Program-made: the position numbers and the translations under genes
The notes under the pieces: model-generated
Told to the model about the DNA's origin: nothing
The model's database searches: none
The model's input: the letters and a program-made list of their open reading frames with translations, nothing else
Assembly: GCA_963739235.1 (NCBI GenBank)
Contig: CAVTZY010000033.1
Span: 232,226 to 296,225 of the forward strand
Source: Terriglobia bacterium
GTDB taxonomy: Bacteria; Acidobacteriota; UBA6911
Reading direction: 5' to 3'
DNA: 64,000 nt
In this document: positions 1-64,000 of the stretch, piece after piece
How the letters are laid out: each line of letters opens with the position of its first letter
Numbering within the stretch: position 1 is the stretch's first letter

Positions 1-93
1 ACATCCCCCGCGCAGCAGCACAGCCGACCCGGTATTGATCCTATGAATATCGAAGGCCTTGCGCGCCTCTCTCACTTCTAAATATAAAGACCG

Positions 94-2036
94 TTAGAGG
101 GCCAGAAAGTTTCTCATCTGCTGGGAATCGCGGGTAAGGGGGGCCGGGGGGAGACTGTTCAAAAAGACCCGGCCGTAGTTCTTGGTCATGATCCTCTTAT
201 CGAGAAGAGCGAGGATGCCGCGGTCGGATCGGCTGCGAATCAGTCTTCCAAAACCCTGTTTCAGGAGAATGACCGCTTCCGGGATCTGATAGTCGTAGAA
301 GGCGTTGCCGCCGGTCTCGTTCAAATGACGAATGCGCGCAGCGACAACGGGATCGCTGGGGACGGAAAACGGCAGTTTGTCGATCACCACACAGCTCAAC
401 TGCTCACCTTGCACATCGACCCCCTGCCAGAAACTGGCGGTGGCAAACAGCACCGCACTCGGGGTTTTGCGAAACGCTTCGAGCAGTCCACTTTTGCTCT
501 TCTCCCCCTGAATCAGCATCGGATAGGGCAAGCGCGACTGCAAGGCGTGATAGATCATGTTCATCTGGGAGTAACTGGTGAATAATAGGAAGGCGCGGCC
601 CGCGCTCGCCTCGAGGATCTGCTCCAACTCGATACACGCCTGATCCGCCCAACCCTCCTCTCTGGGTTCGGGGATTTCACCCGGCACGTAAAAGATTGCT
701 TGACGTGCAAAGTCAAAATGCGAATCCAAAATCAGTTCTTCGCAGGTGTTCAGCCCAAGCCGGGAGCGGATGAACTGAAAGTTGCCGTCGGTTGAAAGCG
801 TCGCGGAAGTGAGAATGGCGGCATCGACGCACGCAAACAGTTGATTCGCAAGTATAGAAGACACTCGGATCGGGGAAGCCCAAAGGAAAACCCCGCGTCC
901 GCGCACCTCGTACCAGTAGACATGTTCGGTGGAATCCGATTCCAGAATCGCTACCAACTCGTCATGCATTTCCTGACAACGCCGGCAGAGTGCCTCGATG
1001 GCATCGCTCTGGTTCGGCAGGCCCCCCAGCGATGTGGCAATGACCGACAGCAGGGTCAAGAACCTGTGATAGGATTCGCCCGGCGGATCCCCGCGCTGCG
1101 CGCCGCGCCGTATTTCCAAACCCTCGCCCAACTCTCGCAGAGGATACCGGCCCTCTTTGCCGCGAAATGCACCGAAGAATTCACCGGAGCAACCTGCCAG
1201 CTTTGAAACCTGATCCTGGAGAAAGGTCGCTCGATCGCCCGACTCGGCCAGAATGCGGGCGGCATCACGCGCGAACTCGTCGATCCGGTAGCTGCTGACC
1301 ATAAGACCAAAATATTGGGTGACAACATCCTCAAGTTCGTGAGCCTCGTCAAAGACGACAACGGAGTAATCCGGAAGGACGGATCCGAAATCGCCCTGGC
1401 GCAGCGCCAGATCGGCAAAAAACAGGTGGTGATTGACGATAACGATGTCCGATGCCAACGCGCGTTGCCTCACCTTGGTAACAAAACAAGCCTCAAAGTC
1501 AGCGCATTTCTGTCCGGTGCAAGTCTCACGGCGCGCGTCAAGATGGTGCCAGAGAATAAAATCATCGGGGAGTTCCTTCAACTCCGCCCGATCACCCGTC
1601 GCGGTCGTACGCACCCAATCCCGGATTGCCTCCAGATACTCGGGATCGTGCCTGGAAAACAGGTAGCCCTCGCCTCCAATTTCAGCAAGTTTTTTGAGGC
1701 ATAGATAGTTACTTCTCCCTTTGACGTAGCAGACGGAGAGCTTCCGGCCGAGGGCATTCTCCAGAAATGGCAGATCCTTGAAGAAGATCTGTTCCTGCAG
1801 ATTTTTTGTGCCTGTGGATATGATGACGCGCTTGTGGCTGAAGATGCACGGCAGGAGATAAGCGAGAGTTTTCCCCGTCCCGGTGCCCGCCTCCACACAC
1901 AAATGGTGACGCCCTTCGATGGCAGCCGCTACCGCCTGCGCCATCTGAATCTGCCCCGGGCGGAATTCATAATTGGGATGCGTGCGGGAGATCTGCCCCA
2001 TCGGGCCAAAAATATCGCTCAGCTCATCGGGTGAAA

Positions 2037-2040
<4 letters not shown>
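94..2040 (-). CDS. dinG: ATP-dependent DNA helicase, DinG/Rad3(XPD)-like
   Basis: 648-aa ORF. Walker A '[15 protein letters not shown]', DEAH box 'VVFDEAHEL', C-terminal helicase motif '[22 protein letters not shown]'. Its start overlaps the glyA stop (ATGA at 2037-2040). Confidence 0.85.
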
Positions 2041-3299
<1,259 letters not shown>

Positions 3300-3370
3300 C
3301 GACGGCCCCTTCTTTCCCGAATATGGTTACACAGTCTACCTCAGGTTCTCGCTCTCTGGAAGATCTTCAA

Positions 3371-3654
3371 TTTTGGATCTGTGATTCAGACAACAAAAAC
3401 CAAAAGCAGCCACGAATGGCACGAATAGCTATAGCCGCAAAAAAGGAATCTCATCGCAGAGCGGGCCGATAATTCGCGATTTTGCCTCCGCCACATGGGC
3501 GCAACGCTGCGCGCTGGAACAGTCTGGCGCCAGGCTGTTGGCCGGAGGCCGCCCATGTGGCGGAGGCAAAATCGTACTCCCATAGTGACCCTCTCTCCAT
3601 TCGTGCCATTCGTGGCTAGGTTTTTTTCGCTGTCTGAATCGCAGATTTTGGATC
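3371..3654. repeat. Family-A inverted-repeat (MITE/REP-like) element, copy 1
   Basis: Termini 'ttttggatctgtgattcagaca' and 'tgtctgaatcgcagattttggatc'. Subterminal 'gcagccacgaatggcacgaatag' and 'ccattcgtgccattcgtggc'. Intergenic between glyA and proS. Confidence 0.8.
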
Positions 3655-3775
3655 GCGGTTTTTGGATTGTGGGCTCGCAATAGGGAATGTCGGGGTGGGT
3701 GGATAAAATGCGATAATCCGCGCCAATCCAAAATCCGCAATCCAAACTCCAAAATCTCAGTTTACCCGATTGCGC

Positions 3776-3803
3776 TTGACTGGCGTCCCGGGTCTCCTAG
3801 AAT
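3776..3803 (+). promoter_or_regulatory. sigma-70-type promoter candidate for proS
   Basis: TTGACT (3776-3781), 16-nt spacer, TAGAAT (3798-3803). An AGGAG Shine-Dalgarno lies at 3833-3837, before the ATG at 3844. Confidence 0.5.
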
Positions 3804-3843
3804 TACCTCTTTGTGTAATGATACATTATCTTAGGAGCCTGAC

Positions 3844-5541
3844 ATGCGCTGGTCCAAGACCTTTATTCCGACTTTGCGGGACAATCCTGCGGACGCGGAG
3901 CATCCTTCCCACCAACTGTTGATTCGCGGCGGCTTTATCCGCCAACTGGCAGCTGGAATCTACTCCTTCCTTCCCCTGGGGCAACGCACGATGCTCAGGA
4001 TCATGAATATTGTCCGCGAGGAGATGAACGCTGCCGGTGCACAGGAATTTTTCCTGCCCGCGCTCCATCCGGCAGATCTCTGGCAGGAGACCGGGCGGTG
4101 GACCGACATGGGAGACAACATGTTCCGCCTGAAGGATCGTGCCAGCCGCGATCTTTGCCTGGGCATGACGCACGAAGAGATTTTTACTGATATCGCCCGC
4201 AAAGAGATCCGGTCATATAAAGACCTGCCGCAGATCTGGTACCAGATTCAAACCAAATTCCGCGATGAGGCCCGCCCCAAGTCGGGGCTCTTGAGGTTGC
4301 GCCAGTTCATCATGAAGGATTCCTACTCCTTCGATGTCGATGGGGAGGGATTGGACCGGAGCTACAACCTGCACCACGATGCCTATTGCCGCATATTTAC
4401 CCGCTGTGGCCTGAAGTTCGTGGCCGTCGAAGCGAGTTCGGGCGCAATGGGCGGAAGCCAGTCCCAGGAGTTCATGGTGCGCACGGACGCAGGCGAGGAT
4501 TTTGTGGTTTCATGTGCGTGCGGCTATGCCGCCAACCTCGAGCGGGCGACTTCGAAAATCGCGAAAATCATGGACAATCCTGCCACCGGTGCGCCGCATG
4601 AGGTCCACACCCCAGGCCAGAAAACCATTGCGGAAATCGCCGATTTCCTCCGCGTCCCGCCCACGCATCAGATCAAGTCGCTCGTGTACATCGTCAACGA
4701 CCAACCCCACCTGTTCCTCCTGCGCGGCGATCACCAGTTGAACGAAACAAAGGTCATGGCAGCCACCGGCACCTTCCAGGCGCGGCCGGCGCATCCCGAG
4801 GAAATCATCGCTGCCTTCGGAGCCCAGGCCGGCAGCCTCGGGCCTGTAAGCGTGAGTAACATGCCGATCTATGCCGATCTCGAGCTCCAGGGACGCCAGA
4901 ATCTCACCTGTGGCGCCAATAAGAACGATTATCACCTTCAAGGGGTCACCCCCGGCGTTCATTTCCAGCCGGTGTGGGTTGACCTGCGGATGGTCGAAAA
5001 AGGCGAAGGCTGCAGCCAGTGCGGCCGTCCCCTGGACGTGTACCGCGCTGCCGAAGTCGGCCACATTTTTAAACTGGGCACCAAGTATTCCCAGAGCATG
5101 GGCGCGATGGTGCTTACTGCGGACGGCAAGCAAATCCCCGCCGTCATGGGCAGCTACGGCATCGGCATGGAACGCATCATGACTTCAGCCATCGAACTCT
5201 TCCATGATGCCGACGGGATCATCTGGCCCGCTTCTATCGCGCCTTACACGGTCATCATCACACCGGTGAATTACAAGGACGACATCAAAGCCGCAGCCGA
5301 CAAATTGTACGCCGAGCTGAGTGCCGCCGGCTTCGACACCCTGCTCGATGACCGTGCCGAACGCCCCGGGGTGAAGTTCAAGGATGCCGACCTGATCGGG
5401 ATTCCCTTCCGGGTCGTATTGGGTCCTGAAAAGCTCAAACAGGGCAAGGCAGAACTCTTTGAGCGCGCCACAAGAAAAACAGAACTTCTCGAACTCCCGG
5501 CACTCGTCGCGCGCATCAAAAGCTTAATCGCCAGCGCGTAA
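3844..5541 (+). CDS. proS: proline--tRNA ligase
   Basis: 565-aa ORF. The N-terminus '[44 protein letters not shown]' is typical of bacterial ProRS. Class II core and a C-terminal anticodon-binding region are present. Confidence 0.95.
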
Positions 5542-5555
5542 GAATTCCGGCCTCA

Positions 5556-5795
5556 AAACTGCAAAAGCGGCAACGAATGACACGGCGCGGCATAGCCGCA
5601 ACCAAAAAAACTCACCGCGGAGATCGCCGAGACCGCGGAGAGCCCTTTTGTTTTTCAATATCTTGTCTCTCCGGTCTCCGCAATCTTTGCGGTGAGCAGT
5701 TGCTTTTCTTGCCTAAATGGCAAGGACTTATACGTAAGAAACAAATGGTTGGTATCATTCGTGGCGGCCTTGAAAAGACCATTAATTTTCATGCG
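5556..5795. repeat. Family-A-related inverted-repeat element (sub-family with 'aaaactgcaaaagc...aattttcatgcg' ends)
   Basis: Ends 'aaaactgcaaaagcggcaacgaatgacac' and 'cattcgtggcggccttgaaaagaccattaattttcatgcg'. Internal palindrome 'ctcaccgcggagatcgccgagaccgcggagag' / 'ctctccggtctccgcaatctttgcggtgag'. The same ends recur at 32041-32125. Confidence 0.7.
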
Positions 5796-6744
5796 CCTTG
5801 GTGCGGCCTCTTGCGCGCGGGTGGCAGGAACGGTAGATACGCACCAGTTGCTCGATCGATACGTGCGTGTACTTCTGCGTAGTGGAGAGGCTTTCGTGAC
5901 CCAGGAGTTCCTGGATTGAACGCAGGTCGGCACCGGCATTGAGCATGTGGGTGGCAAAGGTGTGGCGCAAGGTGTGCGGGTGCACGTGAAGTCTCTGAGC
6001 CAGCCTGACGACATGCCGGCCAACGATGACGGCGACGCCACGCGTGGTCAACCGGCCGCCTCGTGAATTCAGGAAAACCGCGTCGCCTTCTGCCGTCCGC
6101 CCTTTTTCCGGATTTTTCGCACTGAGTGCGCTCCGCACTTCGAGGTAGGTTCGGATCGCGGCTGCCGCCTTTCTGCCGAAGGGAACGATCCGTTCCTTGC
6201 GTCCCTTGCCCAGAACGCGGATGAAGCCTCCTTCGAGGTCAAGAGCTTCCCTGTCCAGGCCGACAAGCTCGCTCACACGGATGCCCGTAGCATAGAACAA
6301 CTCGAGAATCGCCAGATCCCGAACCGCCAACTTCGTACCCGCGCCTGGCCTGTCGAGCAATTCGGCCATCGAAGACGCCGACAGATGCTCGGGGAGGCGC
6401 TTCTCCAGTTTCGGCGACGCGACATCCCTGGCCGGATTGTTCGGCAGCACCCCCTGTTGTGCCAGATACTTCATGAAGGAGCGCAGTACAGCCAGCTTGC
6501 GTGCCACGGATGACTTCCGGTTTTGTTTTTGGTAAAGCATGCCCAGGAATTCGCGTATCGTCAGGTTGTCAATCTGGGTGAGTTCCGGTTGGGGACGCGG
6601 TTCTCCTGTGGAAGCGTGCGTCAGGAAGTAATGGAACTGATACAGGTCGGACGCATAGTTGCGCACGGTGTGGGGAGATGCATCCCGTTCGAAGCGCAGG
6701 TGCGTGAGGTACTGCTCAATCCAGGAAGCCAGAGTCAGGCTCAT
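5782..6744 (-). CDS. xerC: site-specific tyrosine recombinase, XerC/XerD family
   Basis: 320-aa ORF. N-terminal SAM-like domain 'YLTHLRFERDASPHTVRNYASDLYQF'. Catalytic region 'HPHTLRHTFATHML..GADLRSIQELLGHESLSTTQKYTHV'. XerC and XerD cannot be told apart from sequence alone. Confidence 0.85.
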   Translation of the reverse strand: MSLTLASWIEQYLTHLRFERDASPHTVRNYASDLYQFHYFLTHASTGEPRPQPELTQIDNLTIREFLGMLYQKQNRKSSVARKLAVLRSFMKYLAQQGVLPNNPARDVASPKLEKRLPEHLSASSMAELLDRPGAGTKLAVRDLAILELFYATGIRVSELVGLDREALDLEGGFIRVLGKGRKERIVPFGRKAAAAIRTYLEVRSALSAKNPEKGRTAEGDAVFLNSRGGRLTTRGVAVIVGRHVVRLAQRLHVHPHTLRHTFATHMLNAGADLRSIQELLGHESLSTTQKYTHVSIEQLVRIYRSCHPRARGRTKAHEN

Positions 6745-6748
6745 TGAT

Positions 6749-8101
6749 CTACTCGATTTTCGCCGGAATCCTTTTCATGGGTGAACCCAGGAGTTCAATC
6801 CACGACTCCATCGACTTGAGCGCTTCTTCCACTTGAACGCGATGGCGCTCTTTGCGGTCACGAATGTCCCTTACCGTGTCGGACGGTTCAGGCAGCAGTC
6901 CAAAGCTGATGTTGGCCGGTTGAAAATGCTCAGGCGCCGCGCTGCTGATGTAATGCAGCAAACTGCCGCATGCGGTCTCGCGCGGCGCCGCCAGCGGCTC
7001 TTCGTCTCGCAGGAGGCGCACCGCGTTGATGCCGGCAACCACACCAGTCGCTATGGATTCCACATAACCTTCCACACCACAGATCTGTCCCGCAAAAAAC
7101 AGGTCGGGCCGCCTCCGCGTCTGGAGGGTCCGGCCCAGCAGTTTGGGAGACAACAGGTAGGTATTGCGGTGAATCTGGCCGAAGCGGAGGAATTCCGCAT
7201 TCTTCAGCCCGGGAATGAGCCGAAAGATTCTCTTTTGCTCCGGAAAGCGCAGGTGGTTTTGAAAGCCGACCAAGTTGTAGCTGTCGGCCATGAGATTCTC
7301 CTGGCGCAGCTGGACCACGGCATACGGGCGGCGATGAGTGCGCGGGTCGATCAGCCCCACCGGCTTCATCGGTCCGAAGCGAAGCGTATCGACTCCGCGC
7401 CGCGCCAGTTCCTCGATCGGCAGGCAGCCTTCGAAATACAGCGCCCTTTCGAATTCATGAACGGGAACCGATTCCGCGCTGATCAACGCTTCGTAAAAGA
7501 GCCGGTACTCCTGCTGTGTCATGGGGGCGTTGAGGTAGTCCTCTCCGCCTTTGCCATACCGGGATGCCGCATAGAGTATGGTTTCATCGATCGTCGTGGC
7601 GTCGACAATCGGCGATATCGCATCATAGAAATACAGGTGATGGGTGCCCGCAAATGCCGCGATGGCGCGCGACAGTGCATCCGAGGTCAGGGGGCCTGTG
7701 GCAATGACCGTGACTCCCTCCGCAGGAATGGAGCTGACTTCTCCGCGCACAACGCGGATGCGGGGCTCGCTCAGGATCTCCTCGGTAACGCGGCGGGAGA
7801 ACAGTTCGCGATCCACCGCCAGCGCGTGCCCGGCCGGAACGCAAGTCTCATCGGCGATGCGCACGAGCAAGCTGCCGAGCCGCCTCAACTCTTCCTTGAG
7901 CAGGTACGGCGCAGTCCCGGGCAGATTGGATTTCAGCGAGTTGCTGCAGACCAGTTCTGCGAATTCGCCGGTTTTATGGGCAGGAGTCAGGACGGCAGGG
8001 CGCATTTCGTGCAGGTGGACACGGCACCCGCCGCGGGCCGCCTGCCAGGCCGCCTCTGCCCCCGCCAACCCGGCCCCAATGACGATGACATCCGGCTTCA
8101 T
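6749..8101 (-). CDS. trmFO: methylenetetrahydrofolate--tRNA-(uracil-5-)-methyltransferase
   Basis: FAD-binding N-terminus 'MKPDVIVIGAGLAGAEAAWQAA' and 'FFAGQICGVEGYVES'. Start set at the ATG at 8101, which is internal to the 470-aa ORF. Confidence 0.9.
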   Translation of the reverse strand: MKPDVIVIGAGLAGAEAAWQAARGGCRVHLHEMRPAVLTPAHKTGEFAELVCSNSLKSNLPGTAPYLLKEELRRLGSLLVRIADETCVPAGHALAVDRELFSRRVTEEILSEPRIRVVRGEVSSIPAEGVTVIATGPLTSDALSRAIAAFAGTHHLYFYDAISPIVDATTIDETILYAASRYGKGGEDYLNAPMTQQEYRLFYEALISAESVPVHEFERALYFEGCLPIEELARRGVDTLRFGPMKPVGLIDPRTHRRPYAVVQLRQENLMADSYNLVGFQNHLRFPEQKRIFRLIPGLKNAEFLRFGQIHRNTYLLSPKLLGRTLQTRRRPDLFFAGQICGVEGYVESIATGVVAGINAVRLLRDEEPLAAPRETACGSLLHYISSAAPEHFQPANISFGLLPEPSDTVRDIRDRKERHRVQVEEALKSMESWIELLGSPMKRIPAKIE

Positions 8102-8160
8102 ACCTTCCCCGATCACGTGCGCCGATAGCCTATCTGAGGCACAGGGGGCAAACAACCCCA

Positions 8161-8368
8161 AATTGAATCTGCGATTCAGACATTACAAGCTAAAAGCAGC
8201 CACGAATGGCACGAATAGCCCTTGCCGCAATCTGGAGACCTGATCGCAGAGCGGGCCGGAGGCCGCCTGCGTGGAGAAGGCGAAATGGCACTCCCATGGT
8301 GGCCCCTCTCTCCATTCGTGCCATTCGTGGCAAAGTTTTTTCCCCGGTCTGAATCGCAAAAATTGAAT
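8161..8368. repeat. Family-A inverted-repeat element, copy 2
   Basis: Ends 'aattgaatctgcgattcagaca' and 'gtctgaatcgcaaaaattgaat', with 'gcagccacgaatggcacgaatag' and 'ccattcgtgccattcgtggc' subtermini. Confidence 0.8.
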
Positions 8369-8484
8369 GGCCATTCACAAATGACGATTGAGGAATGCCG
8401 AGCGCGCGGGGCAGTCAAATCGTCGTCATTGCGGACACAGGCAAATGCCCCGATACGGGAGCGGGGATCAGCGGCCTTTATTCA

Positions 8485-8895
8485 TCATTCGTCTTTTGGC
8501 CTGTCCGGAATGAAGTTGAGAGCTGCGGAATTGATGCAATAGCGTAATCCCGTAGGTTCGGGCCCGTCCGCGAATACGTGGCCGAGGTGGCTCTCACAGC
8601 GGCTGCACAGCACTTCTACCCGATGCATGGAGTGACTGTCGTCGGGTTCGGTTGCGAGGTTTGCTGGATCCGCCGGCGCATAAAAACTCGGCCAACCGCA
8701 GCCGGCATCAAATTTGGCGTCGGAACTGAACAATTCGGCGCCGCAGGCAACGCACCAATAGGTTCCCTTATCCTGGTTGTTCCAGCAGGCACCCGTGAAG
8801 GGCCTTTCGGTTTTCTTCCGTCGCGTCACCTCGTACTGCTCTGGAGTCAGCAGTTTTTTCCATTGCGCATCGGTTTTGATGGTTTTTCGGATCAT
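8485..8895 (-). CDS. msrB: peptide-methionine (R)-S-oxide reductase
   Basis: 136-aa ORF with two CxxC pairs ('CVACGAELF', '[12 protein letters not shown]') and 'GCGWPSF'. Confidence 0.92.
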
Positions 8896-9026
8896 GGATC
8901 CCTCCGCAGGAGTCTCTCAATAAATCATCCTGCAGGGTCCCCTGAAATGCAAATCGGGCAGACCCCGGAGAATGCCCCTAAATATAGTGCGCAGATTGGA
9001 TTCTTGCTCTGCCTGGTGCGTCCCGG

Positions 9027-10745
9027 TCATTTCTTGGGGAGGTTCAGCGCATCTTCGAGCACGATGCTGTGATTTGCCAGGGTATCGCCGACGACCTGGT
9101 CGAGCGCAATGCGGCTCTGGATCCAGGCGATTTTCGCCTGCAGCAGCACGCTTTGCGCATTTTGCAGATCCCTTTGGGCCTGGACAACGAGGAAGGTCGT
9201 ACTGGCGCCCAGCATGTACTTGTCTTGTTCACCCTGCAAGCGTTTCTCCTGGTAATCCACGGCAACCTGCGCGGCTTCCACGCTCGCTTTGTTCAATGCA
9301 ACGCTATCGAAAGACTGGCGTACCTGCAGAGTTATCTGCTGGCGCAAGGCGCGCAGACTTTCCTCGCCCTGCTTGTAGGCGATTTGCGCCTGGGCATTGT
9401 TGACTCGCGCCTGATCGTTGCCGATTGGAACACGCAAGGCAAAGCCGAAGGCGTAGCCGAGATTGCTGCCGCTGAACAAGGAGCTGAGGGAGTCCATGAA
9501 TCCCCCGGGGATCATCCCGATAATGGGCGCATTGAGAAATCCTTTGGAGAAGTCCCGTTGAATCGTATCTCCTCCAAGCCCGTTCTGCGAATAGCTCCCC
9601 GTGAAATCAAGCACCGGCCGGAGCTGGTTTCGGGTGTAATCTACGTTGATTTTGTTGTTCGCCTGATTCGCCTGCTGGGCTTTGACTTCGGGACGTATTT
9701 CCAGCGCACGCTGTATCGCCTCCGTCAGCGCGCCGGCTGGCGGCGGGGGTAGCAGCACCTGGCTGGTCGGGACAATTGTCGCATCCATCAATGCCGGTGC
9801 CGACCGCGACGAAATCAGCTTTTTGAGCTGGTCCTCGATGATGCGGCGATTGTAGCGCGAAACGATCAGCTGCTGGTTCACGCTCGCCGCCTGGGCCTGC
9901 GCCTGCAGTACGTCCAGCGGAGCCATGGTTCCGACCTGCTCTTGTATTTGGGTCTGCTCGAGGGTCAGCTGCGCCAGCTTCAGTGAGGCTTCCTTGACAC
10001 TGATGTCTTCATCGCTGAAGACGAGATTCCAGTAAGTATTGAGTACGCTGCTCACGATACTGATCAGGCTGGTGGAGAAGTTATCCACCGAGATGTCGTA
10101 GTTGTTGCGCGCGATGTGCAGGAAGCGCCCGCGGCTGATGTTACCGTAGCCCTGCAGCAGGTGCTGCGTGAAGCCGATGCTCCACAGTGAGGTAAGCGAA
10201 GGGTTCAGGCTGGAGAAAGGGCTGTTGGTGCGCGCCCGGGTAGTGCTGTAGTTAAAGTCGAAGTCCAGGCCGGACTCGAAGGGCTTGTGCACGTTCATGC
10301 TGTAAACGCTGCTTAAATTGAGCACCGCCTCGCCGCCCTGCAACGCGCTCGATGCCGGCGTCACATTTCGGTTGATGCCGGGAGTGAACTGTACGGTCGG
10401 ATTGAGCACCGCCCTTCCGCCCTCGATGCCCCATAATTGCAAATAGGGGGTATAGCGCAACACGTTGATATCGACGTTGTTCGCCAGCGCCAGGCTCACG
10501 GCATCCTCGCTGCTGATTTCGAGTCTGCCGTTCTTGATCATGGATTCGAGCAGACTTTCTCCCCGCAACTCAATAGTGCGCACAGCCGGAGGCGCAAAAT
10601 CGCCAGTGAATATGCGGATTAACGCATTTCCCTGCGAATGGAGCTGCGGCAGCCCTTTTTCCTGAGCCGACAATGGAAGTGCGAGCAGTGCGCACACTCC
10701 CCAGGCCATCAGTTTGCGTGTGAAAGGATTCTTGATATACGTCAT
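9027..10745 (-). CDS. TolC-family outer-membrane efflux protein
   Basis: Signal peptide 'KLMAWGVCALLALPLSAQ'. Two long coiled repeat halves typical of outer-membrane factors. Start set at the ATG at 10745. Confidence 0.8.
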   Translation of the reverse strand: MTYIKNPFTRKLMAWGVCALLALPLSAQEKGLPQLHSQGNALIRIFTGDFAPPAVRTIELRGESLLESMIKNGRLEISSEDAVSLALANNVDINVLRYTPYLQLWGIEGGRAVLNPTVQFTPGINRNVTPASSALQGGEAVLNLSSVYSMNVHKPFESGLDFDFNYSTTRARTNSPFSSLNPSLTSLWSIGFTQHLLQGYGNISRGRFLHIARNNYDISVDNFSTSLISIVSSVLNTYWNLVFSDEDISVKEASLKLAQLTLEQTQIQEQVGTMAPLDVLQAQAQAASVNQQLIVSRYNRRIIEDQLKKLISSRSAPALMDATIVPTSQVLLPPPPAGALTEAIQRALEIRPEVKAQQANQANNKINVDYTRNQLRPVLDFTGSYSQNGLGGDTIQRDFSKGFLNAPIIGMIPGGFMDSLSSLFSGSNLGYAFGFALRVPIGNDQARVNNAQAQIAYKQGEESLRALRQQITLQVRQSFDSVALNKASVEAAQVAVDYQEKRLQGEQDKYMLGASTTFLVVQAQRDLQNAQSVLLQAKIAWIQSRIALDQVVGDTLANHSIVLEDALNLPKK

Positions 10746-10880
10746 GGTTCCCCCCAAAATCCCTGGATACGACGCGATGCGCGGATCCGGAACGCCGCCG
10801 ATCGCATATGAGATCTGAAATATCGCACTGTTTACAAAATGGAATCCACTACGGTGCCCCGATCAACTCGTCTATTTCTG

Positions 10881-11197
10881 TGCCGCCCTTTCAGGGCTCG
10901 AGATCTCCCGACCTCAACCCAGGGCTTACGCCCTGGGCTCTGCTGTCACGCCCTTTCAGGGCTAAGCATTTCACCACTGCGAAAACCCGAAGGGGCCAAG
11001 CATTTCACCCCTGCGAAAACCCCGAAGCATTTCACCCCTGCGAAAACCCCGAAGGGGTGGCGCAGCAAAGCCCAGGGCGTGAGCCCTGGGAACAGGGGAT
11101 CTAGCTGGCCAGAGCCCTGAAAGGGCGGCGCAGGGAACGCGCGATGAGAGAACAATATTTTCGTGCATCACTGGGCGCGCCCCGGCGCATGAGGGAT
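10881..11197. repeat. Family-B composite palindromic repeat with an internal tandem triplication
   Basis: Arms 'gccctttcagggc' and 'gccctgaaagggc', plus 'cccagggc..gccctggg' palindromes. Tandem units start at 10964, 10998 and 11025 ('aagcatttcacc(a/c)ctgcgaaaacccc'). Confidence 0.8.
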
Positions 11198-11226
11198 CGT
11201 TTCGAAACTCGACAGGCTCCGGCAGT

Positions 11227-12609
11227 TTACTCCGCATCCCCGTTTTCCCGGCCCGAATAAGGGATGCCCAGCTGCCTCATCTTGCGATAGAGGTTGCTGC
11301 GTTCGATCTGCAGCATCTGTGCCGCGCGGCTCACATTCCCTTTGTGCTCCATCAGTTTTTGCAGAATAAAGGCCCGTTCGAATTTTTCCCGCGCGTCCTG
11401 GAGCGACGCCGCTCCATCCGGCTCAGGCACGGCCAGGATGGTGCGCTGGAGGATTTCTTCGGGCAGGTCGTAAACGTCCAGACGCTGCTGGGGCGTCATG
11501 ATGATGAAGCGCTCCATAATGTTGCGCAGTTCACGGACGTTGCCCGGCCAGAGATAGCTTTCGAGGATCTCCAACGCCTTGCGAGTAAACGTGGGAGGTT
11601 TGCGGCCATATTTCGCCGCAAAGTCCTCCAGAAAATAGCGAGTGAGCTCCTGAATATCTTCTTTGCGTTCACGAAGCGGCGGCAGCTGAAACGGGATCAC
11701 ATTCAGGCGGTAGTATAAATCCTCGCGGAAATGGCCGGCCTCGATCTCCTTTTCGAGGTCTTTGTTGGTCGACGCGATCACGCGCACATCGACGCGCATC
11801 GAGGCGTTTCCTCCCACCGGGGTGAAGCGCTGTTCCTCCAGCACGCGCAGCACCTTGGCCTGGGTCTTCGAACTCATGTCGCCGACCTCGTCGAGAAACA
11901 GAGTCCCGCCATCTGCCTGGGAGAACTTCCCTTCCTTGTCCTCTGTGGCTCCGGTGAACGAACCTTTCACATGCCCGAACAGCTCGCTTTCGATGAGTTC
12001 TTCGGGAATGGCAGCGCAGTTCATTTCGATGAAAGGCTGATCCCGGCGATGGCTGTGCAGGTGCAGCAGATGGGCGACCAGCTCTTTGCCCGTCCCGTTT
12101 TCCCCGCAGATGAGGACGCGCCCGTTGGTCGGGGCGGCAAAAGCAATCTGCTGCCGCAGTGCCTGCATCGGCACGGAGTCGCCGATCATGACGTACTTCT
12201 GCTCAATCTGTTCGCGCAGGAGCCGGTTCTCCTCCTCCAGGCTGCGCTGGTGCAGAGCGTTCTTGACCACCAGGAGTGTCTTCTCGAGCGATAGCGGCTT
12301 CTCGACAAAGTCAAAGGCGCCGAGTTTCGTAGCGCGTACCGCCGCCTCGATGGACGCGTGGCCGGAAATCATGATCACACTAGTGGCGGGAGAGACCTTC
12401 CGGATCTGCTCGAGCACTTGAATCCCATCCATGCCGGGAAGCCAGATGTCGAGCAGCACAAGGGCGTATTCTTTTCAGGATATGCACGCAAGGCACTCCT
12501 CACCGCTCGACACGCCTTCGGCATCGAATCCGGCATCCTCCAGGATGCCTTCAAGGGAGGATTGCACACCTGTTTCATCGTCGACGATCAGGATCGCGGC
12601 ATTCGTCAT
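11227..12609 (-). pseudogene. sigma-54-dependent response regulator (NtrC/NtrX family) interrupted by an in-frame TGA at 12475-12477
   Basis: Receiver 'MTNAAILIVDDETGVQSSLEGILEDAGFDAEGVSSGEECLACIS*KEYALVLLDIWLPGMDG'. AAA+ Walker A 'GENGTGKELVA', 'ESELFGH', C-terminal Fis-type HTH. The ATG at 12609 is in frame with the 410-aa ORF. Confidence 0.85.
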
Positions 12610-12631
12610 AGCTGCCTATTTTGATCTTTCT

Positions 12632-14881
12632 TCAGGAAGACGCCAAGGGCAAATCGATTACGATTTTCGTGCCCAGGGGCGAGTTTGGTTCCGCGCGTAC
12701 CTGGCCGTGGTGATCGGAAACGACCTGGCGGACAATCGCCAATCCCAACCCTGTCCCGCCTCTACGAGTCGAGAAATAGGGGAGAAAAAGGCTGTCCTGA
12801 TACTCCTTCGGAAATCCGCGCCCGGTGTCGCTGATCTCGATACGGACCGAACGTTGTTGGGTGTTGCGGGTGGTCCGGATCTTCAGAACCTTGGCGCGCC
12901 CGCTCCCGCCGGACATCGCCTCGAGCGCATTGTCAAAAAGGTTGATGAATACCCGCTTCATCTGCTCCGCATCCAGGCGCACCAGGGGCAAGTCCGCATC
13001 GAGAATTTTTTCGATACGGACATCCTGGATGCGGCCATTATAGAGGCTCAACGCGTTTTCCAGGACCCGGTGCAAATCCGCTTCTTCCAGCCGCATCCCG
13101 GGTAGACGGGCAAACCCCGAGAATTCATCTACCAGGGTCTTGAGCGAGTCGGCCTCCTGGATGATGGTCTTCACGCATTCCTCGAGCAACTTGTCGTAGG
13201 CGGTCATCTGGGCACGCCAGGGTTCAGCCGCCGCCGCTCCTCCGGGCAGCGGGATCTGCCGGAAACGGTGCAGCATGCGCTCCGCCGAGAGCTTGATCGG
13301 CGTCAGAGGATTTTTGATCTCATGGGCCAGGCGCCTCGCGACCTCTTGCCAGGCGGCCATTTTTTCGGCTTGGAGCAACTCCGTCAGGTCATCCAGTACG
13401 ATGACCCAGCCCGTGCGCTGATCCGAGCTGTCCACGAGCGGCGTCACCGTGGTCGCCACGTGCAGAGTCTTGCCTTTGAGATTGAGTTCGAGGTCGCGAA
13501 CCACCTGCCCCAGAACGCTCGACTTGCGGAGCAGCAAACGCAGCGTGTCAAACGCCGGCCCTTTCACCACGTCCTCCAGATGCAAATCGACGCTCTGCAC
13601 GGGTGCCTCGAGCAGTTCGCTGGCGGCACGATTCATCGTGCGGATGACCTGGCTGTTGTCCAGCACTACCACCCCTGTGGGAATGGCCTGTACGATGGTC
13701 TCAATGTGGCGCCGGCGATCATCAAGCTGGACGTTGGTCGCGCGCAGGCTGCTTTGCGCTGCTTCGATACGCGCTTTGTTTTCCTGCAGGTCGGCGGTCA
13801 TACGGTTGAAAGATGCAACCAGGTTTTCCACCTCGTCAAAAGCCGCGCATTGGACGCGGTAATCGAGATTGCCGGCCGCTACCGCCGCCGCCCCTTCCGC
13901 CAGTGCCTGGATGGGAACGGTGATGCGCTTGGCAAGGTACATGGCAAACCAGGAGAAACCGAACACGATGAGCAAGGTCGACAGCGCGAATATCAGAAGG
14001 ACGGTAAAGCGCACCGCATCTCTTTCGCGCTGGAGCTCATCAAAGGCACGGAAGTCTTCAATCACGGACAGCGCCTTGAAATGGACACTCTCCGGATTCA
14101 TGGTTTCCGTAACGACGGCGCCGATGATCTGACCGCCCGGATTGCGGATGGTGGCGGTCGCCCAGGTCAACTCGCTGCGCGCATTCTTGGGTGAAACCCG
14201 TTGCCATTGGAAATCGGATTGCCCGGTCAGCGCGCGCGCCAACAGCCTGGCCAATTCGGACTTGTGCACGTCGGAGGAGACCCGCGCACCCCACTCGCCG
14301 GCGAGCTCGCCGCGCCGGTCATAGACGCGGACATCGTCAATCCGGCAGAGCCGCCGCAGCTCCGACAGGGTCTGTGCCAATTCCTTTGGCAGCGGCTTCT
14401 GTACGCCCTCATACATTCCGGCCCGTTCCGCAATAGTTGCGGCATAGCTTCGAGCCCGCTCGGACGCCTCGTTGTAATACTGCCGGGCAATATCGCTGCT
14501 GTCCTGCTGCAGCTTCGTAGCGGGTGTGCCCAGCCACCGTTCGATGGATCCCCTGACCAGCCAGAAAGCCAGAGAGAACAGCAGCGCCGCCGGCAAAAGC
14601 GACAGAACCACAAATATGCTGACCATTTTGGTCTTGAAGCGACTCCCGACCAGGCCGCTCTTGCGTTCGAAATAGAGCTTGATCAGATTGCGGCCCAGGA
14701 TCGTGGCCAGAATCAAAAGCGCCAGAACCACCAGGATGGATATCGTCCACAGCTGAAACGTGCGGTACGAAAACTTCGAACTCCCAACCGACGGCAGCAT
14801 GTTGATCTTCTGCAGGGCAGTCAGGACCAAAACTAGAAACAAGACAAGAAATGCAATCGTGGCCAGCACGTAGCGGCGCAT
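12632..14881 (-). CDS. sensor histidine kinase, NtrY-like (TM-HAMP-PAS-HisKA-HATPase)
   Basis: 749-aa ORF. N-terminal TM segments, H-box 'AHEIKNPLTPIKLSAERM', G-box 'GTGLGLAIV'. Lies immediately upstream of the regulator on the same strand. Confidence 0.88.
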   Translation of the reverse strand: MRRYVLATIAFLVLFLVLVLTALQKINMLPSVGSSKFSYRTFQLWTISILVVLALLILATILGRNLIKLYFERKSGLVGSRFKTKMVSIFVVLSLLPAALLFSLAFWLVRGSIERWLGTPATKLQQDSSDIARQYYNEASERARSYAATIAERAGMYEGVQKPLPKELAQTLSELRRLCRIDDVRVYDRRGELAGEWGARVSSDVHKSELARLLARALTGQSDFQWQRVSPKNARSELTWATATIRNPGGQIIGAVVTETMNPESVHFKALSVIEDFRAFDELQRERDAVRFTVLLIFALSTLLIVFGFSWFAMYLAKRITVPIQALAEGAAAVAAGNLDYRVQCAAFDEVENLVASFNRMTADLQENKARIEAAQSSLRATNVQLDDRRRHIETIVQAIPTGVVVLDNSQVIRTMNRAASELLEAPVQSVDLHLEDVVKGPAFDTLRLLLRKSSVLGQVVRDLELNLKGKTLHVATTVTPLVDSSDQRTGWVIVLDDLTELLQAEKMAAWQEVARRLAHEIKNPLTPIKLSAERMLHRFRQIPLPGGAAAAEPWRAQMTAYDKLLEECVKTIIQEADSLKTLVDEFSGFARLPGMRLEEADLHRVLENALSLYNGRIQDVRIEKILDADLPLVRLDAEQMKRVFINLFDNALEAMSGGSGRAKVLKIRTTRNTQQRSVRIEISDTGRGFPKEYQDSLFLPYFSTRRGGTGLGLAIVRQVVSDHHGQVRAEPNSPLGTKIVIDLPLASS

Positions 14882-15000
14882 TCGAGAGGTTCTCCTATCC
14901 GGTTAGGTAAAGCGCGGGCTCGCTCATGAAGGGGATCCCTGGCTGAATAACCAATTATATGACAACCTCTTTGGAAGCGCAAAGATGCAACCGATTTGCA

Positions 15001-15175
15001 CTGCGATTCAGACAGTAAAAGCTAACAGCAGCCACGAATGGCACGAATAACTGAGAGTTTCTTTGCTCAATGAACGACGCACCCGTCGCAAGAGGCTCTG
15101 CGTTGAAGGTTTGGCTGCGGCTATGCCGCTTCGTGCCATTCGTGGCCAGGTCTTTTCCCCCTGTCTGAATCGCAG
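15001..15175. repeat. Family-A inverted-repeat element, copy 3
   Basis: 'ctgcgattcagacagtaaaagc..gcagccacgaatggcacgaata' ... 'cttcgtgccattcgtggcc..ctgtctgaatcgcag'. Confidence 0.8.
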
Positions 15176-15246
15176 AATTCGTCAGATGGGGATTGACGCT
15201 CGCGCAGGAAAATATTAGATTCCCAGACTAATCCATAGGAGATCCA

Positions 15247-16209
15247 GTGAAAGTACTCATTACGGGTGGTGCAGGCTTTATCGGTTCTTATCTTTCGGAG
15301 GCGTATCTTGAGCGCGACCAGGAGGTTTATGTTATCGATGATCTCTCCACCGGCAGGCTGGAGAATATCAAACATCTTCTGAAAAATCCCAGCTTCCATT
15401 TCGTAAACGACACCATCCTCCACCGCGAGGTTATGCTCGAGTTGACGGGGATCTGCGATGTGGTCGTACACCTGGCTGCAGCCGTGGGGGTCAAGCTCAT
15501 CATCGACGAGCCGCTCAAATCCATCCATACCAACATCGCGGGTACGGAAATGGTCCTCGAACTGGCGAACAAGTTTCGCAAGAAGACCTTCCTGGCTTCG
15601 ACCTCCGAAGTTTATGGTCGGAATTCCAAAGTGCCCTTGTCTGAAGACGACGAGCGCATCTATGGCTCTACCGCGGTGGCGCGCTGGAGCTACGCTTCGA
15701 CCAAAGCCATGGATGAATTCCTGGCGCTGGCATATTACCGCAATAAACAGCTTCCTGTGATTGTGGCTCGTTTCTTCAATACCGTCGGTCCCCGCCAGAC
15801 CGGCCGCTACGGCATGGTCGTGCCGCGCTTCGTGGGGCAGGCGCTGCGCAACGAGCCGCTGACCATCTACGGTACCGGCGAGCAAACCCGTACCTTTACC
15901 TACGTAGGGGATGTGGTGCAGGGAGCGATCGCATTGATTGACGAGCCGCGCGCGGTGGGCGAAATCTTCAACATCGGTGGCGACGAGGAGATTTCCATCA
16001 ACGATCTGGCCAACCGCGTCAAGAGTCTGACCGGCAGCTCATCGCCGATTGAATATATTCCTTACGAGCGGGCCTACCAGGAAGGGTTCGAGGACATGGA
16101 ACGCCGCGTGCCCGATATCAGCAAACTCAAGAGAGTCGTGGGTTACAAAAACACCCATGACCTGGACTCCATGCTCGCTAAAATCATCGAGCACGAGCGC
16201 ACCCGCTGA
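15247..16209 (+). CDS. NAD-dependent sugar-nucleotide epimerase/dehydratase (extended SDR)
   Basis: Rossmann motif 'ITGGAGFIGS' and catalytic 'YASTK'. 320 aa. Confidence 0.85.
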   Translation: MKVLITGGAGFIGSYLSEAYLERDQEVYVIDDLSTGRLENIKHLLKNPSFHFVNDTILHREVMLELTGICDVVVHLAAAVGVKLIIDEPLKSIHTNIAGTEMVLELANKFRKKTFLASTSEVYGRNSKVPLSEDDERIYGSTAVARWSYASTKAMDEFLALAYYRNKQLPVIVARFFNTVGPRQTGRYGMVVPRFVGQALRNEPLTIYGTGEQTRTFTYVGDVVQGAIALIDEPRAVGEIFNIGGDEEISINDLANRVKSLTGSSSPIEYIPYERAYQEGFEDMERRVPDISKLKRVVGYKNTHDLDSMLAKIIEHERTR

Positions 16210-16345
16210 GATAATGGCGGACAAGAGATCATGCCGGTTTCCCAATCGTTCGGGAAGGGAGTGCGTGATGCGTGGGCAAGCGGGCCGTCCGTTTTCTCAT
16301 TTTGCGCGGCAACGGGATTGACCGGATCTGAAACCGATTATTGCA

Positions 16346-17254
16346 ATGCAGAACATCTCTTGTTATGTCTGCGGCAGCAGGAACACGGGCGATTTCTGTG
16401 CGGCCCGCGATCGGCATGGAAGCGGAATCTGGCAGATTGAGCGCTGCCGGGATTGCAGTTTCGGATGGACCTCGCCGGCACTTGCAGAAGACCAGATCGC
16501 CTCCTACTACCCGACCGCCTATCTTGGGGACACCCGCAAGACCCTGGACGACTTTTTTTCCGGCCGGCTCGCCCACAGCCGATCCTGGCGCGGCGAGTTG
16601 GAGAAAGCCCGGCTGGTGGAACGCTATATCGGTCGCGGCAAAATCCTGGATGTCGGCTGCGGCGACGGCAAGTTCTTATGGGCCCTCGACCCGCAGCGCT
16701 GGGACAGAAGCGGGATCGAGACCTCGCGGGATACAATTGCCATTGTCACTCAACGCATGCCTTCGCTCCATCTCGTGGCAGGCGACATCTATGCCGCAAG
16801 CCTCGTAGCAGCATCCTATGAAGCCATTACCTTCTGGCACGTCCTAGAGCACCTGCCTGACCCAAGGAAGGTACTGAACCGTGTGTTCAACCTCCTGAGG
16901 CCCGGCGGGTGGCTCTTTATCTCCTTGCCCAATCTGGAGAGCATGCAAGCACACTTGTTCCGGGCGTATTGGTATCCGTTCGGAGATGTTCCCCGCCACA
17001 TTTGCCATTTTTCCAGGAAGTCGCTGGATTTGCTGCTGATAGAAGCAGGCATGACGGTTCGAGTGCATCGTCTCTTCTCCCCGCACGTCAATTTCCATTC
17101 ACTGAAGCACAGCCTGCTCGAGTGGTCGGAAAAAGTTCTGGGCAGCCGCATCCCCTACTATATGCTGAAGCCGTTGCTTTTCGCGTTTCCTCTCCTTGAA
17201 CGCTGCACGGGGAAATACGGCATCCTCACCGCCATTGCACAAAAACCGAAATAG
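16346..17254 (+). CDS. class I SAM-dependent methyltransferase with an N-terminal Cys-rich segment
   Basis: 'CYVCGS...CRDCSF' Zn-ribbon-like pairs and SAM motif I 'ILDVGCGDGKF'. Confidence 0.75.
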   Translation: MQNISCYVCGSRNTGDFCAARDRHGSGIWQIERCRDCSFGWTSPALAEDQIASYYPTAYLGDTRKTLDDFFSGRLAHSRSWRGELEKARLVERYIGRGKILDVGCGDGKFLWALDPQRWDRSGIETSRDTIAIVTQRMPSLHLVAGDIYAASLVAASYEAITFWHVLEHLPDPRKVLNRVFNLLRPGGWLFISLPNLESMQAHLFRAYWYPFGDVPRHICHFSRKSLDLLLIEAGMTVRVHRLFSPHVNFHSLKHSLLEWSEKVLGSRIPYYMLKPLLFAFPLLERCTGKYGILTAIAQKPK

Positions 17255-17361
17255 ACAGGCCTGTCAGGTTCTTGGGAGCGAATCGTGCTCTCCTGCATGC
17301 CATGAGATTTCGTAGAGGTGAAGCCAGAAAGCCAGCCGAATCCGAAATTAATCGACAGGGT

Positions 17362-19185
17362 TTATGGGTGTCTCCCCAATAGCTTGAGAACCCCCAGCGA
17401 CATCGATTCTGTATAGGTGATGAGCAGCACGCCTATGCCCGTGATGATCAAGAACGGAAGGATGTGCCGGTACAGGCTCGTCAGTGGCTTGTTGAAGCGG
17501 GAAGAGGAGAGAAATAGATTCAAGCCGACGGGGGGGAACAAAAATCCCATTTCCAGATTGGCCAGGAAAATCACGCCGAGATGAATCGGGTCAACATGGA
17601 ACGCCGCGCCGATCGGCGCGATCACCGGCGCGAGGATGATAATCGCGGAGTAGATCTCCAGGACGCTGCCCAGGATGAGCAAAATGACATTCAGCATCAG
17701 CAGGAACATCACCTGAGAAGGACGTTGGGCCTGCACCCAACCCAGAAGCGTATTGGTAAGTTGTATATCGACCATGTAGCCCGTCAATCCCATCGCCACG
17801 CTCAGCAATGTCAACACAGCGCCCATCAGGGTGGCGGCCTTCAAAAGAACGCCCGGCAGTTGCGAGAAGATCTTTATATCGCGGGTGATGAAGCATTCGA
17901 CGATCACAGCGTATGCCAACGCCGCAGCCGCCGTTTGCAGCATCGTGGTAAGCCCCGTGGCGAAGATGGCCACGATGAATATGGGCAGCAGCAGCTCCCA
18001 TTTTGCCGACCAGACGGAAGCGAACACCTCGCGCCACGAGAACTTCAGGTGTTCGCGTTCGCTGCGACGGCCGATCAGGATGCCATAAAGTGCCGTGAGC
18101 ACGACGAGCAACATGCCGGGCAGCAGGCCGGCAAGGTACAGGTCTCCCGCCGGCACGCTCTGGATTGAGTTGCTGGCGACGACGCTATAGAGAATAACCG
18201 GAAGACTGGGCGGGAATAGCAGGCCGAGGCTTCCTGACGCCGTCACCAAGCCAAGTGAAAATCCCTCGGAGTAACCGTCCTTGCGCAGGATAGGATAGAC
18301 AAGTCCCCCGAGCGCTATGATCGTGACGCCCGATCCTCCAGTAAAGGTCGTGAAGAGTGCGCAGACTCCAGCCACCATCACGGCGATGCCGCCCGGCATC
18401 CAGCCGAAGACGGCCCGGAAGAAGCGGACGAGGCGTTCGGCGGCGTTGCTTTCGGCCAGCACGTAGCCAGCCCCGGCGAGCAGCGGTATTGCGGGGATCG
18501 TTGGAGACGCCACGAGCCGGTAAACGTCGGCGAAGACCGTGCTGACCGGTGTGCCGTCGTGTAAGAACAGCACCATAGCAATACCAGCCATCGCGACAAA
18601 CACCGGAGCCCCAAGCAGTGCCGCGGCCAGAATCACAAGTGTCAGGGGCCATACCCTCGCCACCTGCTCCGGAGGCAGCAGGTTCAGCGCGAATGCCGCG
18701 GCGATCGCGAGCAATGCAATGCCGCGGCCCCACCACCGCTCCGAGGCCTTCCACGCGAAGACCAACGCCATCAGGCCAAGTGCGATCGGCATGATGCTCT
18801 CGCTGACCCATTCCGGAAGCCCGATGGGGAGGATCTTCGGTTCGGTCGCGTTGACCCTTACCACCTGCGCGCTGGCGTATGCCAGCACCGCCAGCACGGC
18901 GGCCGATACCGAGTAGGACAGCAGCCGGGAGAGCGTTCGCCACCTGCCCTCGCCGAAAAATTCCGTGGTCGAGAGCGTCAGATGTTTCATTTGACCGGCA
19001 GCAATAAGGCCGCCCACGAAGGCGAGCCAGATTGTCAGATGCCTGACGTAGTCAGCAGAACCTGACAAGTGAATCCCTACCAATGGCCCCACGGCATCGA
19101 TGAGCGGCAGCAGCATTGCCAGGGCCAGGGTGGCAATCAAGACGCTTTCTGCCGTGCGGCGGAATGCATTGGCAAGAGGGTTCAC
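17362..19185 (-). CDS. TRAP transporter fused small/large permease (DctQ-DctM fusion)
   Basis: 607-aa polytopic membrane ORF. Its start overlaps the stop of the upstream binding-protein gene (19182-19185). Confidence 0.8.
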   Translation of the reverse strand: MNPLANAFRRTAESVLIATLALAMLLPLIDAVGPLVGIHLSGSADYVRHLTIWLAFVGGLIAAGQMKHLTLSTTEFFGEGRWRTLSRLLSYSVSAAVLAVLAYASAQVVRVNATEPKILPIGLPEWVSESIMPIALGLMALVFAWKASERWWGRGIALLAIAAAFALNLLPPEQVARVWPLTLVILAAALLGAPVFVAMAGIAMVLFLHDGTPVSTVFADVYRLVASPTIPAIPLLAGAGYVLAESNAAERLVRFFRAVFGWMPGGIAVMVAGVCALFTTFTGGSGVTIIALGGLVYPILRKDGYSEGFSLGLVTASGSLGLLFPPSLPVILYSVVASNSIQSVPAGDLYLAGLLPGMLLVVLTALYGILIGRRSEREHLKFSWREVFASVWSAKWELLLPIFIVAIFATGLTTMLQTAAAALAYAVIVECFITRDIKIFSQLPGVLLKAATLMGAVLTLLSVAMGLTGYMVDIQLTNTLLGWVQAQRPSQVMFLLMLNVILLILGSVLEIYSAIIILAPVIAPIGAAFHVDPIHLGVIFLANLEMGFLFPPVGLNLFLSSSRFNKPLTSLYRHILPFLIITGIGVLLITYTESMSLGVLKLLGRHP

Positions 19186-20225
19186 TTTTTACCCGCCTTT
19201 TGATTGCGGTACTCGTCCCGGTATTTCAGCGCTTCGTCGTATGCGTCAGCCGGTGCGAAATCACCGCGGATTTTGCTGTTAGCCTTTTCGACGGTAGCAC
19301 TCCACTGATCGTAAGCGTTCTTATCAACCGGAACGACGTTCAGGCCGCGCGCTTTCATGGTCTGGACGTCTGTAACCCCGCCTTGGCGGATGGCGTCCTG
19401 GAGCTTCTTTCCGGTCTCTTGCTCAACCTTCAGCAGCTCAGGCTTGATTTCGGCGGGGATCCTGTCCCAGACCGCTTTCTTAATCACGGTGGCCCCCATG
19501 ACCAGCGCCCAGTTGAGATCGGTCATGTTCTTCGCGTTCTCGAAGTAGCGCATGATAACGGCAATCTGAGCCGACGACGTGAATGCCTCGTACATCCCCG
19601 TCTGGAGGCCGGTGACTAAATCAGCGGTGCTGCCGGGGCGGGGGTTGAAGCCGGCTGTCGTCCAGATCGCCAACGATTTCGGATCACCTTCCCATTGGAA
19701 AAGCTTCAGCTTCTTCAGATCTTCGGGTATGCCAACGGGCTTCTTGGTGAAGAAATGCAGCCACCCTCCATCCATCCAGTTCAGGACGATGAAGCCCTTC
19801 GATTCCATGGTGCCTTCGAGCCGCGGGCGCATCTTCGCGAGCACCGCATAGACTTCGTCATAATCCACGTACATCATTGGCACGCTGAGTGCATAGACGG
19901 ATTTGTCGATCTCGGCAATTCCGACGGAGGTAAGCACGGCCGCGTCCAGCGATCCCAGGCGCATCTTGCGCACCATGTCGGGGTCGTCCCCCTGTGTGCC
20001 CCAATACGTCTGGATGCGCACCTTTCCGCCCAACAGTTTGTTCCACTTGCTAAAGCCTTCCAACAGAATATCGCGCCATGACGAATTGTCCGGCACCAGG
20101 GAAGCCACCTTTATCGTCACCTGGGCATGGGCTGCGGGCAGGGTCAGCCACCCGGAAAATCCGACCACGAGCGCGATGTGCACAAGCAGCGAGTAATTAC
20201 TTGCGTGTTTCCTTTGAAGTTTCAT
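19182..20225 (-). CDS. TRAP transporter substrate-binding protein (DctP-like)
   Basis: Start set at the ATG at 20225 ('MKLQRKHASNYSLLVHIALVVGFSGWLTLPAAHA' signal peptide). Sits in an operon with the permease. Confidence 0.75.
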   Translation of the reverse strand: MKLQRKHASNYSLLVHIALVVGFSGWLTLPAAHAQVTIKVASLVPDNSSWRDILLEGFSKWNKLLGGKVRIQTYWGTQGDDPDMVRKMRLGSLDAAVLTSVGIAEIDKSVYALSVPMMYVDYDEVYAVLAKMRPRLEGTMESKGFIVLNWMDGGWLHFFTKKPVGIPEDLKKLKLFQWEGDPKSLAIWTTAGFNPRPGSTADLVTGLQTGMYEAFTSSAQIAVIMRYFENAKNMTDLNWALVMGATVIKKAVWDRIPAEIKPELLKVEQETGKKLQDAIRQGGVTDVQTMKARGLNVVPVDKNAYDQWSATVEKANSKIRGDFAPADAYDEALKYRDEYRNQKAGKK

Positions 20226-21201
20226 ATGCGATATCCCCATGGCTTGGCTCGGCATCTCTCGATGGCCGGGCCCATTGCGGCTTGTCGGCAAACAACTCAT
20301 CAATCCGCGCGAGCAGCCAGCGCGCGCGCCGCTGCGCCACGACGTTGGCCAGCCGCTCATCCGGGGCCTGGTTCACATCGATCTTCAGGGCTGTGTTCAA
20401 AATCTCCTGGAACTCCTTCTTATTCTGCGTTCCGACCAAGACGGACTCGGCCAGCGAGACATACGGGAACGCGCGCAGCCCCTTGGACAGGGCAACCGCA
20501 CGCTCGAAGTGCTGGCGCGCCTTCTCGTACGAGCCGCCCGCCGCTGCGTGCCCCCCTTCCCACGAAATGAAGAAATCATGAATCGCTCCCATCCCCCACG
20601 CTTCATCCAGGGCGAGCGCGCGCTGCATAATCTTCTCCATCAGCGTTTGGTCGACCGACAGTGCGGAATCTGACTTGTTGATGGCAAAGGCCGCCGCCCA
20701 TGCCGCACCTGTCCAATAGAGCACTGGGACCTGCTTTTTTGTCATCTTTGCCAGGACCGCATCGGGGTTCTTATTTAACTGATCACGGAATCCGGGGAAT
20801 TCGACCTCGATCCCGCGCATACCGTAGTCAAGAGCACGGAGATACATTTTTTTGGCCCGGCTGCGCATCTCCTTGGCACGATCAAAATCCTGGTCTTCGA
20901 CAAAATCGGCTTCCTGCTGGATGAATGCGTATGCGTACTCGGTAAATCCGCTGCATGCGGCAGTCAGGAGCCCCTTGTGCTTCGGCGCTTGCGCAATCAG
21001 GCTCTCGATGGTCTTCAGCGCGAAGGGCACAGCATCGCGCACAAGCTCCGGATCCTCGTCTCTTCCAAATGTGGAGGCGCCCTCGGACAAAGCATTTCCC
21101 AGAGAATTGATCGCAATCTTCCTGATGGAACAACCCGAGAGCATCAGCGCCAGCACACAAACGCCGTACAAACCAGTCCAACGCTTCAACATTGCCACCA
21201 T
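20197..21201 (-). CDS. TRAP-T-associated TatT-like TPR lipoprotein
   Basis: Lipobox 'LMLSGC'. 'IAINSLGNALSEG..TFGRDEDPELVRDAVPFALKTIESL' resembles the TatT component family. First gene of the TRAP operon. Confidence 0.65.
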   Translation of the reverse strand: MVAMLKRWTGLYGVCVLALMLSGCSIRKIAINSLGNALSEGASTFGRDEDPELVRDAVPFALKTIESLIAQAPKHKGLLTAACSGFTEYAYAFIQQEADFVEDQDFDRAKEMRSRAKKMYLRALDYGMRGIEVEFPGFRDQLNKNPDAVLAKMTKKQVPVLYWTGAAWAAAFAINKSDSALSVDQTLMEKIMQRALALDEAWGMGAIHDFFISWEGGHAAAGGSYEKARQHFERAVALSKGLRAFPYVSLAESVLVGTQNKKEFQEILNTALKIDVNQAPDERLANVVAQRRARWLLARIDELFADKPQWARPSRDAEPSHGDIAYETSKETRK

Positions 21202-21366
21202 AGCATCTGACCTATAAGTTTTATATCAGTACACCAGTTCATAGCGTAATCACAGCATCAAAAACGCATTTCGGCATTCACATCCTAAAGAATTATTGTC
21301 GACTCCAGCCAAAGACTGATAAGCTCGGCAACAAAACACTATTGTAATCGATTTTGGGCCAGCAGT

Positions 21367-21966
21367 ATGGATAAGGCAACCTCCAGCTTCAACCTGATCG
21401 ATCGCATCAAGAAAGGGGATAAGGAAGCACTCTCCCTGCTTTTCGAGCGGCATCGGCGCCGGCTTGCGGTGCTGGCCCACTATCGCCTGGGACCCCATAT
21501 GCGCGGAATGGTGGAAGTTGACGATATTCTTCAGGAAACCCTGCTCAAGGCCTACATGCAGTTCGACCAATTTACCTACCGCACACCCGGCAGCTTTTTG
21601 CGCTGGCTCGCGCGCATCATGGAACACGTGATCGCAGACACGGCCCGCTACCACGGCCGGCAGAAGCGTCAGGCTGCAGAGGTTCTGTCTTTGCGGTCGG
21701 AGAGCAATCCTGGCGGCCCGGAACCCGCAGATTCTAAAACTCCCAGCCGTCTCCTGGCGCAGGATGAAGGACTGCGTGCGTTGCTGAACGAGTTGGATGA
21801 GCTTCCTGACGACTACCGTGAAGTCATTCTGCTCACGAAGGTCGAGGGCTTATCTACCGGGGAGGTGGCCGAGCGGATGGGGAAATCGCGTGAAACCGTC
21901 GCCTTGCTGCTACACCGGGCGATCAAACGCTTCCGTCAGTCTCAAAACTCAAAGGGAAGGGTATGA
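21367..21966 (+). CDS. ECF-type RNA polymerase sigma factor
   Basis: Region 2 'DILQETLLKAY' and region 4 HTH 'GLSTGEVAERMGKSRETVALLLHRAIKRFR'. 199 aa. Confidence 0.88.
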   Translation: MDKATSSFNLIDRIKKGDKEALSLLFERHRRRLAVLAHYRLGPHMRGMVEVDDILQETLLKAYMQFDQFTYRTPGSFLRWLARIMEHVIADTARYHGRQKRQAAEVLSLRSESNPGGPEPADSKTPSRLLAQDEGLRALLNELDELPDDYREVILLTKVEGLSTGEVAERMGKSRETVALLLHRAIKRFRQSQNSKGRV

Positions 21967-24401
21967 ACGACTCGTCATCTACCCCCAAACCCGACTCTGA
22001 AGGCAGTGCGCCGCAGTCCGAGCCTGACCGGGAGCAGCCGCTGGCAAATGCAGTGGCGGATTTCTTTGATCTGCGGGCGCGCGGCGAGCCCATCGATGTG
22101 GAATCTTACTGCCGCCTTCACCCGGAATTCGGGGCATTGCGCTCTCAAATCGAAACCCTGGATCGATGGGGGGGATTGCTGGAAGAACCTGAGCCAACCG
22201 CCCCGGATCCGCCCGACGCGCCGCTGCCTGAAAAACTGTCAGGGCACAGGATCCTCAGTGTGATCGGCTCCGGCGGCATGGGACGAGTGCTGCTCGGGCA
22301 GGACGAGGCTCTGGGCCGGCCTGTCGCCGTCAAGGTCCTCCATCCACATTTCCTGAACAATACCCTCCTGCGTACACGCTTTATGCAGGAGGCGCGGGCC
22401 ATGGCCCGATTGCGCCACCCGAACATCGTTCACATCTACAACTTGGGCCAGCCGGAGGAGATCCCGCATTTTGTCATGGAATATGTTCAAGGCACCTCCC
22501 TGACGGAGGCGACGCACGCCTTGACTCTCGACCAGAAGGTCGAATTGATGGACAAAGTCTTGCGGGCCGTCGATTTCCTCCATCAGCACAACCTCGTGCA
22601 CCGCGACCTCAAGCCCAGCAACATCCTGGTCGGGCCGGATCTCGAGCCCAAAATCCTCGATTTCGGCCTTGCCCAGCAGGCGGACAGCGGCGGTCGCCTG
22701 ACCGTCGCGGGCGAGATTATGGGAACGCCGGATTACTTCTCTCCTGAACAGTCCCGGGCTGATCAGTCGCTCGATGCGCGCAGCGATATCTTCTCGCTGG
22801 GAATCATCCTCTATCACCTGCTTACGGGGACGCTGCCATTTCGCGCCGAAAAGCTGTCCGACCAGATGCGCTGCATCTGTGAACAGGATCCCGTCCTGCC
22901 CAGGCGCATCAATAGCAACATCCCCGGTGAGCTGCAAAACGTTTGCCTGAAAGCGCTGGAGAAGAATCCCGGCGACCGCTACCAGAGCGCGCGGGAAATG
23001 GCGGATGACCTGGCACGTTACCTCGCAGGCGAGCCGGTGCAGGCCAGCCCAACTTCATACTCGCGGATGATGGCCGGCAAAATCGAGCAGCACCTCCGTG
23101 ATTTGGAGGGGTGGAAGCAAGACCACATCCTTTCCCTCTATGAGTACGATTCATTTCGCAAACTCTATGACCGCCTGGTCGACCGCGAGGACGCGTGGAT
23201 TCTGGAAGTGCGCCGGCTGACCTTGTCACAGGTCACTCTTTATCTTGGAGCGTGGATCCTGGTTGTGGGCGCCATGCTGATCGAGTTGTTCCGCTACAAT
23301 CACCTGTCGGCCACCACGGCAGTCCTGCTCTCCGCAGCCGCTACTGTGCCGACCGCATGGATCGGGATTCGTTGCTGGCGGCAGGGCCACCTACGTATCG
23401 CGATCGCCTATCTGCTGGCATTTTGCTTGCTGCTGCCGGTCGTACTACTGATCATCATGGACAAGTGGCACCTGCTGGCAGGATTCACCTTAGGGGATAA
23501 CGCACTGGAGTTCTTCAATCTGTTCTCCGTGGCTCAGTCCGACGGTAACTTGCGGCCCACCAACGCCCAGCTCTGGTGGGCATTTGCGCTCTCCCTTCCC
23601 GCCTACCTCTGGCTGCGGCGGTTTACCAGGGCATCGGTCTTCTCGCTGGCCTTTGCCGTCATGGGCGCCCTGCTCGCACTCGTCACGCTGTTGCGAATGG
23701 GAGCCATCCAGTGGTTTCCCGATCACCCCGGCTGGTTCTTCTTGCGCCTGATCCCGGTCGCGCTGCTGTTCTTCCTGATTGCCGCCACCATCGAACGACG
23801 CAATCGCCCCGCCGATTCCCGCTACTTTTACCCCGTCGCAGTGCTGTTCACGTTCCTTGCGCTCTCCGGTGTGGCCGGATTTCATCAGCCATATCAGGAT
23901 TGGCTCAGGAGGACCATTCCGCAGACCCACGGGCTGATCGAATACCTGTTCATCATCAATGCCCTGGTTTATCTTTCGCTGCAGAGTTTCAGCGAGCGCT
24001 CCGGATCCCCGCAGATGCGCTCCGTAGCCAAAGTGTTCCGTTTCGTGATTCCGGGTCATGTGCTGACCTCACTTCTGCTGCTGGGGCTGAATGCTTCCGA
24101 AAAATTTGCGGATGGCCATAACCTCGCATGGCGTTTCGAGACCAGGTTTTTCGAGGTTTTGCTGCCGCTGGCTGCCCTCCTGTTTGTCTTCGGCAGTATT
24201 CCGAAGCAGATGAAAAACTTTTTCGCCAGCGGGTTGCTCTTCCTGGCCATCGGCATCACGCGCCTGCAGCAGGACTTTTTCAAGAATGACGCCGTCTGGC
24301 CGGTAAGCCTGCTGATCACCGGGCTCCTGCTCATGTACATCGCCGTCAATTACACTTCAATCAAACTGGCACTGACGCGCCGGTTCAGGCGCAAAATGTG
24401 A
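21963..24401 (+). CDS. Ser/Thr protein kinase with a large polytopic C-terminal membrane domain
   Basis: 'GSGGMGRVLLG', 'AVKVL', 'HRDLKPSNIL', 'DFGLA', 'GTPDYFSPEQ', followed by about 400 aa of TM helices. Start overlaps the sigma-factor stop (ATGA at 21963-21966). Confidence 0.9.
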   Translation: MNDSSSTPKPDSEGSAPQSEPDREQPLANAVADFFDLRARGEPIDVESYCRLHPEFGALRSQIETLDRWGGLLEEPEPTAPDPPDAPLPEKLSGHRILSVIGSGGMGRVLLGQDEALGRPVAVKVLHPHFLNNTLLRTRFMQEARAMARLRHPNIVHIYNLGQPEEIPHFVMEYVQGTSLTEATHALTLDQKVELMDKVLRAVDFLHQHNLVHRDLKPSNILVGPDLEPKILDFGLAQQADSGGRLTVAGEIMGTPDYFSPEQSRADQSLDARSDIFSLGIILYHLLTGTLPFRAEKLSDQMRCICEQDPVLPRRINSNIPGELQNVCLKALEKNPGDRYQSAREMADDLARYLAGEPVQASPTSYSRMMAGKIEQHLRDLEGWKQDHILSLYEYDSFRKLYDRLVDREDAWILEVRRLTLSQVTLYLGAWILVVGAMLIELFRYNHLSATTAVLLSAAATVPTAWIGIRCWRQGHLRIAIAYLLAFCLLLPVVLLIIMDKWHLLAGFTLGDNALEFFNLFSVAQSDGNLRPTNAQLWWAFALSLPAYLWLRRFTRASVFSLAFAVMGALLALVTLLRMGAIQWFPDHPGWFFLRLIPVALLFFLIAATIERRNRPADSRYFYPVAVLFTFLALSGVAGFHQPYQDWLRRTIPQTHGLIEYLFIINALVYLSLQSFSERSGSPQMRSVAKVFRFVIPGHVLTSLLLLGLNASEKFADGHNLAWRFETRFFEVLLPLAALLFVFGSIPKQMKNFFASGLLFLAIGITRLQQDFFKNDAVWPVSLLITGLLLMYIAVNYTSIKLALTRRFRRKM

Positions 24402-24484
24402 AGGAACAACGAGAGACGAATCCTCACGAATAATTTGCAATTTCGTATGTCGCGTTACCGGTTGCCGGAAGGATAGAGGCCGGA

Positions 24485-24712
24485 ATGACCAAGGTCCGGG
24501 TGCAATGTTATGCGGGTTATCGCGGGGACCAGAGGCCGGTCAGATTCATGCTCGGAGAGCAGGGATACCAGGTGCGGGAAATCGAGGACCAGTGGTACTC
24601 GCCCGGAGCCATCTATTTCCGTGTGCTGGCGGAGGACGGAAACCTTTATGTTCTTCGTCACGATGAAGTACAGGATGTCTGGACTCTGGAGGGATTCCGC
24701 GCGCAACGCTGA
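24485..24712 (+). CDS. small hypothetical protein (75 aa)
   Basis: Isolated ORF in an otherwise empty gap with plausible globular composition. No family recognised. Confidence 0.4.
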   Translation: MTKVRVQCYAGYRGDQRPVRFMLGEQGYQVREIEDQWYSPGAIYFRVLAEDGNLYVLRHDEVQDVWTLEGFRAQR

Positions 24713-24725
24713 CATCGCCCCGTGT

Positions 24726-25325
24726 TTACTTGCCGGGAGCCACCTTGGTCTGACCCCGGAAATAGCGCACAACCAGGAATACCAGGAAAGCGCCGGCCAG
24801 CATCAGCATCAAAACAGGGTAGTGATCCTTGATCACATCGGCGGCCTGATCACCGAACTGGGCGCCGAGGCAGGCCAGGACCGAGTAACGTAGCAGGCGG
24901 CCCACGAACACGCCGTTGGCAAACTTCGATATGCGCACGTGAAACGCGCCCGCAGCCAGAATGGCGAACTTGGTCGGAAAGGGGGGCGGAGCGGCAACCC
25001 CCGCCGCCACCGCCGCGAAAGCGTTCCGGTCGAGCTTCTGCTTCATCCAGGCCCTTTTGTCCGCGCTGAAGCGCGACAGCGCCATTTCGCCCGTGGCATG
25101 CGCAAACCGATACAGGACCAGACAGCCGAGCGTGGACCCTATGGTGGCAGCAAGGATGATGGGAATGATCTGCATGGGACGCTGCCAGGCAAGCAGGATC
25201 ACCACTGCGTCCGGTCCGCCCATCATCGGTACAGCCGCCGAATCAGTGAAGGCAATGACCAACAGGCCGGGAACCCCCCACAGCAAAAGATACTGGTTTA
25301 GTTGCTGCAATAAACTCGATTCCAC
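24726..25325 (-). CDS. YqaA/DedA-superfamily (VTT domain) membrane protein
   Basis: 199-aa multi-TM ORF. The 'FTDSAAVPMMGGPDAVVILLA' pattern resembles YqaA-type proteins. Confidence 0.65.
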   Translation of the reverse strand: MESSLLQQLNQYLLLWGVPGLLVIAFTDSAAVPMMGGPDAVVILLAWQRPMQIIPIILAATIGSTLGCLVLYRFAHATGEMALSRFSADKRAWMKQKLDRNAFAAVAAGVAAPPPFPTKFAILAAGAFHVRISKFANGVFVGRLLRYSVLACLGAQFGDQAADVIKDHYPVLMLMLAGAFLVFLVVRYFRGQTKVAPGK

Positions 25326-25589
25326 TTACCCGATCTCCGTTGCCTTTTTGTAGACCTCTTACTTTACCCTATGCGCACTCTTATGCTGAGCATATTATTT
25401 GTCCGTTCGAGTAGACGCGCTGGGAAACCCTGCCGTGCACAGGCGCGTTGCAATAATCAGATCGAACTAGTCAGTCATGGCGCAGGCACCCAATCCTGCA
25501 AGTCAGCACCCTCCTGATCCGTTCTCTCAAGCCACTTGATTGACATCTTCGAAGGGATGGGACTATGTTAATTGCCGGGGGACGATGCG

Positions 25590-26828
25590 ATGATCTCCCG
25601 TCGCCGGCTTTTGATCGATGCAGCAAAACTCGGACCGCTTGCTTGTGCGAGCCTTGCGTGGCCATGTCATTCCTGGCAAGCGCTCGCGTTCGGCGAAGAC
25701 GCCGATTCAGGTTCGGCGCAGATTGAGGACCTCGCACGCACTGCCCCGAAGGCGCGCTACTGGATTTCGAGCGCCTCCCCTGGTGTCGACTGCCTGAAGT
25801 GCCACACCCCCGGCGAGGATCTCTCCGATCGCCAGCATCACGCGAAAGACAAAGACCCCGCCGTCAAGTGCCTCCTGTGCGCGCAGGGCTGCACAATCGC
25901 CGGCGGCGAAAGGGGCAAGTGCCGTGCCAGGATGAACGTCAGGGGTGAATTGCGCAGCCTGGTCTACGGCCGCCCCATGGCGACTCAGGTCGATCCCATC
26001 GAAAAGAAACCCTTCTATCATTTCCTGCCTGGATCGGTAGCATTCTCGATGGCAACTTCCGGGTGCCCGTTGCGGTGTAAATTCTGTCAGAATTGGCAGC
26101 TTTCGCAGGCGCGCCCCGAAGACTACGCGACACCCACTGTCAGTCCTTCCTCGATCGTGGAAACCGTGCGCGCACGTTCGATCCCGGTCATCGCTTTCAC
26201 CTATAACGAACCTACCGTTTTCACCGAGTACTTGACCGATATTGCCCGGCTGGCCCGCAAACAGAACAAACGCTGCGTCATGGTCAGCTGTGGATTCATG
26301 AATCCTGAACCTCTGGCGGAAATGTGTTCGGTACTCGACGCGATCAAGATCGACCTCAAAGGCTTTGACGAGTCGTTTTATCGCAATGTCTGCAGCGCGG
26401 AGTTGCGTCCGGTCCTCCGGACCATTCAACAAATCTCAAACAGCCGGGTCCACCTCGAAATCGTCAACCTGGTTGTCCCTACCCTGAACGATTCGGACAA
26501 GATGCTGCATGCGCTGGTGGACTGGGTTGCAGGCGAGCTCGGCCCGGATGTACCGATTCATTTCACGGCCTTCCATCCCGAATACCAGCTTTTGAACCTG
26601 CCTAACACCCCGGTCAGCACTCTCGAGCGCGCCCGCAACATGGCGCTCAGCAAGGGTATACATTTTCCTTACGTGGGCAACGTTCCGGGTCACCCAGGAG
26701 ACAACACCTACTGCCCTGCCTGCAGCAAGGTCCTGATCAAGAGAAAGGGATATTTCATTCTAGAGACGAACCTCAAGGACGGGCGCTGCAAATTCTGCGG
26801 CAAGGCGATTGCAGGAGTGTGGGCCTGA
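25590..26828 (+). CDS. AmmeMemoRadiSam-system radical SAM enzyme with a twin-arginine signal-like N-terminus
   Basis: 'CPLRCKFCQNWQLS' CxxxCxxC motif and 'DPIEKKPFYHFLPGS'. N-terminus 'MISRRRLLIDAAKLGPLACASLAW..QALAFG'. The next gene is a Memo/AMMECR1 fusion. Confidence 0.8.
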   Translation: MISRRRLLIDAAKLGPLACASLAWPCHSWQALAFGEDADSGSAQIEDLARTAPKARYWISSASPGVDCLKCHTPGEDLSDRQHHAKDKDPAVKCLLCAQGCTIAGGERGKCRARMNVRGELRSLVYGRPMATQVDPIEKKPFYHFLPGSVAFSMATSGCPLRCKFCQNWQLSQARPEDYATPTVSPSSIVETVRARSIPVIAFTYNEPTVFTEYLTDIARLARKQNKRCVMVSCGFMNPEPLAEMCSVLDAIKIDLKGFDESFYRNVCSAELRPVLRTIQQISNSRVHLEIVNLVVPTLNDSDKMLHALVDWVAGELGPDVPIHFTAFHPEYQLLNLPNTPVSTLERARNMALSKGIHFPYVGNVPGHPGDNTYCPACSKVLIKRKGYFILETNLKDGRCKFCGKAIAGVWA

Positions 26829-27023
26829 CGCACACACAGAGGCCGCAGCGGGATATATCGACTTCCCATTCGCAGCTTTTCATAGGTTTCAAGAGAACGC
26901 AAAACTCGGTATGCTTCCTGTGATTATGCTGCGGCAGAAAATCTGTGTGTCTGCCATCTGCCTGCAGGTTTACAATATTGATCTGAATTCCAATATCACG
27001 TGGTCAAACGGAGGATTTCAGCC

Positions 27024-28571
27024 ATGAAAGCCATTCGCATGCATTTTCTAATGTTGCCGCTCCTGCTCGTCTGTTGCATCGGCAGCAGTGTGGGGGAACA
27101 AAAGGCATCGAGTGTACGTCCTCCAGCCGTAGCCGGCCAGTTTTACCCATCCGATCCGGCCCGCTTGAAGCTGGCGGTGCAGCAATTCCTCGAGGATGCT
27201 CTCCCGGCCGCCATTGAGAAGCCGGTCGCTATTGTCGTTCCTCATGCCGGCTACCTCTACTCGGGGCAGATCGCCGCCGACGGTTATCGCCAGGTGAAGG
27301 GGCAGAATTACGACACCGTAGTGGTGCTCGGCACCAACCATGGCAGAAACCAGGCCAGCGCCAACCTGACCGGCATTTCCGTATACCCGAGCGGCTCCTA
27401 CAAAACTCCATTGGGCGAGGCCGCAATCGATACGACAATGGCAGGCGCGCTGCTGGCAGAAGATTCCGATTGTTCGGCGAACACGGCTGCACAGGCGAAT
27501 GAGCACTCCATCGAGGTTCAAGTTCCATTTATCCAGACCCTGTTCCCCACCGCCAAAATCGTGCCGCTCATGATCGGCATGCCGGATCCATCCATGTGCT
27601 CACGCCTCGGCAAGGCGATAGCCAAAGTTTCTAAAGACAAACGGGTGCTGGTGGTGGCAAGTTCCGATCTCTCGCATTTTCCCGGTTATGAGGACTCCTC
27701 CAACGTCGACAGACAGACCCTGGAAGCCATCGCCAGGCTCGACCCCGGTCAATTCTCGTCAAAAGTGCGCGCCCTGATGTCACGTGGTATTCCCGGCCTG
27801 GAAACGTGCGCCTGCGGCGAGGGACCGATCCTGGCTGCGATGGCGGCGGCAAAAGCCATGGGCGCCGGCCGGGGAATCGTCGTGAGCTGTGCCAATACTG
27901 GTGATGCAGTAGCCGAAGACAGATCTCGCGTCGTGGGTTATGGATCGGTTGTTTTTGCCGCCGGCGACGGGACGCCTGATCTCCGGGCTTTGAGCCGCAC
28001 CGCGGGGCCGCCGCCTTCAGGCCCGCTGCAAGCCGCGGACAAAAGAGCGCTGTTGAAACTGGCGCGGCAGAGCCTGCAACGTTTTCTCACTACTGAGACC
28101 ATCCCCCTCGCCCGGAATCTGGCGCCCAGACTGCAGTTTCCGCAAGGCGCTTTCGTCACGCTCAAGCAGCACGGTGAGCTGCGCGGCTGCATCGGCCGTC
28201 TCATGGGAGATTTTCCGCTCGGCCTGACGGCGAGCTGGATGGCCGTGCAAGCGGGCGAATATGATTCCCGCTTTCCTCCCGTAACCCTCAAGGAACTCGG
28301 CGGCCTGGAAATTGAGATTTCTGTCATGACCCCTATGAAACCGATCGCCAAGCCGTCGGAAATCGTGATCGGCCGCGACGGCGTCGTAATCCAGAAAAGC
28401 GGCCGATCTGCCGTTTTTCTGCCTCAGGTGGCGACGGAACAAGGTTGGGGGCTGTCGGAAATGCTGGACAATCTCTGTCTCAAAGCCGGCCTGCCGCGCG
28501 ATGCCTGGAAAAGCGGCGCACAGTTCCGGGTCTTCCAGGCCGAGGTCTTCAGTGAAACTCAGTTCAAATAG
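27024..28571 (+). CDS. Memo-like (AmmeMemoRadiSam protein B) fused to an AMMECR1 domain (protein A), with a signal peptide
   Basis: Signal 'MKAIRMHFLMLPLLLVCCIGSSVG'. Memo motif 'AGQFYP...VVPHAGYLYSG'. AMMECR1 motif 'GAFVTLKQHGELRGCIGRL'. GGAGGA RBS before the ATG at 27024. Confidence 0.8.
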   Translation: MKAIRMHFLMLPLLLVCCIGSSVGEQKASSVRPPAVAGQFYPSDPARLKLAVQQFLEDALPAAIEKPVAIVVPHAGYLYSGQIAADGYRQVKGQNYDTVVVLGTNHGRNQASANLTGISVYPSGSYKTPLGEAAIDTTMAGALLAEDSDCSANTAAQANEHSIEVQVPFIQTLFPTAKIVPLMIGMPDPSMCSRLGKAIAKVSKDKRVLVVASSDLSHFPGYEDSSNVDRQTLEAIARLDPGQFSSKVRALMSRGIPGLETCACGEGPILAAMAAAKAMGAGRGIVVSCANTGDAVAEDRSRVVGYGSVVFAAGDGTPDLRALSRTAGPPPSGPLQAADKRALLKLARQSLQRFLTTETIPLARNLAPRLQFPQGAFVTLKQHGELRGCIGRLMGDFPLGLTASWMAVQAGEYDSRFPPVTLKELGGLEIEISVMTPMKPIAKPSEIVIGRDGVVIQKSGRSAVFLPQVATEQGWGLSEMLDNLCLKAGLPRDAWKSGAQFRVFQAEVFSETQFK

Positions 28572-28577
28572 CCCATC

Positions 28578-30743
28578 ATGATGGATCTGCTGATCATCGG
28601 ACTCGTCTCAATACTCGGGCAGGCGGTATTGCTCCGGGAACTGAGCGTGGCCTTCTATGGCATTGAACTGATCTATGTCCTGTCCATGGGTATCTGGCTT
28701 GTCTGGGCCGCCCTCGGCGCGGTAATAGGCAGGCGAAACCTCAGCCCCTCCGGCACCTGGATTCGATTTTTCTTTCTCCTGTATTCACTTCTCCTCCCCG
28801 CAGACGTGGTGTTCATTCGCTCCATCCGAGCGATCTTTTCCCAAGTGCCCGGCGCCTACCTCCCGTTTTCACATCAGATCCTGGCAATGTCGGCAGCTCT
28901 GCTTCCGATCGGCCTGCTTTCGGGATTGATTTTCCAATGGGCGGCCAAGCTGTACCTGGTCAGGGGGCGCACGCTTGCCGGGGCCTATGCCCTCGAAAGC
29001 ACAGGCGGATTGGCTGGCGGACTTTGTGCGACCTGTTTTCTCAGATTTGGTCTTCAAAATCTGACCATCGCAATTCTCTGCGCGATCTTTGCGCTGAGTG
29101 CAGTGTTGGCCGGCCGGGAGAAAAACCGGGGGATCCGCATAGCCGCCGCAGCAGCAGGTGCTATGGCACTTATCCTGCTCTGGCGCGCCGGCCCCATCGA
29201 TCGCGCGATGACCGCATGGACACATCCAAACCTGCTGGCTACGCAGGACACCCCTTACTGCCGTATCACGGTGACGCATCAGGGAGGCCAGATCGCAGTT
29301 TACGAGAATGATGCCCTGTCGTTCGAAACTGAGGGCACCGAAGCGGAAGAGTTTGTCCACATGGCAGCCCTGATGCACCCACGGCCGGCCCGGGTTTTGA
29401 TCCTCGGCGGCGGCATCGAAGGCACTGTCCGGGAGATCCTGAAGCATGCTCCGGCGCAGGTGGACTATGTGGAACTGAACCCGGCCATGTTGACGATGGT
29501 CGCGCCAAATCTTCCCAGGGAACTGCAGGAACCGCTGCATGCACCTTCGGTTCGAGTCACGGCTGCTGATGCCCGGCGCTTCCTGCGCAGCGCCGGCCTC
29601 TTTGATCTAATACTAATCGGCATGCCGGAACCTGATTCCGGGCAGGCGAATCGGTTTTATACACTGGAGTTTTTCGAGCAGTGCGCCGCGCATCTCAGTT
29701 CGGATGGAATCCTGGCATTCCGTTTGAAAGCCGGGGAAAACTTCTGGACCTCTCAACAGGCAGGCCGTGCCGTGAGCATCTATAGGTCGCTGAGGGCGGC
29801 CCTGCCTCGAGTTCAGGTTTTGCCGGGGACAGCCAGCATCTTTGCGGCGTCAATGCAGCCTCTTCCCACAGACCCGGCTTTGCTATCCTCCCGCCTGGAA
29901 GCGCGCGGCATTGGCACCAGGCTCGTATCCGCGCCTTACATTCGCTACATCTACACCAACGACCGGTATTTCAAGATCGCGCATCTGCTCGACACCGTGT
30001 CGGCTCCGCTTAACACCGATGTCCGCCCCATTTGCTACCAGTACACCCTCATGATCTGGCTTTCCAAGTTTTACCCGAGCGTGGCAGTTCTCGACTTATC
30101 TTCACTTGTCGCCTGGGGTCATTCCCATCAGCCATTCTTGTGGTTGGTGGCGTTGGCACTACCTCTCATGTTCGTGATTTGTCGCCGGCGCCCGCCCCTG
30201 CGCCGCGCTCTGCTCGTCGGGATTGCGGCCTTCGTGGGCATGGTTCTTGAAACCTTGCTCGTGCTGTATTACCAGGTAAAGAGCGGCATTCTCTATCAGG
30301 ATATAGGAATTCTGCTTATGGGTTTCATGGCCGGGCTTGCTCTGGGCGCGCGGGTGACCGACAGACATGTCTTTGCCCGGATGCGCGGCATGCCGCGGTG
30401 GTATGGCTTGGTCTTGTGCGCAGGATTCACTCTTTTCAGCATGGTCACGAGTCTGAGCATACGGGCCGGCACGATAGACGGCCTTGCAGAAATTACGGGA
30501 TTGCTTTTGATCACGGGCTTCCTGGTCGCCTCCGTATTTGCATACGCGAGTTTGGAGAGCGACCAGGATCAGAGAAACATGGTGGCGCCGCTGTATTCCG
30601 CAGACCTCATCGGCGGCTGCATGGGTTCAGTGGCCAGCACTCTCCTGCTGATTCCGATTGCGGGTCTGGTGGCAACCGCAGCCTCCATGGCGCCGCTGGC
30701 ACTGCTGTCCATTCTACTCCTGAGGTGGAAAGGAAATGGGTAG
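28578..30743 (+). CDS. polytopic membrane protein fused to a spermidine-synthase-like SAM-fold domain
   Basis: 721 aa. N- and C-terminal TM bundles flank 'VLILGGGIEGTVREIL...VDYVELNP'. Only a 6-nt gap from the preceding gene. Confidence 0.7.
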   Translation: MMDLLIIGLVSILGQAVLLRELSVAFYGIELIYVLSMGIWLVWAALGAVIGRRNLSPSGTWIRFFFLLYSLLLPADVVFIRSIRAIFSQVPGAYLPFSHQILAMSAALLPIGLLSGLIFQWAAKLYLVRGRTLAGAYALESTGGLAGGLCATCFLRFGLQNLTIAILCAIFALSAVLAGREKNRGIRIAAAAAGAMALILLWRAGPIDRAMTAWTHPNLLATQDTPYCRITVTHQGGQIAVYENDALSFETEGTEAEEFVHMAALMHPRPARVLILGGGIEGTVREILKHAPAQVDYVELNPAMLTMVAPNLPRELQEPLHAPSVRVTAADARRFLRSAGLFDLILIGMPEPDSGQANRFYTLEFFEQCAAHLSSDGILAFRLKAGENFWTSQQAGRAVSIYRSLRAALPRVQVLPGTASIFAASMQPLPTDPALLSSRLEARGIGTRLVSAPYIRYIYTNDRYFKIAHLLDTVSAPLNTDVRPICYQYTLMIWLSKFYPSVAVLDLSSLVAWGHSHQPFLWLVALALPLMFVICRRRPPLRRALLVGIAAFVGMVLETLLVLYYQVKSGILYQDIGILLMGFMAGLALGARVTDRHVFARMRGMPRWYGLVLCAGFTLFSMVTSLSIRAGTIDGLAEITGLLLITGFLVASVFAYASLESDQDQRNMVAPLYSADLIGGCMGSVASTLLLIPIAGLVATAASMAPLALLSILLLRWKGNG

Positions 30744-30802
30744 GATTGACGATTGACGTTTGAAAGCCGCGTCAATCGTAAATCGTCAATGAGGGGGGAC
30801 GT

Positions 30803-31792
30803 ATGATTTCCGTTCACATGGAAAATGGACAGATATCCATCCGGAAAAGGCCGCGTCCGCGCAGGCCGCGAGGCTTTGCCCTGATCCGCTTGCTGTGTGG
30901 GGGCATATGCAATACGGACCTGGAACTGCAGCGAGGCTACTATGGTTTCCGTGGCACACCCGGTCATGAGTTTGTCGGCATCGTCGTGGCGGCGGACACA
31001 CCCAGGCTCTTGGGCCGGCGTGTGGTCGGCGAAATCAATCTTGCCTGCGGCAAGTGCTCCTGGTGTCGGCGGCGGCTCGGCCGTCATTGCCCTGGACGCA
31101 AGGTGCTGGGCATCGTGGGCCAGCCAGGCGTGTTCGCCGAGTATTTTGTACTGCCGGAATGCAATCTGCATGCTGTGCCGGATTCAATCCCCACGGAATC
31201 TGCCGTTTTTATGGAACCGCTGGCAGCCGCCTGCGAGGTCCTGGACCAGTTGCACATCCCGCGTGCAGCCCCGGTCGCGGTGCTCGGCGACGGCAAGCTC
31301 GGCCTCCTGATTGCCCAGGTGCTTCACCTCTACGGCACAGAGGTTCATCTTTACGGACATCACCGCGAGCGGATGCGCATCGCCGCGGTGGCAGGCATCC
31401 GAACCGCACAGGCACCCACACGGCCGCGTGCTGTGTACGATTGGCTGGTAGAGGTCACAGGTTCTGCTGAGGGCCTGAGTTTGGCCATCCAAATGGTGCG
31501 TCCACGCTCTACCATCGTCATGAAGTCGACGGTCCATGCGCAGGTGGCCGTCGACTTTGCTCATCTGATCGTGAACGAAATTACTCTGATCGGCTCGCGC
31601 TGCGGCCGCTTCCAACCCGCACTCCGTCTGCTGCGCGAGGGTAAGATACGCGTTTCTGAAATGATCTCGGCGAGAATGCCGCTCTCGGATGCTCCTCGCG
31701 CATTTGATCTCGCGGCGACGAAGGGCTCCCTCAAAGTGCTCTTATTCCCCGATGAAGCCGCGGATCAAGCCAATTTCCTGCTTCGAAAATAG
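30803..31792 (+). CDS. zinc-dependent alcohol dehydrogenase family (MDR) protein
   Basis: 'GHEFVG' catalytic Zn motif, 'CGKCSWCRRRLGRHC' structural Zn site, 'VLGDGKLG' nucleotide fold. Confidence 0.85.
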   Translation: MISVHMENGQISIRKRPRPRRPRGFALIRLLCGGICNTDLELQRGYYGFRGTPGHEFVGIVVAADTPRLLGRRVVGEINLACGKCSWCRRRLGRHCPGRKVLGIVGQPGVFAEYFVLPECNLHAVPDSIPTESAVFMEPLAAACEVLDQLHIPRAAPVAVLGDGKLGLLIAQVLHLYGTEVHLYGHHRERMRIAAVAGIRTAQAPTRPRAVYDWLVEVTGSAEGLSLAIQMVRPRSTIVMKSTVHAQVAVDFAHLIVNEITLIGSRCGRFQPALRLLREGKIRVSEMISARMPLSDAPRAFDLAATKGSLKVLLFPDEAADQANFLLRK

Positions 31793-31826
31793 AACCGATT
31801 GCGGCGCGGAACCACTTGTGTGTTTC

Positions 31827-32032
31827 TGTCCCGCCCTTTCAGGGCTAAGCATTGCACGACCTTGAAAACCCCGAAGGGGTGGCGCAGCAAAGCCCAGGGC
31901 GTGAGCCCTGGGAACAGGGAACGGAGCGAAAAGAGCCCTGAAAGGGCGGCACAGGAAACCTGCGGCGAGAGCGCAACATTTTCATGCGTCAGGGGTGCGC
32001 CCCAGGCGCATGGAGGACTGCTCCGAAAATAA
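31827..32032. repeat. Family-B palindromic repeat, copy 2
   Basis: 'cccgccctttcagggctaagcattgcac..aaaccccgaaggggtggcgcagcaaagcccagggcgtgagccctggg..agccctgaaagggcgg'. Near-identical blocks to 10881-11197. Confidence 0.8.
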
Positions 32033-32052
32033 CTCGCGCAAAAACTGCAAAA

Positions 32053-32103
32053 GCAGCCACGAATGACACGAACTTCTTACCCATTCGTGGCATTCGTGGC
32101 TGC
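32053..32103. repeat. Family-A-derived hairpin (short form)
   Basis: 'gcagccacgaatgacacgaa' and 'ttcgtggcattcgtggctgc' arms. Flanked by the same 'aaaactgcaaaa' and 'aaaagaccatcaattttcatgcg' ends as 5556-5795. Confidence 0.7.
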
Positions 32104-32263
32104 CTTAAAAAGACCATCAATTTTCATGCGTCGCCGCGTGCGCGCCACGCGCATGAGGGACTGCCTCGAAAATAACCGGCAATCAGGCCCCGGCCGCCGG
32201 ATGAGGCGTGGAATCGAATATGCCTGGAATCTGACCGCAGTGCGGCGCACGGCGCCCACGGGA

Positions 32264-33676
32264 CTATTTCTTTGCGGTTGTCGCTTTCAGCCACGCGGTT
32301 ACAGTGTCGAGAAACTCAGGCGCGAAGGCCTTTGGCAAGGATGCATATTCGCCGACCCCGCCGGTTCTTGCACCTTGATACAGGTGGTTCACGCCGGCAA
32401 TTATTTTTGCCACAGCGGCCTGGTTGCCCCCGCGTTCAAAGGCGGCGACCATCTCCTTGCGATTCATCTCGGCAGGCACCTGCACATCTTTTTCGCCGAA
32501 GAGAGCCAGCACCGGGCATGTCACCTTGGCCAGGACCGGAGCCGGATCATAGGTGAGAAAGTATTTGAACCATGGGGTTTTGACCCCGGCAATCTGTGCG
32601 GCCGCAGTCTTGGCGGCGAGAGCTTCGGCATCAGGAATTGCCTTCCGTTCCTCAACCTTCATCTTTGCGATCCTCGCAAGCACGGCGCGGCGAATCGCGG
32701 CATCAACCTCATCCCAGCCCTGATCCGTTTTGGCAGCCGCGAACATCATGCGCTGAATTTCACCATTTGCCTCGATGTCGGCCTCCGGTATGCCTGCGGT
32801 ACGCCCAACGAGGAAATTCTGCTCGAGCATGATTCGTTCCCCACTGAGCGACGGGCCCGACATGAGAACAATAAATGCCACATCGCGGGAGCGTGTGGCA
32901 GCCAGCGGCGCCACCAGGCCGCCTTCGCTGTGACCCAGAAGACCGATTCGCGCAGGATCGATTTCCTTGCGGGTTTTGAGGTAGGCGACAGCCGCCAGGA
33001 CGTCACCGGCAAAGTCCTCGCTGGTAGACTGGGCCAGATTGCCGGTGGACTTTCCCACGCCGCGGTCATCAAGACGGAGCACGGCAAAACCGTTGCGCGC
33101 GAGGTGATCCCCAAGCACCTTGAAGACCTTGAAGCCCAGGACATCCTCGTCACGATCCTGGGCGCCGCTGCCGGTGATAAACACAAGAGCAGGCAACGGA
33201 GTGCCGTTGGCAGGCAGCGACAGGGTGCCGCCAAGGGTAACGTCGCCGTTCTTGATCACAACTTCATCGGTCGCATACGGCAGCTTTTCGGCCGGCGGCG
33301 CCGACGCTGCCGCACCGCGTTTGATCGTGAACGTGCCTGCGGACGTCCCCTGCTGGAAAGTTCCGGTAATCATGTTGTCTTTGAGCGCACCCTCGAAAAC
33401 CGCCAGTCCAAGCCCCGCCGGCAGCTCAAAATGGACCTTCGGCGGCGCAAAACTGACATTTGTGAGCACCAGGGACTTCGCCCCCTGCTGCGGAATATCT
33501 ATGGTCGCAGCCAACCCCTGGGGAGCAGTCGTGAATGTCACTCCAATCGTCAGCTCAATCCCCTGTATCTCGATGGCCCCCTGCCATCTGCCATCCAGCT
33601 GCCCCTGGGAAAATCCCAGGAAAGCGCAAAGTATCCCGCAAGAAACGACCAACGCAGTCCGACTTATCTTCAACAT
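32264..33676 (-). CDS. secreted alpha/beta hydrolase
   Basis: Signal 'MLKISRTALVVSCGILCAFLGFSQG' and nucleophile elbow 'GHSEGG'. Start set at the ATG at 33676. Confidence 0.75.
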   Translation of the reverse strand: MLKISRTALVVSCGILCAFLGFSQGQLDGRWQGAIEIQGIELTIGVTFTTAPQGLAATIDIPQQGAKSLVLTNVSFAPPKVHFELPAGLGLAVFEGALKDNMITGTFQQGTSAGTFTIKRGAAASAPPAEKLPYATDEVVIKNGDVTLGGTLSLPANGTPLPALVFITGSGAQDRDEDVLGFKVFKVLGDHLARNGFAVLRLDDRGVGKSTGNLAQSTSEDFAGDVLAAVAYLKTRKEIDPARIGLLGHSEGGLVAPLAATRSRDVAFIVLMSGPSLSGERIMLEQNFLVGRTAGIPEADIEANGEIQRMMFAAAKTDQGWDEVDAAIRRAVLARIAKMKVEERKAIPDAEALAAKTAAAQIAGVKTPWFKYFLTYDPAPVLAKVTCPVLALFGEKDVQVPAEMNRKEMVAAFERGGNQAAVAKIIAGVNHLYQGARTGGVGEYASLPKAFAPEFLDTVTAWLKATTAKK

Positions 33677-33740
33677 GATGCCCCCCAGTAAGAATTGACG
33701 ATTGACGAGTGACATAGAACTTGCGTCAACTGTAAATCCC

Positions 33741-34865
33741 CTATCCCTTCACGACGGCCGCCACCGCAAGTGCGAGTATCAAGCCGATGAATCCAAGAAA
33801 AAATGCCACGGCTTTCCAGTTGCCGAAATTGAGCGTGTAACCGAAGCCGAATCGGCGTTCGACGAAAATGGATGGATCGTCCCGGTTGACGTAAAATACG
33901 CCAAGTACCCAATATCGGTTGTCCGCGAGGCCATTCGTGAGCGGGGCGTTGCCGGCACTGCGTTCCAGGCGAGCGCCGCCCTGCCCATAGTGCAGGGCAA
34001 GATAGAGTGTGCCGCCTATCGCCAGCACGCCTAAGCCGATGCTGAACACCATCATGAGCAGCGACAGACTCTCCTCCAGGCCCAGGCCCACGCGGATTGA
34101 GCCGACCGATCCCACAACCAGCATAGCCACGACAGCGAGCGCAATGCAGCTCAGAAATCGTGTGATCGCCTGCCTGAAGCGCATCTGCGCCTCAATCGAA
34201 ATCTGCGTCTGAGGGAACCGGATCGCGCGCTTCGCCCTGCCGACCAGCAGCGCCATGATCCCCATGCCGACACCCATAACAAGCGTGAGAAGCGGCAGCA
34301 GCATCACTGTCCAAAATGATTTCGGCCGCCACACGTCGGGCTTGCCGCTGGGACCAAAGTGGGTGGGCACTTGAGCCGGAAGGTCCGCATAGTGCATCGC
34401 AGCATAGCTGACTGCAAAGATGCCGCAGAGAATGCCCGCCATAAGGACCAGGATCGGAAACGTCAATGGGGTTTCCGGTGCACCCAAAACCGCCACGGCA
34501 GGAGGCGGCAGTCCAGGAGCCGCCATGGTGCGCGCACGAAAATAGGCCCGCAGGAAGAGCCCCACAGTGCCCATCGTGAGTACCAGCGGAGAGATCGCCA
34601 CCACCCTCGCGGCTACGACCGGATTGGGGTTTCGAAGGAAGAAGGCCAGACCCAGGCCGAAGCTGACCACGGTTACGAGGACGACGCCGAGCTGCCAGCT
34701 TTTAGTGATCAGCCGTGCATCCTCACCGTCCCATCGCTCCTCGCCCACGTAGACGCCGAAGAGCAGTCCTCGTCGTGCGATACGCGGATAAAGCAGGGTG
34801 AGTCCGCCGATCACCAGGGCCTCAACCAGAATCACAAAAATGAATCCATTTGTAGCCACGGTCAC
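33741..34865 (-). CDS. DUF1648/DUF5808-type integral membrane protein
   Basis: 374-aa multi-TM ORF with 'PTHFGPSGKPDVW' and C-terminal 'VNRDDPSIFVERRFGFGYTLNFGN'. Downstream of a GntR regulator. Confidence 0.6.
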   Translation of the reverse strand: MTVATNGFIFVILVEALVIGGLTLLYPRIARRGLLFGVYVGEERWDGEDARLITKSWQLGVVLVTVVSFGLGLAFFLRNPNPVVAARVVAISPLVLTMGTVGLFLRAYFRARTMAAPGLPPPAVAVLGAPETPLTFPILVLMAGILCGIFAVSYAAMHYADLPAQVPTHFGPSGKPDVWRPKSFWTVMLLPLLTLVMGVGMGIMALLVGRAKRAIRFPQTQISIEAQMRFRQAITRFLSCIALAVVAMLVVGSVGSIRVGLGLEESLSLLMMVFSIGLGVLAIGGTLYLALHYGQGGARLERSAGNAPLTNGLADNRYWVLGVFYVNRDDPSIFVERRFGFGYTLNFGNWKAVAFFLGFIGLILALAVAAVVKG

Positions 34866-34874
34866 TCCCGCTGA

Positions 34875-35282
34875 TTACTTTGCATTGCGAGCGTCCAGGC
34901 CCGCCAATTCACGTTCGAAGCGGCGTCGCAACTCTGCGACACTCAATCCCGCCTGCCTCATACGCGCGAGCACAACACCCAGTTCTTCAATCAGTCCTTC
35001 GATGACGGCCCGGTCGGCGCTTTGCGCCGGCGGCGCAACCGTAACCCCCGCGCGATCTCGGATCAACACGAACCGCTCCTCTTCAAGGATGCGATATGCC
35101 CGCGCCACAGTGTTGAGATTGACTCCCAGATCCGACGCAACGGACCTGACCGAAGGGAGCACCGCGCCCACAGGCAGCTCGCCGGAAGCGATCCGCGCAC
35201 GGATCTGGCGCGCAATCTGGGCGTAGACCGGCTCCTCTGAACTCCAATCCACCATAATCACGGGCATCATCAACTCTGGCAT
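34875..35282 (-). CDS. GntR-family (YtrA-like) transcriptional regulator
   Basis: Winged-helix 'PVYAQIARQIRARIASGELPVGAVLPSVRSVASDLGVNLNTVARAYRIL'. The true start may be the internal Met at 35255. Confidence 0.8.
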   Translation of the reverse strand: MPELMMPVIMVDWSSEEPVYAQIARQIRARIASGELPVGAVLPSVRSVASDLGVNLNTVARAYRILEEERFVLIRDRAGVTVAPPAQSADRAVIEGLIEELGVVLARMRQAGLSVAELRRRFERELAGLDARNAK

Positions 35283-35395
35283 GTTTGCAGTGTATACCTA
35301 TTAGTATACAGATGCAAGAACAATCTGCGGCTACATGATGGGAAATTGGAGGCAATCGATATAGGCATCCTGGAAACCAGTCTCAAAGGCGAGCG

Positions 35396-36811
35396 CTACA
35401 TGCTCGATCGGGGGAGGGGATGAGGGGTCGGGGAGAGCAGCAGCATTTTGGCTCCCCGCAGAGCCGTGTTGCCGGCAGCGGTAATTTTGCAGGGTGCCAC
35501 CTCGAGCAGCCCGATGCGCACTGCGCTATCGAGGCGGACGTAATTGCCGAAGGCTCCCGCGAGATGTACAACCTCGATGTCGTCGCGAGCGGTCCCCCAG
35601 CGCCGGAGCAGCAGGCGCAAGCCTGAGGCGATGGCGGCTTTCGCCAGTTGCAACTCGCGGATATCGTTCTGGGTAAGCAGCACCGGACCGGAAAGAGAGA
35701 ATTCGCGCGCCCCGTGCGCGAGCTGCCCGCTCGATAGGATGGCGTTCATTTCGAGCCCGGCAGCCACAGCGTCCACAAGCCCGCTGCCGCAGATACCGCG
35801 CGGCGGCGTGTCGCCGATGACATGGCATTCGAGCGTCTGATCACGGAGAAACACGTGGCTGATGGCGCCGCTGGCGGCGCGCATGCCCATTTGGATCGAA
35901 GCGGCTTCAAATGCGGGGCCGGCCGCGGTCGAAGCGCATAGGATCCGGTCACGGTTCCCTAGAACGATTTCACCATTGGTGCCGAGATCGATGAGGACGC
36001 GCAGACGGTCGGCGCCGGCAAGATCGACAGCGCCGATGCCCGCGAGGATGTCGGAGCCGACGAATCCGCCCACGCAGCGCACGAATTGGATCCGGCAGGA
36101 AGCCGGCAGGCTCCAGCCGAGCTGCTCCGCCGAGAAGCTCTGCTCGCCGGCATCGCCGGGCACGAAGGGCGCATGAGAAAGCGGCTCGACATCAATGCCG
36201 GCAAACAGGTGATGCATCACCGTGTTGCCGACCAATACGATTTCGCTGATCTCCGCCGATCGGTTGCCGGCAAGCCCTGTGACCATGCCGCCGATCGCGT
36301 CCCGGATCATTGGCGTCAGCGCCGGGTTCGACATTGCGAAAAGAACGCGGCTCATTACGTCAGCGCCGTGCGCACATTGCGGATTCAGCGCCGTGCGCAC
36401 GGCGAGCACTTCGCCTGAGGCCAGGTCCAGAAGCTGTGCGGCGATCGTCGTCGTCCCCACATCGATGGCAATTCCGAACCCGGTACGAAATCCGCCTGCG
36501 AGTTGGGTCGCGTCAACCAGGACCGGCGTGATCCACTGTCCGATCTCGAGTTTCAGCGACGTTTCGACACGCGCGCGGCAAGCGAGCCGCCAGCCTTGCG
36601 CCAATTCATTCTCGCTGAAGACGTATTGGTCTTCGATGAGCGCCGGCAGCATGCCTTCCACGACCCGCACCCTGCAGCCGCCGCACAGATCGCATCCCCC
36701 ACACGGAAACTCGACGCCATAGGCGGCCAGAACATCCGCAAATGCCGATCCGCGCGCAACCTCGATGCGCGTTCCCAGAGGCAACAGTTCAATCTGAACG
36801 GTATCGCTCAT
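35396..36811 (-). CDS. 2Fe-2S ferredoxin domain fused to an ASKHA-fold (DUF4445, RACo-like) protein
   Basis: 'CGGCDLCGGCRV' plant-type ferredoxin Cys pattern, then 'GIAIDVGTTTIAAQL' and 'LIDLGTNGEIVLG' actin-like ATPase phosphate motifs. Confidence 0.7.
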   Translation of the reverse strand: MSDTVQIELLPLGTRIEVARGSAFADVLAAYGVEFPCGGCDLCGGCRVRVVEGMLPALIEDQYVFSENELAQGWRLACRARVETSLKLEIGQWITPVLVDATQLAGGFRTGFGIAIDVGTTTIAAQLLDLASGEVLAVRTALNPQCAHGADVMSRVLFAMSNPALTPMIRDAIGGMVTGLAGNRSAEISEIVLVGNTVMHHLFAGIDVEPLSHAPFVPGDAGEQSFSAEQLGWSLPASCRIQFVRCVGGFVGSDILAGIGAVDLAGADRLRVLIDLGTNGEIVLGNRDRILCASTAAGPAFEAASIQMGMRAASGAISHVFLRDQTLECHVIGDTPPRGICGSGLVDAVAAGLEMNAILSSGQLAHGAREFSLSGPVLLTQNDIRELQLAKAAIASGLRLLLRRWGTARDDIEVVHLAGAFGNYVRLDSAVRIGLLEVAPCKITAAGNTALRGAKMLLLSPTPHPLPRSSM

Positions 36812-36892
36812 GCGCCCATTCTGCCACACGACCCGGCTGCTGCCCACTCAAACCGCGAATAAAGGGCAGCGGAAAAATCTTAACGCAGTCTC

Positions 36893-37305
36893 CCATGCGC
36901 CGGGGCGCACCCAGTGACGCATGAAAAGCACAGCCGTTGCGCGAAGTGCCTTGGAGTGCGGCGGCATGACGCCGCTTTGTCAGGCTTCAAAGCGGCGTCA
37001 TCCCGCCGCACTCCAAAGGCTCCGCCTATTTTCGGAGCAGTCCTTCATGCGCCTAGGGCACACCCATGACGCCCGAAAATGTTGCGCTCTCGCCGCAGGT
37101 TTCCTGTGCCGCCCTTTCAGGGCTCTTACCGCCCGATTCCCGCTTCCCAGGGCTCACGCCCTAGGCTCTGCTGCTCCACCCCTTTGGGGTTTTCAAGGTC
37201 GTGCAATGCTTAGTCCTGAAAGGGCGGGACAGCAAAGCCCAGGGCGTGAGCCCTGGGTAGAGAACCGGAGATCGCAAGCCCTGAAAGGGCGGCACAGAAC
37301 ACACC
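36893..37305. repeat. Family-B palindromic repeat, copy 3 (inverted), plus a 29-bp-stem hairpin module
   Basis: Contains 'gccctttcagggc' and 'gccctgaaagggc' blocks. A near-perfect hairpin spans 36951-37016 ('ttggagtgcggcggcatgacgccgctttg' / 'caaagcggcgtcatcccgccgcactccaa'). Confidence 0.8.
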
Positions 37306-37334
37306 TGTGGTTCGGCACCGCAATCGGTTCTATT

Positions 37335-37457
37335 TTCGAAGCAGAGGCCGCTGAAAAAAGCCAGAGACCGCGGAGGTTTTATGGAAGGACGACTGCAAAC
37401 CAGCCAACTCTCTGCGACCTCTGGTTATTCTCTGCGGCCTCTGCGTTGGGCTTTTAC
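37335..37457. repeat. inverted-repeat element ('gcagaggccgc...ccgcggag' / 'ctctgcgacc...gcggcctctgc')
   Basis: Arms are visible directly. The motif type is related to the core of the 5556-5795 element. Confidence 0.6.
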
Positions 37458-37489
37458 TATCCCGATTACAAGCAGGCACTTGGCCGCCG

Positions 37490-38986
37490 CTACTTTTCGC
37501 CGGTGAGAGGGAACAATGCGGATTTCGTGTGCGCGCTGTTCATGATACCGGCCAGCAGGCTTGCCGTCTTTAGATTCCTCCCCGCAATATCCACCCGCTC
37601 GGCTTCGTCCGTCGCAAGGTCGTATACTTCGATCGGTTCGGCAGGGTGAGGGCGCACGGCCTTCCATTGACCCATGCGCACTGCCTGATACTGCTTCGCG
37701 TATTCCCAATAGAGGTATTCATGCTGTTTCTGCAATTTGTCGTTCCCCAGCAGGGCAGGCAGAATCGGAATACCATCCGGATCCGCCGGCGGTCTATTGC
37801 CCAGCAAATCCGCAAAGGTGGGCAGAAAATCCCAGGACGCGCAGACAAGGGAATTGACGGTGCCGGCAGCGACCGTGCCCGGCCAGCGTGCGATCAAAGG
37901 CACGCGGATGCCGCCCTCGTAAAGAGTCGCCTTCTGCCCGCGCAGCGCACCGTTGCTTTCAAAAAAGCTCGTGTCGGCGCCTCCGCCCCCGGTCGCGGTC
38001 GCACCGTTATCACTGGTGAAGAGGACCAGCGTGTTCTCGTCCAAGCGCAGTTCGCGCAGCAGGTCCATGATCCTGCCGACGCCTCGGTCCAGCCTGCTGA
38101 TCATTCCTGCATAGGTCGCACGCGGCATTCGATTCGGCAGAGAGCCGCTCTCGCCTTTGTAGGGTGTTTCGGGGAAAGCGCCTTCGTATTCCTTCACGGA
38201 ATCCTCCGGGACTTGCAAGGCCAGATGAGGGATCGTCGGCGTGAAATAGAGGAAAAACAGGTTGCCTTGATTGGCGCGAATGAAATTGAGGGCATCGTCC
38301 AGCATCACGTCGAATGAGTACTGCTTGCCCAGGTACGGCGCGTACGATCCGGAATCGTTCGGATCCTTGTCGGCCGGCAGTTTCTGGTGGGGGCTGAAGT
38401 ATGTGTTCTCCAGCGGTTCTTTTTTTACCTCGCGCCACAAGTGGTCAGGATAGTAATTGTGAGCCTGACGCTGGCAGAGGTATCCATAGAAGTGATCAAA
38501 GCTGAGCAGGTTCGGTTGTCCTGCCGTACCGGGGCCCCCGAGGCCCCACTTGCCGATGCATGCGGTTTTAAAACCGGCGCGTTGAAACAGCGTCCCGAGC
38601 GTAAACGTTCCCGCCGCCAAAGGTCGCTGTCCTTCAATTTCAGGGTGCTGCCAGACATCCGTTCCGGGCGGAGCCATCTCATCATTATCGCGGATGTAGG
38701 CGTGGCCCGTATGTTTGCCGGTCAGCAGCGCGCATCGGGACGGCGCACAAACCGGGCTGCCGGAGTAGTGCTGCGCGAAGCGCATACCTTCGCGCGCCAG
38801 CCGGTCGATGTTGGGTGTCCTGATCTTTTTCTGGCCGAAACAGCCAAGTTCTCCATAGCCCAGGTCATCCGCCAGGATGATGATCACGTTGGGCCTCCTG
38901 GGATCGCTCCTCAGGAAAGAACGGGAAAGCGTGAGTGCGAGCCCACCCGTGCCGACCAGTTCAAGGAATTTGCGTCGGTTCTGCAT
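37490..38986 (-). CDS. secreted arylsulfatase-family (formylglycine-dependent) sulfatase
   Basis: 'CAPSRCALLTGKH' C-x-P-x-R motif. N-terminal 'MQNRRKFLELVGTGGLALTL' signal. Confidence 0.88.
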   Translation of the reverse strand: MQNRRKFLELVGTGGLALTLSRSFLRSDPRRPNVIIILADDLGYGELGCFGQKKIRTPNIDRLAREGMRFAQHYSGSPVCAPSRCALLTGKHTGHAYIRDNDEMAPPGTDVWQHPEIEGQRPLAAGTFTLGTLFQRAGFKTACIGKWGLGGPGTAGQPNLLSFDHFYGYLCQRQAHNYYPDHLWREVKKEPLENTYFSPHQKLPADKDPNDSGSYAPYLGKQYSFDVMLDDALNFIRANQGNLFFLYFTPTIPHLALQVPEDSVKEYEGAFPETPYKGESGSLPNRMPRATYAGMISRLDRGVGRIMDLLRELRLDENTLVLFTSDNGATATGGGGADTSFFESNGALRGQKATLYEGGIRVPLIARWPGTVAAGTVNSLVCASWDFLPTFADLLGNRPPADPDGIPILPALLGNDKLQKQHEYLYWEYAKQYQAVRMGQWKAVRPHPAEPIEVYDLATDEAERVDIAGRNLKTASLLAGIMNSAHTKSALFPLTGEK

Positions 38987-39278
38987 GCGTCCTCCTTGTC
39001 AGGGTCATCCAAAAGACCATCGTCACAAGAATGCATAATCGTATTTCGGGATCTGTCATGAGATGAGCCACCAGGACCTTCTTGAAAATGTATGGTTCTC
39101 GGACTTCATGGCCCAGCGACGATGTGAGCGGAGTATATCCCAGCCTGGAAACGATCGGCAACAAGTCTGCAAGCGGGCTCCCACCGTCTTTCCCGCCCTG
39201 CCTTGAATTCGCTATATACGCCGGGGCGGCATTCAGTGTAAGAATATGAAGCAAAACCACAGGAAGAAAGGAAGGCAT

Positions 39279-40034
39279 ATGGTAGACACCGCGATGGACT
39301 CCACCCAGGAAGCTCCAACGATGAGTTTCGGTCAGAGGCTTTCGGGTATATTTTTTGAACCGACCAAAACGTTCATGGACATAGACAGGAAAGCTTCCTG
39401 GGTAGGAATCTTTCTCATTATGGCGATTCTGGGCATGGGGCTCGCTTATAGCATGGTGAGCCATATGGATACTGAGGCTCTCATGCGCCAGCAAATGGCG
39501 GCGCGAAACATGTCGGAGGAACAGATCAATCAGGCAGTTGCGGCCCAGCAGTCGAGTTCCATCATCCGCAATCTCAAATACCTGGGGGTGATCATCGCTC
39601 CGATAGCGCAGATTGTTTCTTTTCTCGTGATAGCCGGGGTGTTTCTGCTGGTCTTTGTCCTCATGGGCGCCCCACTGACCTTCAAGAAGACATTTGCGGC
39701 AACCATTTGGGGGATGTCCCCCGCGGGCATAGTCATGTCGATCCTCTCGATCGCACTGATCTATATCAAAAATCCTGAGACCATTGACATGACCCAGGGT
39801 GTCGTGATGAGCAATCTGGGCCCGCTGGTAAACAGCAAGACGAATCCGGTTCTTGCCAGCCTGCTTGGCTCACTCGACATATTCTCCCTCTGGTCGATTG
39901 TGATGCTGTCGATAGGATTTGCGGCAATATCCAAGAAGAAGCTTACGCCCCAGAAAGCCGCAGTCGGAGTCGTAACTCTCTGGGTGATTCTTGTCCTGGG
40001 AAAAGCGGGATGGCGTGCCATTTTCCCACAGTAG
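39279..40034 (+). CDS. Yip1-family integral membrane protein
   Basis: About 250 aa with 5 TM segments. N-terminal 'FGQRLSGIFFEPTKTFMDI' is typical of YIP1-domain proteins. Start set at the ATG at 39279. Confidence 0.6.
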   Translation: MVDTAMDSTQEAPTMSFGQRLSGIFFEPTKTFMDIDRKASWVGIFLIMAILGMGLAYSMVSHMDTEALMRQQMAARNMSEEQINQAVAAQQSSSIIRNLKYLGVIIAPIAQIVSFLVIAGVFLLVFVLMGAPLTFKKTFAATIWGMSPAGIVMSILSIALIYIKNPETIDMTQGVVMSNLGPLVNSKTNPVLASLLGSLDIFSLWSIVMLSIGFAAISKKKLTPQKAAVGVVTLWVILVLGKAGWRAIFPQ

Positions 40035-40513
40035 CCTCAGACGAACCACCGGCTTAAACGGCAACAAGGCAAACCACAGGACGCTTGCCTCGGACACACT
40101 AGTGGCATGTAACATTTGAATTGACGGTATTAAGATTCCGGTCGGAGTCCATCCCTCGGCTCACGATTGATGAACGTCCCAAGCCCCGAAAGGAGCGGCG
40201 CAGCTTTCAGTACAGCTTTAACTGTGTCGAAACTTTCAGGGCTCTCACCTGGATCGGATGCAACCCAGGGCTGTGCCGGGCATCGCCGCCTCCGCCCTGG
40301 GCTTTCCTGTACCGCGCTTTCAGCGCTTCCATTCATTGGTTGACACACTATCAATTCAGCTGTTACAGGCCACTAGCCATCTGCCGCCGGAGCAGCAGTA
40401 TCTTTCGGATCTCACGGCCAGAGGCCGTGGTTTACCTGAACGAAATTGCCAGACGGATTTCACCCGTCATCCGTACTTTGTGATTCACCATTCCGACCCC
40501 AGATCGTGCCGGC

Positions 40514-41494
40514 TCACTCTGTGGAAGGAAGGAAAAGGCTGGCGGCGCCGAATATTCCCACGTCCTTCTTGAGCTTGGCAGGCACAATCGGCAGCGAGGG
40601 CACGAATGCGCGATTGACTGTATAACTGGGGATTGTCTCGCGGATTTTGTCAAACAAAGGCTTCCCGATCTGGGAAACACCGCCTCCAATCACGATCGCT
40701 TCGGGATCAAGCAACGAGATCATTCCGCCCAGCCACACGCCGAGTAAGAATCCGGTCTCGTCGAGGATCGATCCGGCAATGCGGTCTTTGCGCTTCGCGG
40801 CCTCGCCGATCATTTTGGGATCGATCTTAGACAAATCGCCGCCGGTCAGGGTGCGCAGGAGACTTGGCGTACGATCTTCCTGTTCCAACAATACCCGGGC
40901 GCGCCGCGCCATGCTGGGCCCGGAAGCCAGGGATTCGATGCAGCCCCGTGTGCCGCAGCCGCAGAGGTAGGGACTTCGATAGTCAACCGGGACATGTCCG
41001 CCTTCCCCTGCAACACCGTTTTTCCCGTGGTAGATTTTCCCGTCGATGATTATGCCCGTTCCAATACCGGTGCTGACCGTCACGTAGAAGACATCCCGAT
41101 AGCCGACCGCAGCCCCAAACAAGGCTTCGGCGAGCCCAGCGGCATTGGCGTCATTTTCCAGAAGAGCCGGCAGATCGAACCGCTCCCGTACCAACCGGGC
41201 GAGCGACACGTTACGCCATGCCGGCATGTTGGGCGGAGTGAACACCACGCCGGTCTTTGGATTCAGCGGGCCAGGAGCGCACATGCCAATGCCCCGCACG
41301 TTTTCCTTGCCTCCAGCCTGTTTCACCAGGCGTTCAATCAGGCGGAAAACTTGCCCAAGGCTGGATTTCAAGTTCTTGTCTGCCAGCGTGGGCAACACCA
41401 GGGAGGTCAAAAGGCGCCCTTTGACATTTACCAGACCACCCGCGATTTTGGTGCCGCCAATATCGATCCCGATTGTCATCTTCTGCTTCGTCAT
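40514..41494 (-). CDS. glk: ROK-family glucokinase
   Basis: 'GIDIGGTKIAGG' and ROK zinc motif 'CGCGTRGCIE'. Start set at the ATG at 41494. Confidence 0.85.
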   Translation of the reverse strand: MTKQKMTIGIDIGGTKIAGGLVNVKGRLLTSLVLPTLADKNLKSSLGQVFRLIERLVKQAGGKENVRGIGMCAPGPLNPKTGVVFTPPNMPAWRNVSLARLVRERFDLPALLENDANAAGLAEALFGAAVGYRDVFYVTVSTGIGTGIIIDGKIYHGKNGVAGEGGHVPVDYRSPYLCGCGTRGCIESLASGPSMARRARVLLEQEDRTPSLLRTLTGGDLSKIDPKMIGEAAKRKDRIAGSILDETGFLLGVWLGGMISLLDPEAIVIGGGVSQIGKPLFDKIRETIPSYTVNRAFVPSLPIVPAKLKKDVGIFGAASLFLPSTE

Positions 41495-41724
41495 TGATTC
41501 GCCCTCCGGATTCCCTGCTGTTTCGCCGCCCAGCCGCTTTAAACCCGGCCACAGTGCCCACACTGTGAAAAACAGGTGATGAAGCCCAGCGATGGTACCA
41601 CGATTTCCCTCAGGTTCATGCAACCGATCACATCGTCGGAAGCTACAACACAACGTCCAGGTTCGTCACGGCTGGCAATCAAACATGACGAGGCAGCCTC
41701 AGTACCTGAATAACAGATATTTCT

Positions 41725-41915
41725 CTGTGACTCAGACAGTAAAAGGCAAAAGCGGCCACGAATGGCACAAATAGCCATAGCCGCAAAGAACAGACCTTCT
41801 TCGCAGGGCGCGCCGATGACCTGCGATTTTGCCTCCCACCCAGGGCGGCCTGTTCTCCTTTGGTGCTATTCGTGACATTCGTGGCAAGGTTTTTCCCCAC
41901 CGTCTGAATCCCTGG
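41725..41915. repeat. Family-A inverted-repeat element, copy 4 (diverged)
   Basis: 'ctgtgactcagacagtaaaaggcaaaagcggccacgaatggcacaaatag' ... 'ctattcgtgacattcgtggcaaggtttttcccc..cgtctgaatccctgg'. Confidence 0.75.
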
Positions 41916-42015
41916 AAATTTCCCGAAGATCTGGCTCGAATTGGTGGTATTCTCCACCTTTCCCAACGTCTGGCAAGCTGGCGATCCGATCCATGAATAG
42001 CGAAAGGCAGCGACG

Positions 42016-43350
42016 ATGAAACTCAGCGGAACGTTGATACGCAGCACGGTTGTGGCCGCTCTTGGCGGCCTTCTCTTTGGGTTCGATACCGCCGTCATAT
42101 CCGGCACTACCGACTGGCTCAGGACTGAATTCGCTCTGACGAATTTCTTGCTGGGCTTCACCGTGGCCAGCGCTCTGATCGGGACGATCATCGGTTCGAT
42201 CGCGGTGGGCAAGCCGGCGGATTCCCTTGGGCGGCGGGGCATTCTCTTCGCCCTGGCTATCATGTTTTTTATCTCCGCGCTCGGCTGCGGTCTGGCGTGG
42301 GGCTGGTGGATGTTCCTGGCCTTTCGTTTCATCGGGGGGCTGGCGGTGGGAGGCGCATCGGTGGTTTCGCCGCTCTACATTGCGGAGATTTCGCCGGCCC
42401 AGTATCGCGGACGACTGGTGGCCATCACCCAATTCAACATCGTGCTCGGCATCCTGCTGGCCTACCTGTCCAACTATGTCATCGGCAGCATGCATCTGGG
42501 CGCGAATGAGTGCCGCTGGATGTTCGGCGTGATGGCCGTGCCTTCCGCAATATTTTTCTTCCTGCTCTTCGGCACGCCCCAAAGCCCTCGTTGGCTGATG
42601 GCCAAGCAACGGGTGGCAGAAGCCAGAAAGGTCCTGCAACTGTGCGGCAGCGACGCGGGCAACGTAGAGGAGGAGATCAAGGATATCCAGGCCTCGCTCG
42701 ACCTCGAGCATCACAAGGTGGAGGAATCATTCTTCCAGGCAAAATATCGGAAGCCGATCATGCTGGCCGTTGCCATCGCCATATTCAACCAGCTCTCCGG
42801 CATTAACGCACTGATTTATTACACGGCCTACATTTTCAAAATGGCCGGCTATGGCGCAACCGACGCTTTGCTGCAATCGGTCCTGATCGGCTTCACCAAC
42901 CTGGTTTTTACCATCGCCGCCATGGCGGTCATTGATCACTTCGGACGCCGGAATCTGATGCTGGTCGGCTCCATCGGCTATATCGTTAGCCTGAGCGCCG
43001 CCGCTTATTCTTTCTACACGGGAACCGGCGGCAAGCTGCTGCTGGCAAGCTTGATTGTCTTCATTGCGTCACATGCGTTTGGCCAGGGCGCGGTCATCTG
43101 GGTGTTTATCGGCGAGGTCTTTCCCAATCGCGTGCGCGCCCGCGGCCAGGCGCTGGGCAGCTTCGTGCACTGGGTCGTGGCGGCCCTTATTTCGTGGACC
43201 TTCCCGATCATCGCCGCTCAATCCGGCGGGCATGTATTCGCCTTTTACGCCCTCTGCTGCGTGGGCCAGCTCCTCTGGGTGCTCCTCGTCATGCCGGAGA
43301 CCAAAGGCATCTCTTTGGAAAAGATCCAGCAGAGGCTGGGCATCGAATAG
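42016..43350 (+). CDS. MFS sugar porter (sugar:H+ symporter family)
   Basis: 'GRRGILFALAIMF', 'QSPRWLM', 'PETKG'. 12-TM pattern. Divergent from the glucokinase gene. Confidence 0.88.
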   Translation: MKLSGTLIRSTVVAALGGLLFGFDTAVISGTTDWLRTEFALTNFLLGFTVASALIGTIIGSIAVGKPADSLGRRGILFALAIMFFISALGCGLAWGWWMFLAFRFIGGLAVGGASVVSPLYIAEISPAQYRGRLVAITQFNIVLGILLAYLSNYVIGSMHLGANECRWMFGVMAVPSAIFFFLLFGTPQSPRWLMAKQRVAEARKVLQLCGSDAGNVEEEIKDIQASLDLEHHKVEESFFQAKYRKPIMLAVAIAIFNQLSGINALIYYTAYIFKMAGYGATDALLQSVLIGFTNLVFTIAAMAVIDHFGRRNLMLVGSIGYIVSLSAAAYSFYTGTGGKLLLASLIVFIASHAFGQGAVIWVFIGEVFPNRVRARGQALGSFVHWVVAALISWTFPIIAAQSGGHVFAFYALCCVGQLLWVLLVMPETKGISLEKIQQRLGIE

Positions 43351-43392
43351 CCGGGCTGTAATCAGGCGTTATGCTCTTTGCCAGGCGTTGTT

Positions 43393-43449
43393 AAAAGCAG
43401 CCACGAAGAACACAGATTTTTATGGTTCGTGTTCTTCGTGGCTGCTTTT
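43393..43449 (+). terminator. rho-independent terminator-like hairpin (Family-A-related sequence)
   Basis: Perfect 21-bp stem (43393-43413 / 43429-43449) followed by 'ttttgcttttt'. Lies 43 nt after the MFS stop codon. Confidence 0.6.
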
Positions 43450-43592
43450 GCTTTTTATGGCGGTGGACCATCGGATCTTCTCCTATGCTTGAATTGCGGG
43501 GGTAACTGGCCGATACTGTGCAAAAAGCGTGGATGGGCCGTCAGTTTTCAAAGAGTTTGTCATTCGCCTATGATTGCAGGAGAGAGTATTTT

Positions 43593-45410
43593 ATGCGCCG
43601 ACAACAATCCATGATCGTCAGGATTCTCTTTTTATGCATGATTGCCGTATTTCCCGGTTGGGCTCAGGATGAGCAGGAGAGCTCACATACCATGCGTCCG
43701 GTGATCCGGGGACGACAGTATGCCGTGTCGTCCATGACTGCCGAAGCCACCAGGGCGGCAACACGAATCCTCGAAGCGGGTGGAAATGGATTTGATGCGA
43801 TCGTGGCCGGACAGGCCGCGCTGGCGGTCTCGGACGCTGCGCTCAACGGCCTTGGGAGCGATGCAGTCATCTTGGTCTACGATGCCAAGGCGAAAAAGGT
43901 GGTCTCGATTAATGCCGAAGGCACGGCGCCGAGGCTGGCGACGATCGATTGGTACAGGCAGAACAACGGCGGCAAGCTGCCGGTGAACGACGGTTTGCTC
44001 TCAGGCACGGTTCCCGGCGTGGTCGACGCCTGGTACATCCTGTTGGATCATTGGGGTACGATGAGCTTTGCGCAGGTCCTCGAACAGGCCATCGACATGG
44101 CGGAAAACGGCTTCCCGATCGGTGATTCGCTTGCCCGCACCATCGCGAGCTCGAAGAAGCTTCGCAAGTACCCTTCCAGCGTAAAGGTCTATTACCCGAA
44201 CGGCGCGGCCCCGAAGCCGGGCGAGATTTTTAAAAATCCGGATCTGGCGCGCACCTTGAAAAAACTTGTGGAAGCCGAAAAGCAAAATGCCGCGAAAGGG
44301 CGCCACGAGGCCTTGAAGGCGGCCCGCGACCGCTTTTACAAAGGCGACATCGCCCAGACGATGGGAAAGTTTTCTGAGGAAAATGGCGGTTTGTTCCGGT
44401 ATGAGGATTTTTCGGCTTATACCGCGAAAATCGAAGAACCGGTGTCCATCGACTATCGCGGCTATCAGGTGTACAAAAATGCCTCGGCCACCCAGGGGCC
44501 CGCGGAATTGTTCGCCCTGAATATCCTGGAGGGCTATGACCTCAAGGCTTTGGGGCACAACAGCCTCGCCTACCTGCACACCTGCGTGGAAGCCGTGAAG
44601 CTGGCGATGGGCGATCGCGAAAAATTTCTGGGTGATATGGACTTCATCAAGATCCCTTACGTCGGCCTGCTTTCCAAGGACTACGCCGCCGAACGGCGCA
44701 AACTCATCGATCCGGACAAGGCGTCCCTGGAGTTGCGCCCCGGGAATCCGGAGAAGTTCATGAAGGAGCCGACGCCGATGAATCGCCCGGTCACGGTCAC
44801 TTTGGAGGGGGATGCGGATCATGTCGGAGACACCAGCTATATCGCGGTGATCGACAAGGATCGCAACATGATCAGTTTCGAGCCGAGCCTGCACAGTTCG
44901 TTCGGCACCGGAGTGGTTATGGCCGACACCGGGCTGATCTTCAATTGCCGCGGCGACTACTATTCGCTGGTGCCGGGGGAAGCCAATGCCCTGGAACCGG
45001 GGAAGCGGCCCCGCAGTACGCTGCAGAGCACATTGGTCATGAAGGGCGGACAGCCCTTGATGATCATGGGGAGCCCGGGCGGCGACGACCAGATCATGCG
45101 CACGATCCAGACCTTCCTGAATATCGTGGACTTCGGCATGGATGTCCAGAAGGCAATCGAAGCGCCGCGTTGGTCGACCACCAGCTTCCCGGCATCGCCA
45201 TTTCCGCACACGATGTACCCGGGCAACATGTCGGTGGAAGCGCGCATTCCCGAAGCAATCCGGAATGGGCTGATTGCCAAAGGCCACAAGCTGCGGGTAT
45301 CCGGCGCCTGGACAATGGGATCGAACGCAGCGATCCTCATTGATCCCAAGACGGGAGTGTTGAACGCCGGCGCCGACCCGCGCGTAGAAGCCTACGCCTG
45401 GGCCCGATAA
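43593..45410 (+). CDS. ggt: gamma-glutamyltransferase
   Basis: Signal 'MRRQQSMIVRILFLCMIAVFPGWA'. Autoprocessing and catalytic Thr context 'GDTSYIAVIDK', plus 'GSPGG'. AGGAGAG RBS before the ATG at 43593. Confidence 0.9.
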   Translation: MRRQQSMIVRILFLCMIAVFPGWAQDEQESSHTMRPVIRGRQYAVSSMTAEATRAATRILEAGGNGFDAIVAGQAALAVSDAALNGLGSDAVILVYDAKAKKVVSINAEGTAPRLATIDWYRQNNGGKLPVNDGLLSGTVPGVVDAWYILLDHWGTMSFAQVLEQAIDMAENGFPIGDSLARTIASSKKLRKYPSSVKVYYPNGAAPKPGEIFKNPDLARTLKKLVEAEKQNAAKGRHEALKAARDRFYKGDIAQTMGKFSEENGGLFRYEDFSAYTAKIEEPVSIDYRGYQVYKNASATQGPAELFALNILEGYDLKALGHNSLAYLHTCVEAVKLAMGDREKFLGDMDFIKIPYVGLLSKDYAAERRKLIDPDKASLELRPGNPEKFMKEPTPMNRPVTVTLEGDADHVGDTSYIAVIDKDRNMISFEPSLHSSFGTGVVMADTGLIFNCRGDYYSLVPGEANALEPGKRPRSTLQSTLVMKGGQPLMIMGSPGGDDQIMRTIQTFLNIVDFGMDVQKAIEAPRWSTTSFPASPFPHTMYPGNMSVEARIPEAIRNGLIAKGHKLRVSGAWTMGSNAAILIDPKTGVLNAGADPRVEAYAWAR

Positions 45411-45500
45411 TCGACCCGGAACAGGTTCGTTTCAAACGGGAAGGCCAATTTCGCGCGCGGACAGCAATTGTGTCTCATCCAAAGAGACAAAGCGCGTCAA

Positions 45501-45749
45501 TCAATGTCGCCCGGAATGTCGGTCTTCCTGGAACAACTCCAGATAACGGCCCGCGGTTTTCCCACGGACAGCCGGCTTCAGGTTGGCCTTCCCGAACAGC
45601 GCCCCCTTATTGAGATGGTGACTTCCGGAGCCGGTCAGGTGCGCCACAGGTTTGCTGTGACGTGTGATCAGAAACTCGGCTCCTGCCTCCGCCTCCGCGA
45701 TGACAAATGCCAGCTCCTCTCTTAGACCATCCAATGACACCTTTTTCAT
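45501..45749 (-). CDS. Phd/YefM-like antitoxin-family protein (orphan)
   Basis: 'MKKVSLDGLREELAFVIAEAEAGAEFLITRHSKPVAHL' matches the antitoxin N-terminal pattern. No toxin ORF lies adjacent. Confidence 0.45.
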   Translation of the reverse strand: MKKVSLDGLREELAFVIAEAEAGAEFLITRHSKPVAHLTGSGSHHLNKGALFGKANLKPAVRGKTAGRYLELFQEDRHSGRH

Positions 45750-45953
45750 ATCAAAATGGTACCGTATTTGGTGTCCTTTTTCGACTACAACCCTGTCGGG
45801 AGCTTCAGGGGATCCTAACCATAACTTCAAGATTAGGATCAGATTCTCAAGTCAACAGATACTGCCCCAGTTTCGGGATTGCGGTTGCGAGACTGTCAGC
45901 GTACAATCTGGCGTCGCTACTCGGAAGTACTTGGATGTACCTGCATTAAATCC

Positions 45954-46043
45954 GGAGAGGTGGCCGAGTGGTTGAAGGCGCACGCTTGGAAAGCGTGTGT
46001 AGGGGAAACCTTACCGGGGGTTCGAATCCCTCCCTCTCCGCCA
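45954..46043 (+). tRNA. tRNA-Ser (anticodon GGA)
   Basis: Acceptor 'GGAGAGG' / 'CCTCTCC'. Anticodon stem 'CACGC' / 'GCGTG' with loop 'TTGGAAA'. Long variable arm, T-loop 'GGTTCGAATCC', encoded CCA. Confidence 0.92.
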
Positions 46044-46115
46044 CACTTTTTGTTTTCAATTATTTATCCCATTGTGATACCATAGGTGATACCGAAAAAG
46101 GAGTTTCGGTCACCC

Positions 46116-47273
46116 ATGAATCGACACGTCAATCTCACCAAACGCATTCGAACTCCGAAGGGATTGCGCTTCTGTCCCATAGTCGTCTCCGCTAACGGCC
46201 GAGTCAAGCCGGATTACGTGGTTGTTGGTGACCACGAAGAACGGCATCCGGAGGGATCCTATTATCTGGAATGGTACGATGGCAGCAAGCGAACCCGCCT
46301 ATCGGTTGGCCAAGATCCAGCGACTGCGGCCGCCCGCCGGCATCAACAGGAGCAAATTCTCGCCAGCAGGGCGGCTGGCATTCCACTAGCCATCGAAGGC
46401 AAGATCGAAGGCGTCCTTCTGGGCGATGCCGTTGCAATCTATCTTGACGAAATCCGAAAAACCAAAAAACACAAGACCTGGGCCGCCTATAAGACGGCGC
46501 TCTCCTACTTCCTGGATTCCTGTTCGAAGGCCCGCGTGACGGATATCGAGCGCGCGGACCTGCTTCAGTTCAGTGCCTTCCTTCGCGACACCAAAAAGCT
46601 GGAGCCCCGGACCGTATACAACAAATTCGAAAGCGTAATTTCATTTCTGCGGACCAGCGGCGTACGCGGCCTCGCAGGCAAGAACGATTGGCCGCGCTAC
46701 GTCGAGGATGAGCCGGAGATTTACGAGCGCGCGGATCTGAAAAAGTTCTTCGCTGCCTGCACCGAACACGAGCGGCTGTGGTTTGAGTTTTTCCTGATGA
46801 CCGGCCTGCGGGAGCAGGAGGTCATGCACTGCACCTGGTCTGAAATCAATCTCGGCCGCGGCGTAGTGACGGTGCGCTACAAACCGGAGTTTGGCTTTTC
46901 GCCGAAAGCCTACAAGGGGCGCGAGGTGCCCATCCCGGACAAGCTCGTCCGATCGCTCAAGAAGCGGAAGGCAGCCGTAGAGACAAGCACGTGTCCATTG
47001 TTGTTTCCGACGTCGGGAGGCAGGCCCAAGCTGGATTTCCTCGACGCGTGCAAATCGATTGCGACCCGGGCCAAGCTGAATCCTGATGGCTTTTATTTGC
47101 ACAAATTCCGTGCCACTTTCGCTACTTGGGCCCTGTGGAGCGGCGTCGACCTGCGCACGGTACAGCAGTGGATGGGCCACAGCGACCTGGAGAGCACCCT
47201 GCGTTATCTCAAACCCAATCGCGGCGACGCAGTCCGGGACAAGGTAAACACCATGTTCGAGGATTGGGAATAG
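46116..47273 (+). CDS. int: tyrosine-type integrase (phage/ICE integrase family)
   Basis: 'HKFRATFATWALWSGVDLRTVQQWMGHSDLESTLRYL' catalytic H-x-x-R...Y region. Starts 73 nt downstream of the tRNA-Ser. Confidence 0.88.
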   Translation: MNRHVNLTKRIRTPKGLRFCPIVVSANGRVKPDYVVVGDHEERHPEGSYYLEWYDGSKRTRLSVGQDPATAAARRHQQEQILASRAAGIPLAIEGKIEGVLLGDAVAIYLDEIRKTKKHKTWAAYKTALSYFLDSCSKARVTDIERADLLQFSAFLRDTKKLEPRTVYNKFESVISFLRTSGVRGLAGKNDWPRYVEDEPEIYERADLKKFFAACTEHERLWFEFFLMTGLREQEVMHCTWSEINLGRGVVTVRYKPEFGFSPKAYKGREVPIPDKLVRSLKKRKAAVETSTCPLLFPTSGGRPKLDFLDACKSIATRAKLNPDGFYLHKFRATFATWALWSGVDLRTVQQWMGHSDLESTLRYLKPNRGDAVRDKVNTMFEDWE

Positions 47274-47287
47274 GGCACAGCTACTCT

Positions 47288-47548
47288 TTACATGGCGTTG
47301 CCCCGCAGCCATTCCGCAACGGCGCGCGAATCAAACCTAACAGCCGTCCCGATACGGAAGCTGGGCAGCCTCCCGGCCTTGGCCATTTTGTACACCGTGA
47401 TCGGGCTAATGGCAAGGAACGCTGCAACCTCGCGTGCGGTCATTGCTCCTTTTATCTCCTCGATTTGCTGTGGCAGTGAACAAATGTCGCCGCGTGTGAT
47501 TTTTCCCAGACCAGGAATTCGATCCATCTCCAAGCTGGTGCTTGTCAT
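47288..47548 (-). CDS. excisionase-family helix-turn-helix DNA-binding protein
   Basis: 'MTAREVAAFLAISPITVYKMAKAGRLPSFRIGTAVRFDSRAVAEWL'. The true start may be the internal Met at 47443. Confidence 0.7.
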   Translation of the reverse strand: MTSTSLEMDRIPGLGKITRGDICSLPQQIEEIKGAMTAREVAAFLAISPITVYKMAKAGRLPSFRIGTAVRFDSRAVAEWLRGNAM

Positions 47549-47608
47549 CAGGGGTTCACCTCATTTGAGCAATGCAACCGGTTTCAGGCCGTGAGTATTG
47601 CGCCACAA

Positions 47609-48028
47609 TCAGTGCCCCTCCGCTTCGAGTTTTTTGCGGATTGCGGCCGCCTCTTCTGGAGAAAGGCGCGTCAGGTTGTAACGCTCACTGTACGTGAAAT
47701 TAAATTCTGGCCTGGGGGGTTGCCGATTGGCATCTCTAGGGCCTCGGGAATCACGACCGAGTTGGACAGGCTGCATTGCGGCCTGGACAGAGGCGCGCTT
47801 CTTGGCGGCCACCTCTTTGCGAAAGAAATACACTTTGCGGCCGCCCGACCTAGCCTTGACGAACTTTGCTATGGCAGCGCGCTGAATGTTCAGACCATAT
47901 TTTTGCTGCAGGAGATCTGCGATGCGCGCGTAGGAAACAGGCGGTCTGGAGCCCCTCAGCGTGGCAATCTCGTTTTGATATGGGATGAGACTCGATTGGA
48001 ATGGTTTGCCGCTCATTGTATCTTTCAC
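47609..48028 (-). CDS. hypothetical island protein (possible HTH)
   Basis: 139-aa ORF with 'PPVSYARIADLLQQKYGLNIQRAAIAKFVK' (HTH-like). Repeated GTCTCCAC 8-mers lie upstream. Confidence 0.45.
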   Translation of the reverse strand: MKDTMSGKPFQSSLIPYQNEIATLRGSRPPVSYARIADLLQQKYGLNIQRAAIAKFVKARSGGRKVYFFRKEVAAKKRASVQAAMQPVQLGRDSRGPRDANRQPPRPEFNFTYSERYNLTRLSPEEAAAIRKKLEAEGH

Positions 48029-48398
48029 CTTTGGTTGAGAATAGGTCGTTTATGAGTGGATACGTGTCTCCACCCTGTCTCTGCTTTGTATCTACTTCCC
48101 CGGTAAAACAGGAAAAAAGTGGAGACAGCCAGGAGACAAAGCAGAGACTTGTCTCCACTGAGTCTCCACTTTGCAATGGCTCGAAGAAACTCTTCGAGGT
48201 ATTGCGTCTCGGGTTGGGAGAGCCCGGCTCGACCGACCCGAGAACATCCATCATGGCATCCGCCGGTATCCGAATCGAACCATGCATCGAAGTGCCCCTG
48301 CCCGAATGCCGATCCAGATGGCTCCTGGGCACGACGGCGAAAATGCCTGCCGACGGAAATCGTCCCGAGCGGCCGCGCGATGCCCCCCGAGTGCACCC

Positions 48399-50314
48399 CA
48401 CTAAGCGCCTGCGCAAAAATAACTTCACATTCTGCGGAGCAACTATCCCAAAGGTCGTTTACGCATCTTGATCGTCTATGGGCATCAAATGGCCATTTAT
48501 CAATAAATTTATGAGATGGTTGGGAATCATGGGTGTGGTATAATTCGTCCTGGTAGACTCTTTTCAGGAGGAACTATACCACATGGTATTTGATCCGAAT
48601 GTCCTTCGATCCTTCCTGCATCAAGAGAGGATTGCCACGCTCCCGGAGCTGAAGCAAGCTTTGGGAAGCATGGCTACCATGACCGTGTTTCGAAAGCTCA
48701 AGGCGTTAGGCTACCGCACGAGCTATTCGCACCGCGGGAGATACTACACGCTGGTGAACATTCCCCGGTTCGACGAGCGAGGTCTCTGGACTTGCCGCGC
48801 CGTATGGTTTTCGCGCGACGGCAGCCTGCTCACCACCGCCCGGCGGTTTGTGAACGATTCCGATGCTGGGCTTACCGCCGGGGAATTGCAGGCGCTACTG
48901 AATGTCGAGGTCAAGGAATCGCTTCTGGTGCTGTACCGTCGAGGGCAAATTGCCCGCGAGGAAATCGGCGGCGTCCTTGTGCACTTTTCTACTGAGCCTG
49001 GGGTACGGCGCGAGCAATGGCTGCGCCGCCAGAGTCCGGCGGGTGCGCTGGAGGTGGGCGACTCGGCGGCGGGCGAAGGGCTGGCGCCGGAAATGAAGGC
49101 CGCGATCATTCTGTTTTTCAGCTTGCTGGATGAGAAACAGAGGCGGGTGTATGCGGGCTTGGAGGCCCAGAAGCTCGGATACGGCGGCGATATCAAGATT
49201 GCGGACTTTCTGGGGTTGGACGTGCACACAGTGTCGCGTGGGCGCCGGGAGCTCTTTGGAGACCGTGTCCAGCGGGAAAGGATTCGCCGTCAGGGCGGTG
49301 GGCGCCCGGCTGCGGAAAAAAAACGCCGGAAGTGCTCGCATGCATTTCGGACCTGCTCAAACACGAAACGGCTGGCGATCCGATGAAGGGTCTGAAGTGG
49401 ACCCGAAGGACAACCAGGAAAATCGCTCGAGAACTGCGTCGGCTGCAGATCCGTGTTAGTGCCAACACGGTGCGCCGGTTGTTGAAGCGGATGGGGTTCT
49501 CCTTGCGCGTGAACCACAAGAGACTGGAGTCAGGGAACAAGAATCCGCCGCCCCGCCGGGTACGAAACCAGCAGTTTTTATACATCGGCCGGAAAAGGGA
49601 GGAGTTCTCCTCCAACGGAAAGCCTGTCATCAGCGTGGACGCGAAAAAGAAGGAGATGGTCGGGGCCTTCAAGAATCCCGGGGTGTCGTGGCAACGCGAA
49701 CCGCAGATCGTCAACGACCACGACTTCCGCAGCGATGCCGAGGGGATGGCGATTCCCTATGGCATCTACGATACGCGGACCAATCATGGTTTCGTGGTGG
49801 TCGGGACCAGCACCGAAACGCCCGCCTTCGCAGTGGACGCAATCGTTTCCTGGTGGAAAAGTCGGGGCGGCAGTATCTATCCTGATGCAGATGAACTCCT
49901 GATCTTGGCAGACTGTGGCGGCGGCAACAGCGCCCGTGCGCGTGGATGGAAGTATCACCTGCAACACCGGTTCTGCAATCCTTACGGGCTGAAGGTGACC
50001 GTCTGTCATTATCCGCCTGGCGCATCAAAATGGAATCCGATCGAGCACCGCCTGTTTTCCCAGATTAGCAAGAACTGGGCAGGCAAGCCGCTGGAAAGCT
50101 ATGAGACTGTGATCAAGTATATTCACTCGACTACTACCTCGGGCGGATTGAAGGTCAACGCCTGGTTGTCACTGAAGCGTTATGAAAAGGGCGAAGAGAT
50201 CTCCAACGTAGAGATGAAGCGGCTCATGCTTGCCGGCCACAAGACGCTACCGGCATGGAATTACACGTTGACGCCGAGCAGAATGTGAAGTTATTTTTGC
50301 GCAGGCGCTAAGTG
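48399..50314 (+). mobile_element. ISAzo13-family insertion sequence (1,916 bp)
   Basis: 34-bp terminal inverted repeats with 1 mismatch. They are 48399-48432 'cactaagcgcctgcgcaaaaataacttcacattc' and 50281-50314 'gaatgtgaagttatttttgcgcaggcgctaagtg', and they enclose the transposase. Confidence 0.85.
48583..50288 (+). CDS. ISAzo13-family DDE transposase, in two overlapping ORFs joined by a -1 shift at the A8 run (49316-49323)
   Basis: ORF1 ends '...RRQGGGRPAAEKK'. The -1 frame continues 'TPEVLACISDLLKHETAGDPMKGLKWTRRTTRKIA...', with 'VISVDAKKKE', 'LILADCGGGN' and 'KWNPIEHRLFS' typical of this family. Confidence 0.8.
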
Positions 50315-51330
50315 ATCAATCTCGGGAACTTCAATTTCACGTCTCAACTCATGCCTCCAAATACTAAGAGCCCTGGGAGACCCCAAAACTTACCTCGAGG
50401 ACACAAGTCTTTTTCTGCAGCTGTGGTGCTGAGTGACGAGGAGAAAGCTAGCTCGAGAACAGTTGCGGGCATCCGCGTGTTTTTATTCTCTTATCTGCCG
50501 CGGCTTCTGTGGACCACCGCGAGCCGTTGGCAGTAGAGAAACCTGCCGCGAAACTTCTGGATATATTAGTTGCAGTTTTTCGAACTTTGTAACATCGACC
50601 TCAAAATATTTTTTCCACGCACAATCCGTGACTCCCCTGGATTGCTGCAGAGTAGCCCGATTTGGTAGCAACTACGCTTGGGATCTGTCGGCCATTCGTC
50701 CAGGGAATCCTACCACCGGGCTAAGATTCACGATTTATGATCCTGGCTGCGGCAACCAAGAGCGACTCTGCTTGCCTCGTTGATCCCATGAGAAACCGAG
50801 ATGAAATCCAGGGCTTGGGATGAACTACTTGTCCATCAGGGCCATGCTACAACTCGCTCTAATCGGGTCCACCCATTCGGCGAGTCGGCTGACGTTTCGC
50901 CGCTGGATCGTTTCTGCGCCATCGGCCCTCTTCTGTGCGACTCGCTTTGTGCCCGCAGGTATTTCCGCTTCCGGATCCAGAATTCCGACAGCGCAATTGC
51001 TCCTCCGTCGATGTAACAGAAGGAAAGCACAGGAGGGCGAAACCAGATTCCATATCCACTTAATTATTCGTCTGATGAGCCGCCCCAATAATAGATCTTC
51101 CCCCCTGGTGTACCGTCCAGCGCCGCATAGTCTTCACGACACTGTCCCCAATGGATTTCCGACAAACTGAAAATTTCGAGTAGGCGATTTCCTTTGTTTT
51201 GCGTTCTTGTGGTTAGGCCCCGATGGCCACTTGAAAATCCCCCATTTGTGGCCGGGTCAAAATCCCCCAGGCGACAGCAGGAGTATAACCTACCAACAAT
51301 CCGTATAGAGCCTCCAAGCTCATTCCTTTT

Positions 51331-52106
51331 TCATCCAGAAACTTTTTGTCGGTTTTCGGTCAGCCGGATGGACGCCTCCTTGAGACGGTAGCTCCTACCT
51401 TCGAACTTGAGCAGATGGCCGCGGTGAAGGAGTCGGTCCTGAATGGCCGACGAAGCGGCGTTGTCGCCGAGGAGTTTCCCCAATCCTCCAGGGGACGATT
51501 GGAAGTAATCAGGCTGCTTTTTCTCGAGGTGTATCGATTCAGAATAATCTCGAGTAAATCGTCGGCAGCCTGTTCCGGGACGTTCTTGCGCAGAAACAAA
51601 TCGTCGATGACCAACAGATCGCTTTCGGAGAAGAGTTTGGTCACCTTTTTTCTCCGCTTAAGTTGAGCGGATTCGAAGAGGTCTTCGAAAAAGGCATGGG
51701 CTTCGCGATACACGACTTTGTAGCCGGTCTGAATGGCGGCATGCGCCACTGTCTTTGCAATATGGCTTTTCCCGGTTCCGGGCGAGCCGATCAGCAGAGC
51801 ATCAGCGCCGTCCCGGATAAATTTGCCGCTGACCAGTTCGTAGATTTCCTTTTTGGGCAGCTTCGGATTGAAGCCCCAGTCAAATTCGGTCAAAGTGGGC
51901 CGGTCCGGGAGGCCGGAGGCTTTGAAGCGGGTTTCCACGAGGCGCGAGTTTCGCCAGTCCATTTCGTCCTGCACGAGGCAGGCAAACACCTCTACGAAAG
52001 AAGCACCCTGGTTGGCCTGAACGAGTCGGGTTTCCAGCGTGGCGCTCATGCCATGCAGGCGAACCGTTTTGAGATTTCTCTGTAATTCTGCTAACGGCAT
52101 TTCCAT
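51331..52106 (-). pseudogene. istB: IS21-family helper ATPase IstB, frameshifted near its C-terminus (about 51475-51481)
   Basis: Walker A 'GSPGTGKSHIA' and 'LLVIDDL'. After 'TSNRPLEDWG' the listed frame reads nonsense. The alternate frame gives the canonical 'KLLGDNAASSAIQDRLLHRGHLLKFEGRSYRLKEA', ending at 51331. Confidence 0.85.
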
Positions 52107-52144
52107 TAATTGGGCTCCTTATCTTCTTTTTCATCCTGTGGTTT

Positions 52145-54877
52145 TTAAAAACAGCCTTGCACGCGCAAGAGCTGAAGTTGTTCTACCGACATGTCGGCCG
52201 GGTCCTGGACCGAATCCGAGATCAGGTCCCCGGAGAGGCCCCGGTCCCAGTCAAACACGCTCACCTCGAAGTGGTTCTGCCGCAGCCGCTCGAACGCCTG
52301 ACAGGCGCCCTTTCGACCGGCCTCGTCCCGGTCCAGAAACAAAATGATTCGTGGAAACCCGATCCGGGACCGAATCCACGCCAACCGCTCGATCTGTTCC
52401 GCGGAGATGTGGGCTCCCATCAAGGCACCGACATTACAACAGCCCGCTTCCACGAGCTTGGCCACATCAAAAAAGCCCTCCACGAGAACCAGACCGAATG
52501 TCCTCGCCTGGCGGCCGGCTTCTGGATCCAGCAGGAGTTGATCCTGGTTGTAGATTTCCAGCCCTTTTCGGAACGGATAACTCCAGTATTTTCCATCCGA
52601 GTTTTCTTGTTCCGGCATCAGGGCCCGTCCGGTGTGGCTCAGGATGATCGACTGAAGACCCTGGCCATTCTCTTTCACGCCCCGGATTTGAAACACCACC
52701 CGGGAATGCAGGGGAGAGCCCGGTCCTCGGTTCGCTCTCGGGGGCAAAAAGCCGCAGCCCAGATAACGACAGGTGGCGGCAGATATGCCGCGACGGCTCA
52801 ATTCGGGATGATCGGAGTGAAGATAACGGCGCAGGTCGATCTCGATGTCGCGATTGGCAGGAGTCGTACACGTCGGGACGCTGACCGGACTTGGTTGCGG
52901 TTTTGGGTCAGGAGCAGGCGGTGTTTGCGGCATTGCCGTGCAGATTCCTTCCCCGACCATCCACTCGGCTACTTCGAACATGGTCATCTCACGGCCCTGC
53001 CGCTGCAGCACCTCCCGGCAGAACTGGATGATGCCGCCGCCCTTGCCGCTGCTGAAATCCTTGTAGACATTGGCCGACAGACTGACGTGCATCGAGGCCT
53101 GCTTTTCCTGTGTAAACGGAGATCTGAGCCAGATCTCATCATCTCGGCTGCGGCGCTGGTGGTCTACGCTGAGTTGAAACACCTCGATCACCTTCCGCCA
53201 GCTTGCCTGCTGCCAGACCTCGCGCAGTTGCTGCCGGTCAATGACCCGCGATATGGAAGCAATCGTCTTTTGGGGAATCGGCGCCGCCGGGAGTTCCGCC
53301 TGGGCGGCGTGTTGATTCCAAAAAGCGGCGTAGTCTTCCCCCGGGCGAATCAAGGCGTGCTTTTGCGTGAGACGGTCGGATTCTTCGGCTTTCCGTTCCC
53401 CGGCTTCGGCCGCCATGCTCTCCACGATCCGCCGCAAGGCTTTGAAACTTCTCAGCCCGTTGCGCTTTACCACTTCCGCCGCTTTCTCCACGTGGCAGGC
53501 CGCGTAATGTCGAACCAGATTGACCAGGCCGTACATGCGGCGTTGACCGCTGCGGCCTTCTTCCTTGAACCATGTCTCGCACAGATCGAAGGTGTGCGGA
53601 CCGATGCATTCGGCCTGTGCCAGCAAGCGGTCTGTTTCCCGGGATGGATTGAAGATCCGATCCGCGGGGTCCATCATCAGGGAACCAGGCCGCCTGCTCC
53701 TGGGATGGCGGCGGATAACCTCCATCCGGACCGGATCGAGTATCTTGACTTGATCCTCGTAGATCCGTACCACCACCTTGCTGCCGAGCGGTGCCGGACT
53801 GGCGGCATAGTAGGATTGGCCGATCTGAGTCGTCCCGTCATCGTAGACCGTCCGGGTTTCCTGCTGAAAATAGCGGAACGGCATCAGCGGCAACGGCTGC
53901 AGATAGGGTTTCTCTTCCTGGAACATCTCCTTGACCTGCCGCTTGGCCCGGCCATGGATTCGCGGCGATGCCCACCGATCCTCCCAATGCATCAACCATT
54001 CGTTCTGGGCCTCGATGCTTTCGAATTTCCGTCCCTTCAAGGCCGTGTCCTGCGTGTATTTCACCGCATTCTCCACGGTCCCTTTTCGGTCCGAATCGCC
54101 CACTCTCGCCGGATCTGCCACTACCTCGTAATGATTCAACATCGCGGCATACAGCGGATTGAGATCCGGTTCATAGATGTCCGGCTTGATCACGCCTTCC
54201 TTGAGGTTGTCCAATGTCACGTATTGCGAACAGCCCGCAAAATAGCGGAACGCTTCCTCGTGCAGCCGGCACCAGATTTCCTTGCTCGAATTCCAAACCA
54301 CCTTCCGAAAGGCCCGCCCCGAGTACTTCAAGGTCATGATGAACAGGCGCGGCCGCCGGAATTTTCCGCTGCTGTGAAGAGTTGGAGCCCCCTGCCCGTA
54401 GTCCACCTGGGCTTCTTCTCCCATCAGGAATTCCAGCCGGTCATATTGCTCGGGGTCCTTCCGTTTGAGGAGCCGCACAAACCGCTTCACGCTGTTGTAG
54501 CGGTGATTGAAACCGAACAGTTCTACCAGATCCTGGTAGATGGCCATGGCATTGCGGCCCCCTCTGACCTGCTCCTCGATCCACTCCCGGTGCGCTTCAC
54601 AGGCCGAGCGGACATGCTTGGGCATTTTGGGTTCAGGAGCCGGTGGCCGGGGTGGGGGATTTTGATTCAATGGTATCTCAGAGCCGGTGGCCACCTCCTG
54701 TGGGGTGGGGGATTGTGAATCCCCACTTTCTTGTACCTCGTCCGAATCGTACGATTGGCCATACCGGCGGATGGTTTTTCGATCGATCCCGGTCTTTCGC
54801 TGGATCTCGCGTTGACTTATCTCCTTGTGCAGCAATGTCTTGATCGTGGTTTGCAAAGACAGCTTCAAAACGTTCAT
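52145..54877 (-). CDS. istA: IS21-family transposase IstA fused to a C-terminal DnaG-like primase/Toprim module
   Basis: N-terminal HTH 'ISQREIQRKTGIDRKTIRRY' and DDE core up to '...LTQKHALIRPGEDY' (aa about 1-545 of the 924-aa ORF). A Cys-less CHC2-finger-like 'LRSPFTQEKQASMHVSLSANVYKDFSSGKGGGIIQF' follows. Primase motifs are 'VVFQIRG..SHTGRAL', 'KYWSYP' and 'GLEIYNQD'. Toprim is 'LVLVEGFFDV' plus 'LFLDRDEAGRKG'. Confidence 0.8.
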   Translation of the reverse strand: MNVLKLSLQTTIKTLLHKEISQREIQRKTGIDRKTIRRYGQSYDSDEVQESGDSQSPTPQEVATGSEIPLNQNPPPRPPAPEPKMPKHVRSACEAHREWIEEQVRGGRNAMAIYQDLVELFGFNHRYNSVKRFVRLLKRKDPEQYDRLEFLMGEEAQVDYGQGAPTLHSSGKFRRPRLFIMTLKYSGRAFRKVVWNSSKEIWCRLHEEAFRYFAGCSQYVTLDNLKEGVIKPDIYEPDLNPLYAAMLNHYEVVADPARVGDSDRKGTVENAVKYTQDTALKGRKFESIEAQNEWLMHWEDRWASPRIHGRAKRQVKEMFQEEKPYLQPLPLMPFRYFQQETRTVYDDGTTQIGQSYYAASPAPLGSKVVVRIYEDQVKILDPVRMEVIRRHPRSRRPGSLMMDPADRIFNPSRETDRLLAQAECIGPHTFDLCETWFKEEGRSGQRRMYGLVNLVRHYAACHVEKAAEVVKRNGLRSFKALRRIVESMAAEAGERKAEESDRLTQKHALIRPGEDYAAFWNQHAAQAELPAAPIPQKTIASISRVIDRQQLREVWQQASWRKVIEVFQLSVDHQRRSRDDEIWLRSPFTQEKQASMHVSLSANVYKDFSSGKGGGIIQFCREVLQRQGREMTMFEVAEWMVGEGICTAMPQTPPAPDPKPQPSPVSVPTCTTPANRDIEIDLRRYLHSDHPELSRRGISAATCRYLGCGFLPPRANRGPGSPLHSRVVFQIRGVKENGQGLQSIILSHTGRALMPEQENSDGKYWSYPFRKGLEIYNQDQLLLDPEAGRQARTFGLVLVEGFFDVAKLVEAGCCNVGALMGAHISAEQIERLAWIRSRIGFPRIILFLDRDEAGRKGACQAFERLRQNHFEVSVFDWDRGLSGDLISDSVQDPADMSVEQLQLLRVQGCF

Positions 54878-55069
54878 CCTCTCTCTCCCATTTGTGAACG
54901 GACCAATGGGAGCATGCACGTTCTGTCGCCGTCTGCAGCGATGTTTATCGCGAAATCTGTGCAGCTAAGTGGGGGATTTTCAAGTGGCCACAAGTGGGGG
55001 ATTTTGGGTGGCCATCAGGGTTAGGGGAACATTTTGCAGCTACTCATCTTGATCGGAGGCGAGGGCTCT

Positions 55070-55354
55070 ATGAAAACCACTCGCTTTTCTCGATCTGGTT
55101 TTTTCATCAGTACCCAGGATTCTGAACGAGAGTTGATAAATATTTGGCTTTCCACATCCAGAGAAGAGCGCAAACAGAAGTTTGCCGGCACGGCACGAGC
55201 GGCTGAAATTGCCGGAGTGTCGCAGCGAACCGTGCAATTCTGGATTGATTCAGGGTATTTGGCTTCATTGCGCATTGGCAAAAAGTATCAGATTTACCTT
55301 CCTTCGCTGATTGAGCACCTTTTCCCCCGGGCCGGTTGCAGGTGGGTCGAGTAG
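55070..55354 (+). CDS. excisionase/MerR-like helix-turn-helix DNA-binding protein
   Basis: 'GTARAAEIAGVSQRTVQFWIDSGYLASLRIGKKYQIYLPSLIEHL'. Starts 39 nt from the IS21-like right end. Confidence 0.6.
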   Translation: MKTTRFSRSGFFISTQDSERELINIWLSTSREERKQKFAGTARAAEIAGVSQRTVQFWIDSGYLASLRIGKKYQIYLPSLIEHLFPRAGCRWVE

Positions 55355-56197
55355 GGCAATGGCGCGGACCGGGCTTCGAATGATGCCGAACGTCTCCATC
55401 GCCCCCTCTAAAATTCCGTACGGCGGGTTTTCCCCGGTACGGCTTCAAGGCCAGCATATCAGACAGGGCCTTCCTGAACAGCTGCTCGGTTAAGCCTGCT
55501 CCCAGCATACCCTCGCTGCTGCTCAGTTTGCCTCCGTCCTTCGCACACTTCTGTTGCGGGTAATCGCCTGGCTCTGAGTCCAGATCCACCCGTGCGTCCG
55601 TGCGCCACTGTTTGAGAGGCCTGCGCCCCTCTACCCCAGGGGTCCTTGGCTCCGGATCGAGTTATGCTGTCTCGTTCCATCTTGGCTTACTACGACCCCA
55701 TCCGCCAGTCCCGCAGGCACGCTGCGACTTCGTTTTACCTTATACGCAACGCCTTCGCTGTGCGGGAGCGCCTCGGCGACCCGCGGGACCTTCCCTACTT
55801 TTGCGGCTGCGCTTTCCCTGCATGTCGCCGACCCTGCCCCGGCGGTCCGCCGCGCCCTCCCGTTGTATTCACACGGCGATTCCAGGCTTCCTCCAACTAT
55901 CACGGAGTAGCCACCCACGATACCGTCTCTGCCAGCAATATCCGACCGGTTATTCGATTTCGGGGCTGCATCGTTCGCTTTATGCTACGACCTGCACGTT
56001 TGCCTTGCCCTCCTGACTGGCTACGACGAGATGAAGTCACGTGCTCTTCACCCCGCCTCCTGAGGTACATTGTCACTCCCGCTTTTGACGCTGCTCGTTA
56101 CCGAACAGCGCTGGAAGTCAGGCTAGATGGGCGAACGGGAAATCTCCCATCGTCGGGACTCTCACCCGACAAGTCACAGCAGCTAGTGAGGCTGCAC
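55346..56197 (-). ncRNA. candidate ORF-less group II intron (or derivative structured RNA)
   Basis: On the minus strand: 5' 'GUGCAG'. A loop 'GUGAUAGUU' (EBS1-like, 55896-55901) is complementary to the 6 nt preceding the 5' end ('ACUAUC', 56198-56203). A domain V-like hairpin 'AGCCGUAC-CGGG-GAAAA-CCCG-CC-GUACGG' lies at 55412-55446. A domain VI-like helix 'GGGCGAUGG...CCAUUGCCC' has a bulged A 7 nt before a terminal 'AC'. No credible ORF in 850 nt. The DV triad partners are non-canonical (AA). Confidence 0.5.
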
Positions 56198-56496
56198 GAT
56201 AGTACGCCATAACATATTCTAGCTATTGATAATCAGGCATTGTGCGCAATTCACGAAATTCACGTATTTGGCGAAATTCGCGCAGTTGGCGCAGTACGCG
56301 CTAGACAAATAAAGAATGCATGTTAGAAAAATCTCATCATGCTTGGCCGAGTACGAGAAGACGCATTGGCTTCTAACGCATTCTCAGCCAGAGCCGTAGA
56401 TTGCTGATCTGAGTTCTTCATGAAATCGCTGGCTGCTGTCGGCATATATCGCGTTCATTGACTTGTACCTCCTTGGAACGTTACCGGAGAAAACGT

Positions 56497-57042
56497 ATGA
56501 ACCTCAAAAGCATTTATCTCAAATCCAAGGGCACGCTTTGGCCGCTGGTTGCCCTTCTTTTGCTGTTTACCATTGCGTTGGCGCTGGCTCAGACGCCGGA
56601 CAAAAAGGCGACACCGATGATCACCATCGATGGTTCGCAGACTCCGGACCGGATCCCGGACTGGATCCTGTGGAGCGAAGTATTCAAGACCGTGTCATTG
56701 CTATCGGACAAATTCGCGACGAAGGGCGATGACATTTGGGTGCAGAAGCTCCAACTCTCCAGGGAGCAGGCTAACCAACTCATCCAGCATGCCGGGACAC
56801 ATCGCGCCATGAATTCCGCAAAAAATGTGGAAGCGAGAAATCTCAAAGCCTCAACGAAAGAGAGCAAGGAATCGCTGCGCATCAAGCTGAAACAAGCCCA
56901 AATGAACAAGGAAGTCCAGATTCTCGAACTTCGCGATGCGCTTCGTGCGCGGATAGGTGAGGACGCATTCCAAAGGCTCCAATCTTACGCGAAGCTGAAT
57001 ATTGCGCCCACGATCAAGGTCGGCGCCATGGTCAGAAAATGA
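56497..57042 (+). CDS. secreted hypothetical protein upstream of the RHS gene
   Basis: Signal 'MNLKSIYLKSKGTLWPLVALLLLFTIALALAQ'. The remainder is helical and charged. No family recognised. Confidence 0.55.
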   Translation: MNLKSIYLKSKGTLWPLVALLLLFTIALALAQTPDKKATPMITIDGSQTPDRIPDWILWSEVFKTVSLLSDKFATKGDDIWVQKLQLSREQANQLIQHAGTHRAMNSAKNVEARNLKASTKESKESLRIKLKQAQMNKEVQILELRDALRARIGEDAFQRLQSYAKLNIAPTIKVGAMVRK

Positions 57043-57125
57043 GCGGGACCAGCCACGAGCATCACTGAACTGGAAACCAGCGGAAGGAGCATTAGTCCTA
57101 GCGTGAAATCCGGAGGAAATTGCTT

Positions 57126-60100
57126 ATGAAGCCGAAGATCTCGATTGGGGCGAATTCAGCAAGAATGATTTGGGCCGTTGGCCTAGGTTTTCTCTGCCTT
57201 TTGTCATTCATGCAAAGGGCATCCTATCCGAACGAAATCGTGGTTGAAGGAAAATACCATTTTCGGTCCGCGATTTGGGAGCAGTACGGAGCCGTCGTCG
57301 CCACAAGCAGCACTGACATTGACTACGATGCGCAGTACCAAAGCGCGAATATTGATCTGCTACTCGACCGGCCCGATGGTCCCGATGATGAGCAGCATGT
57401 TTGTAACGGCAGCTGCGAGGGCGTGAACATTGTAATCGTCGATCCTCTTATGTTTGGCACCTGGAATCTCCATGCGGATCATTGGATTGGCGATGAGTGC
57501 GGCGGGGATATGTGGATTTATGGAACTACTTCCGCGACCTTCACCAGAGCACAAACATCCATCAATTACTTCTATGCCAGCCCAAGCCATTATCTATACC
57601 CCGGATCGACCACGCTGTACTGGTCGACGACCAACGGATCAAACGCCTGGATCAATGGGACGGCCGTAGCTCTTTCCGGCAGTATGGTGGTCAGCCCTGG
57701 GATGACGACAACATATACGCTCTCCGTGTACGGCACCCTGAATACTGCTACCGCCACTGCTGCGGTCGGGGTCGACAAGCCTCTGTTAATGAATGGATAC
57801 CGCTATTCCGTGCGCCATGAAAAGGGCACGCCGCCGTTCTTCCCCTATACGCAGGTCAATCAGGAATCTGTAAACGTCGCCAACGGCAACCTCTTCTTTA
57901 CGGTGCCGCTCTTGAGCCGCCCGGGACGCAACGGCCTGGGTGTTGATCTGAAGCTTGCCTACAACTCCAAGCTCTGGGATTTCTATACTTGGAACGCCGC
58001 GATCTACGCCACCTTAGTTGAGGATAGTTCCTGGGTGGGCACCGGTTGGACACTGCTGGTCGGGAGAGTCATTGACGACTCGTCCAACGGGCGCTACTAC
58101 GTCACCCTTTCCGATGGATCCAACCACGAAATGACCTATTACGGAGGAGCATGGCGATCGATGGATTCAACCTACATGATTTACGATCCCGTCGTCCACA
58201 AACTGACTCTAAAGGGCGGCATAAACCTTCGTTTCGATTACCAGGATTCGGTGCGCACTAACATGCGGTTCGCCACGCGAGTCCAGGACACCAACGGCAA
58301 TTATCTCGAAATCGCCTATGGCAGTGGCGGAGGGCGCATCAGCACAATCCAGGATACGCTCGGGAACACCTACACCTTTTTGCTGAATTCCCAGGGAAGG
58401 CTGGCGTACATATCCTATTTTAACACCAACGACACAACCCAGCCGACGAGCACGATCGCTCTCGAGTATGATAGCCAGGCGATCTCTTTCGGCCCGGAGG
58501 CAGTGACTGCCTCCATGCCGGCGCAGGAATTCCTCGCGCATGTGACGTACATCAGCGGCGTCCGTTATAATCTCGTGTACGGAGGCAGCGGCGAACTCAG
58601 CGAAATAACCTACCCCACATTCGGGACCAGCCGCTATTTTTATAGCACCTACAACGTGTTGGAGCGCTTTCTCAACCAGACGGTCCCGGATCACTATGTC
58701 AGCAGTCACGACACGGGGGAGGGCACTGGAATATGGAGTTGGAACAACAGCCCGAATGGCCTGGCGGCGGCAGTTGGCGCGTCCATAACGGACCCGGGCA
58801 ATCAAAACAACTGGTACTACATCGCTGTCTTTATGGGCAAAGCAGGCGCAAGCTGGGCCGATGGATTTGTAACGAATCGAGTGACCGAAGACCTCTACGC
58901 TTACTACCGCCTGAAACTCGAATCCCAGCAAGACTGGACACAGGACGATACCCAGATCTCGACCATCAAGAATCCCAGGGTGGCCTGGACTCAGCACGTA
59001 GCCACAGGTGGGGCTTTACGGCCGGATGCGCAAACGATCAGCCGGAAGGAGTTCACCTACGCCCCTGCCGCTGACTACAGCGGGAATGTTAAGGAGATCA
59101 GAGAGTACGCTTGGAACGGCAGTCTGCGGCGCAAATCGACATTTAACTACCTCCACGAATCCAATGGCGCCTATGTTCCCTTGAACATCCTCGACAGGGC
59201 GACCGACGCGCTTATCTATGATGGCTCCAACCACCTGATCTCCAAAAGCCTGACCGCGTACGATTCAGTCTCGCCGCTTTATGCTGCTGCGGGAGCCATT
59301 CGCCATGATTCGTCTTTCGATACGAATTATGTGGCCAGAGGACTGCCTACGAGCATTACCCGATGGCACAATATCGCTCAGAACCAGTCTGTTGTGTCTT
59401 CAGTCAGATATGACGAATGCGGAAATGCGCGAGAGGCGACGGATCCCCGGTCTAACGTGACCTTCACGGAGTTCTGGCTTTCGTCGGCCGATAACGCTTA
59501 CGCGTTTCTGCTCCGGGTAACCAACGCCAAGGGGCACGTTGCCAGCGCATCCTTCAGTTACAAGAGCGGCGCGGTGCTCAGCCAAACGGATACAAACGGA
59601 AAAGGCACATACACGACGTATGACAGCCTCGACCGCCCAACGGCAATCAACAAGACGGACGGGCCAAGCAAGGCCATTACATACTACGAGGATCCCGAAT
59701 ACCAGACACCCCCTTATGCAATGATCTGGGATTACCTGACAGCCAATACCTTTTCCACGCATTTCGCCGTGCTCGACAACATGGGGCGCCTGCAGCAACA
59801 GATTCTGAGTGATACCTCGGGTGGCGACATTCAACGGGAACTGACTTATAACCCGCGCGGCGACCTTTCGCAGGTATCCGCTCCGCATCGGGCTGGCGCC
59901 ATCGCGTTTCAAACCAGCTATACTTACCTGCAGCCGTCCAGTCAAGCCGTTACCTATGCTGATGGATCGACGGATTGTATCAGTCGAGCACCGGCACTGA
60001 CCCAGGTAATGAGACTCCAAAAACGGAACACGCAACTTTTGGTACCAGGAAGACGGCAAGATCAATACCGTGCAACTGGAGGATCCGGATACTGGGGTAG

Positions 60101-63042
60101 TTAATGTGGGGACAAGCTATATCTACGATGCCATGGGCAGATTGGCCACGATCACCCAAGGGGTTCAGGTTCGGTCCTTTGCCTATGACGATCTGGGCCG
60201 GCTCTTGACGGAGACTCATCCGGAAACCGGCACGACCAGTTACGGCTATGACGCCAACGGAAACATGCTCAGCAGGACGGACGCGCGCGGAACCGTGACG
60301 ACGTTCGCCTACGATGAGCTCAACCGCGTGACGCAGAAGAGCTATAGCGACGGAACCCCTTCGGTGAGCTACTACTATGATTCTCAGCCGTCCGGAAGCC
60401 CGATTGCAGCGATCAATCCGGTGGGCCGGCTGACCAAGGTGACAAGAACCGTATCGGGAGTGACGGCGAGCACCTATTACAGCTACTGCAGCTGCTCCGC
60501 GATCACCCAGGAGGCGACGGTAATCAATGACGGCACGGCGAAAACCTACATAACGAGCTACAGCTATAACCTGGCCGGGCAGTTGACGTCGATAACCTAC
60601 CCAAATGGGAAGGTTGTGAGCTACACGCTCGACGATGCGGGACGGCAGATCAATGCATCGTCGACCTACAACGGCCAACCCTTTGATTATATCTACTCGG
60701 CGTACTATGGGGGGCCGGCGGGCCAGATTACCCGGCTGCAGTACCCGATCAGGTATCCTTACCCTAACGGGCAGCGAGTGGAGGCGAACTACACATATGC
60801 GCCGCAGTCAGGGCAGCTGATACATATGGAGTCCTACCAGCTGAGCCTGAACTACGGTTATGTATCCGGGCGAATTTACGACATTACGGATCTTCTCAAT
60901 CAGAACGAAAGTCAGCACTTCGAGTACGACCGCTGGTGGCGGCTAACGGGCTATTGGAAGTCTCCGTCCCGAGGCTACAGCGGCGCCAAGATGCATTTCA
61001 GCTACGACCTCTACAACAACCTCACCGGCATGGACGCCTATGGCGTGCCCTGGACATTCAACGTCAACGTCGCCACCAACCGCGTCTCCAGCAGAACTAT
61101 TTGGAGTTCAAACGATTCCTTTACCTATGATTCTGCCGGTAACATGACGAGCATGGGCACCTTTGACGCCGAAAATCGCCTAATTCAGACTGCGCAAGGT
61201 GCCGGTTACCTGTACGACGGCAACGGACGGCGCTTCCGCACGAACGATGGAAACGTGGTAAACTATGTCTATTCCTACACGGGCCAGCTGCTGATGGAGG
61301 ACAGGGTTTCCGAATCGTTGTCGAGTAATTACATCTACTTCAATGGGCAGATGGTGGCGATTCATCAGCAGGACGAGACCATTCGCTTCTTGATCAAGGA
61401 TCATCTCGGGTCCACGCGCAAGGTGATTAGCGTCCCACTGTTCCCATATGAAACTTGGCAGTACAACTGGTACAACTGGTCCCTGACCAAGAGCTACGAT
61501 TATGAACCTTTCGGGGGATCGTTGTCCTCGAGCGGGCCGACCCGACAACGGTTTCAGGGGAAGGATCGGAGCGGCGGCTTGGATTATTACGGCGCTAGAT
61601 TCTACGACAGCAGAAACATCCAGGCTCCTCCTTACGGCACCATGCGCTGGATCTCGGCCGATTCCTTGACGTCTCGCATCTACGATCCCCCATCCCTGAA
61701 CAAATACACCTACGTCAGAAACGACCCCGTCAACCTCATCGACCCGGATGGAAGAAACGTAGCAGCTCCAAATGGCTACGCTCCGCCGGGTTTGTTGTTT
61801 GAGTTTGACTGGGAAATATTTAGTCCCACTGCCGTCATATCGGGCGGGGAAGGTGAGATTACCGGCTTGAATATTGGTCTATCCTCGGAACCAGGCGACG
61901 ATATTGGTAGCCCCGATATTCTGGGGACCGTGTTCAACGTTCATGAGTTCAAGCGGGACGACGGTTCGACGGGCAAGGTCATGAGCGTCATACTGGCCGA
62001 CGAAACCGGGACCGTCAGGACATCGTTCTGGGGCAACGCCGTCGAACTCGCGAAGAAGTTTTCAATCGGCGACATCGTTTCCATCCACAACGCATACACC
62101 CGCGCGGGATTGGCGAGCAAGCCGGAGGTCCAAATCGGGCGCTCCACTAGCATCGACATAAATCCGGCTGGCATCTCCGTCGGCGAGCTGAAGCCGAGCA
62201 GGATAAAGATCGGCGAGCTCGAGGTCGGCATGGACGCGCTCGAGGTGGTCGGCAGGGTGATAGAGGTATCGAGGGCGAGGGAGTTCACGCGCACCGACGG
62301 CAGCAAGGGAAAGGTCGCGACCCTCGGGATAGGCGACGAGACGGGGACGACGCGGCTCTCGCTCTGGCAGGATGCCGTCGATAAAGCTGAAAAAATAAAA
62401 GTCGGGGACATCATCAAAGCGACGAATTGCTACGGCGCCCTCGGATTGTACGGCCAGCCCGAGCTGCACCTTGGGAGGCAGGGGAGCATCGATGTGAACC
62501 CGTCGATGGAGGGAGAACTGCCGCGGGCCGACGTGCTGTCGATGGCGATCGCCGCCCCGGAGCGCATAGAAATAGGGGCGCTCGAGAAGGAGGGCCTCAA
62601 GGTCCAGGTGCGCGGCACGATAGTCAGGGTCTTTCAGAGGAGGCCGCTCTTCGATGTCTGCCCGCTGTGCGGCCGCAGCCTCGGCAGCGTCGACCACAGC
62701 CTCCTGTGCGAGGAGTGCGGCAAAGTGGTCACGCCCGAGCATCGGGTCGTCGTGAGCTTCCTGGTCGAGGATGGCACCGGAAACATCAGGGCCGTGCTCT
62801 TCGGAAAGGTCGCGGAGAAATTGCTCGGCATGGACGCGCAGCAGGTGTTCGGACTCTTCAAACAGACCCCCGACGTCATCGAGCTCTACAACAAGCTCAA
62901 CATATTGGGCAAGGAGGTCACGATCACCGGGACCACGCGCTACGACAAGTACTTCAACCAGCTCGAGATCAGGGCGAGCGATGTCGAGATCCCGGAGCCG
63001 AAACAGGAGGCGCGCGCGCTGTTGGAAAAAATAAAAGCATGA
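57126..63042 (+). pseudogene. RHS/YD-repeat protein (about 1,970 aa) split into two ORFs by a +1 shift at or near the A5 run 60019-60023
   Basis: GGAGGA RBS before the ATG at 57126 and an N-terminal signal or TM segment. Many YD repeats ('YTYDSLDRP', 'YIYDAMGRL', 'FAYDDLGRL', 'YGYDANGNM'). RHS core end 'YYGARFYDS...NKYTYVRNDPVNLIDPDG' (DPDG at 61741-61752). Frame 1 reads 'SKNGTRNFWYQEDGKINTVQLEDPDTG' from 60016. Confidence 0.85.
61915..63039 (+). other. archaeal-type replication protein A (RPA)-like module in frame with the RHS core: three OB folds, the third with a Zn ribbon
   Basis: OB signatures 'FKRDDGSTGKVMSVILADETGTVRTSFWGNAV' and 'FTRTDGSKGKVATLGIGDETGTTRLSLWQDAV'. Zn ribbon 'CPLCGRSLGSVDHSLLCEECG' (62659-62718). 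Third OB 'FLVEDGTGNIRAVLFGKVAE'. Confidence 0.75.
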
Positions 63043-63067
63043 ATGACGACATTAGGACGTGGAACCG

Positions 63068-64000
63068 ATGGAAAGAAAAACGCAATCGATCGAAAGTCTG
63101 CCGGGCGTCGGAGAGGCGACCGCGGATAAGCTTCGTGAAGCCGGTTACGGAACTGTCGAGTCGCTCGCCGTCGTGACGGTAGAGGAACTCTGCGAAGTCG
63201 CGGAGATCGGAGAAAGCCAAGCCAAAAAAATCATCGCGGCTGCCAAAAAAGCTGCTGACATAGGCGAGTTTGTAACTGCTGATCAAGTTCTCGAGCGCCG
63301 GAAGACAGTCGGCTGGATAACCACGGGCAGCAAGCAGCTGGACACGTTGCTCGGCGGCGGGGTTGAGACCCGGGCGGTGACGGAAGCTTTTGGAGAGTTC
63401 GGTGCCGGCAAATCTCAGCTCGGCCATCAGCTTTGCGTGAACTGTGCAGCTGCCTCCGGAGCGGGGCGGCTTGAACGGCAGGGCGATATTCATAGACACG
63501 GAAAACACGTTCAGACCAGAGCGCATCATAAGTATGGCGGGTGGAGTCGATTTGGATTCGAACGAGGTGCTGAAAAATATTTTGGTCGCGCGGTCCTACA
63601 ACACGGACCAGCAACTCTTGATAGCTGAAAAGGCCGAGGACATCATCGAGAAGGAAAACGTGCGACTGCTGGTGATCGACAGTTTGACCTCCCATTTCAG
63701 GGCCGAGTTCACCGGGAGGGAGACGCTCGCCGAACGGCAGCAGAAACTCGCCAGGCACCTCTTGGTCCTGCACCGCATAGCGGATCTAAAGGACGTCGCC
63801 ATCTACGTCACGAACCAGGTGCAGGCGCGCCCAGACATGTTTTTCGGTGACCCGACTAGGCCAATAGGCGGCCACGTCTTGGCACACTCCGCAACGACCC
63901 GCATCTACATGCGGAAATCCAAGGGCGGGCGGCGAATAGCGCGCATAGTCGATAGCCCGAGCCTGCCCGAGGGAGAATCCATTTTCAACATAACAGAGAG
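63068..64000 (+). pseudogene. radA: archaeal/eukaryotic-type RadA (Rad51-like) recombinase, frameshifted at about 63443 and running off the window
   Basis: N-terminal HhH '[27 protein letters not shown]' and Walker A '[17 protein letters not shown]'. One extra nt at about 63443. The next frame reads '[28 protein letters not shown]...[15 protein letters not shown]...YVTNQV...[17 protein letters not shown]', open to position 64000. Confidence 0.85.

What the first reader, a model, noticed from the sequence alone, without database searches (positions are those of the whole stretch)
52148..53287. IS21-family IstA transposase carries a C-terminal DnaG-like primase/Toprim extension
IstA proteins normally end near the 'LTQ.H.LIR' region, which is aa about 520-530 here. 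This ORF continues uninterrupted for about 380 more residues.

- A CHC2-zinc-finger-like segment has all Cys/His replaced ('RSPFTQEKQASMHVSLSANVYKDFSSGKGGG').
- DnaG catalytic-core-like motifs follow ('KYWSYP', 'GLEIYNQD').
- A Toprim domain follows ('LVEGFFDV' plus 'DRDEAG').

The module lies inside the IS, between the IstA core and istB. A transposase-linked primase suggests priming of replicative or repair synthesis during transposition. I do not know of this being described for IS21.
Basis: partly seen in the sequence, partly recalled or inferred. Interest (0 to 1): 0.75.

Follow-up and report, generated by a model that had tools for sequence, protein, structure and literature searches.

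The report
IS21 transposase fused to a primase
An active family of IS21 insertion sequences has captured a plasmid-type DnaG primase and fused it to the transposase, which suggests these elements prime their own DNA synthesis during transposition, something not previously reported for this kind of mobile element.

Summary
ORF 52145..54919 (-) encodes an IS21 IstA transposase (aa 1 to about 540) that continues without a stop into about 370 residues of DnaG-type primase. This part has a zinc-ribbon fold with all four Zn ligands replaced (S600, T603, D621, S624), a Pro-rich linker, and the primase RNA-polymerase domain with Toprim. The primase motifs are intact (R765, K777, Y778, K785, E814, D818, D863, D865, D906, D909). 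There is no helicase-binding domain.

Profile hits are significant. An AlphaFold model (pLDDT 84) matches Aquifex DnaG ZBD+RPD best (E 5e-15).

The fusion is not an artefact. It occurs in more than 120 protein clusters and in 38 intact genomic loci from several phyla. Copies are 99.7-100% identical within genomes and have 4-8 bp target duplications. dN/dS on the extension is about 0.05-0.2.

The same module also occurs as a separate third gene after istB in a very distant IS21 lineage. All IS21-linked modules form one clade nested among standalone primases, some of which are found on mobilisable plasmids.

The likely role, which is inferred, is transposase-tethered priming of the proposed copy-out replication step. 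No prior description was found. In the window copy, istB carries a homopolymer frameshift.

The parts
51219..55020 (-). Complete IS21-family element (3802 bp): fused istA-primase gene plus istB
   Evidence: The limits are set by a 99.87%-identical second copy (L096) whose homology starts exactly at 55020 and whose flank differs. They are also set by the divergence point from L001 at the istB end.
54967..55020 (.). Terminal inverted repeat, istA-proximal end, holding two TGGCCAC-N3/4-AAAATCCCCCA subterminal repeats (presumed IstA-binding sites)
   Evidence: (I1, I2, I5). The 21-mer occurs exactly twice in the window, once at each end, against 0.01 expected by chance.
51219..51269 (.). Terminal inverted repeat, istB-proximal end, with the same two subterminal repeats
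51214..51218 (.). Target-site duplication TTAGG, copy 1
   Evidence: Other copies of the family have 4-8 bp duplications.
55021..55025 (.). Target-site duplication TTAGG, copy 2
52145..54877 (-). Fused istA-primase gene: 910 aa from ATG at Met15, with the stop at 52145-52147. The longest ORF starts at GTG 54919 (924 aa). Residue numbers in this report use the 924-aa frame.
   Evidence: (P0270, 910 aa, about 100% identical).
53300..54877 (-). IstA transposase core (aa 15-540): HTH, DDE/rve domain, beta-barrel (Mu-transpos_C_2, aa 343-412) and a C-terminal helical region ending after LTQKHALIR
   Evidence: NF033546 4.8e-72, 243 bits against a cutoff of 160. PF22483 2.5e-7. dN/dS 0.11-0.20.
52952..53236 (-). 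Zinc-ribbon-like domain of the primase (aa 562-656). The fold is kept but the four Zn ligands are replaced: C->S600, H->T603, C->D621, C->S624.
   Evidence: PF01807 5.4e-6. Alignment to the Aquifex DnaG zinc-binding domain. The AlphaFold model matches 1d0q with TMt 0.73. dN/dS 0.04-0.10.
52856..52951 (-). Pro-rich flexible linker between the zinc-ribbon-like domain and the catalytic domain (aa 657-688)
   Evidence: pLDDT below 50. Poorly conserved, with relaxed dN/dS.
52508..52855 (-). N-terminal subdomain of the primase RNA-polymerase domain (aa 689-804), carrying GR765A, K777-Y778, F783-x-K785 and E788-x-Y790
   Evidence: TIGR01391 dnaG 2.8e-24. Foldseek matches to DnaG catalytic cores at about 1e-10. 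These residues are nearly invariant across the wide family.
52148..52507 (-). Toprim domain (aa 805-924) with E814-G-x-x-D818, D863-x-D865 and D906-P-x-D909. The protein ends here, with no helicase-binding domain.
   Evidence: Toprim_4 7.8e-10. Alignments to DnaG structures 5vaz, 4e2k and 2au3. pLDDT above 90.
51331..52106 (-). istB AAA+ helper gene. This copy has a 1-nt contraction of a G-run (+ strand CCCC at about 51478-51481) that shifts the frame at about codon 210. The called ORF ends at 51360, and the restored frame gives the family-typical 258 aa ending at 51331.
   Evidence: PF01695 4.9e-37. DNA alignment to L001 and translation of the alternative frame. The 97%-identical relative P0271 has an intact 258-aa IstB.

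Best explanation
**What it is.** This is an autonomous IS21-family insertion sequence. Its DDE transposase IstA is fused in frame, through a short variable linker, to a two-domain DnaG-type primase. The primase consists of a zinc-less zinc-ribbon domain, a flexible linker and the RNA-polymerase/Toprim catalytic domain. It lacks the C-terminal domain that couples cellular DnaG to the DnaB helicase.

**Where the module came from.** The IS21-linked modules nest among standalone primases of about 380 aa, some of which are found on small mobilisable plasmids, so capture from such a plasmid-type primase is the likely origin. The tree fits a single capture. The module was later passed to at least one very different IS21 lineage, where it is a separate third gene after istB.

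**Proposed mechanism (inferred, not shown).** IstA tetramers bind the repeated end sites, so the fusion places primase active sites at the transpososome. After 3'-end cleavage and strand transfer, the primase lays down RNA primers on the single-stranded or displaced template. These primers would serve the lagging strand of the copy-out replication step proposed for IS21. They would make DNA synthesis across the element, or gap filling at the target, independent of the host DnaB-DnaG primosome.
For: **Shown: domain identity**
- Profile hits to Toprim, Zn_ribbon_DnaG, TIGR dnaG and phage DNA primase families are significant.
- PDB sequence hits are only to DnaG primases.
- The AlphaFold model has pLDDT 84.4. 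Its best match is Aquifex DnaG ZBD+RPD (E 4.7e-15), followed by about 20 DnaG catalytic cores, the T7 primase and the isolated DnaG zinc-binding domain. RNase M5 and RecR match only at E>7e-3.

**Shown: catalytic residues**
- The Toprim Glu, DxD and D-P-x-D motifs, and the primase-specific GR, KY and F-x-K motifs, are invariant or nearly so across the family and its plasmid relatives.

**Shown: selection**
- dN/dS is 0.04-0.10 on the zinc-ribbon part and about 0.1-0.25 on the RPD/Toprim part. This is equal to or lower than on the IstA core. Both linkers are relaxed.

**Shown: the fusion is real and the elements are active**
- The frame is contiguous in 38 loci from Acidobacteriota, Desulfobacterota, Omnitrophota, Chloroflexota and others.
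- There are more than 120 full-length clusters of 890-916 aa.
- Copies within a genome are 99.7-100% identical and have 4-8 bp target duplications.
- A second insertion site of the window's own element exists.

**Shown: an independent arrangement**
- A distant IS21 lineage (IstA 24% and IstB about 25-28% identical to the window's) carries the module as a third gene inside its inverted repeats.

**Shown: origin**
- IS21-linked modules form one clade (200/200 bootstrap) nested among standalone proteins.
- Those standalone proteins sit beside mobC-relaxase-T4CP, Rep3 and ParA genes, or beside Rep_1.

**Context from the literature**
- A host PrimPol (IEE) already links priming to copy-out-paste-in insertion sequences (bioRxiv 10.1101/2023.06.07.543989).
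Against: - No biochemical evidence for primer synthesis exists.
- The zinc ligands that cellular DnaG needs for template recognition are all lost. The helicase-binding domain is absent. The score against the DnaG equivalog model is far below its cutoff (85.8 vs 283.6 bits). The enzyme could therefore have drifted to another Toprim chemistry or to a non-catalytic role.
- Most IS21 elements transpose without any primase of their own, so the module is an accessory and not a requirement.
- Copy-out/paste-in for IS21 is itself only proposed.
- The window copy has a frameshifted istB, so this particular copy may not be autonomous, unless the frameshift is an assembly error.
Confidence: 0.55

Rival explanations
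1. The Toprim domain acts as a nuclease, not a primase. It would cleave the non-transferred 5' strand (as TnsA does for Tn7) or process flaps, turning a replicative pathway into cut-and-paste.
For: Toprim domains are the catalytic cores of OLD nucleases and RNase M5, and JGI's automatic annotation calls these proteins RNase M5. Weak structural matches to RNase M5 Toprim exist (E 7e-3 and weaker). Loss of the zinc ligands could signal loss of template-directed initiation.
Against: The whole two-domain primase architecture is conserved under strong selection, not just Toprim. This includes the zinc-ribbon fold and the primase-specific N-terminal subdomain with its GR, KY and F-x-K motifs. The RNase M5 model scores E 0.14. 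Foldseek ranks about 25 primases ahead of any nuclease, by 7 or more orders of magnitude.
Confidence: 0.1
2. The module is a non-catalytic or regulatory adaptor. It would bind ssDNA, primer-template junctions or replisome proteins, and so direct insertion to replication forks or incoming conjugative DNA, or time transposition to replication.
For: The most strongly constrained part is the zinc-less ribbon domain (dN/dS 0.04-0.10), which in DnaG contacts template DNA. The ancestry among primases found beside mobilisation genes fits a link to transferred ssDNA.
Against: All acidic metal ligands and all NTP-binding basic residues are invariant. That would not be expected for a pure binding module. 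No target bias could be examined here.
Confidence: 0.15
3. The primase is a hitch-hiking passenger whose function is unrelated to transposition, for example helping a replicon that carries the IS.
For: Its relatives occur on plasmids, and insertion sequences do sometimes carry passengers.
Against: It is translationally fused to the transposase in two sub-branches spanning about 50% sequence divergence. It is retained in a second gene order, overlapping istB, in a distant IS21 lineage. It is multicopy in chromosomes of up to 8 Mb. A passenger would not be expected to stay in frame with the transposase under this degree of constraint.
Confidence: 0.07
4. The long ORF is an assembly or sequencing artefact that joins two genes through a missed stop or frameshift.
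For: The window seems to come from an error-prone assembly: istB carries homopolymer indels here and in the sister copy.
Against: The same continuous frame is found in 38 independent loci and in more than 120 protein clusters from NCBI, JGI, ENA and Logan assemblies at 74-100% identity. The junction has no conserved start codon.
Confidence: 0.01

Closest known systems
Canonical IS21-family elements (IS21, IS5376): IstA DDE transposase plus IstB AAA+ helper
   Same: HTH-DDE-beta-barrel IstA, IstB immediately downstream, terminal inverted repeats with multiple subterminal repeats, and 4-8 bp target duplications (PMC11208146).
   Different: Canonical IstA stops after the C-terminal helical region, and an unfused distant relative here ends at 511 aa. 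This family adds about 370 residues of primase, giving a 3.7-4.35 kb element. From my own knowledge, described members are about 2-2.6 kb.
Bacterial DnaG primase, and the primase half of phage T7 gp4
   Same: The same two-domain layout of zinc-ribbon plus RPD/Toprim, conserved catalytic Glu, DxD and DPxD, and basic NTP-binding motifs. DnaG gives the best structural and sequence matches.
   Different: All four Zn ligands are replaced. There is no C-terminal helicase-binding domain and no helical subdomain after Toprim. The score is far below the DnaG equivalog cutoff. The module is tethered to a transposase and not to a helicase.
Standalone primases of about 380 aa on small mobilisable plasmids (uncharacterised environmental family: P0131, P0132, P0136 and others)
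   Same: They are the closest relatives outside the IS21-linked clade (36-38% identity; IS21 forms nest among them). They have the same length and domain order, and their zinc site is already degenerate, keeping only one Cys.
   Different: They are separate genes next to mobC-relaxase-T4CP, Rep3 and ParA, or next to Rep_1. They are not associated with IstA or IstB.
Primases fused to or paired with conjugative DNA-processing enzymes (RSF1010 MobA-RepB' fusion; IncP TraC; IncI Sog). This comparison is from my own knowledge.
   Same: A DNA-mobilisation enzyme is physically coupled to a primase, so that the mobilised DNA can be primed independently of the host.
   Different: Those partners are HUH relaxases acting on transferred ssDNA. 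Here the partner is a DDE transposase. RepB' is not a DnaG-type enzyme.
IEE, the insertion sequence excision enhancer (AEP-type PrimPol-helicase)
   Same: A primase is functionally linked to the copy-out step of insertion sequences that form circular intermediates, a group that includes IS21 (bioRxiv 10.1101/2023.06.07.543989).
   Different: IEE is host- or island-encoded and acts in trans. It belongs to the unrelated AEP superfamily and promotes excision, not transposition.
Defence reverse transcriptases with DnaG-like domains (DRT UG29, RTasDnaG-like)
   Same: Another case of a DnaG-type RPD/Toprim domain fused to a different nucleic-acid enzyme. PADLOC hits 2.5e-18 and 2.8e-9 are confined to the primase region.
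   Different: There is no reverse transcriptase here. The match is to the shared primase domain only, so this is not a defence-system member.

Membership tests
IS21 family insertion sequence | IstA-type DDE transposase (HTH + rve + beta-barrel) | tested here: met
   NF033546 gives 243 bits against a cutoff of 160, E 4.8e-72. PF22483 Mu-transpos_C_2 gives 30.7 bits against a cutoff of 27.
IS21 family insertion sequence | IstB AAA+ helper gene immediately downstream of istA | tested here: met
   PF01695 gives 128 bits, E 4.9e-37. The window copy is frameshifted at about codon 210, but relatives have an intact 258-aa IstB.
IS21 family insertion sequence | Terminal inverted repeats with multiple subterminal repeats | tested here: met
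   Inverted repeats of about 50 bp, each with two TGGCCAC..AAAATCCCCCA repeats.
IS21 family insertion sequence | Short target-site duplications (4-8 bp) and evidence of mobility | tested here: met
   TTAGG in the window. Duplications of 4-8 bp flank 99.7-100% identical copies in four genomes. A second insertion site of the window's element exists.
IS21 family insertion sequence | Conserved 5'-TG...CA-3' terminal dinucleotides | tested here: inconclusive
   The ends read CCCTGATGG... and ...CCATCAGGG. TG/CA lies 3 nt inside the boundary inferred from copy comparison. The exact cleavage position cannot be fixed from sequence alone.
Bacterial DnaG-type primase (cellular orthologue) | CHC2 zinc ribbon with Cys/His zinc ligands | tested here: not met
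   The fold is present (PF01807 5.4e-6; 1d0q TMt 0.73), but the ligands are S600, T603, D621 and S624, invariant in the family.
Bacterial DnaG-type primase (cellular orthologue) | RNA-polymerase domain: N-terminal subdomain plus Toprim with catalytic E, DxD, DPxD and basic NTP-binding motifs | tested here: met
Bacterial DnaG-type primase (cellular orthologue) | C-terminal DnaB helicase-binding domain | tested here: not met
   The protein ends about 15 residues after the last Toprim acidic motif. Neither the profile hits nor the model show such a domain.
Bacterial DnaG-type primase (cellular orthologue) | Score above the equivalog cutoff (TIGR01391) | tested here: not met
   85.8 bits against a cutoff of 283.6.
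Bacterial DnaG-type primase (cellular orthologue) | Template-dependent primer synthesis | not testable with these tools
   This needs biochemistry.
Toprim nucleases (RNase M5 / OLD) | Toprim domain in a nuclease architecture, matching the RNase M5 or OLD models | tested here: not met
   TIGR00334 RNase M5 scores E 0.14. PADLOC gives no OLD or Gabija hit. Structural hits to RNase M5 are only E>=7e-3, behind about 25 primases.
Plasmid-type standalone zinc-poor DnaG-like primases (environmental family) | Sequence clade membership and shared domain order | tested here: met
   phmmer E values of 1e-40 to 1e-64 to proteins of about 380 aa. The IS21-linked modules plus these standalone proteins group together against more distant CHC2-bearing relatives (200/200).

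The most novel reading that the evidence does not exclude
These are the first DDE-transposase insertion sequences that carry their own primase. By tethering a helicase-independent, zinc-less DnaG-type primase to the transpososome, they make the replicative copy-out step of IS21 transposition self-priming. The module is portable between distant IS21 lineages, either as a fusion or as a third gene.
Probability: 0.45. Interest if true: 0.8.

Novelty: new variant of a known kind. Interest (0 to 1): 0.72.

Why it matters
Whether IS21 uses a replicative copy-out step, and how that synthesis is primed, is still only a proposal (PMC11208146). A natural, widespread and evidently active IS21 lineage with a primase fused to its transposase gives a direct genetic and biochemical handle on that question: mutate the primase active site and look at circle formation.

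It also adds a new enzyme partnership, DDE transposase plus DnaG-type primase, to the list of ways mobile elements free themselves from host replication functions. It parallels relaxase-primase fusions of plasmids and polymerase-carrying self-synthesising transposons.

The strongly conserved zinc-less ribbon domain is of interest for primase enzymology, since it bears on how template selection could work without zinc.

Practically, these 900-aa proteins are currently annotated only as 'IS21 family transposase' or, misleadingly, as 'RNase M5'.

Tried and rejected
- **Apparent standalone or split versions among close relatives were not real alternatives.**
  - P0017 (423 aa) is the 3' remnant of a copy interrupted by a three-gene tyrosine-recombinase insertion.
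  - P0074 (381 aa) is a frameshifted copy at a single locus.
  - P0083 (IstB+Toprim) is an internal-deletion chimera.
- **Some searches returned nothing.**
  - The search for related loci failed with the broad alignment A2, which was too divergent.
  - It found nothing with P0096 alone. The narrower alignment A3 worked.
  - PLSDB plasmids hold no real relative, only one 25%-identity hit. The plasmid link therefore rests on metagenomic contigs only.
- **The tree needed three runs.** The first run timed out. The second contained two sequences extracted out of frame. The corrected run is.
- **Representatives of 405-504 aa that matched only the RPD** were checked for other fusion partners. They are ordinary zinc-ribbon + RPD primases with longer linkers.
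- **Defence-system membership was considered** because of the PADLOC hits. It was rejected because the matches cover only the primase domain shared with RT fusions.
- **A full-length structure prediction was not run.** The available alignment for the IstA part is shallow, and no inter-domain confidence measure would be returned.
Full report
**Observation**

The minus-strand ORF 52145..54919 is uninterrupted for 924 codons. It is followed 38 bp downstream by a 248-codon istB-like ORF. Public gene calls for an essentially identical protein (P0270) start at Met15, giving 910 aa and coordinates 52145..54877. Residue numbers below use the 924-aa frame. The finding's coordinates 52148..53287 correspond to aa 545-924.

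**Domain identity by sequence**

- Residues 27-344 match the NCBIfam IS21 transposase model above its cutoff (243 bits, E 4.8e-72). Residues 343-412 match the IstA/MuA beta-barrel domain.
- The extension matches four Toprim models (best is Toprim_4, E 7.8e-10) and the DnaG CHC2 zinc-ribbon model (26.6 bits against a cutoff of 24.9), all above their Pfam cutoffs.
- It also matches the TIGR dnaG model (E 2.8e-24, well below that model's orthologue cutoff) and phage DNA-primase families (phrog_47, E 1.6e-26, spanning ribbon to Toprim).
- Against PDB sequences the only hits are DnaG primases.
- The alignment to the Aquifex DnaG zinc-binding domain maps the four zinc ligands to S600, T603, D621 and S624.

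**Domain identity by structure**

An AlphaFold2 model of aa 545-924, built on a 50-sequence alignment, has mean pLDDT 84.4. Confidence is low only at the first 13 residues and in the Pro-rich linker. Foldseek results against PDB:

| Match | Score |
|---|---|
| Aquifex DnaG zinc-binding + RNA-polymerase domains (2au3) | E 4.7e-15 |
| About 20 DnaG catalytic cores | E about 1e-10 |
| T7 primase fragment (1nui) | E 3.1e-6 |
| Isolated DnaG zinc-binding domain (1d0q) | TM 0.73 on the target |
| RNase M5 and RecR Toprim domains | E 7e-3 and weaker |

The protein ends just after Toprim, so there is no helicase-binding domain.

**The fusion is real, conserved and selected**

- A genome scan with the extension found 62 loci. 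In nearly all that are long enough, the IstA core and the primase part are contiguous in one frame and are followed by istB. 38 loci have an open 870-965-codon frame.
- The hosts are Acidobacteriota, many Desulfobacterota (including the isolates NaphS2 and Desulfoferrobacter suflitae DRH4), Omnitrophota and others.
- A second sub-branch is also fused (896-926 aa). Its primase part is about 53% identical to the window type, and its hosts include Chloroflexota and Thermodesulfobacteriota MAGs.
- A search with the whole protein returned more than 120 clusters of 890-916 aa at 74-100% identity. They are named 'IS21 family transposase' (NCBI) or 'transposase/5S rRNA maturation endonuclease (ribonuclease M5)' (JGI).
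- Pairwise dN/dS values:

| Region | dN/dS |
|---|---|
| IstA core | 0.11-0.20 in most pairs |
| Zinc-ribbon-like domain | 0.04-0.10 in most pairs |
| N-terminal catalytic subdomain | about 0.1 |
| Toprim | 0.1-0.25 |
| The two linkers | 0.2-0.5 |

- The catalytic E814, D818, D863, D865, D906 and D909, and the primase-specific R765, K777, Y778, F783 and K785, are invariant or nearly so, even in relatives at 25-40% identity.

**The element is mobile**

- The window's IS runs from 51219 to 55020 (3802 bp). It has imperfect inverted repeats of about 50 bp, each carrying two TGGCCAC..AAAATCCCCCA repeats, and a TTAGG target duplication.
- A 99.87%-identical copy on another contig begins exactly at the same end and has a different flank.
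- In four other genomes, copies of 3.7-4.35 kb are 99.7-100% identical and are flanked by 4-8 bp duplications. The whole unit, primase included, has therefore transposed recently.

**A second arrangement, and the origin of the module**

- Proteins of the P0096 type (386 aa, 48-59% identical to the fused modules) are encoded as a third gene overlapping the 3' end of istB. They lie inside the inverted repeats of an IS21 element whose IstA (24% identity, 511 aa, ending at a position equivalent to about aa 530 here) and IstB (about 25-28% identity) are very distant from the window's.
- An exhaustive search of 1.8 billion representatives shows that most of the wider family consists of standalone proteins of 355-410 aa at 30-45% identity.
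- Where context was available, these standalone proteins lie next to mobC-relaxase(-T4CP), Rep3 and ParA genes, or next to a Rep_1 initiator. These are small mobilisable plasmids. Two further look-ups gave contigs too short to judge.
- In a bootstrapped NJ tree, all IS21-linked modules form one clade (200/200) nested among the standalone proteins. The window-type fusions form a clade (200/200). The third-gene forms group with the second fused sub-branch (194/200).
- The simplest reading is one capture of a plasmid-type primase by an IS21 element, followed by transfer of the module to a distant IS21 backbone.
- The zinc site decays along the same series. Canonical CxxH...CxxC is found only in the most distant relatives. 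One Cys remains in the plasmid forms. None remains in the IS21 forms.

**Mechanism**

What is shown is the anatomy, the conservation, the mobility and the ancestry. What is inferred is the activity.

- The primase-specific NTP-binding subdomain and all metal ligands are kept under strong constraint.
- The module stays physically or translationally coupled to IstA/IstB in two unrelated configurations.

From these three points, the most likely role is priming of DNA synthesis at the transpososome. That would be lagging-strand priming during copy-out, or priming for repair of the strand-transfer product. Covalent tethering to the transposase would replace the DnaB interaction that recruits cellular DnaG.

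I put this at about 0.55. The rivals are listed with their tests: a Toprim nuclease acting on the second strand, a non-catalytic targeting or regulatory module, and an unrelated passenger function. The artefact explanation is excluded.

**Comparison with what is known, and novelty**

- By every feature that could be decided from sequence, the element is a member of the IS21 family.
- The extension works like, and descends from, DnaG-type primases. It is not a DnaG orthologue: it has no zinc ligands and no helicase-binding domain, and it scores below the equivalog cutoff.
- The nearest functional analogies are relaxase-primase couplings of plasmids (my own knowledge) and the trans-acting PrimPol IEE that affects copy-out-paste-in insertion sequences.
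- Eight full-text searches combining IS21, IstA or IstB with primase, Toprim or DnaG found no description of this architecture. The library does not cover most subscription journals or ISfinder/TnPedia, so an existing note cannot be excluded.
- I classify it as a new variant of a known kind.

**State of the window copy**

istB has a one-base contraction of a G-run (about 51478-51481). This shifts the frame at about codon 210 and removes the conserved C-terminal helices. The alternative frame restores the family-typical 258-aa protein. The sister copy shares this state and has a further A-run deletion. A 97%-identical relative from a different data source has an intact IstB. The pattern looks like long-read homopolymer error, but a real lesion cannot be excluded without reads.

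Noticed in passing
window 51478-51481 (istB, minus strand): A one-base contraction of a G-run shifts the istB frame at about codon 210. The restored frame gives the 258-aa IstB seen in relatives. The sister copy L096 shares this state and has an extra A-run deletion, which suggests homopolymer assembly errors.
   Followed up: yes
window 48583-50288 (+): An ISAzo13-family DDE transposase (PF07592, E 3e-113) occupies 49332-50288. It is preceded by an overlapping 267-aa ORF in another frame with no Pfam hit. This may be the N-terminal part of the same transposase, split by a real or programmed frameshift or by an assembly error. The region is rich in insertion sequences.
   Followed up: partly
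window 55034-55354 (+): A small HTH_17/MerR-like (excisionase-type) ORF starts 9 bp beyond the target duplication. The IS therefore sits immediately upstream of it and may affect its expression.
   Followed up: no
window 57120-60104 (+): A 994-aa ORF rich in Tyr, Gly, Ser and Thr, with a signal-like N-terminus, has no Pfam hit at E<=1e-3. The 194-aa ORF before it (56458-57042) also has none.
   Followed up: partly
L063 1848-5104: One copy of the fused IS is interrupted, within its fused transposase gene, by three consecutive tyrosine-recombinase genes. This resembles a 'recombinase in trio' element. Only the primase 3' part and istB remain downstream.
   Followed up: no
L079 6081-6453; L080 6081-6691: Elements of the second fused sub-branch carry an extra small ORF between the primase stop and istB. 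It is about 65 aa, basic, and begins MRGGKRTGAGRKKK... In L080 the segment is tandemly duplicated (about 238 bp).
   Followed up: no
L008 7791-11193: In one Acidobacteriota copy, istB is interrupted after about codon 204 by an insertion of about 3.4 kb. L008 and L011 remain 99.5% identical over 7.2 kb, so a composite unit seems to have been duplicated or to have moved.
   Followed up: no
P0083 (593 aa): This is a deletion derivative in which the Toprim domain is joined in frame, just after the DxD motif, to the middle of IstB. It is a decayed copy, not a new architecture.
   Followed up: partly
L072 / L092 (plasmid-like contigs): The standalone relatives are transcribed divergently from mobC-relaxase(-T4CP) operons. 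This looks like a conserved, uncharacterised primase family of small mobilisable plasmids. It is absent from PLSDB.
   Followed up: partly

Follow-up and report, generated by a model that had tools for sequence, protein, structure and literature searches.

A bacterial rhs gene joined in frame to Hadarchaeal replication factor A DNA in an acidobacterial contig: probable inter-genome misassembly

The stretch of DNA analysed here, 64,000 nucleotides in length and referred to below as the window, comes from contig CAVTZY010000033.1 of assembly GCA_963739235.1, which is assigned to a Terriglobia bacterium. Close to its right-hand end, and as judged from homology to other genomes, a bacterial rhs gene runs in frame, at a single nucleotide, into a 2-kb piece of archaeal chromosome. 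The open reading frame that spans the join (60070–63042) encodes 990 amino acids, with RHS repeats in residues 1–560 and archaeal-type OB folds plus a Rep_fac-A_C domain in the last 370. In our view the join at 61930|61932 is probably an inter-genome misassembly and not a real cross-domain gene fusion, the balance of the sequence evidence favouring a chimera. A previous sequence-only reading of this DNA had offered cross-domain transfer and assembly chimera as a pair of alternatives, and the nature of the two flanks, Terriglobia-like on the left and Hadarchaeal on the right, supports that choice of alternatives.

The boundary between the two kinds of DNA is defined by homology on both flanks. 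On the left, the last bacterial base is 61930, where homology to the ENA contig L050 stops, and this is exactly the end coordinate that had been given for the break. On the right, archaeal alignments begin at 61932–61933 in all 16 of the 16 close matches (at least 92% nucleotide identity) that cover the junction; the sole other close archaeal alignment, to contig L058, begins at 62686 because the L058 contig itself starts there. With bacterial homology ending at 61930 and archaeal homology starting at 61932, the junction is therefore fixed to 61930|61932, and the T at 61931 (no strand) is assigned to neither flank. The two flanks share no sequence at 61930/61932; a check for adapters and Ns was negative, and an adapter or N-gap was accordingly rejected as a reading of the junction. 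Nor was there microhomology of more than about 1 nt or a flanking mobile-element end at this point.

A second boundary, at 61755/61756, separates the rhs core from its variable tip. Core-to-tip boundaries of this kind are normal in rhs genes; it is at 61930/61932 that bacterial DNA gives way to archaeal. A codon-model change point falls at about 61714 and is less precise than the boundary drawn from homology. The archaeal cut lies inside the third OB fold (OB3) of replication factor A (RPA), at residue 318 and after the first strand, not at a domain border. Internal RPA repeats were considered as the cause of a graph break and rejected, there being only OB repeats of about 70% similarity and no exact repeat near the breakpoint.

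As far as 61930 the DNA is, on the homology found, bacterial and of Terriglobia-like Acidobacteriota. The ProS protein is the bacterial type II enzyme and shares 89% identity with a protein from a named Acidobacteriia/Terriglobia MAG, and searches of positions 1–61900 by blastn and tblastx found no other archaeal-like DNA. To the left of rhs, on the minus strand, lies an IS21-family element (51360–54919) made up of an istA-like ORF with a primase-like C-terminus and a frameshifted istB; it matches the NCBIfam models transpos_IS21 (4.8e-72) and, in part, dnaG, and the Pfam models Toprim and Zn_ribbon_DnaG. The istB product is 96% identical to P0167 as far as residue 210, where the frame shifts, with a run of A3 in place of A4 within 51466–51485. 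This frameshift (in the A-run at about 51.47 kb) is found on two contigs and may be a real mutation. The IS21 element and rhs belong to the same variable island, which holds an integrase and transposases of the ISAzo13 and IS21 types.

The N-terminal part of rhs occupies a first reading frame at 57126–60013 (plus strand) and corresponds exactly to product P0164, which is annotated as a 992-amino-acid protein that runs on out of frame to 60104 and which clusters with the intact 1745-amino-acid Rhs protein P0165 of L050. Positions 56482–61754 of the window are 93.6% identical to L050, and a 3-kb block within them (57,482–60,480) is 100.0% identical bar one base. That sole difference is a private 1-nt insertion of A at 60014 (plus strand; 'ATGAGACTCC' in the window versus 'ATGAG-CTCC'), which splits rhs into two frames; P0165 reads straight through, and relative to it the window carries a +1 insertion and no uninterrupted rhs frame. 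The C-terminal core follows at 60015–61755 (plus strand) and is recognised by Pfam, NCBIfam and motif. Its YD/RHS shell repeats match Pfam RHS_repeat (7e-24, in four stretches) and NCBIfam YD_repeat_2x, the RHS repeat-associated core matches TIGR03696 (Rhs_assc_core; ORF residues 478–561, 48.2 bits against a cut-off of 32.5), and the core closes at 61755 with PVNLIDPDGR, an instance of the motif PxxxxDPxG[LR]. Identity to L050 is 70–81% over about 60,730–61,725 and 97% over the last 30 nt (61,725–61,754).

Rhs homologues diverge immediately after DPDG[RK], where an aromatic segment leads through a Gly-rich linker into the toxin domain. The window has the beginning of such a layout: positions 61756–61930 (plus strand, 58 codons) comprise the aromatic segment LLFEFDWEIF and then a linker of Gly, Ser, Pro and acidic residues, in a single open frame (the other two frames hold 2 and 5 stops). 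A clue to the origin of this segment comes from L050, in which an orphan cassette (15873–16089) sits downstream of the near-identical rhs gene, matches window positions 61711–61784 (85%) and 61888–61930 (88%) and goes on into an SLT lytic-transglycosylase domain (PF01464). Since the orphan tip is homologous to the linker and then continues into SLT, the linker is the authentic beginning, 58 codons long, of an Rhs tip of the SLT type. The sequence-only reading, which had called this segment a linker, was right about its AT-richness; the refinement is that the segment is no neutral spacer. This allele of the tip linker is absent from other proteins and contigs among 5.8 billion protein clusters and the GTDB and JGI collections. 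After the rhs core of the window there is no toxin domain with cognate immunity gene: the 58-residue linker is followed by archaeal RPA and radA. A likeness of DIGSPDILGTV in the linker to the RPA strand DMQTLDLIARV might be taken to extend archaeal homology further upstream; DNA identity there is at chance level, and the likeness was rejected because the bacterial orphan tip of L050 has DIGAPDIPGT.

From 61932 to the end of the window the DNA is, by the same kind of comparison, Hadarchaeal and in archaeal gene order. It opens with the 3' 54% of an RPA gene (61932–63042, plus strand, in frame with rhs) encoding residues 318–686 of 686, that is, part of OB3, OB4 and the Zn-ribbon/C-terminal OB. 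The encoded fragment has 92% amino acid identity to P0001, a 686-amino-acid ‘replication factor A1’ whose named relatives are all Hadesarchaea/Hadarchaeota, and 93% to P0009. It matches PF01336 (OB-fold, 2e-20) and PF08646 (Rep_fac-A_C, 8e-11) and contains the CxxC...CxxC motif. The NCBIfam models, for their part, match partially, with a best score of 195.6 bits against a cut-off of 1147, and the window does not hold a full-length RPA. At the nucleotide level, JGI, GTDB and Logan together supply 13 full-length Hadarchaeal contigs that match 61932–64000 at 92.6–96.4% identity, and three shorter contigs that also reach the junction show 91.8–94.8% identity. Upstream of the junction point the Hadarchaeal contigs carry RPA residues 1–317, to which the corresponding part of the window shows only chance-level identity.

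In Hadarchaeal relatives the gene order RPA-radA-hydrolase-phosphoesterase-PRC-CDC48 is conserved, and in the window too RPA is followed by radA (63068–64000, plus strand), which runs off the end. The radA ORF is not intact, being broken by a private 1-nt insertion, a G at 63439, that is absent from 12 of 12 close relatives in the alignment and is the sole indel relative to L051–L057. Removal of this G restores a RadA protein whose HhH domain and Rad51/RecA core score above the equivalog cut-offs (478.4 bits for TIGR02236, cut-off 361; 485.8 bits for NF003301, cut-off 259). A hybrid allele was tried as the source of the frameshift and rejected, as the alternative allele occurs in no relative. 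Apart from this insertion, the 2,069 archaeal nucleotides differ privately from the 12 relatives at five substitutions, all five of them synonymous (P ~0.001 if unconstrained), and the archaeal DNA has therefore spent essentially no time as junk. There is no sign in it of relaxed constraint or amelioration, the substitutions being synonymous and the codon usage archaeal, and the stretch has the appearance of one more ordinary sequence from a Hadarchaeal population that recombines.

How far the archaeal DNA extends was approached through CDC48, which in relatives lies 2–5 kb past radA. No product of the source contig is found in its 90% cluster, a test that is weak because the CDC48 of L035 is likewise missing from that cluster; the missing product hints weakly that the archaeal stretch is short.

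Codon usage and base composition change across the junction as the sequence-only reading had described. It had pointed to a break after which Arg AGG and Ile ATA codons become frequent, and both are enriched to the right of the junction: in the archaeal-like part (61933–63998, correct frames) AGG makes up 16 of 46 Arg codons (35%) and ATA 22 of 50 Ile codons (44%), compared with 50 of 519 (10%) and 31 of 484 (6%) in the 14 bacterial core genes of the window (Fisher tests, right-hand part versus bacterial genes, P = 1e-5 for AGG and P = 3e-11 for ATA). The rhs gene itself has 7 AGG among 77 Arg codons (9%) and 8 ATA among 71 Ile codons (11%). The bias of the right-hand part recurs in unrelated genes from a Hadarchaeal contig (AGG 25%, ATA 38%). 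The tip linker, which had been called AT-richer than either side, indeed has a GC content of 0.504 (61790–61930), against 0.566 to its left (61500–61755) and 0.611 to its right (61932–63042), with GC3 values of 0.49, 0.73 and 0.84, respectively.

The fused Rhs-RPA ORF (P0161), the 5' rhs product (P0164) and the 3' radA product (P0247) are all annotated on one contig of 302,806 bp, at both NCBI and ENA. Because P0247, which runs from an ATG at 63534 to the native stop, is annotated on the source contig, that contig extends beyond 64000; the junction is thus internal to the 302.8-kb contig, which continues at least through the radA stop. P0161 shares a protein cluster with true archaeal RPAs, and no Rhs-RPA join is found among 5.8 billion protein clusters or the contigs of the GTDB and JGI collections.

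How might such a join have arisen? The source is a metagenome-assembled contig of a Terriglobia-like acidobacterium, and the C-terminal tip in which its rhs gene closes varies between strains. As we picture it, the assembly path would leave the bacterial genome at base 61931 and cross, midway along RPA, into the chromosome of a Hadarchaeon from the same sample, continuing on into radA; the break would coincide with the point at which alternative Rhs tips diverge within the bacterial population. The cause was most likely chimerism in a DNA molecule or a read, or else an edge of the assembly graph with thin support, and the product would be an annotated 990-residue ‘Rhs-RPA’ ORF made by no cell. 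We infer that read support at the join is thin and that the join was born in library preparation or assembly.

Several observations are in keeping with this. Both flanks match independent assemblies that continue otherwise, L050 into SLT and the Hadarchaeal contigs, from several projects, into RPA residues 1–317. The private 1-nt insertions at 60014 and 63439 lie no more than 2 kb to either side of the junction, in sequence that apart from them is identical or nearly so to other assemblies, which suggests a consensus built from few reads; the core genes, 46 kb in all, contain no broken ORFs as judged by inspection of ORFs and GC3 and by spot checks against Pfam. Window positions 28410–31804, in the core region, are matched at 100% identity by a 3.4-kb Logan contig from run ERR10755944. 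Logan yielded no protein from the rhs, RPA or radA region, an absence that is uninformative on the join because the undisputed part of rhs is missing from Logan too. The run and assembly accessions were also sought in the literature, where no paper mentioning them turned up. Inter-genome translocations are the commonest class of misassembly in benchmark metagenomes (PMC9661791), and long-read metagenome assemblers yield chimeric contigs, clipping events and frameshift errors (PMC13087279). Certain features nevertheless count against a misassembly. The two flanks have no repeat or k-mer in common at the breakpoint, which makes classical collapse of a de Bruijn graph unlikely and obliges one to postulate a chimeric molecule or read. 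The join is in frame and co-oriented, which is weak evidence, as the sequence-only reading had warned, with a chance of about 1 in 6 once orientation is counted; the bacterial break falls in a flexible linker ahead of the toxin domain, where tips naturally exchange; the junction lies inside a long contig and not at its end; the insertions at 60014 and 63439 may just as well be genuine mutations that inactivate genes of a locus in decay; and the 90% cluster in which CDC48 would be expected contains no product of the source contig, which weakly suggests a short archaeal piece.

The main competing explanation, which we regard as unlikely though well short of far-fetched, is that the bacterial chromosome genuinely acquired Hadarchaeal DNA, and did so very recently, through illegitimate recombination within the rhs variable tip. 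Environmental archaeal DNA would here have replaced the SLT toxin domain, and probably the immunity gene, and would now be non-functional cargo starting to decay. A seamless in-frame junction in the tip linker is what might be seen in a class of genes known for tip replacement, the more so as the locus is one that recombines (the tip of the main gene in the window is an orphan tip in L050) and lies in a mobile island with integrase and ISAzo13-type and IS21-type transposases. Private frameshifts in rhs (60014) and radA (63439) are expected of pseudogenes, and a contig that extends past the window with no CDC48 product in the cluster is compatible with a short insert. Set against this are the 96.4% nucleotide identity to free-living Hadarchaeota and the synonymous nature of all five private substitutions, which leave almost no time for relaxed evolution. 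The cargo consists of truncated informational genes (RPA and radA) of no plausible benefit to a bacterium, microhomology amounts to about 1 nt at most, the mobile-element ends are not at the junction and the junction is unseen in the related genomes and metagenomes searched. Transfer from archaeon to bacterium at such identity is, moreover, a priori far rarer than chimeric assembly. That a Terriglobia line captured at least about 2 kb of Hadarchaeal chromosome in an rhs tip, and was sequenced before decay had gone beyond one frameshift, is accordingly something to which we give a minority share of belief.

Far less probable still, to the point of being hardly credible, is that the ORF encodes a functional polymorphic toxin in which an Rhs shell would encapsulate and deliver a fragment of archaeal origin, with OB folds and a Zn ribbon that bind ssDNA, as a novel type of toxic payload, immunity being provided by the gene downstream. 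Rhs tips are highly diverse, and the frame is continuous from the Rhs core through the linker and 369 RPA residues to the native stop. Yet in this assembly rhs is frameshifted upstream, at 60014, the RPA fragment starts inside OB3 without its first strand, the ‘immunity’ slot is occupied by a frameshifted radA and the payload is still 92–93% identical at the protein level to working archaeal RPAs, with no adaptive change. No other Rhs-OB fusion occurs among the matches listed, all of which are 280–726 amino acids in length.

What follows from the join depends on which explanation holds. If it is the chimera that we favour, a 302,806-bp contig of a public MAG, available from both NCBI and ENA, includes at least 2 kb of DNA from another domain of life and its annotated 990-residue ‘Rhs-RPA’ protein exists in no cell; entries of this type mislead screens for horizontal gene transfer, catalogues of toxin domains and estimates of contamination. 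If the join is real, few transfers from archaea to bacteria on record would be as recent, the passage between domains having been caught as it happened, and Rhs tips would be able to take up non-homologous DNA and so act as entry points for unrelated foreign sequence; taken to its extreme, this reading would make the in-frame RPA fragment a novel payload for Rhs.

Comparison with known systems brings the two halves of the locus and the join itself into relief. The left-hand part resembles Rhs/YD-repeat polymorphic toxins in its YD/RHS repeats, in a core that ends in PxxxxDPxG[RL] and in the lower-GC tip that comes right after, and it resembles those Rhs toxins that have orphan tip cassettes in that a homologous cassette lies downstream of the near-identical rhs of L050. 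Unlike such toxins, it has a tip consisting of a 58-residue linker only, with archaeal RPA and radA next, and a +1 frameshift at 60014. The right-hand part resembles the RPA-radA operon of Hadarchaeota, in which RPA has four OB folds and a Zn ribbon in about 686 amino acids, with 92–93% protein and 95–96% nucleotide identity and the same codon bias, and shares with the L051–L057 lineage the arrangement of RPA stop and radA start; it departs from that operon in having RPA residues 318–686 only, a private insertion in radA and a bacterial upstream neighbour. As for the join, it differs from the inter-genome translocation class of misassembly in lacking a shared repeat at the breakpoint and in being internal to a 302.8-kb contig. 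With that class it shares a taxonomic switch at one base, flanks that match independently continuing assemblies, a strain-variable locus at the break, locally clustered private indels and a join unique to one contig.

The Rhs gene of the window shares with a second rhs locus, on the ENA contig L050, a 3-kb block (window 57482-60480; L050 ~10357-13355) in which identity is 100%, falling to 70-96% in the flanks. The gene neighbourhoods upstream of rhs in the window and in L050 are not alike. Two readings would account for the identical block: rhs loci, or strains, have recently undergone gene conversion, or a repeat is common to two assembly paths.

A further link between the two loci lies at the C-terminal tip. 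The tip of the window's main rhs gene (61711-61930) has a homologue in L050, an orphan tip cassette (15873-16089) downstream of the main rhs gene there; that main gene itself carries an HExxH metallopeptidase-like tip. Such an arrangement, with a tip joined to the main gene in one locus and present as an orphan in the other, is what tip switching would be expected to produce when recombination occurs at the conserved end of the core. The orphan SLT cassette in L050 contains a frame change within a run of five G residues at ~16085-16100 (GACCCGGGGGTGG), which marks either a homopolymer-type indel or a pseudogene; the SLT ORF stops 90 nt short of the contig end.

In the Hadarchaeal DNA beyond the rhs gene, the junction between the RPA stop and the radA start (63040-63070) differs by a 4-5-nt indel from the L001/L034 lineage of Hadarchaeal contigs, as a result of which the upstream, overlapping radA ATG is lost. 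The same form is found in the L051-L057 lineage, where RadA is called as a 315-amino acid protein starting at MERK, and the form seen in the window is a natural variant, not damage. Within the RPA gene of another relative, L048 (JGI Ga0619418_09803592), an in-frame TAG is present at 245-250 (GSAG*VMSV) in place of the AAG (Lys) codon of relatives, and because of this the gene is called as two pieces; the TAG is a sequencing error or else a nonsense variant.

Elsewhere, the window encodes an AmmeMemoRadiSam-system radical SAM enzyme (25572-26828, plus strand; TIGR04337, 369 bits) and contains an exact 27-nt inverted repeat (31778-31804 and 37318-37344), the first copy of which is the exact end point of the Logan contig L049.

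The IS21 element and the rhs gene are preceded in the window by genes for a tyrosine integrase (46086-47273) and for an ISAzo13-type DDE transposase (49332-50288). For this reason the final 18 kb of the window have the look of an island that is mobile or variable; GC content there is lower, at 0.45-0.55 in places. The IS21 istB gene (DnaC-like; 51360-52106, minus strand) is frameshifted within 51466-51485, being one A short in an A-run (GGAAAC for the expected GGAAAAC), with the correct C-terminus continuing in a different frame. Two contigs have this same truncated 248-amino acid product on record. Also on the minus strand, a 924-amino acid ORF (52145-54919) has an IS21-family transposase at residues 27-412 and, in addition, a primase module comprising a DnaG-like Zn-ribbon and Toprim domain (residues 576-895). 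As IstA proteins are usually around half this length, the ORF represents either an uncommon type of fusion between transposase and primase or a further join.

Follow-up and report, generated by a model that had tools for sequence, protein, structure and literature searches.

The window analysed here, a 64,000-nucleotide stretch of a 302,806-bp metagenomic contig, changes its taxonomic origin inside a reading frame. Everything upstream of position 61932 is Acidobacteriota, and the last 2,069 bases (61932-64000; 2.07 kb) are an archaeal stretch with the second half of an RPA gene followed by radA. We infer that the nature of this join is artificial rather than biological: a chimera of assembly or library preparation, to which we give a probability of about 65%, is a more likely explanation than a bacterium with archaeal recombination genes of its own. 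The near-identity to living archaea, a break in the middle of a gene and of a domain, and the metagenomic source all favour a chimera. A sequence-only reading of the same DNA had raised the prospect of a bacterial genome carrying Rad51-type genes; with a mid-gene start at 61932, a near-match in free-living Hadarchaeota and a contig from a metagenome, such a genome cannot be regarded as established.

The gene that closes the window (63068 to 64000, plus strand) was identified by translation and profile searches as an archaeal radA with an HhH domain, the Walker A motif GEFGAGKS and the Walker B motif LLVIDS. Its ATG at 63068 lies 25 nt past the TGA (63040-63042) of the 990-codon RHS/RPA open reading frame on the same strand, and the coordinates thereby confirm the spacing that had been noticed earlier. 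The reading begins in frame 2, degenerates, and resumes only in frame 0 (...LLVIDS...SIFNITE), in which it continues to the window end. When one base is deleted in 'GTGAA[C]TGTGCAG' (63442/63443) a continuous RadA of 310 residues results, which the end of the window truncates 5 codons short of its stop.

This repaired protein belongs without difficulty to the archaeal family. It matches the Pfam families PF08423 (Rad51, 300 bits) and PF14520 (HHH_5, 54 bits, residues 9-61), and it exceeds the cut-offs of the NCBIfam equivalogs for archaeal RadA, NF003301 (487 bits, cut-off 259) and TIGR02236 (480 bits, cut-off 361). The bacterial families are far from reached, with 51 bits for TIGR02012 recA (cut-off 325) and 21 bits for TIGR00416 sms (cut-off 403), and the sequence-only reading was thus right in calling the gene archaeal-type RadA and neither RecA nor RadA/Sms. 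Among solved structures the top match is the RadA of Pyrococcus furiosus (1pzn, 433 bits). The protein comparison that had been proposed for the frame-corrected RadA, run against 5.8 billion clustered proteins, gave a closest relative of 94% identity, and the named matches are all Hadarchaeota (Hadarchaeum, Hodarchaeaceae, Hadarchaeales); the RadA proteins of uncultured Hadarchaeota are 94-96% identical to that of the window. With archaeal RadA in general (TIGR02236 / PRK04301; 1pzn from Pyrococcus furiosus, 2bke from Sulfolobus) it shares the N-terminal HhH domain and the Rad51-type ATPase core. It differs in a frame that one extra base breaks after Walker A, so that the reading frame is not uninterrupted, and in its physical linkage to Acidobacteriota DNA in this contig. 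The window radA is an ordinary Hadarchaeota gene and tells nothing new about recombinases.

The preceding part of the archaeal stretch (61932 to 63042, plus strand) encodes the C-terminal 369 codons of RPA: the third OB fold minus its first strand, the fourth OB fold, the Zn-ribbon C-terminal domain and the native stop. It matches PF01336, PF08646, the NCBIfam replication factor A models and the RPA of Pyrococcus abyssi (8aaj). The full set of OB folds that accompanies the Zn-ribbon in a complete RPA is absent, as only these last 369 codons are present. At the protein level the RPA part is 96% identical to the RPA of L004 (CAZLQN010000031.1, a Hadarchaeota MAG), a protein whose full length is about 720-790 residues. 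Over the archaeal stretch, DNA identity to the window amounts to 95.2% for L004, 92.6% for the Hadarchaeota contigs L001 and L002, and 92.4% for L072 (Ga0619418_09803592); a further Hadarchaeia MAG contig, L003 (JBGPSS010000115.1), is 98.9% identical to the last 263 nt of the window. Identities of 92.4-98.9% imply either the same species as these living archaea or a very recent event.

The order of the two genes is likewise that of an archaeal chromosome. In the contigs with the best RadA match, a 791-residue RPA is followed by radA and then by genes for a HAD hydrolase, a phosphoesterase, CDC48, NurA and HerA, and the adjacency of RPA and radA is found in L001, L002 and L004. The earlier proposal that RPA and RadA form one co-linear piece of an archaeal chromosome is therefore well supported, with the same order in these three contigs at 92.6-95.2% DNA identity. 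Compared with the Hadarchaeota locus (Ga0315282_10000055, CAZLQN010000031.1, JBGPSS010000115.1), with which it has gene order and spacer region in common at 92.6-98.9% DNA identity, the window lacks the first ~421 RPA codons and all DNA upstream of RPA. It also carries an insertion of one base in radA and a deletion of 4 nt in the spacer (63043 to 63067, plus strand; gaps at 63054/63055), the latter specific to the window relative to L001 and L004. A concatenated protein query of the C-terminal part of RadA, the HAD hydrolase and the phosphoesterase returned only RadA proteins that contain inteins.

One relative of the block deserves a separate remark. In L072, a JGI contig of 1.85 kb, the RPA gene has an in-frame TAG at about 245-250 (AAG to TAG). 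As a consequence, the gene caller reports a 353-residue 'RPA' that starts just past the breakpoint of the window, a potentially misleading coincidence. We considered this protein (P0125) as a natural short RPA and rejected it, since its contig has the in-frame TAG and a normal RPA upstream of it.

By blastn and MAFFT alignment the breakpoint between bacterial and archaeal DNA lies at 61931/61932, with the reading frame kept across it. The homology to L001, L002, L004 and L072 begins at 61932/61933 in each case, and those contigs carry on upstream into RPA. In the 791 codons of RPA the break corresponds to about codon 422 and lies within the third OB fold, and a cut in the middle of an OB fold is without functional logic. 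Searches for the same junction in other data returned nothing: a junction 35-mer had 0 matches in JGI metagenome contigs, a search of these contigs with the linker peptide found no relatives, and no junction-spanning protein appeared among the 5.8 billion clustered proteins, for which the listing comprises cluster representatives only. No adapter sequence is visible by eye at the join. We also examined how far the archaeal DNA might extend past the window: seven archaeal genes are located 1.5-10 kb downstream of radA in L001, and their clusters at 90% identity include no member from the 302,806-bp contig. The archaeal continuation beyond radA thus seems short, which is compatible with either a terminal tip or a true insertion, but not with a fusion of two long segments.

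On the bacterial side of the breakpoint lies a gene of the RHS/YD-repeat type, whose relatives all come from Acidobacteriota MAGs. Its 5' reading frame (57126 to 60104, plus strand) encodes 992 residues from the ATG and is out of frame past 60014. The intact RHS proteins of two such relatives, L058 and L057, with 1,737-1,757 residues, align over 57126 to 61755 with a single frame change at 60008-60031; in tblastn they cover 57126-60008 in frame 3. A third relative, L071, pins down the lesion. Over window positions 57481-60481 it shows 0 mismatches apart from an inserted A at 60014 (plus strand, 'GTAATGAG[A]CTCC'), which splits the window gene in two open reading frames; the intact L071 protein (P0199) reads ...LTQVMSSKNGTRNFWYQEDG where the window is frameshifted. 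Apart from the indels of the archaeal block, this is the only one compared with an independent copy. An inserted A amid 3 kb of otherwise 100% identical sequence also resembles a local consensus error, and a consensus error is most likely what it is.

The 3' part of the RHS core (60031 to 61755, plus strand, by tblastn) ends in PVNLIDPDGR, and PF05593 (RHS_repeat) and TIGR03696 (Rhs_assc_core) match at residues 478-561 of the RHS/RPA reading frame. In Rhs effectors the motif PxxxxDPxGL separates the shell from the toxin (PMC8636562), and the window motif fits it except for R in place of L. It is followed by a bacterial pre-toxin linker of 59 residues (NVAAPNGYAPPGLLFEFDWEIF...EPGDDIGSPDILGTV; 61756 to 61931, plus strand), whose homology to the L057 linker reaches to 61914. 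We also considered this linker as diverged RPA ('DILGTV' resembling 'VDIIGRV'), and discarded the idea at a local score of 27 against a shuffle mean of 27.2. The toxin domain expected behind the linker is absent, and the linker runs in frame into the RPA half. In the RHS relatives a toxin region of about 150-220 residues is found there, and then an unrelated small open reading frame.

The window gene thus shares the YD-repeat shell, the core-end motif and a variable linker with RHS polymorphic toxin loci (L057, L058 and L071 of Acidobacteriota; T6SS Rhs effectors, PMC8636562), and like those of L057, L058 and L071 it sits in a recombination-prone island. It departs from them in having neither a toxin domain nor an immunity gene downstream, in a C-terminus of 369 residues of archaeal RPA, and in its frameshift. 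Size sets it apart as well: the capacity of Rhs shells stays below 25 kDa and the toxins known so far have 9-20 kDa (PMC8636562), whereas the window extension past the cleavage motif counts 428 residues and 46.1 kDa, compared with 205-225 residues in the relatives. That radA occupies the place of an RHS immunity gene, to which the sequence-only reading had attached meaning, loses its significance here, as the position is set by the native archaeal order of RPA and radA.

L071 (contig_93935 of ENA assembly ERZ25039515) is also of interest in its own right. Its positions 10001-16585 correspond to window 56482-61755, with a 3-kb 5' part that is 100% identical and a last third of the RHS gene that is only ~75-80% identical and leads into a different, HExxH metallopeptidase-like C-terminus. 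Downstream of its RHS gene lie orphan core-end fragments and an open reading frame with an SLT domain. The locus is a clear case of RHS module shuffling.

The RHS gene belongs to a region from 46 to 64 kb that is rich in mobile elements. It opens with a tRNA-Ser(GGA) gene (45954-46043, plus strand; ARAGORN, Rfam) and a tyrosine integrase directly behind it (46086-47273, plus strand; Pfam Phage_integrase), and includes an ISAzo13-type IS and an IS21-like element. The bacterial part of the window also encodes bacterial-type ProRS, XerC/D, a TolC-like OEP, a sigma-54 activator, TRAP transporters and SHMT, and for more than 25 of the housekeeping genes in 1-46 kb the Pfam matches cover the full domain length. 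Frameshifts are not spread uniformly along the window, a distribution expected of a globally error-prone assembly: those in IstB, the RHS gene and radA are all within the island.

From where does this contig originate? Exact look-ups place the proteins of the window, among them the product of the RHS 5' reading frame (P0198), on a single contig of 302,806 bp present in NCBI and ENA. Identical copies of the window IS are present on four contigs, named in the form contig_NNNN, of ENA assembly ERZ25039515. As both these identical copies and the identical 5' part of the RHS gene are found there, the window probably belongs to this assembly; it would be a slice of one of its metagenome contigs, whose names look Flye-style. 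Over window positions 1-3134, a Logan contig from run ERR10755944 agrees at 99.97%, and it reaches 1.9 kb beyond the left end of the window. Among the GTDB representative genomes, exact patterns for the 3' end of radA, for the expected radA stop with the spacer behind it and for the IS matched either nothing or archaeal MAGs only. Metagenome assemblers are known to produce chimeric contigs (PMC11261854).

A second case may be present at the very same locus. L003, assembled with MEGAHIT at k=141, starts with an unrelated GC-rich head (positions 1-141) and then enters radA at the equivalent of window 63738/63739. We tested these first 141 nt as Acidobacteriota sequence from this window and dismissed that origin, as there was no match. 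The head, with a length of exactly the assembler's k, probably marks a second chimeric join, and this public contig illustrates that such joins enter databases easily.

The defects close to the join allow a closer look at its history. L001, L004 and L072 are gap-free against each other over the 2.07 kb, compared to two indels in the window, namely the 4-nt deletion in the spacer between RPA and radA and the insertion of one base in radA (63442/63443, plus strand; a gap against all three). The correction of one nucleotide near 63443 that had been suggested from the sequence is thereby verified against three archaeal relatives, and the observation as such lies well outside the reach of chance. 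At this site the window reads AAC-T-GTG, L072 reads AAC GTT, and L004 and L001 read AAT GTG, so that both alleles of a synonymous C/T site stand side by side. Two alleles written in succession are typical of consensus building or polishing with mixed strains and read as such an artefact, and a consensus error is most likely the cause of the radA frameshift. It has also been weighed whether the shift might be independent of the join, either as a programmed +1 frameshift or as a real pseudogene at the strain level in the archaeon. The extra base does lie outside any homopolymer, and the in-frame stop in the RPA gene of L072, a JGI contig, documents that damaged copies of the locus circulate in assemblies. 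However, RadA is a core recombination gene, and its conserved motif VN-VQLPPE.GGL is uninterrupted in L001, L004, L072 and over 100 homologues, which makes either reading very unlikely.

Apart from the indels, the archaeal stretch has changed little. Over the RPA part and RadA there are 7 amino-acid changes unique to the window, all of them conservative, and the block accordingly resembles a working archaeal locus save for one base. Among the four sequences compared, unique sites number 9 in the window as against 23, 45 and 92 in its relatives. Its unique codon changes divide into 2 synonymous and 6 non-synonymous ones, as opposed to 17:2 in L004 (Fisher p=0.002). In a living lineage unique changes are expected to be more numerous and mostly synonymous. 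With few and mostly non-synonymous changes and two indels, the terminal branch of the window therefore does not resemble that of a living lineage; the pattern is what a few random errors, or else a short spell of neutral decay, would leave. The block was also considered as a mosaic of L004-like and L072-like strains, an idea that is not established, since a simple tree explains the interleaved sites equally well.

Taken together, how can these observations be explained? In the favoured scenario of a chimera, a Hadarchaeota piece consisting of the second half of RPA, its stop, the spacer and radA would have become attached to an Acidobacteriota contig while the library of a long-read metagenome was prepared or its reads were assembled. 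The in-frame fusion of RHS and RPA and the position of radA in the place of an immunity gene would then be accidents of where the join fell. Consensus-type defects near the join, a junction that is absent elsewhere and the precedent of chimeric metagenome contigs all favour this scenario. As in contigs that combine two genomes, the taxonomic origin of the window DNA changes abruptly from one base to the next, within a gene of the donor, local consensus defects are found near the join, and the community can be expected to contain both organisms; L003 with its unrelated 141-nt head inside the same radA is similar. Chimeras that arise in the assembly graph usually form at a shared repeat, an rRNA gene or an IS, whereas the window join lies at no such repeat, and a chimera would consequently have to stem from a chimeric read or from an artefact of ligation. 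Other features count against a chimera as well. Reading frame and strand agree across the join, for which the odds are 1 in 6 by chance, and the join falls in a tRNA-linked, IS-rich island at the boundary of RHS linker and toxin, a natural hot spot for foreign DNA. The absence from the 302,806-bp contig of any member of the archaeal downstream-gene clusters speaks against a long archaeal continuation, and the lack of a visible adapter is to be listed on the same side. Finally, the lesions are concentrated in the island, and the start of the window is 99.97% identical to an independent Logan contig; errors are hence non-uniform, and the lesions could represent real pseudogenisation.

These very features lend some weight to a genuine and very recent transfer, in which illegitimate recombination would have brought a Hadarchaeota fragment into an Acidobacteriota RHS locus. 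The captured DNA would comprise the 3' half of RPA and radA, perhaps with one or two more genes, and would have replaced the module of toxin and immunity gene. Its cargo would have been non-functional on arrival and would now be decaying, as reflected in the extra bases of radA and the RHS gene and in relaxed constraint. The insertion site beside tRNA-Ser in an island rich in integrase and IS genes suits such an event, being exactly the pre-toxin linker at which RHS C-terminal modules are swapped, and related RHS loci of the same assembly carry orphan core-end and toxin cassettes that point to active recombination. Frameshifts cluster in the island and the housekeeping genes are clean, the 6 non-synonymous to 2 synonymous unique changes plus two indels are as expected without selection, and there is no sign that the contig goes on with the next archaeal genes. 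Nevertheless, with extant archaea 95-99% identical at the nucleotide level, the transfer between domains would have to be very recent, and such events are rare. The sister lineages have branches 7-9 times as long as that of the window; a neutral relic should have accumulated no fewer changes at synonymous sites than they did. In addition, the extra base at a polymorphic C/T site resembles a consensus artefact, and the searches of other datasets did not recover the junction. On balance we consider a capture the less likely explanation, though one of appreciable probability.

Far less can be said for a functional RHS effector whose shell would deliver an archaeal ssDNA-binding RPA fragment to rival cells as a toxin, with RadA as a protective or partner protein. 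The in-frame fusion does retain the PxxxxDPxG cleavage motif and the linker, and a downstream gene follows on the same strand at 25 nt. But both the RHS gene and radA are frameshifted, the 428-residue extension exceeds what shells hold and what toxins measure (PMC8636562), and the RPA piece begins inside an OB fold. Moreover, the adjacency of RPA and radA was inherited from the donor and not built by selection, and no second example was found among the 5.8 billion clustered proteins, listed as cluster representatives. All this renders a working effector extremely improbable.

The distinction between chimera and capture matters for the use of these data. If the join is an artefact, a public 302-kb Acidobacteriota contig includes ~2 kb from Hadarchaeota and would give rise to erroneous claims that bacteria possess archaeal RadA and RPA or an "RHS-RPA toxin". 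If it is real, it offers a rare snapshot of DNA capture from archaea to bacteria at a polymorphic-toxin hot spot, observed within roughly 1% divergence of the event, and implies that the sites of RHS C-terminal exchange can trap arbitrary foreign DNA.

The bacterial remainder of the window holds several minor observations. The ISAzo13-family IS (48400-50312) consists of a 267-residue open reading frame overlapping one for a DDE transposase of 301-318 residues, and at least four further copies occur in ERZ25039515, three of them 100% identical. Relative to L058, the IS21-like element is inserted at 51216-55022. Its open reading frame at 52148-54877 (minus strand) encodes an IstA-type transposase fused to a CHC2 zinc-finger/Toprim primase of 910 residues in total, a protein also present on three other contigs. 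The accompanying IstB gene (51363-52106, minus strand) is frameshifted near 51.45 kb, where it reads '...EDWGN' and then 'SSATT' for 'GKLLGDNAAS...'. Between the two elements, at 50433-51391 (plus strand), lie open reading frames of 117, 122 and 87 codons in three frames, for which a Pfam search gave no match; they may represent a gene broken by frameshifts.

In the 46 kb with the housekeeping genes we detected one lesion only, an in-frame TGA at ~12,470 (minus strand). The affected gene (11230-12600, minus strand) codes for an NtrC-type sigma-54-dependent response regulator, and the stop falls in the receiver domain ('ECLACIS*KEYALVLLD'). The window also contains five copies of the Rfam motif Acido-Lenti-1 RNA with 41-51 bits (cut-off 37), a taxonomic hint for Acidobacteriota. 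They are located at 10918-10963 (plus strand), 11045-11090 (minus), 31867-31912 (minus), 37146-37191 (plus) and 37212-37257 (minus), and at two of the sites they form close pairs on opposite strands.
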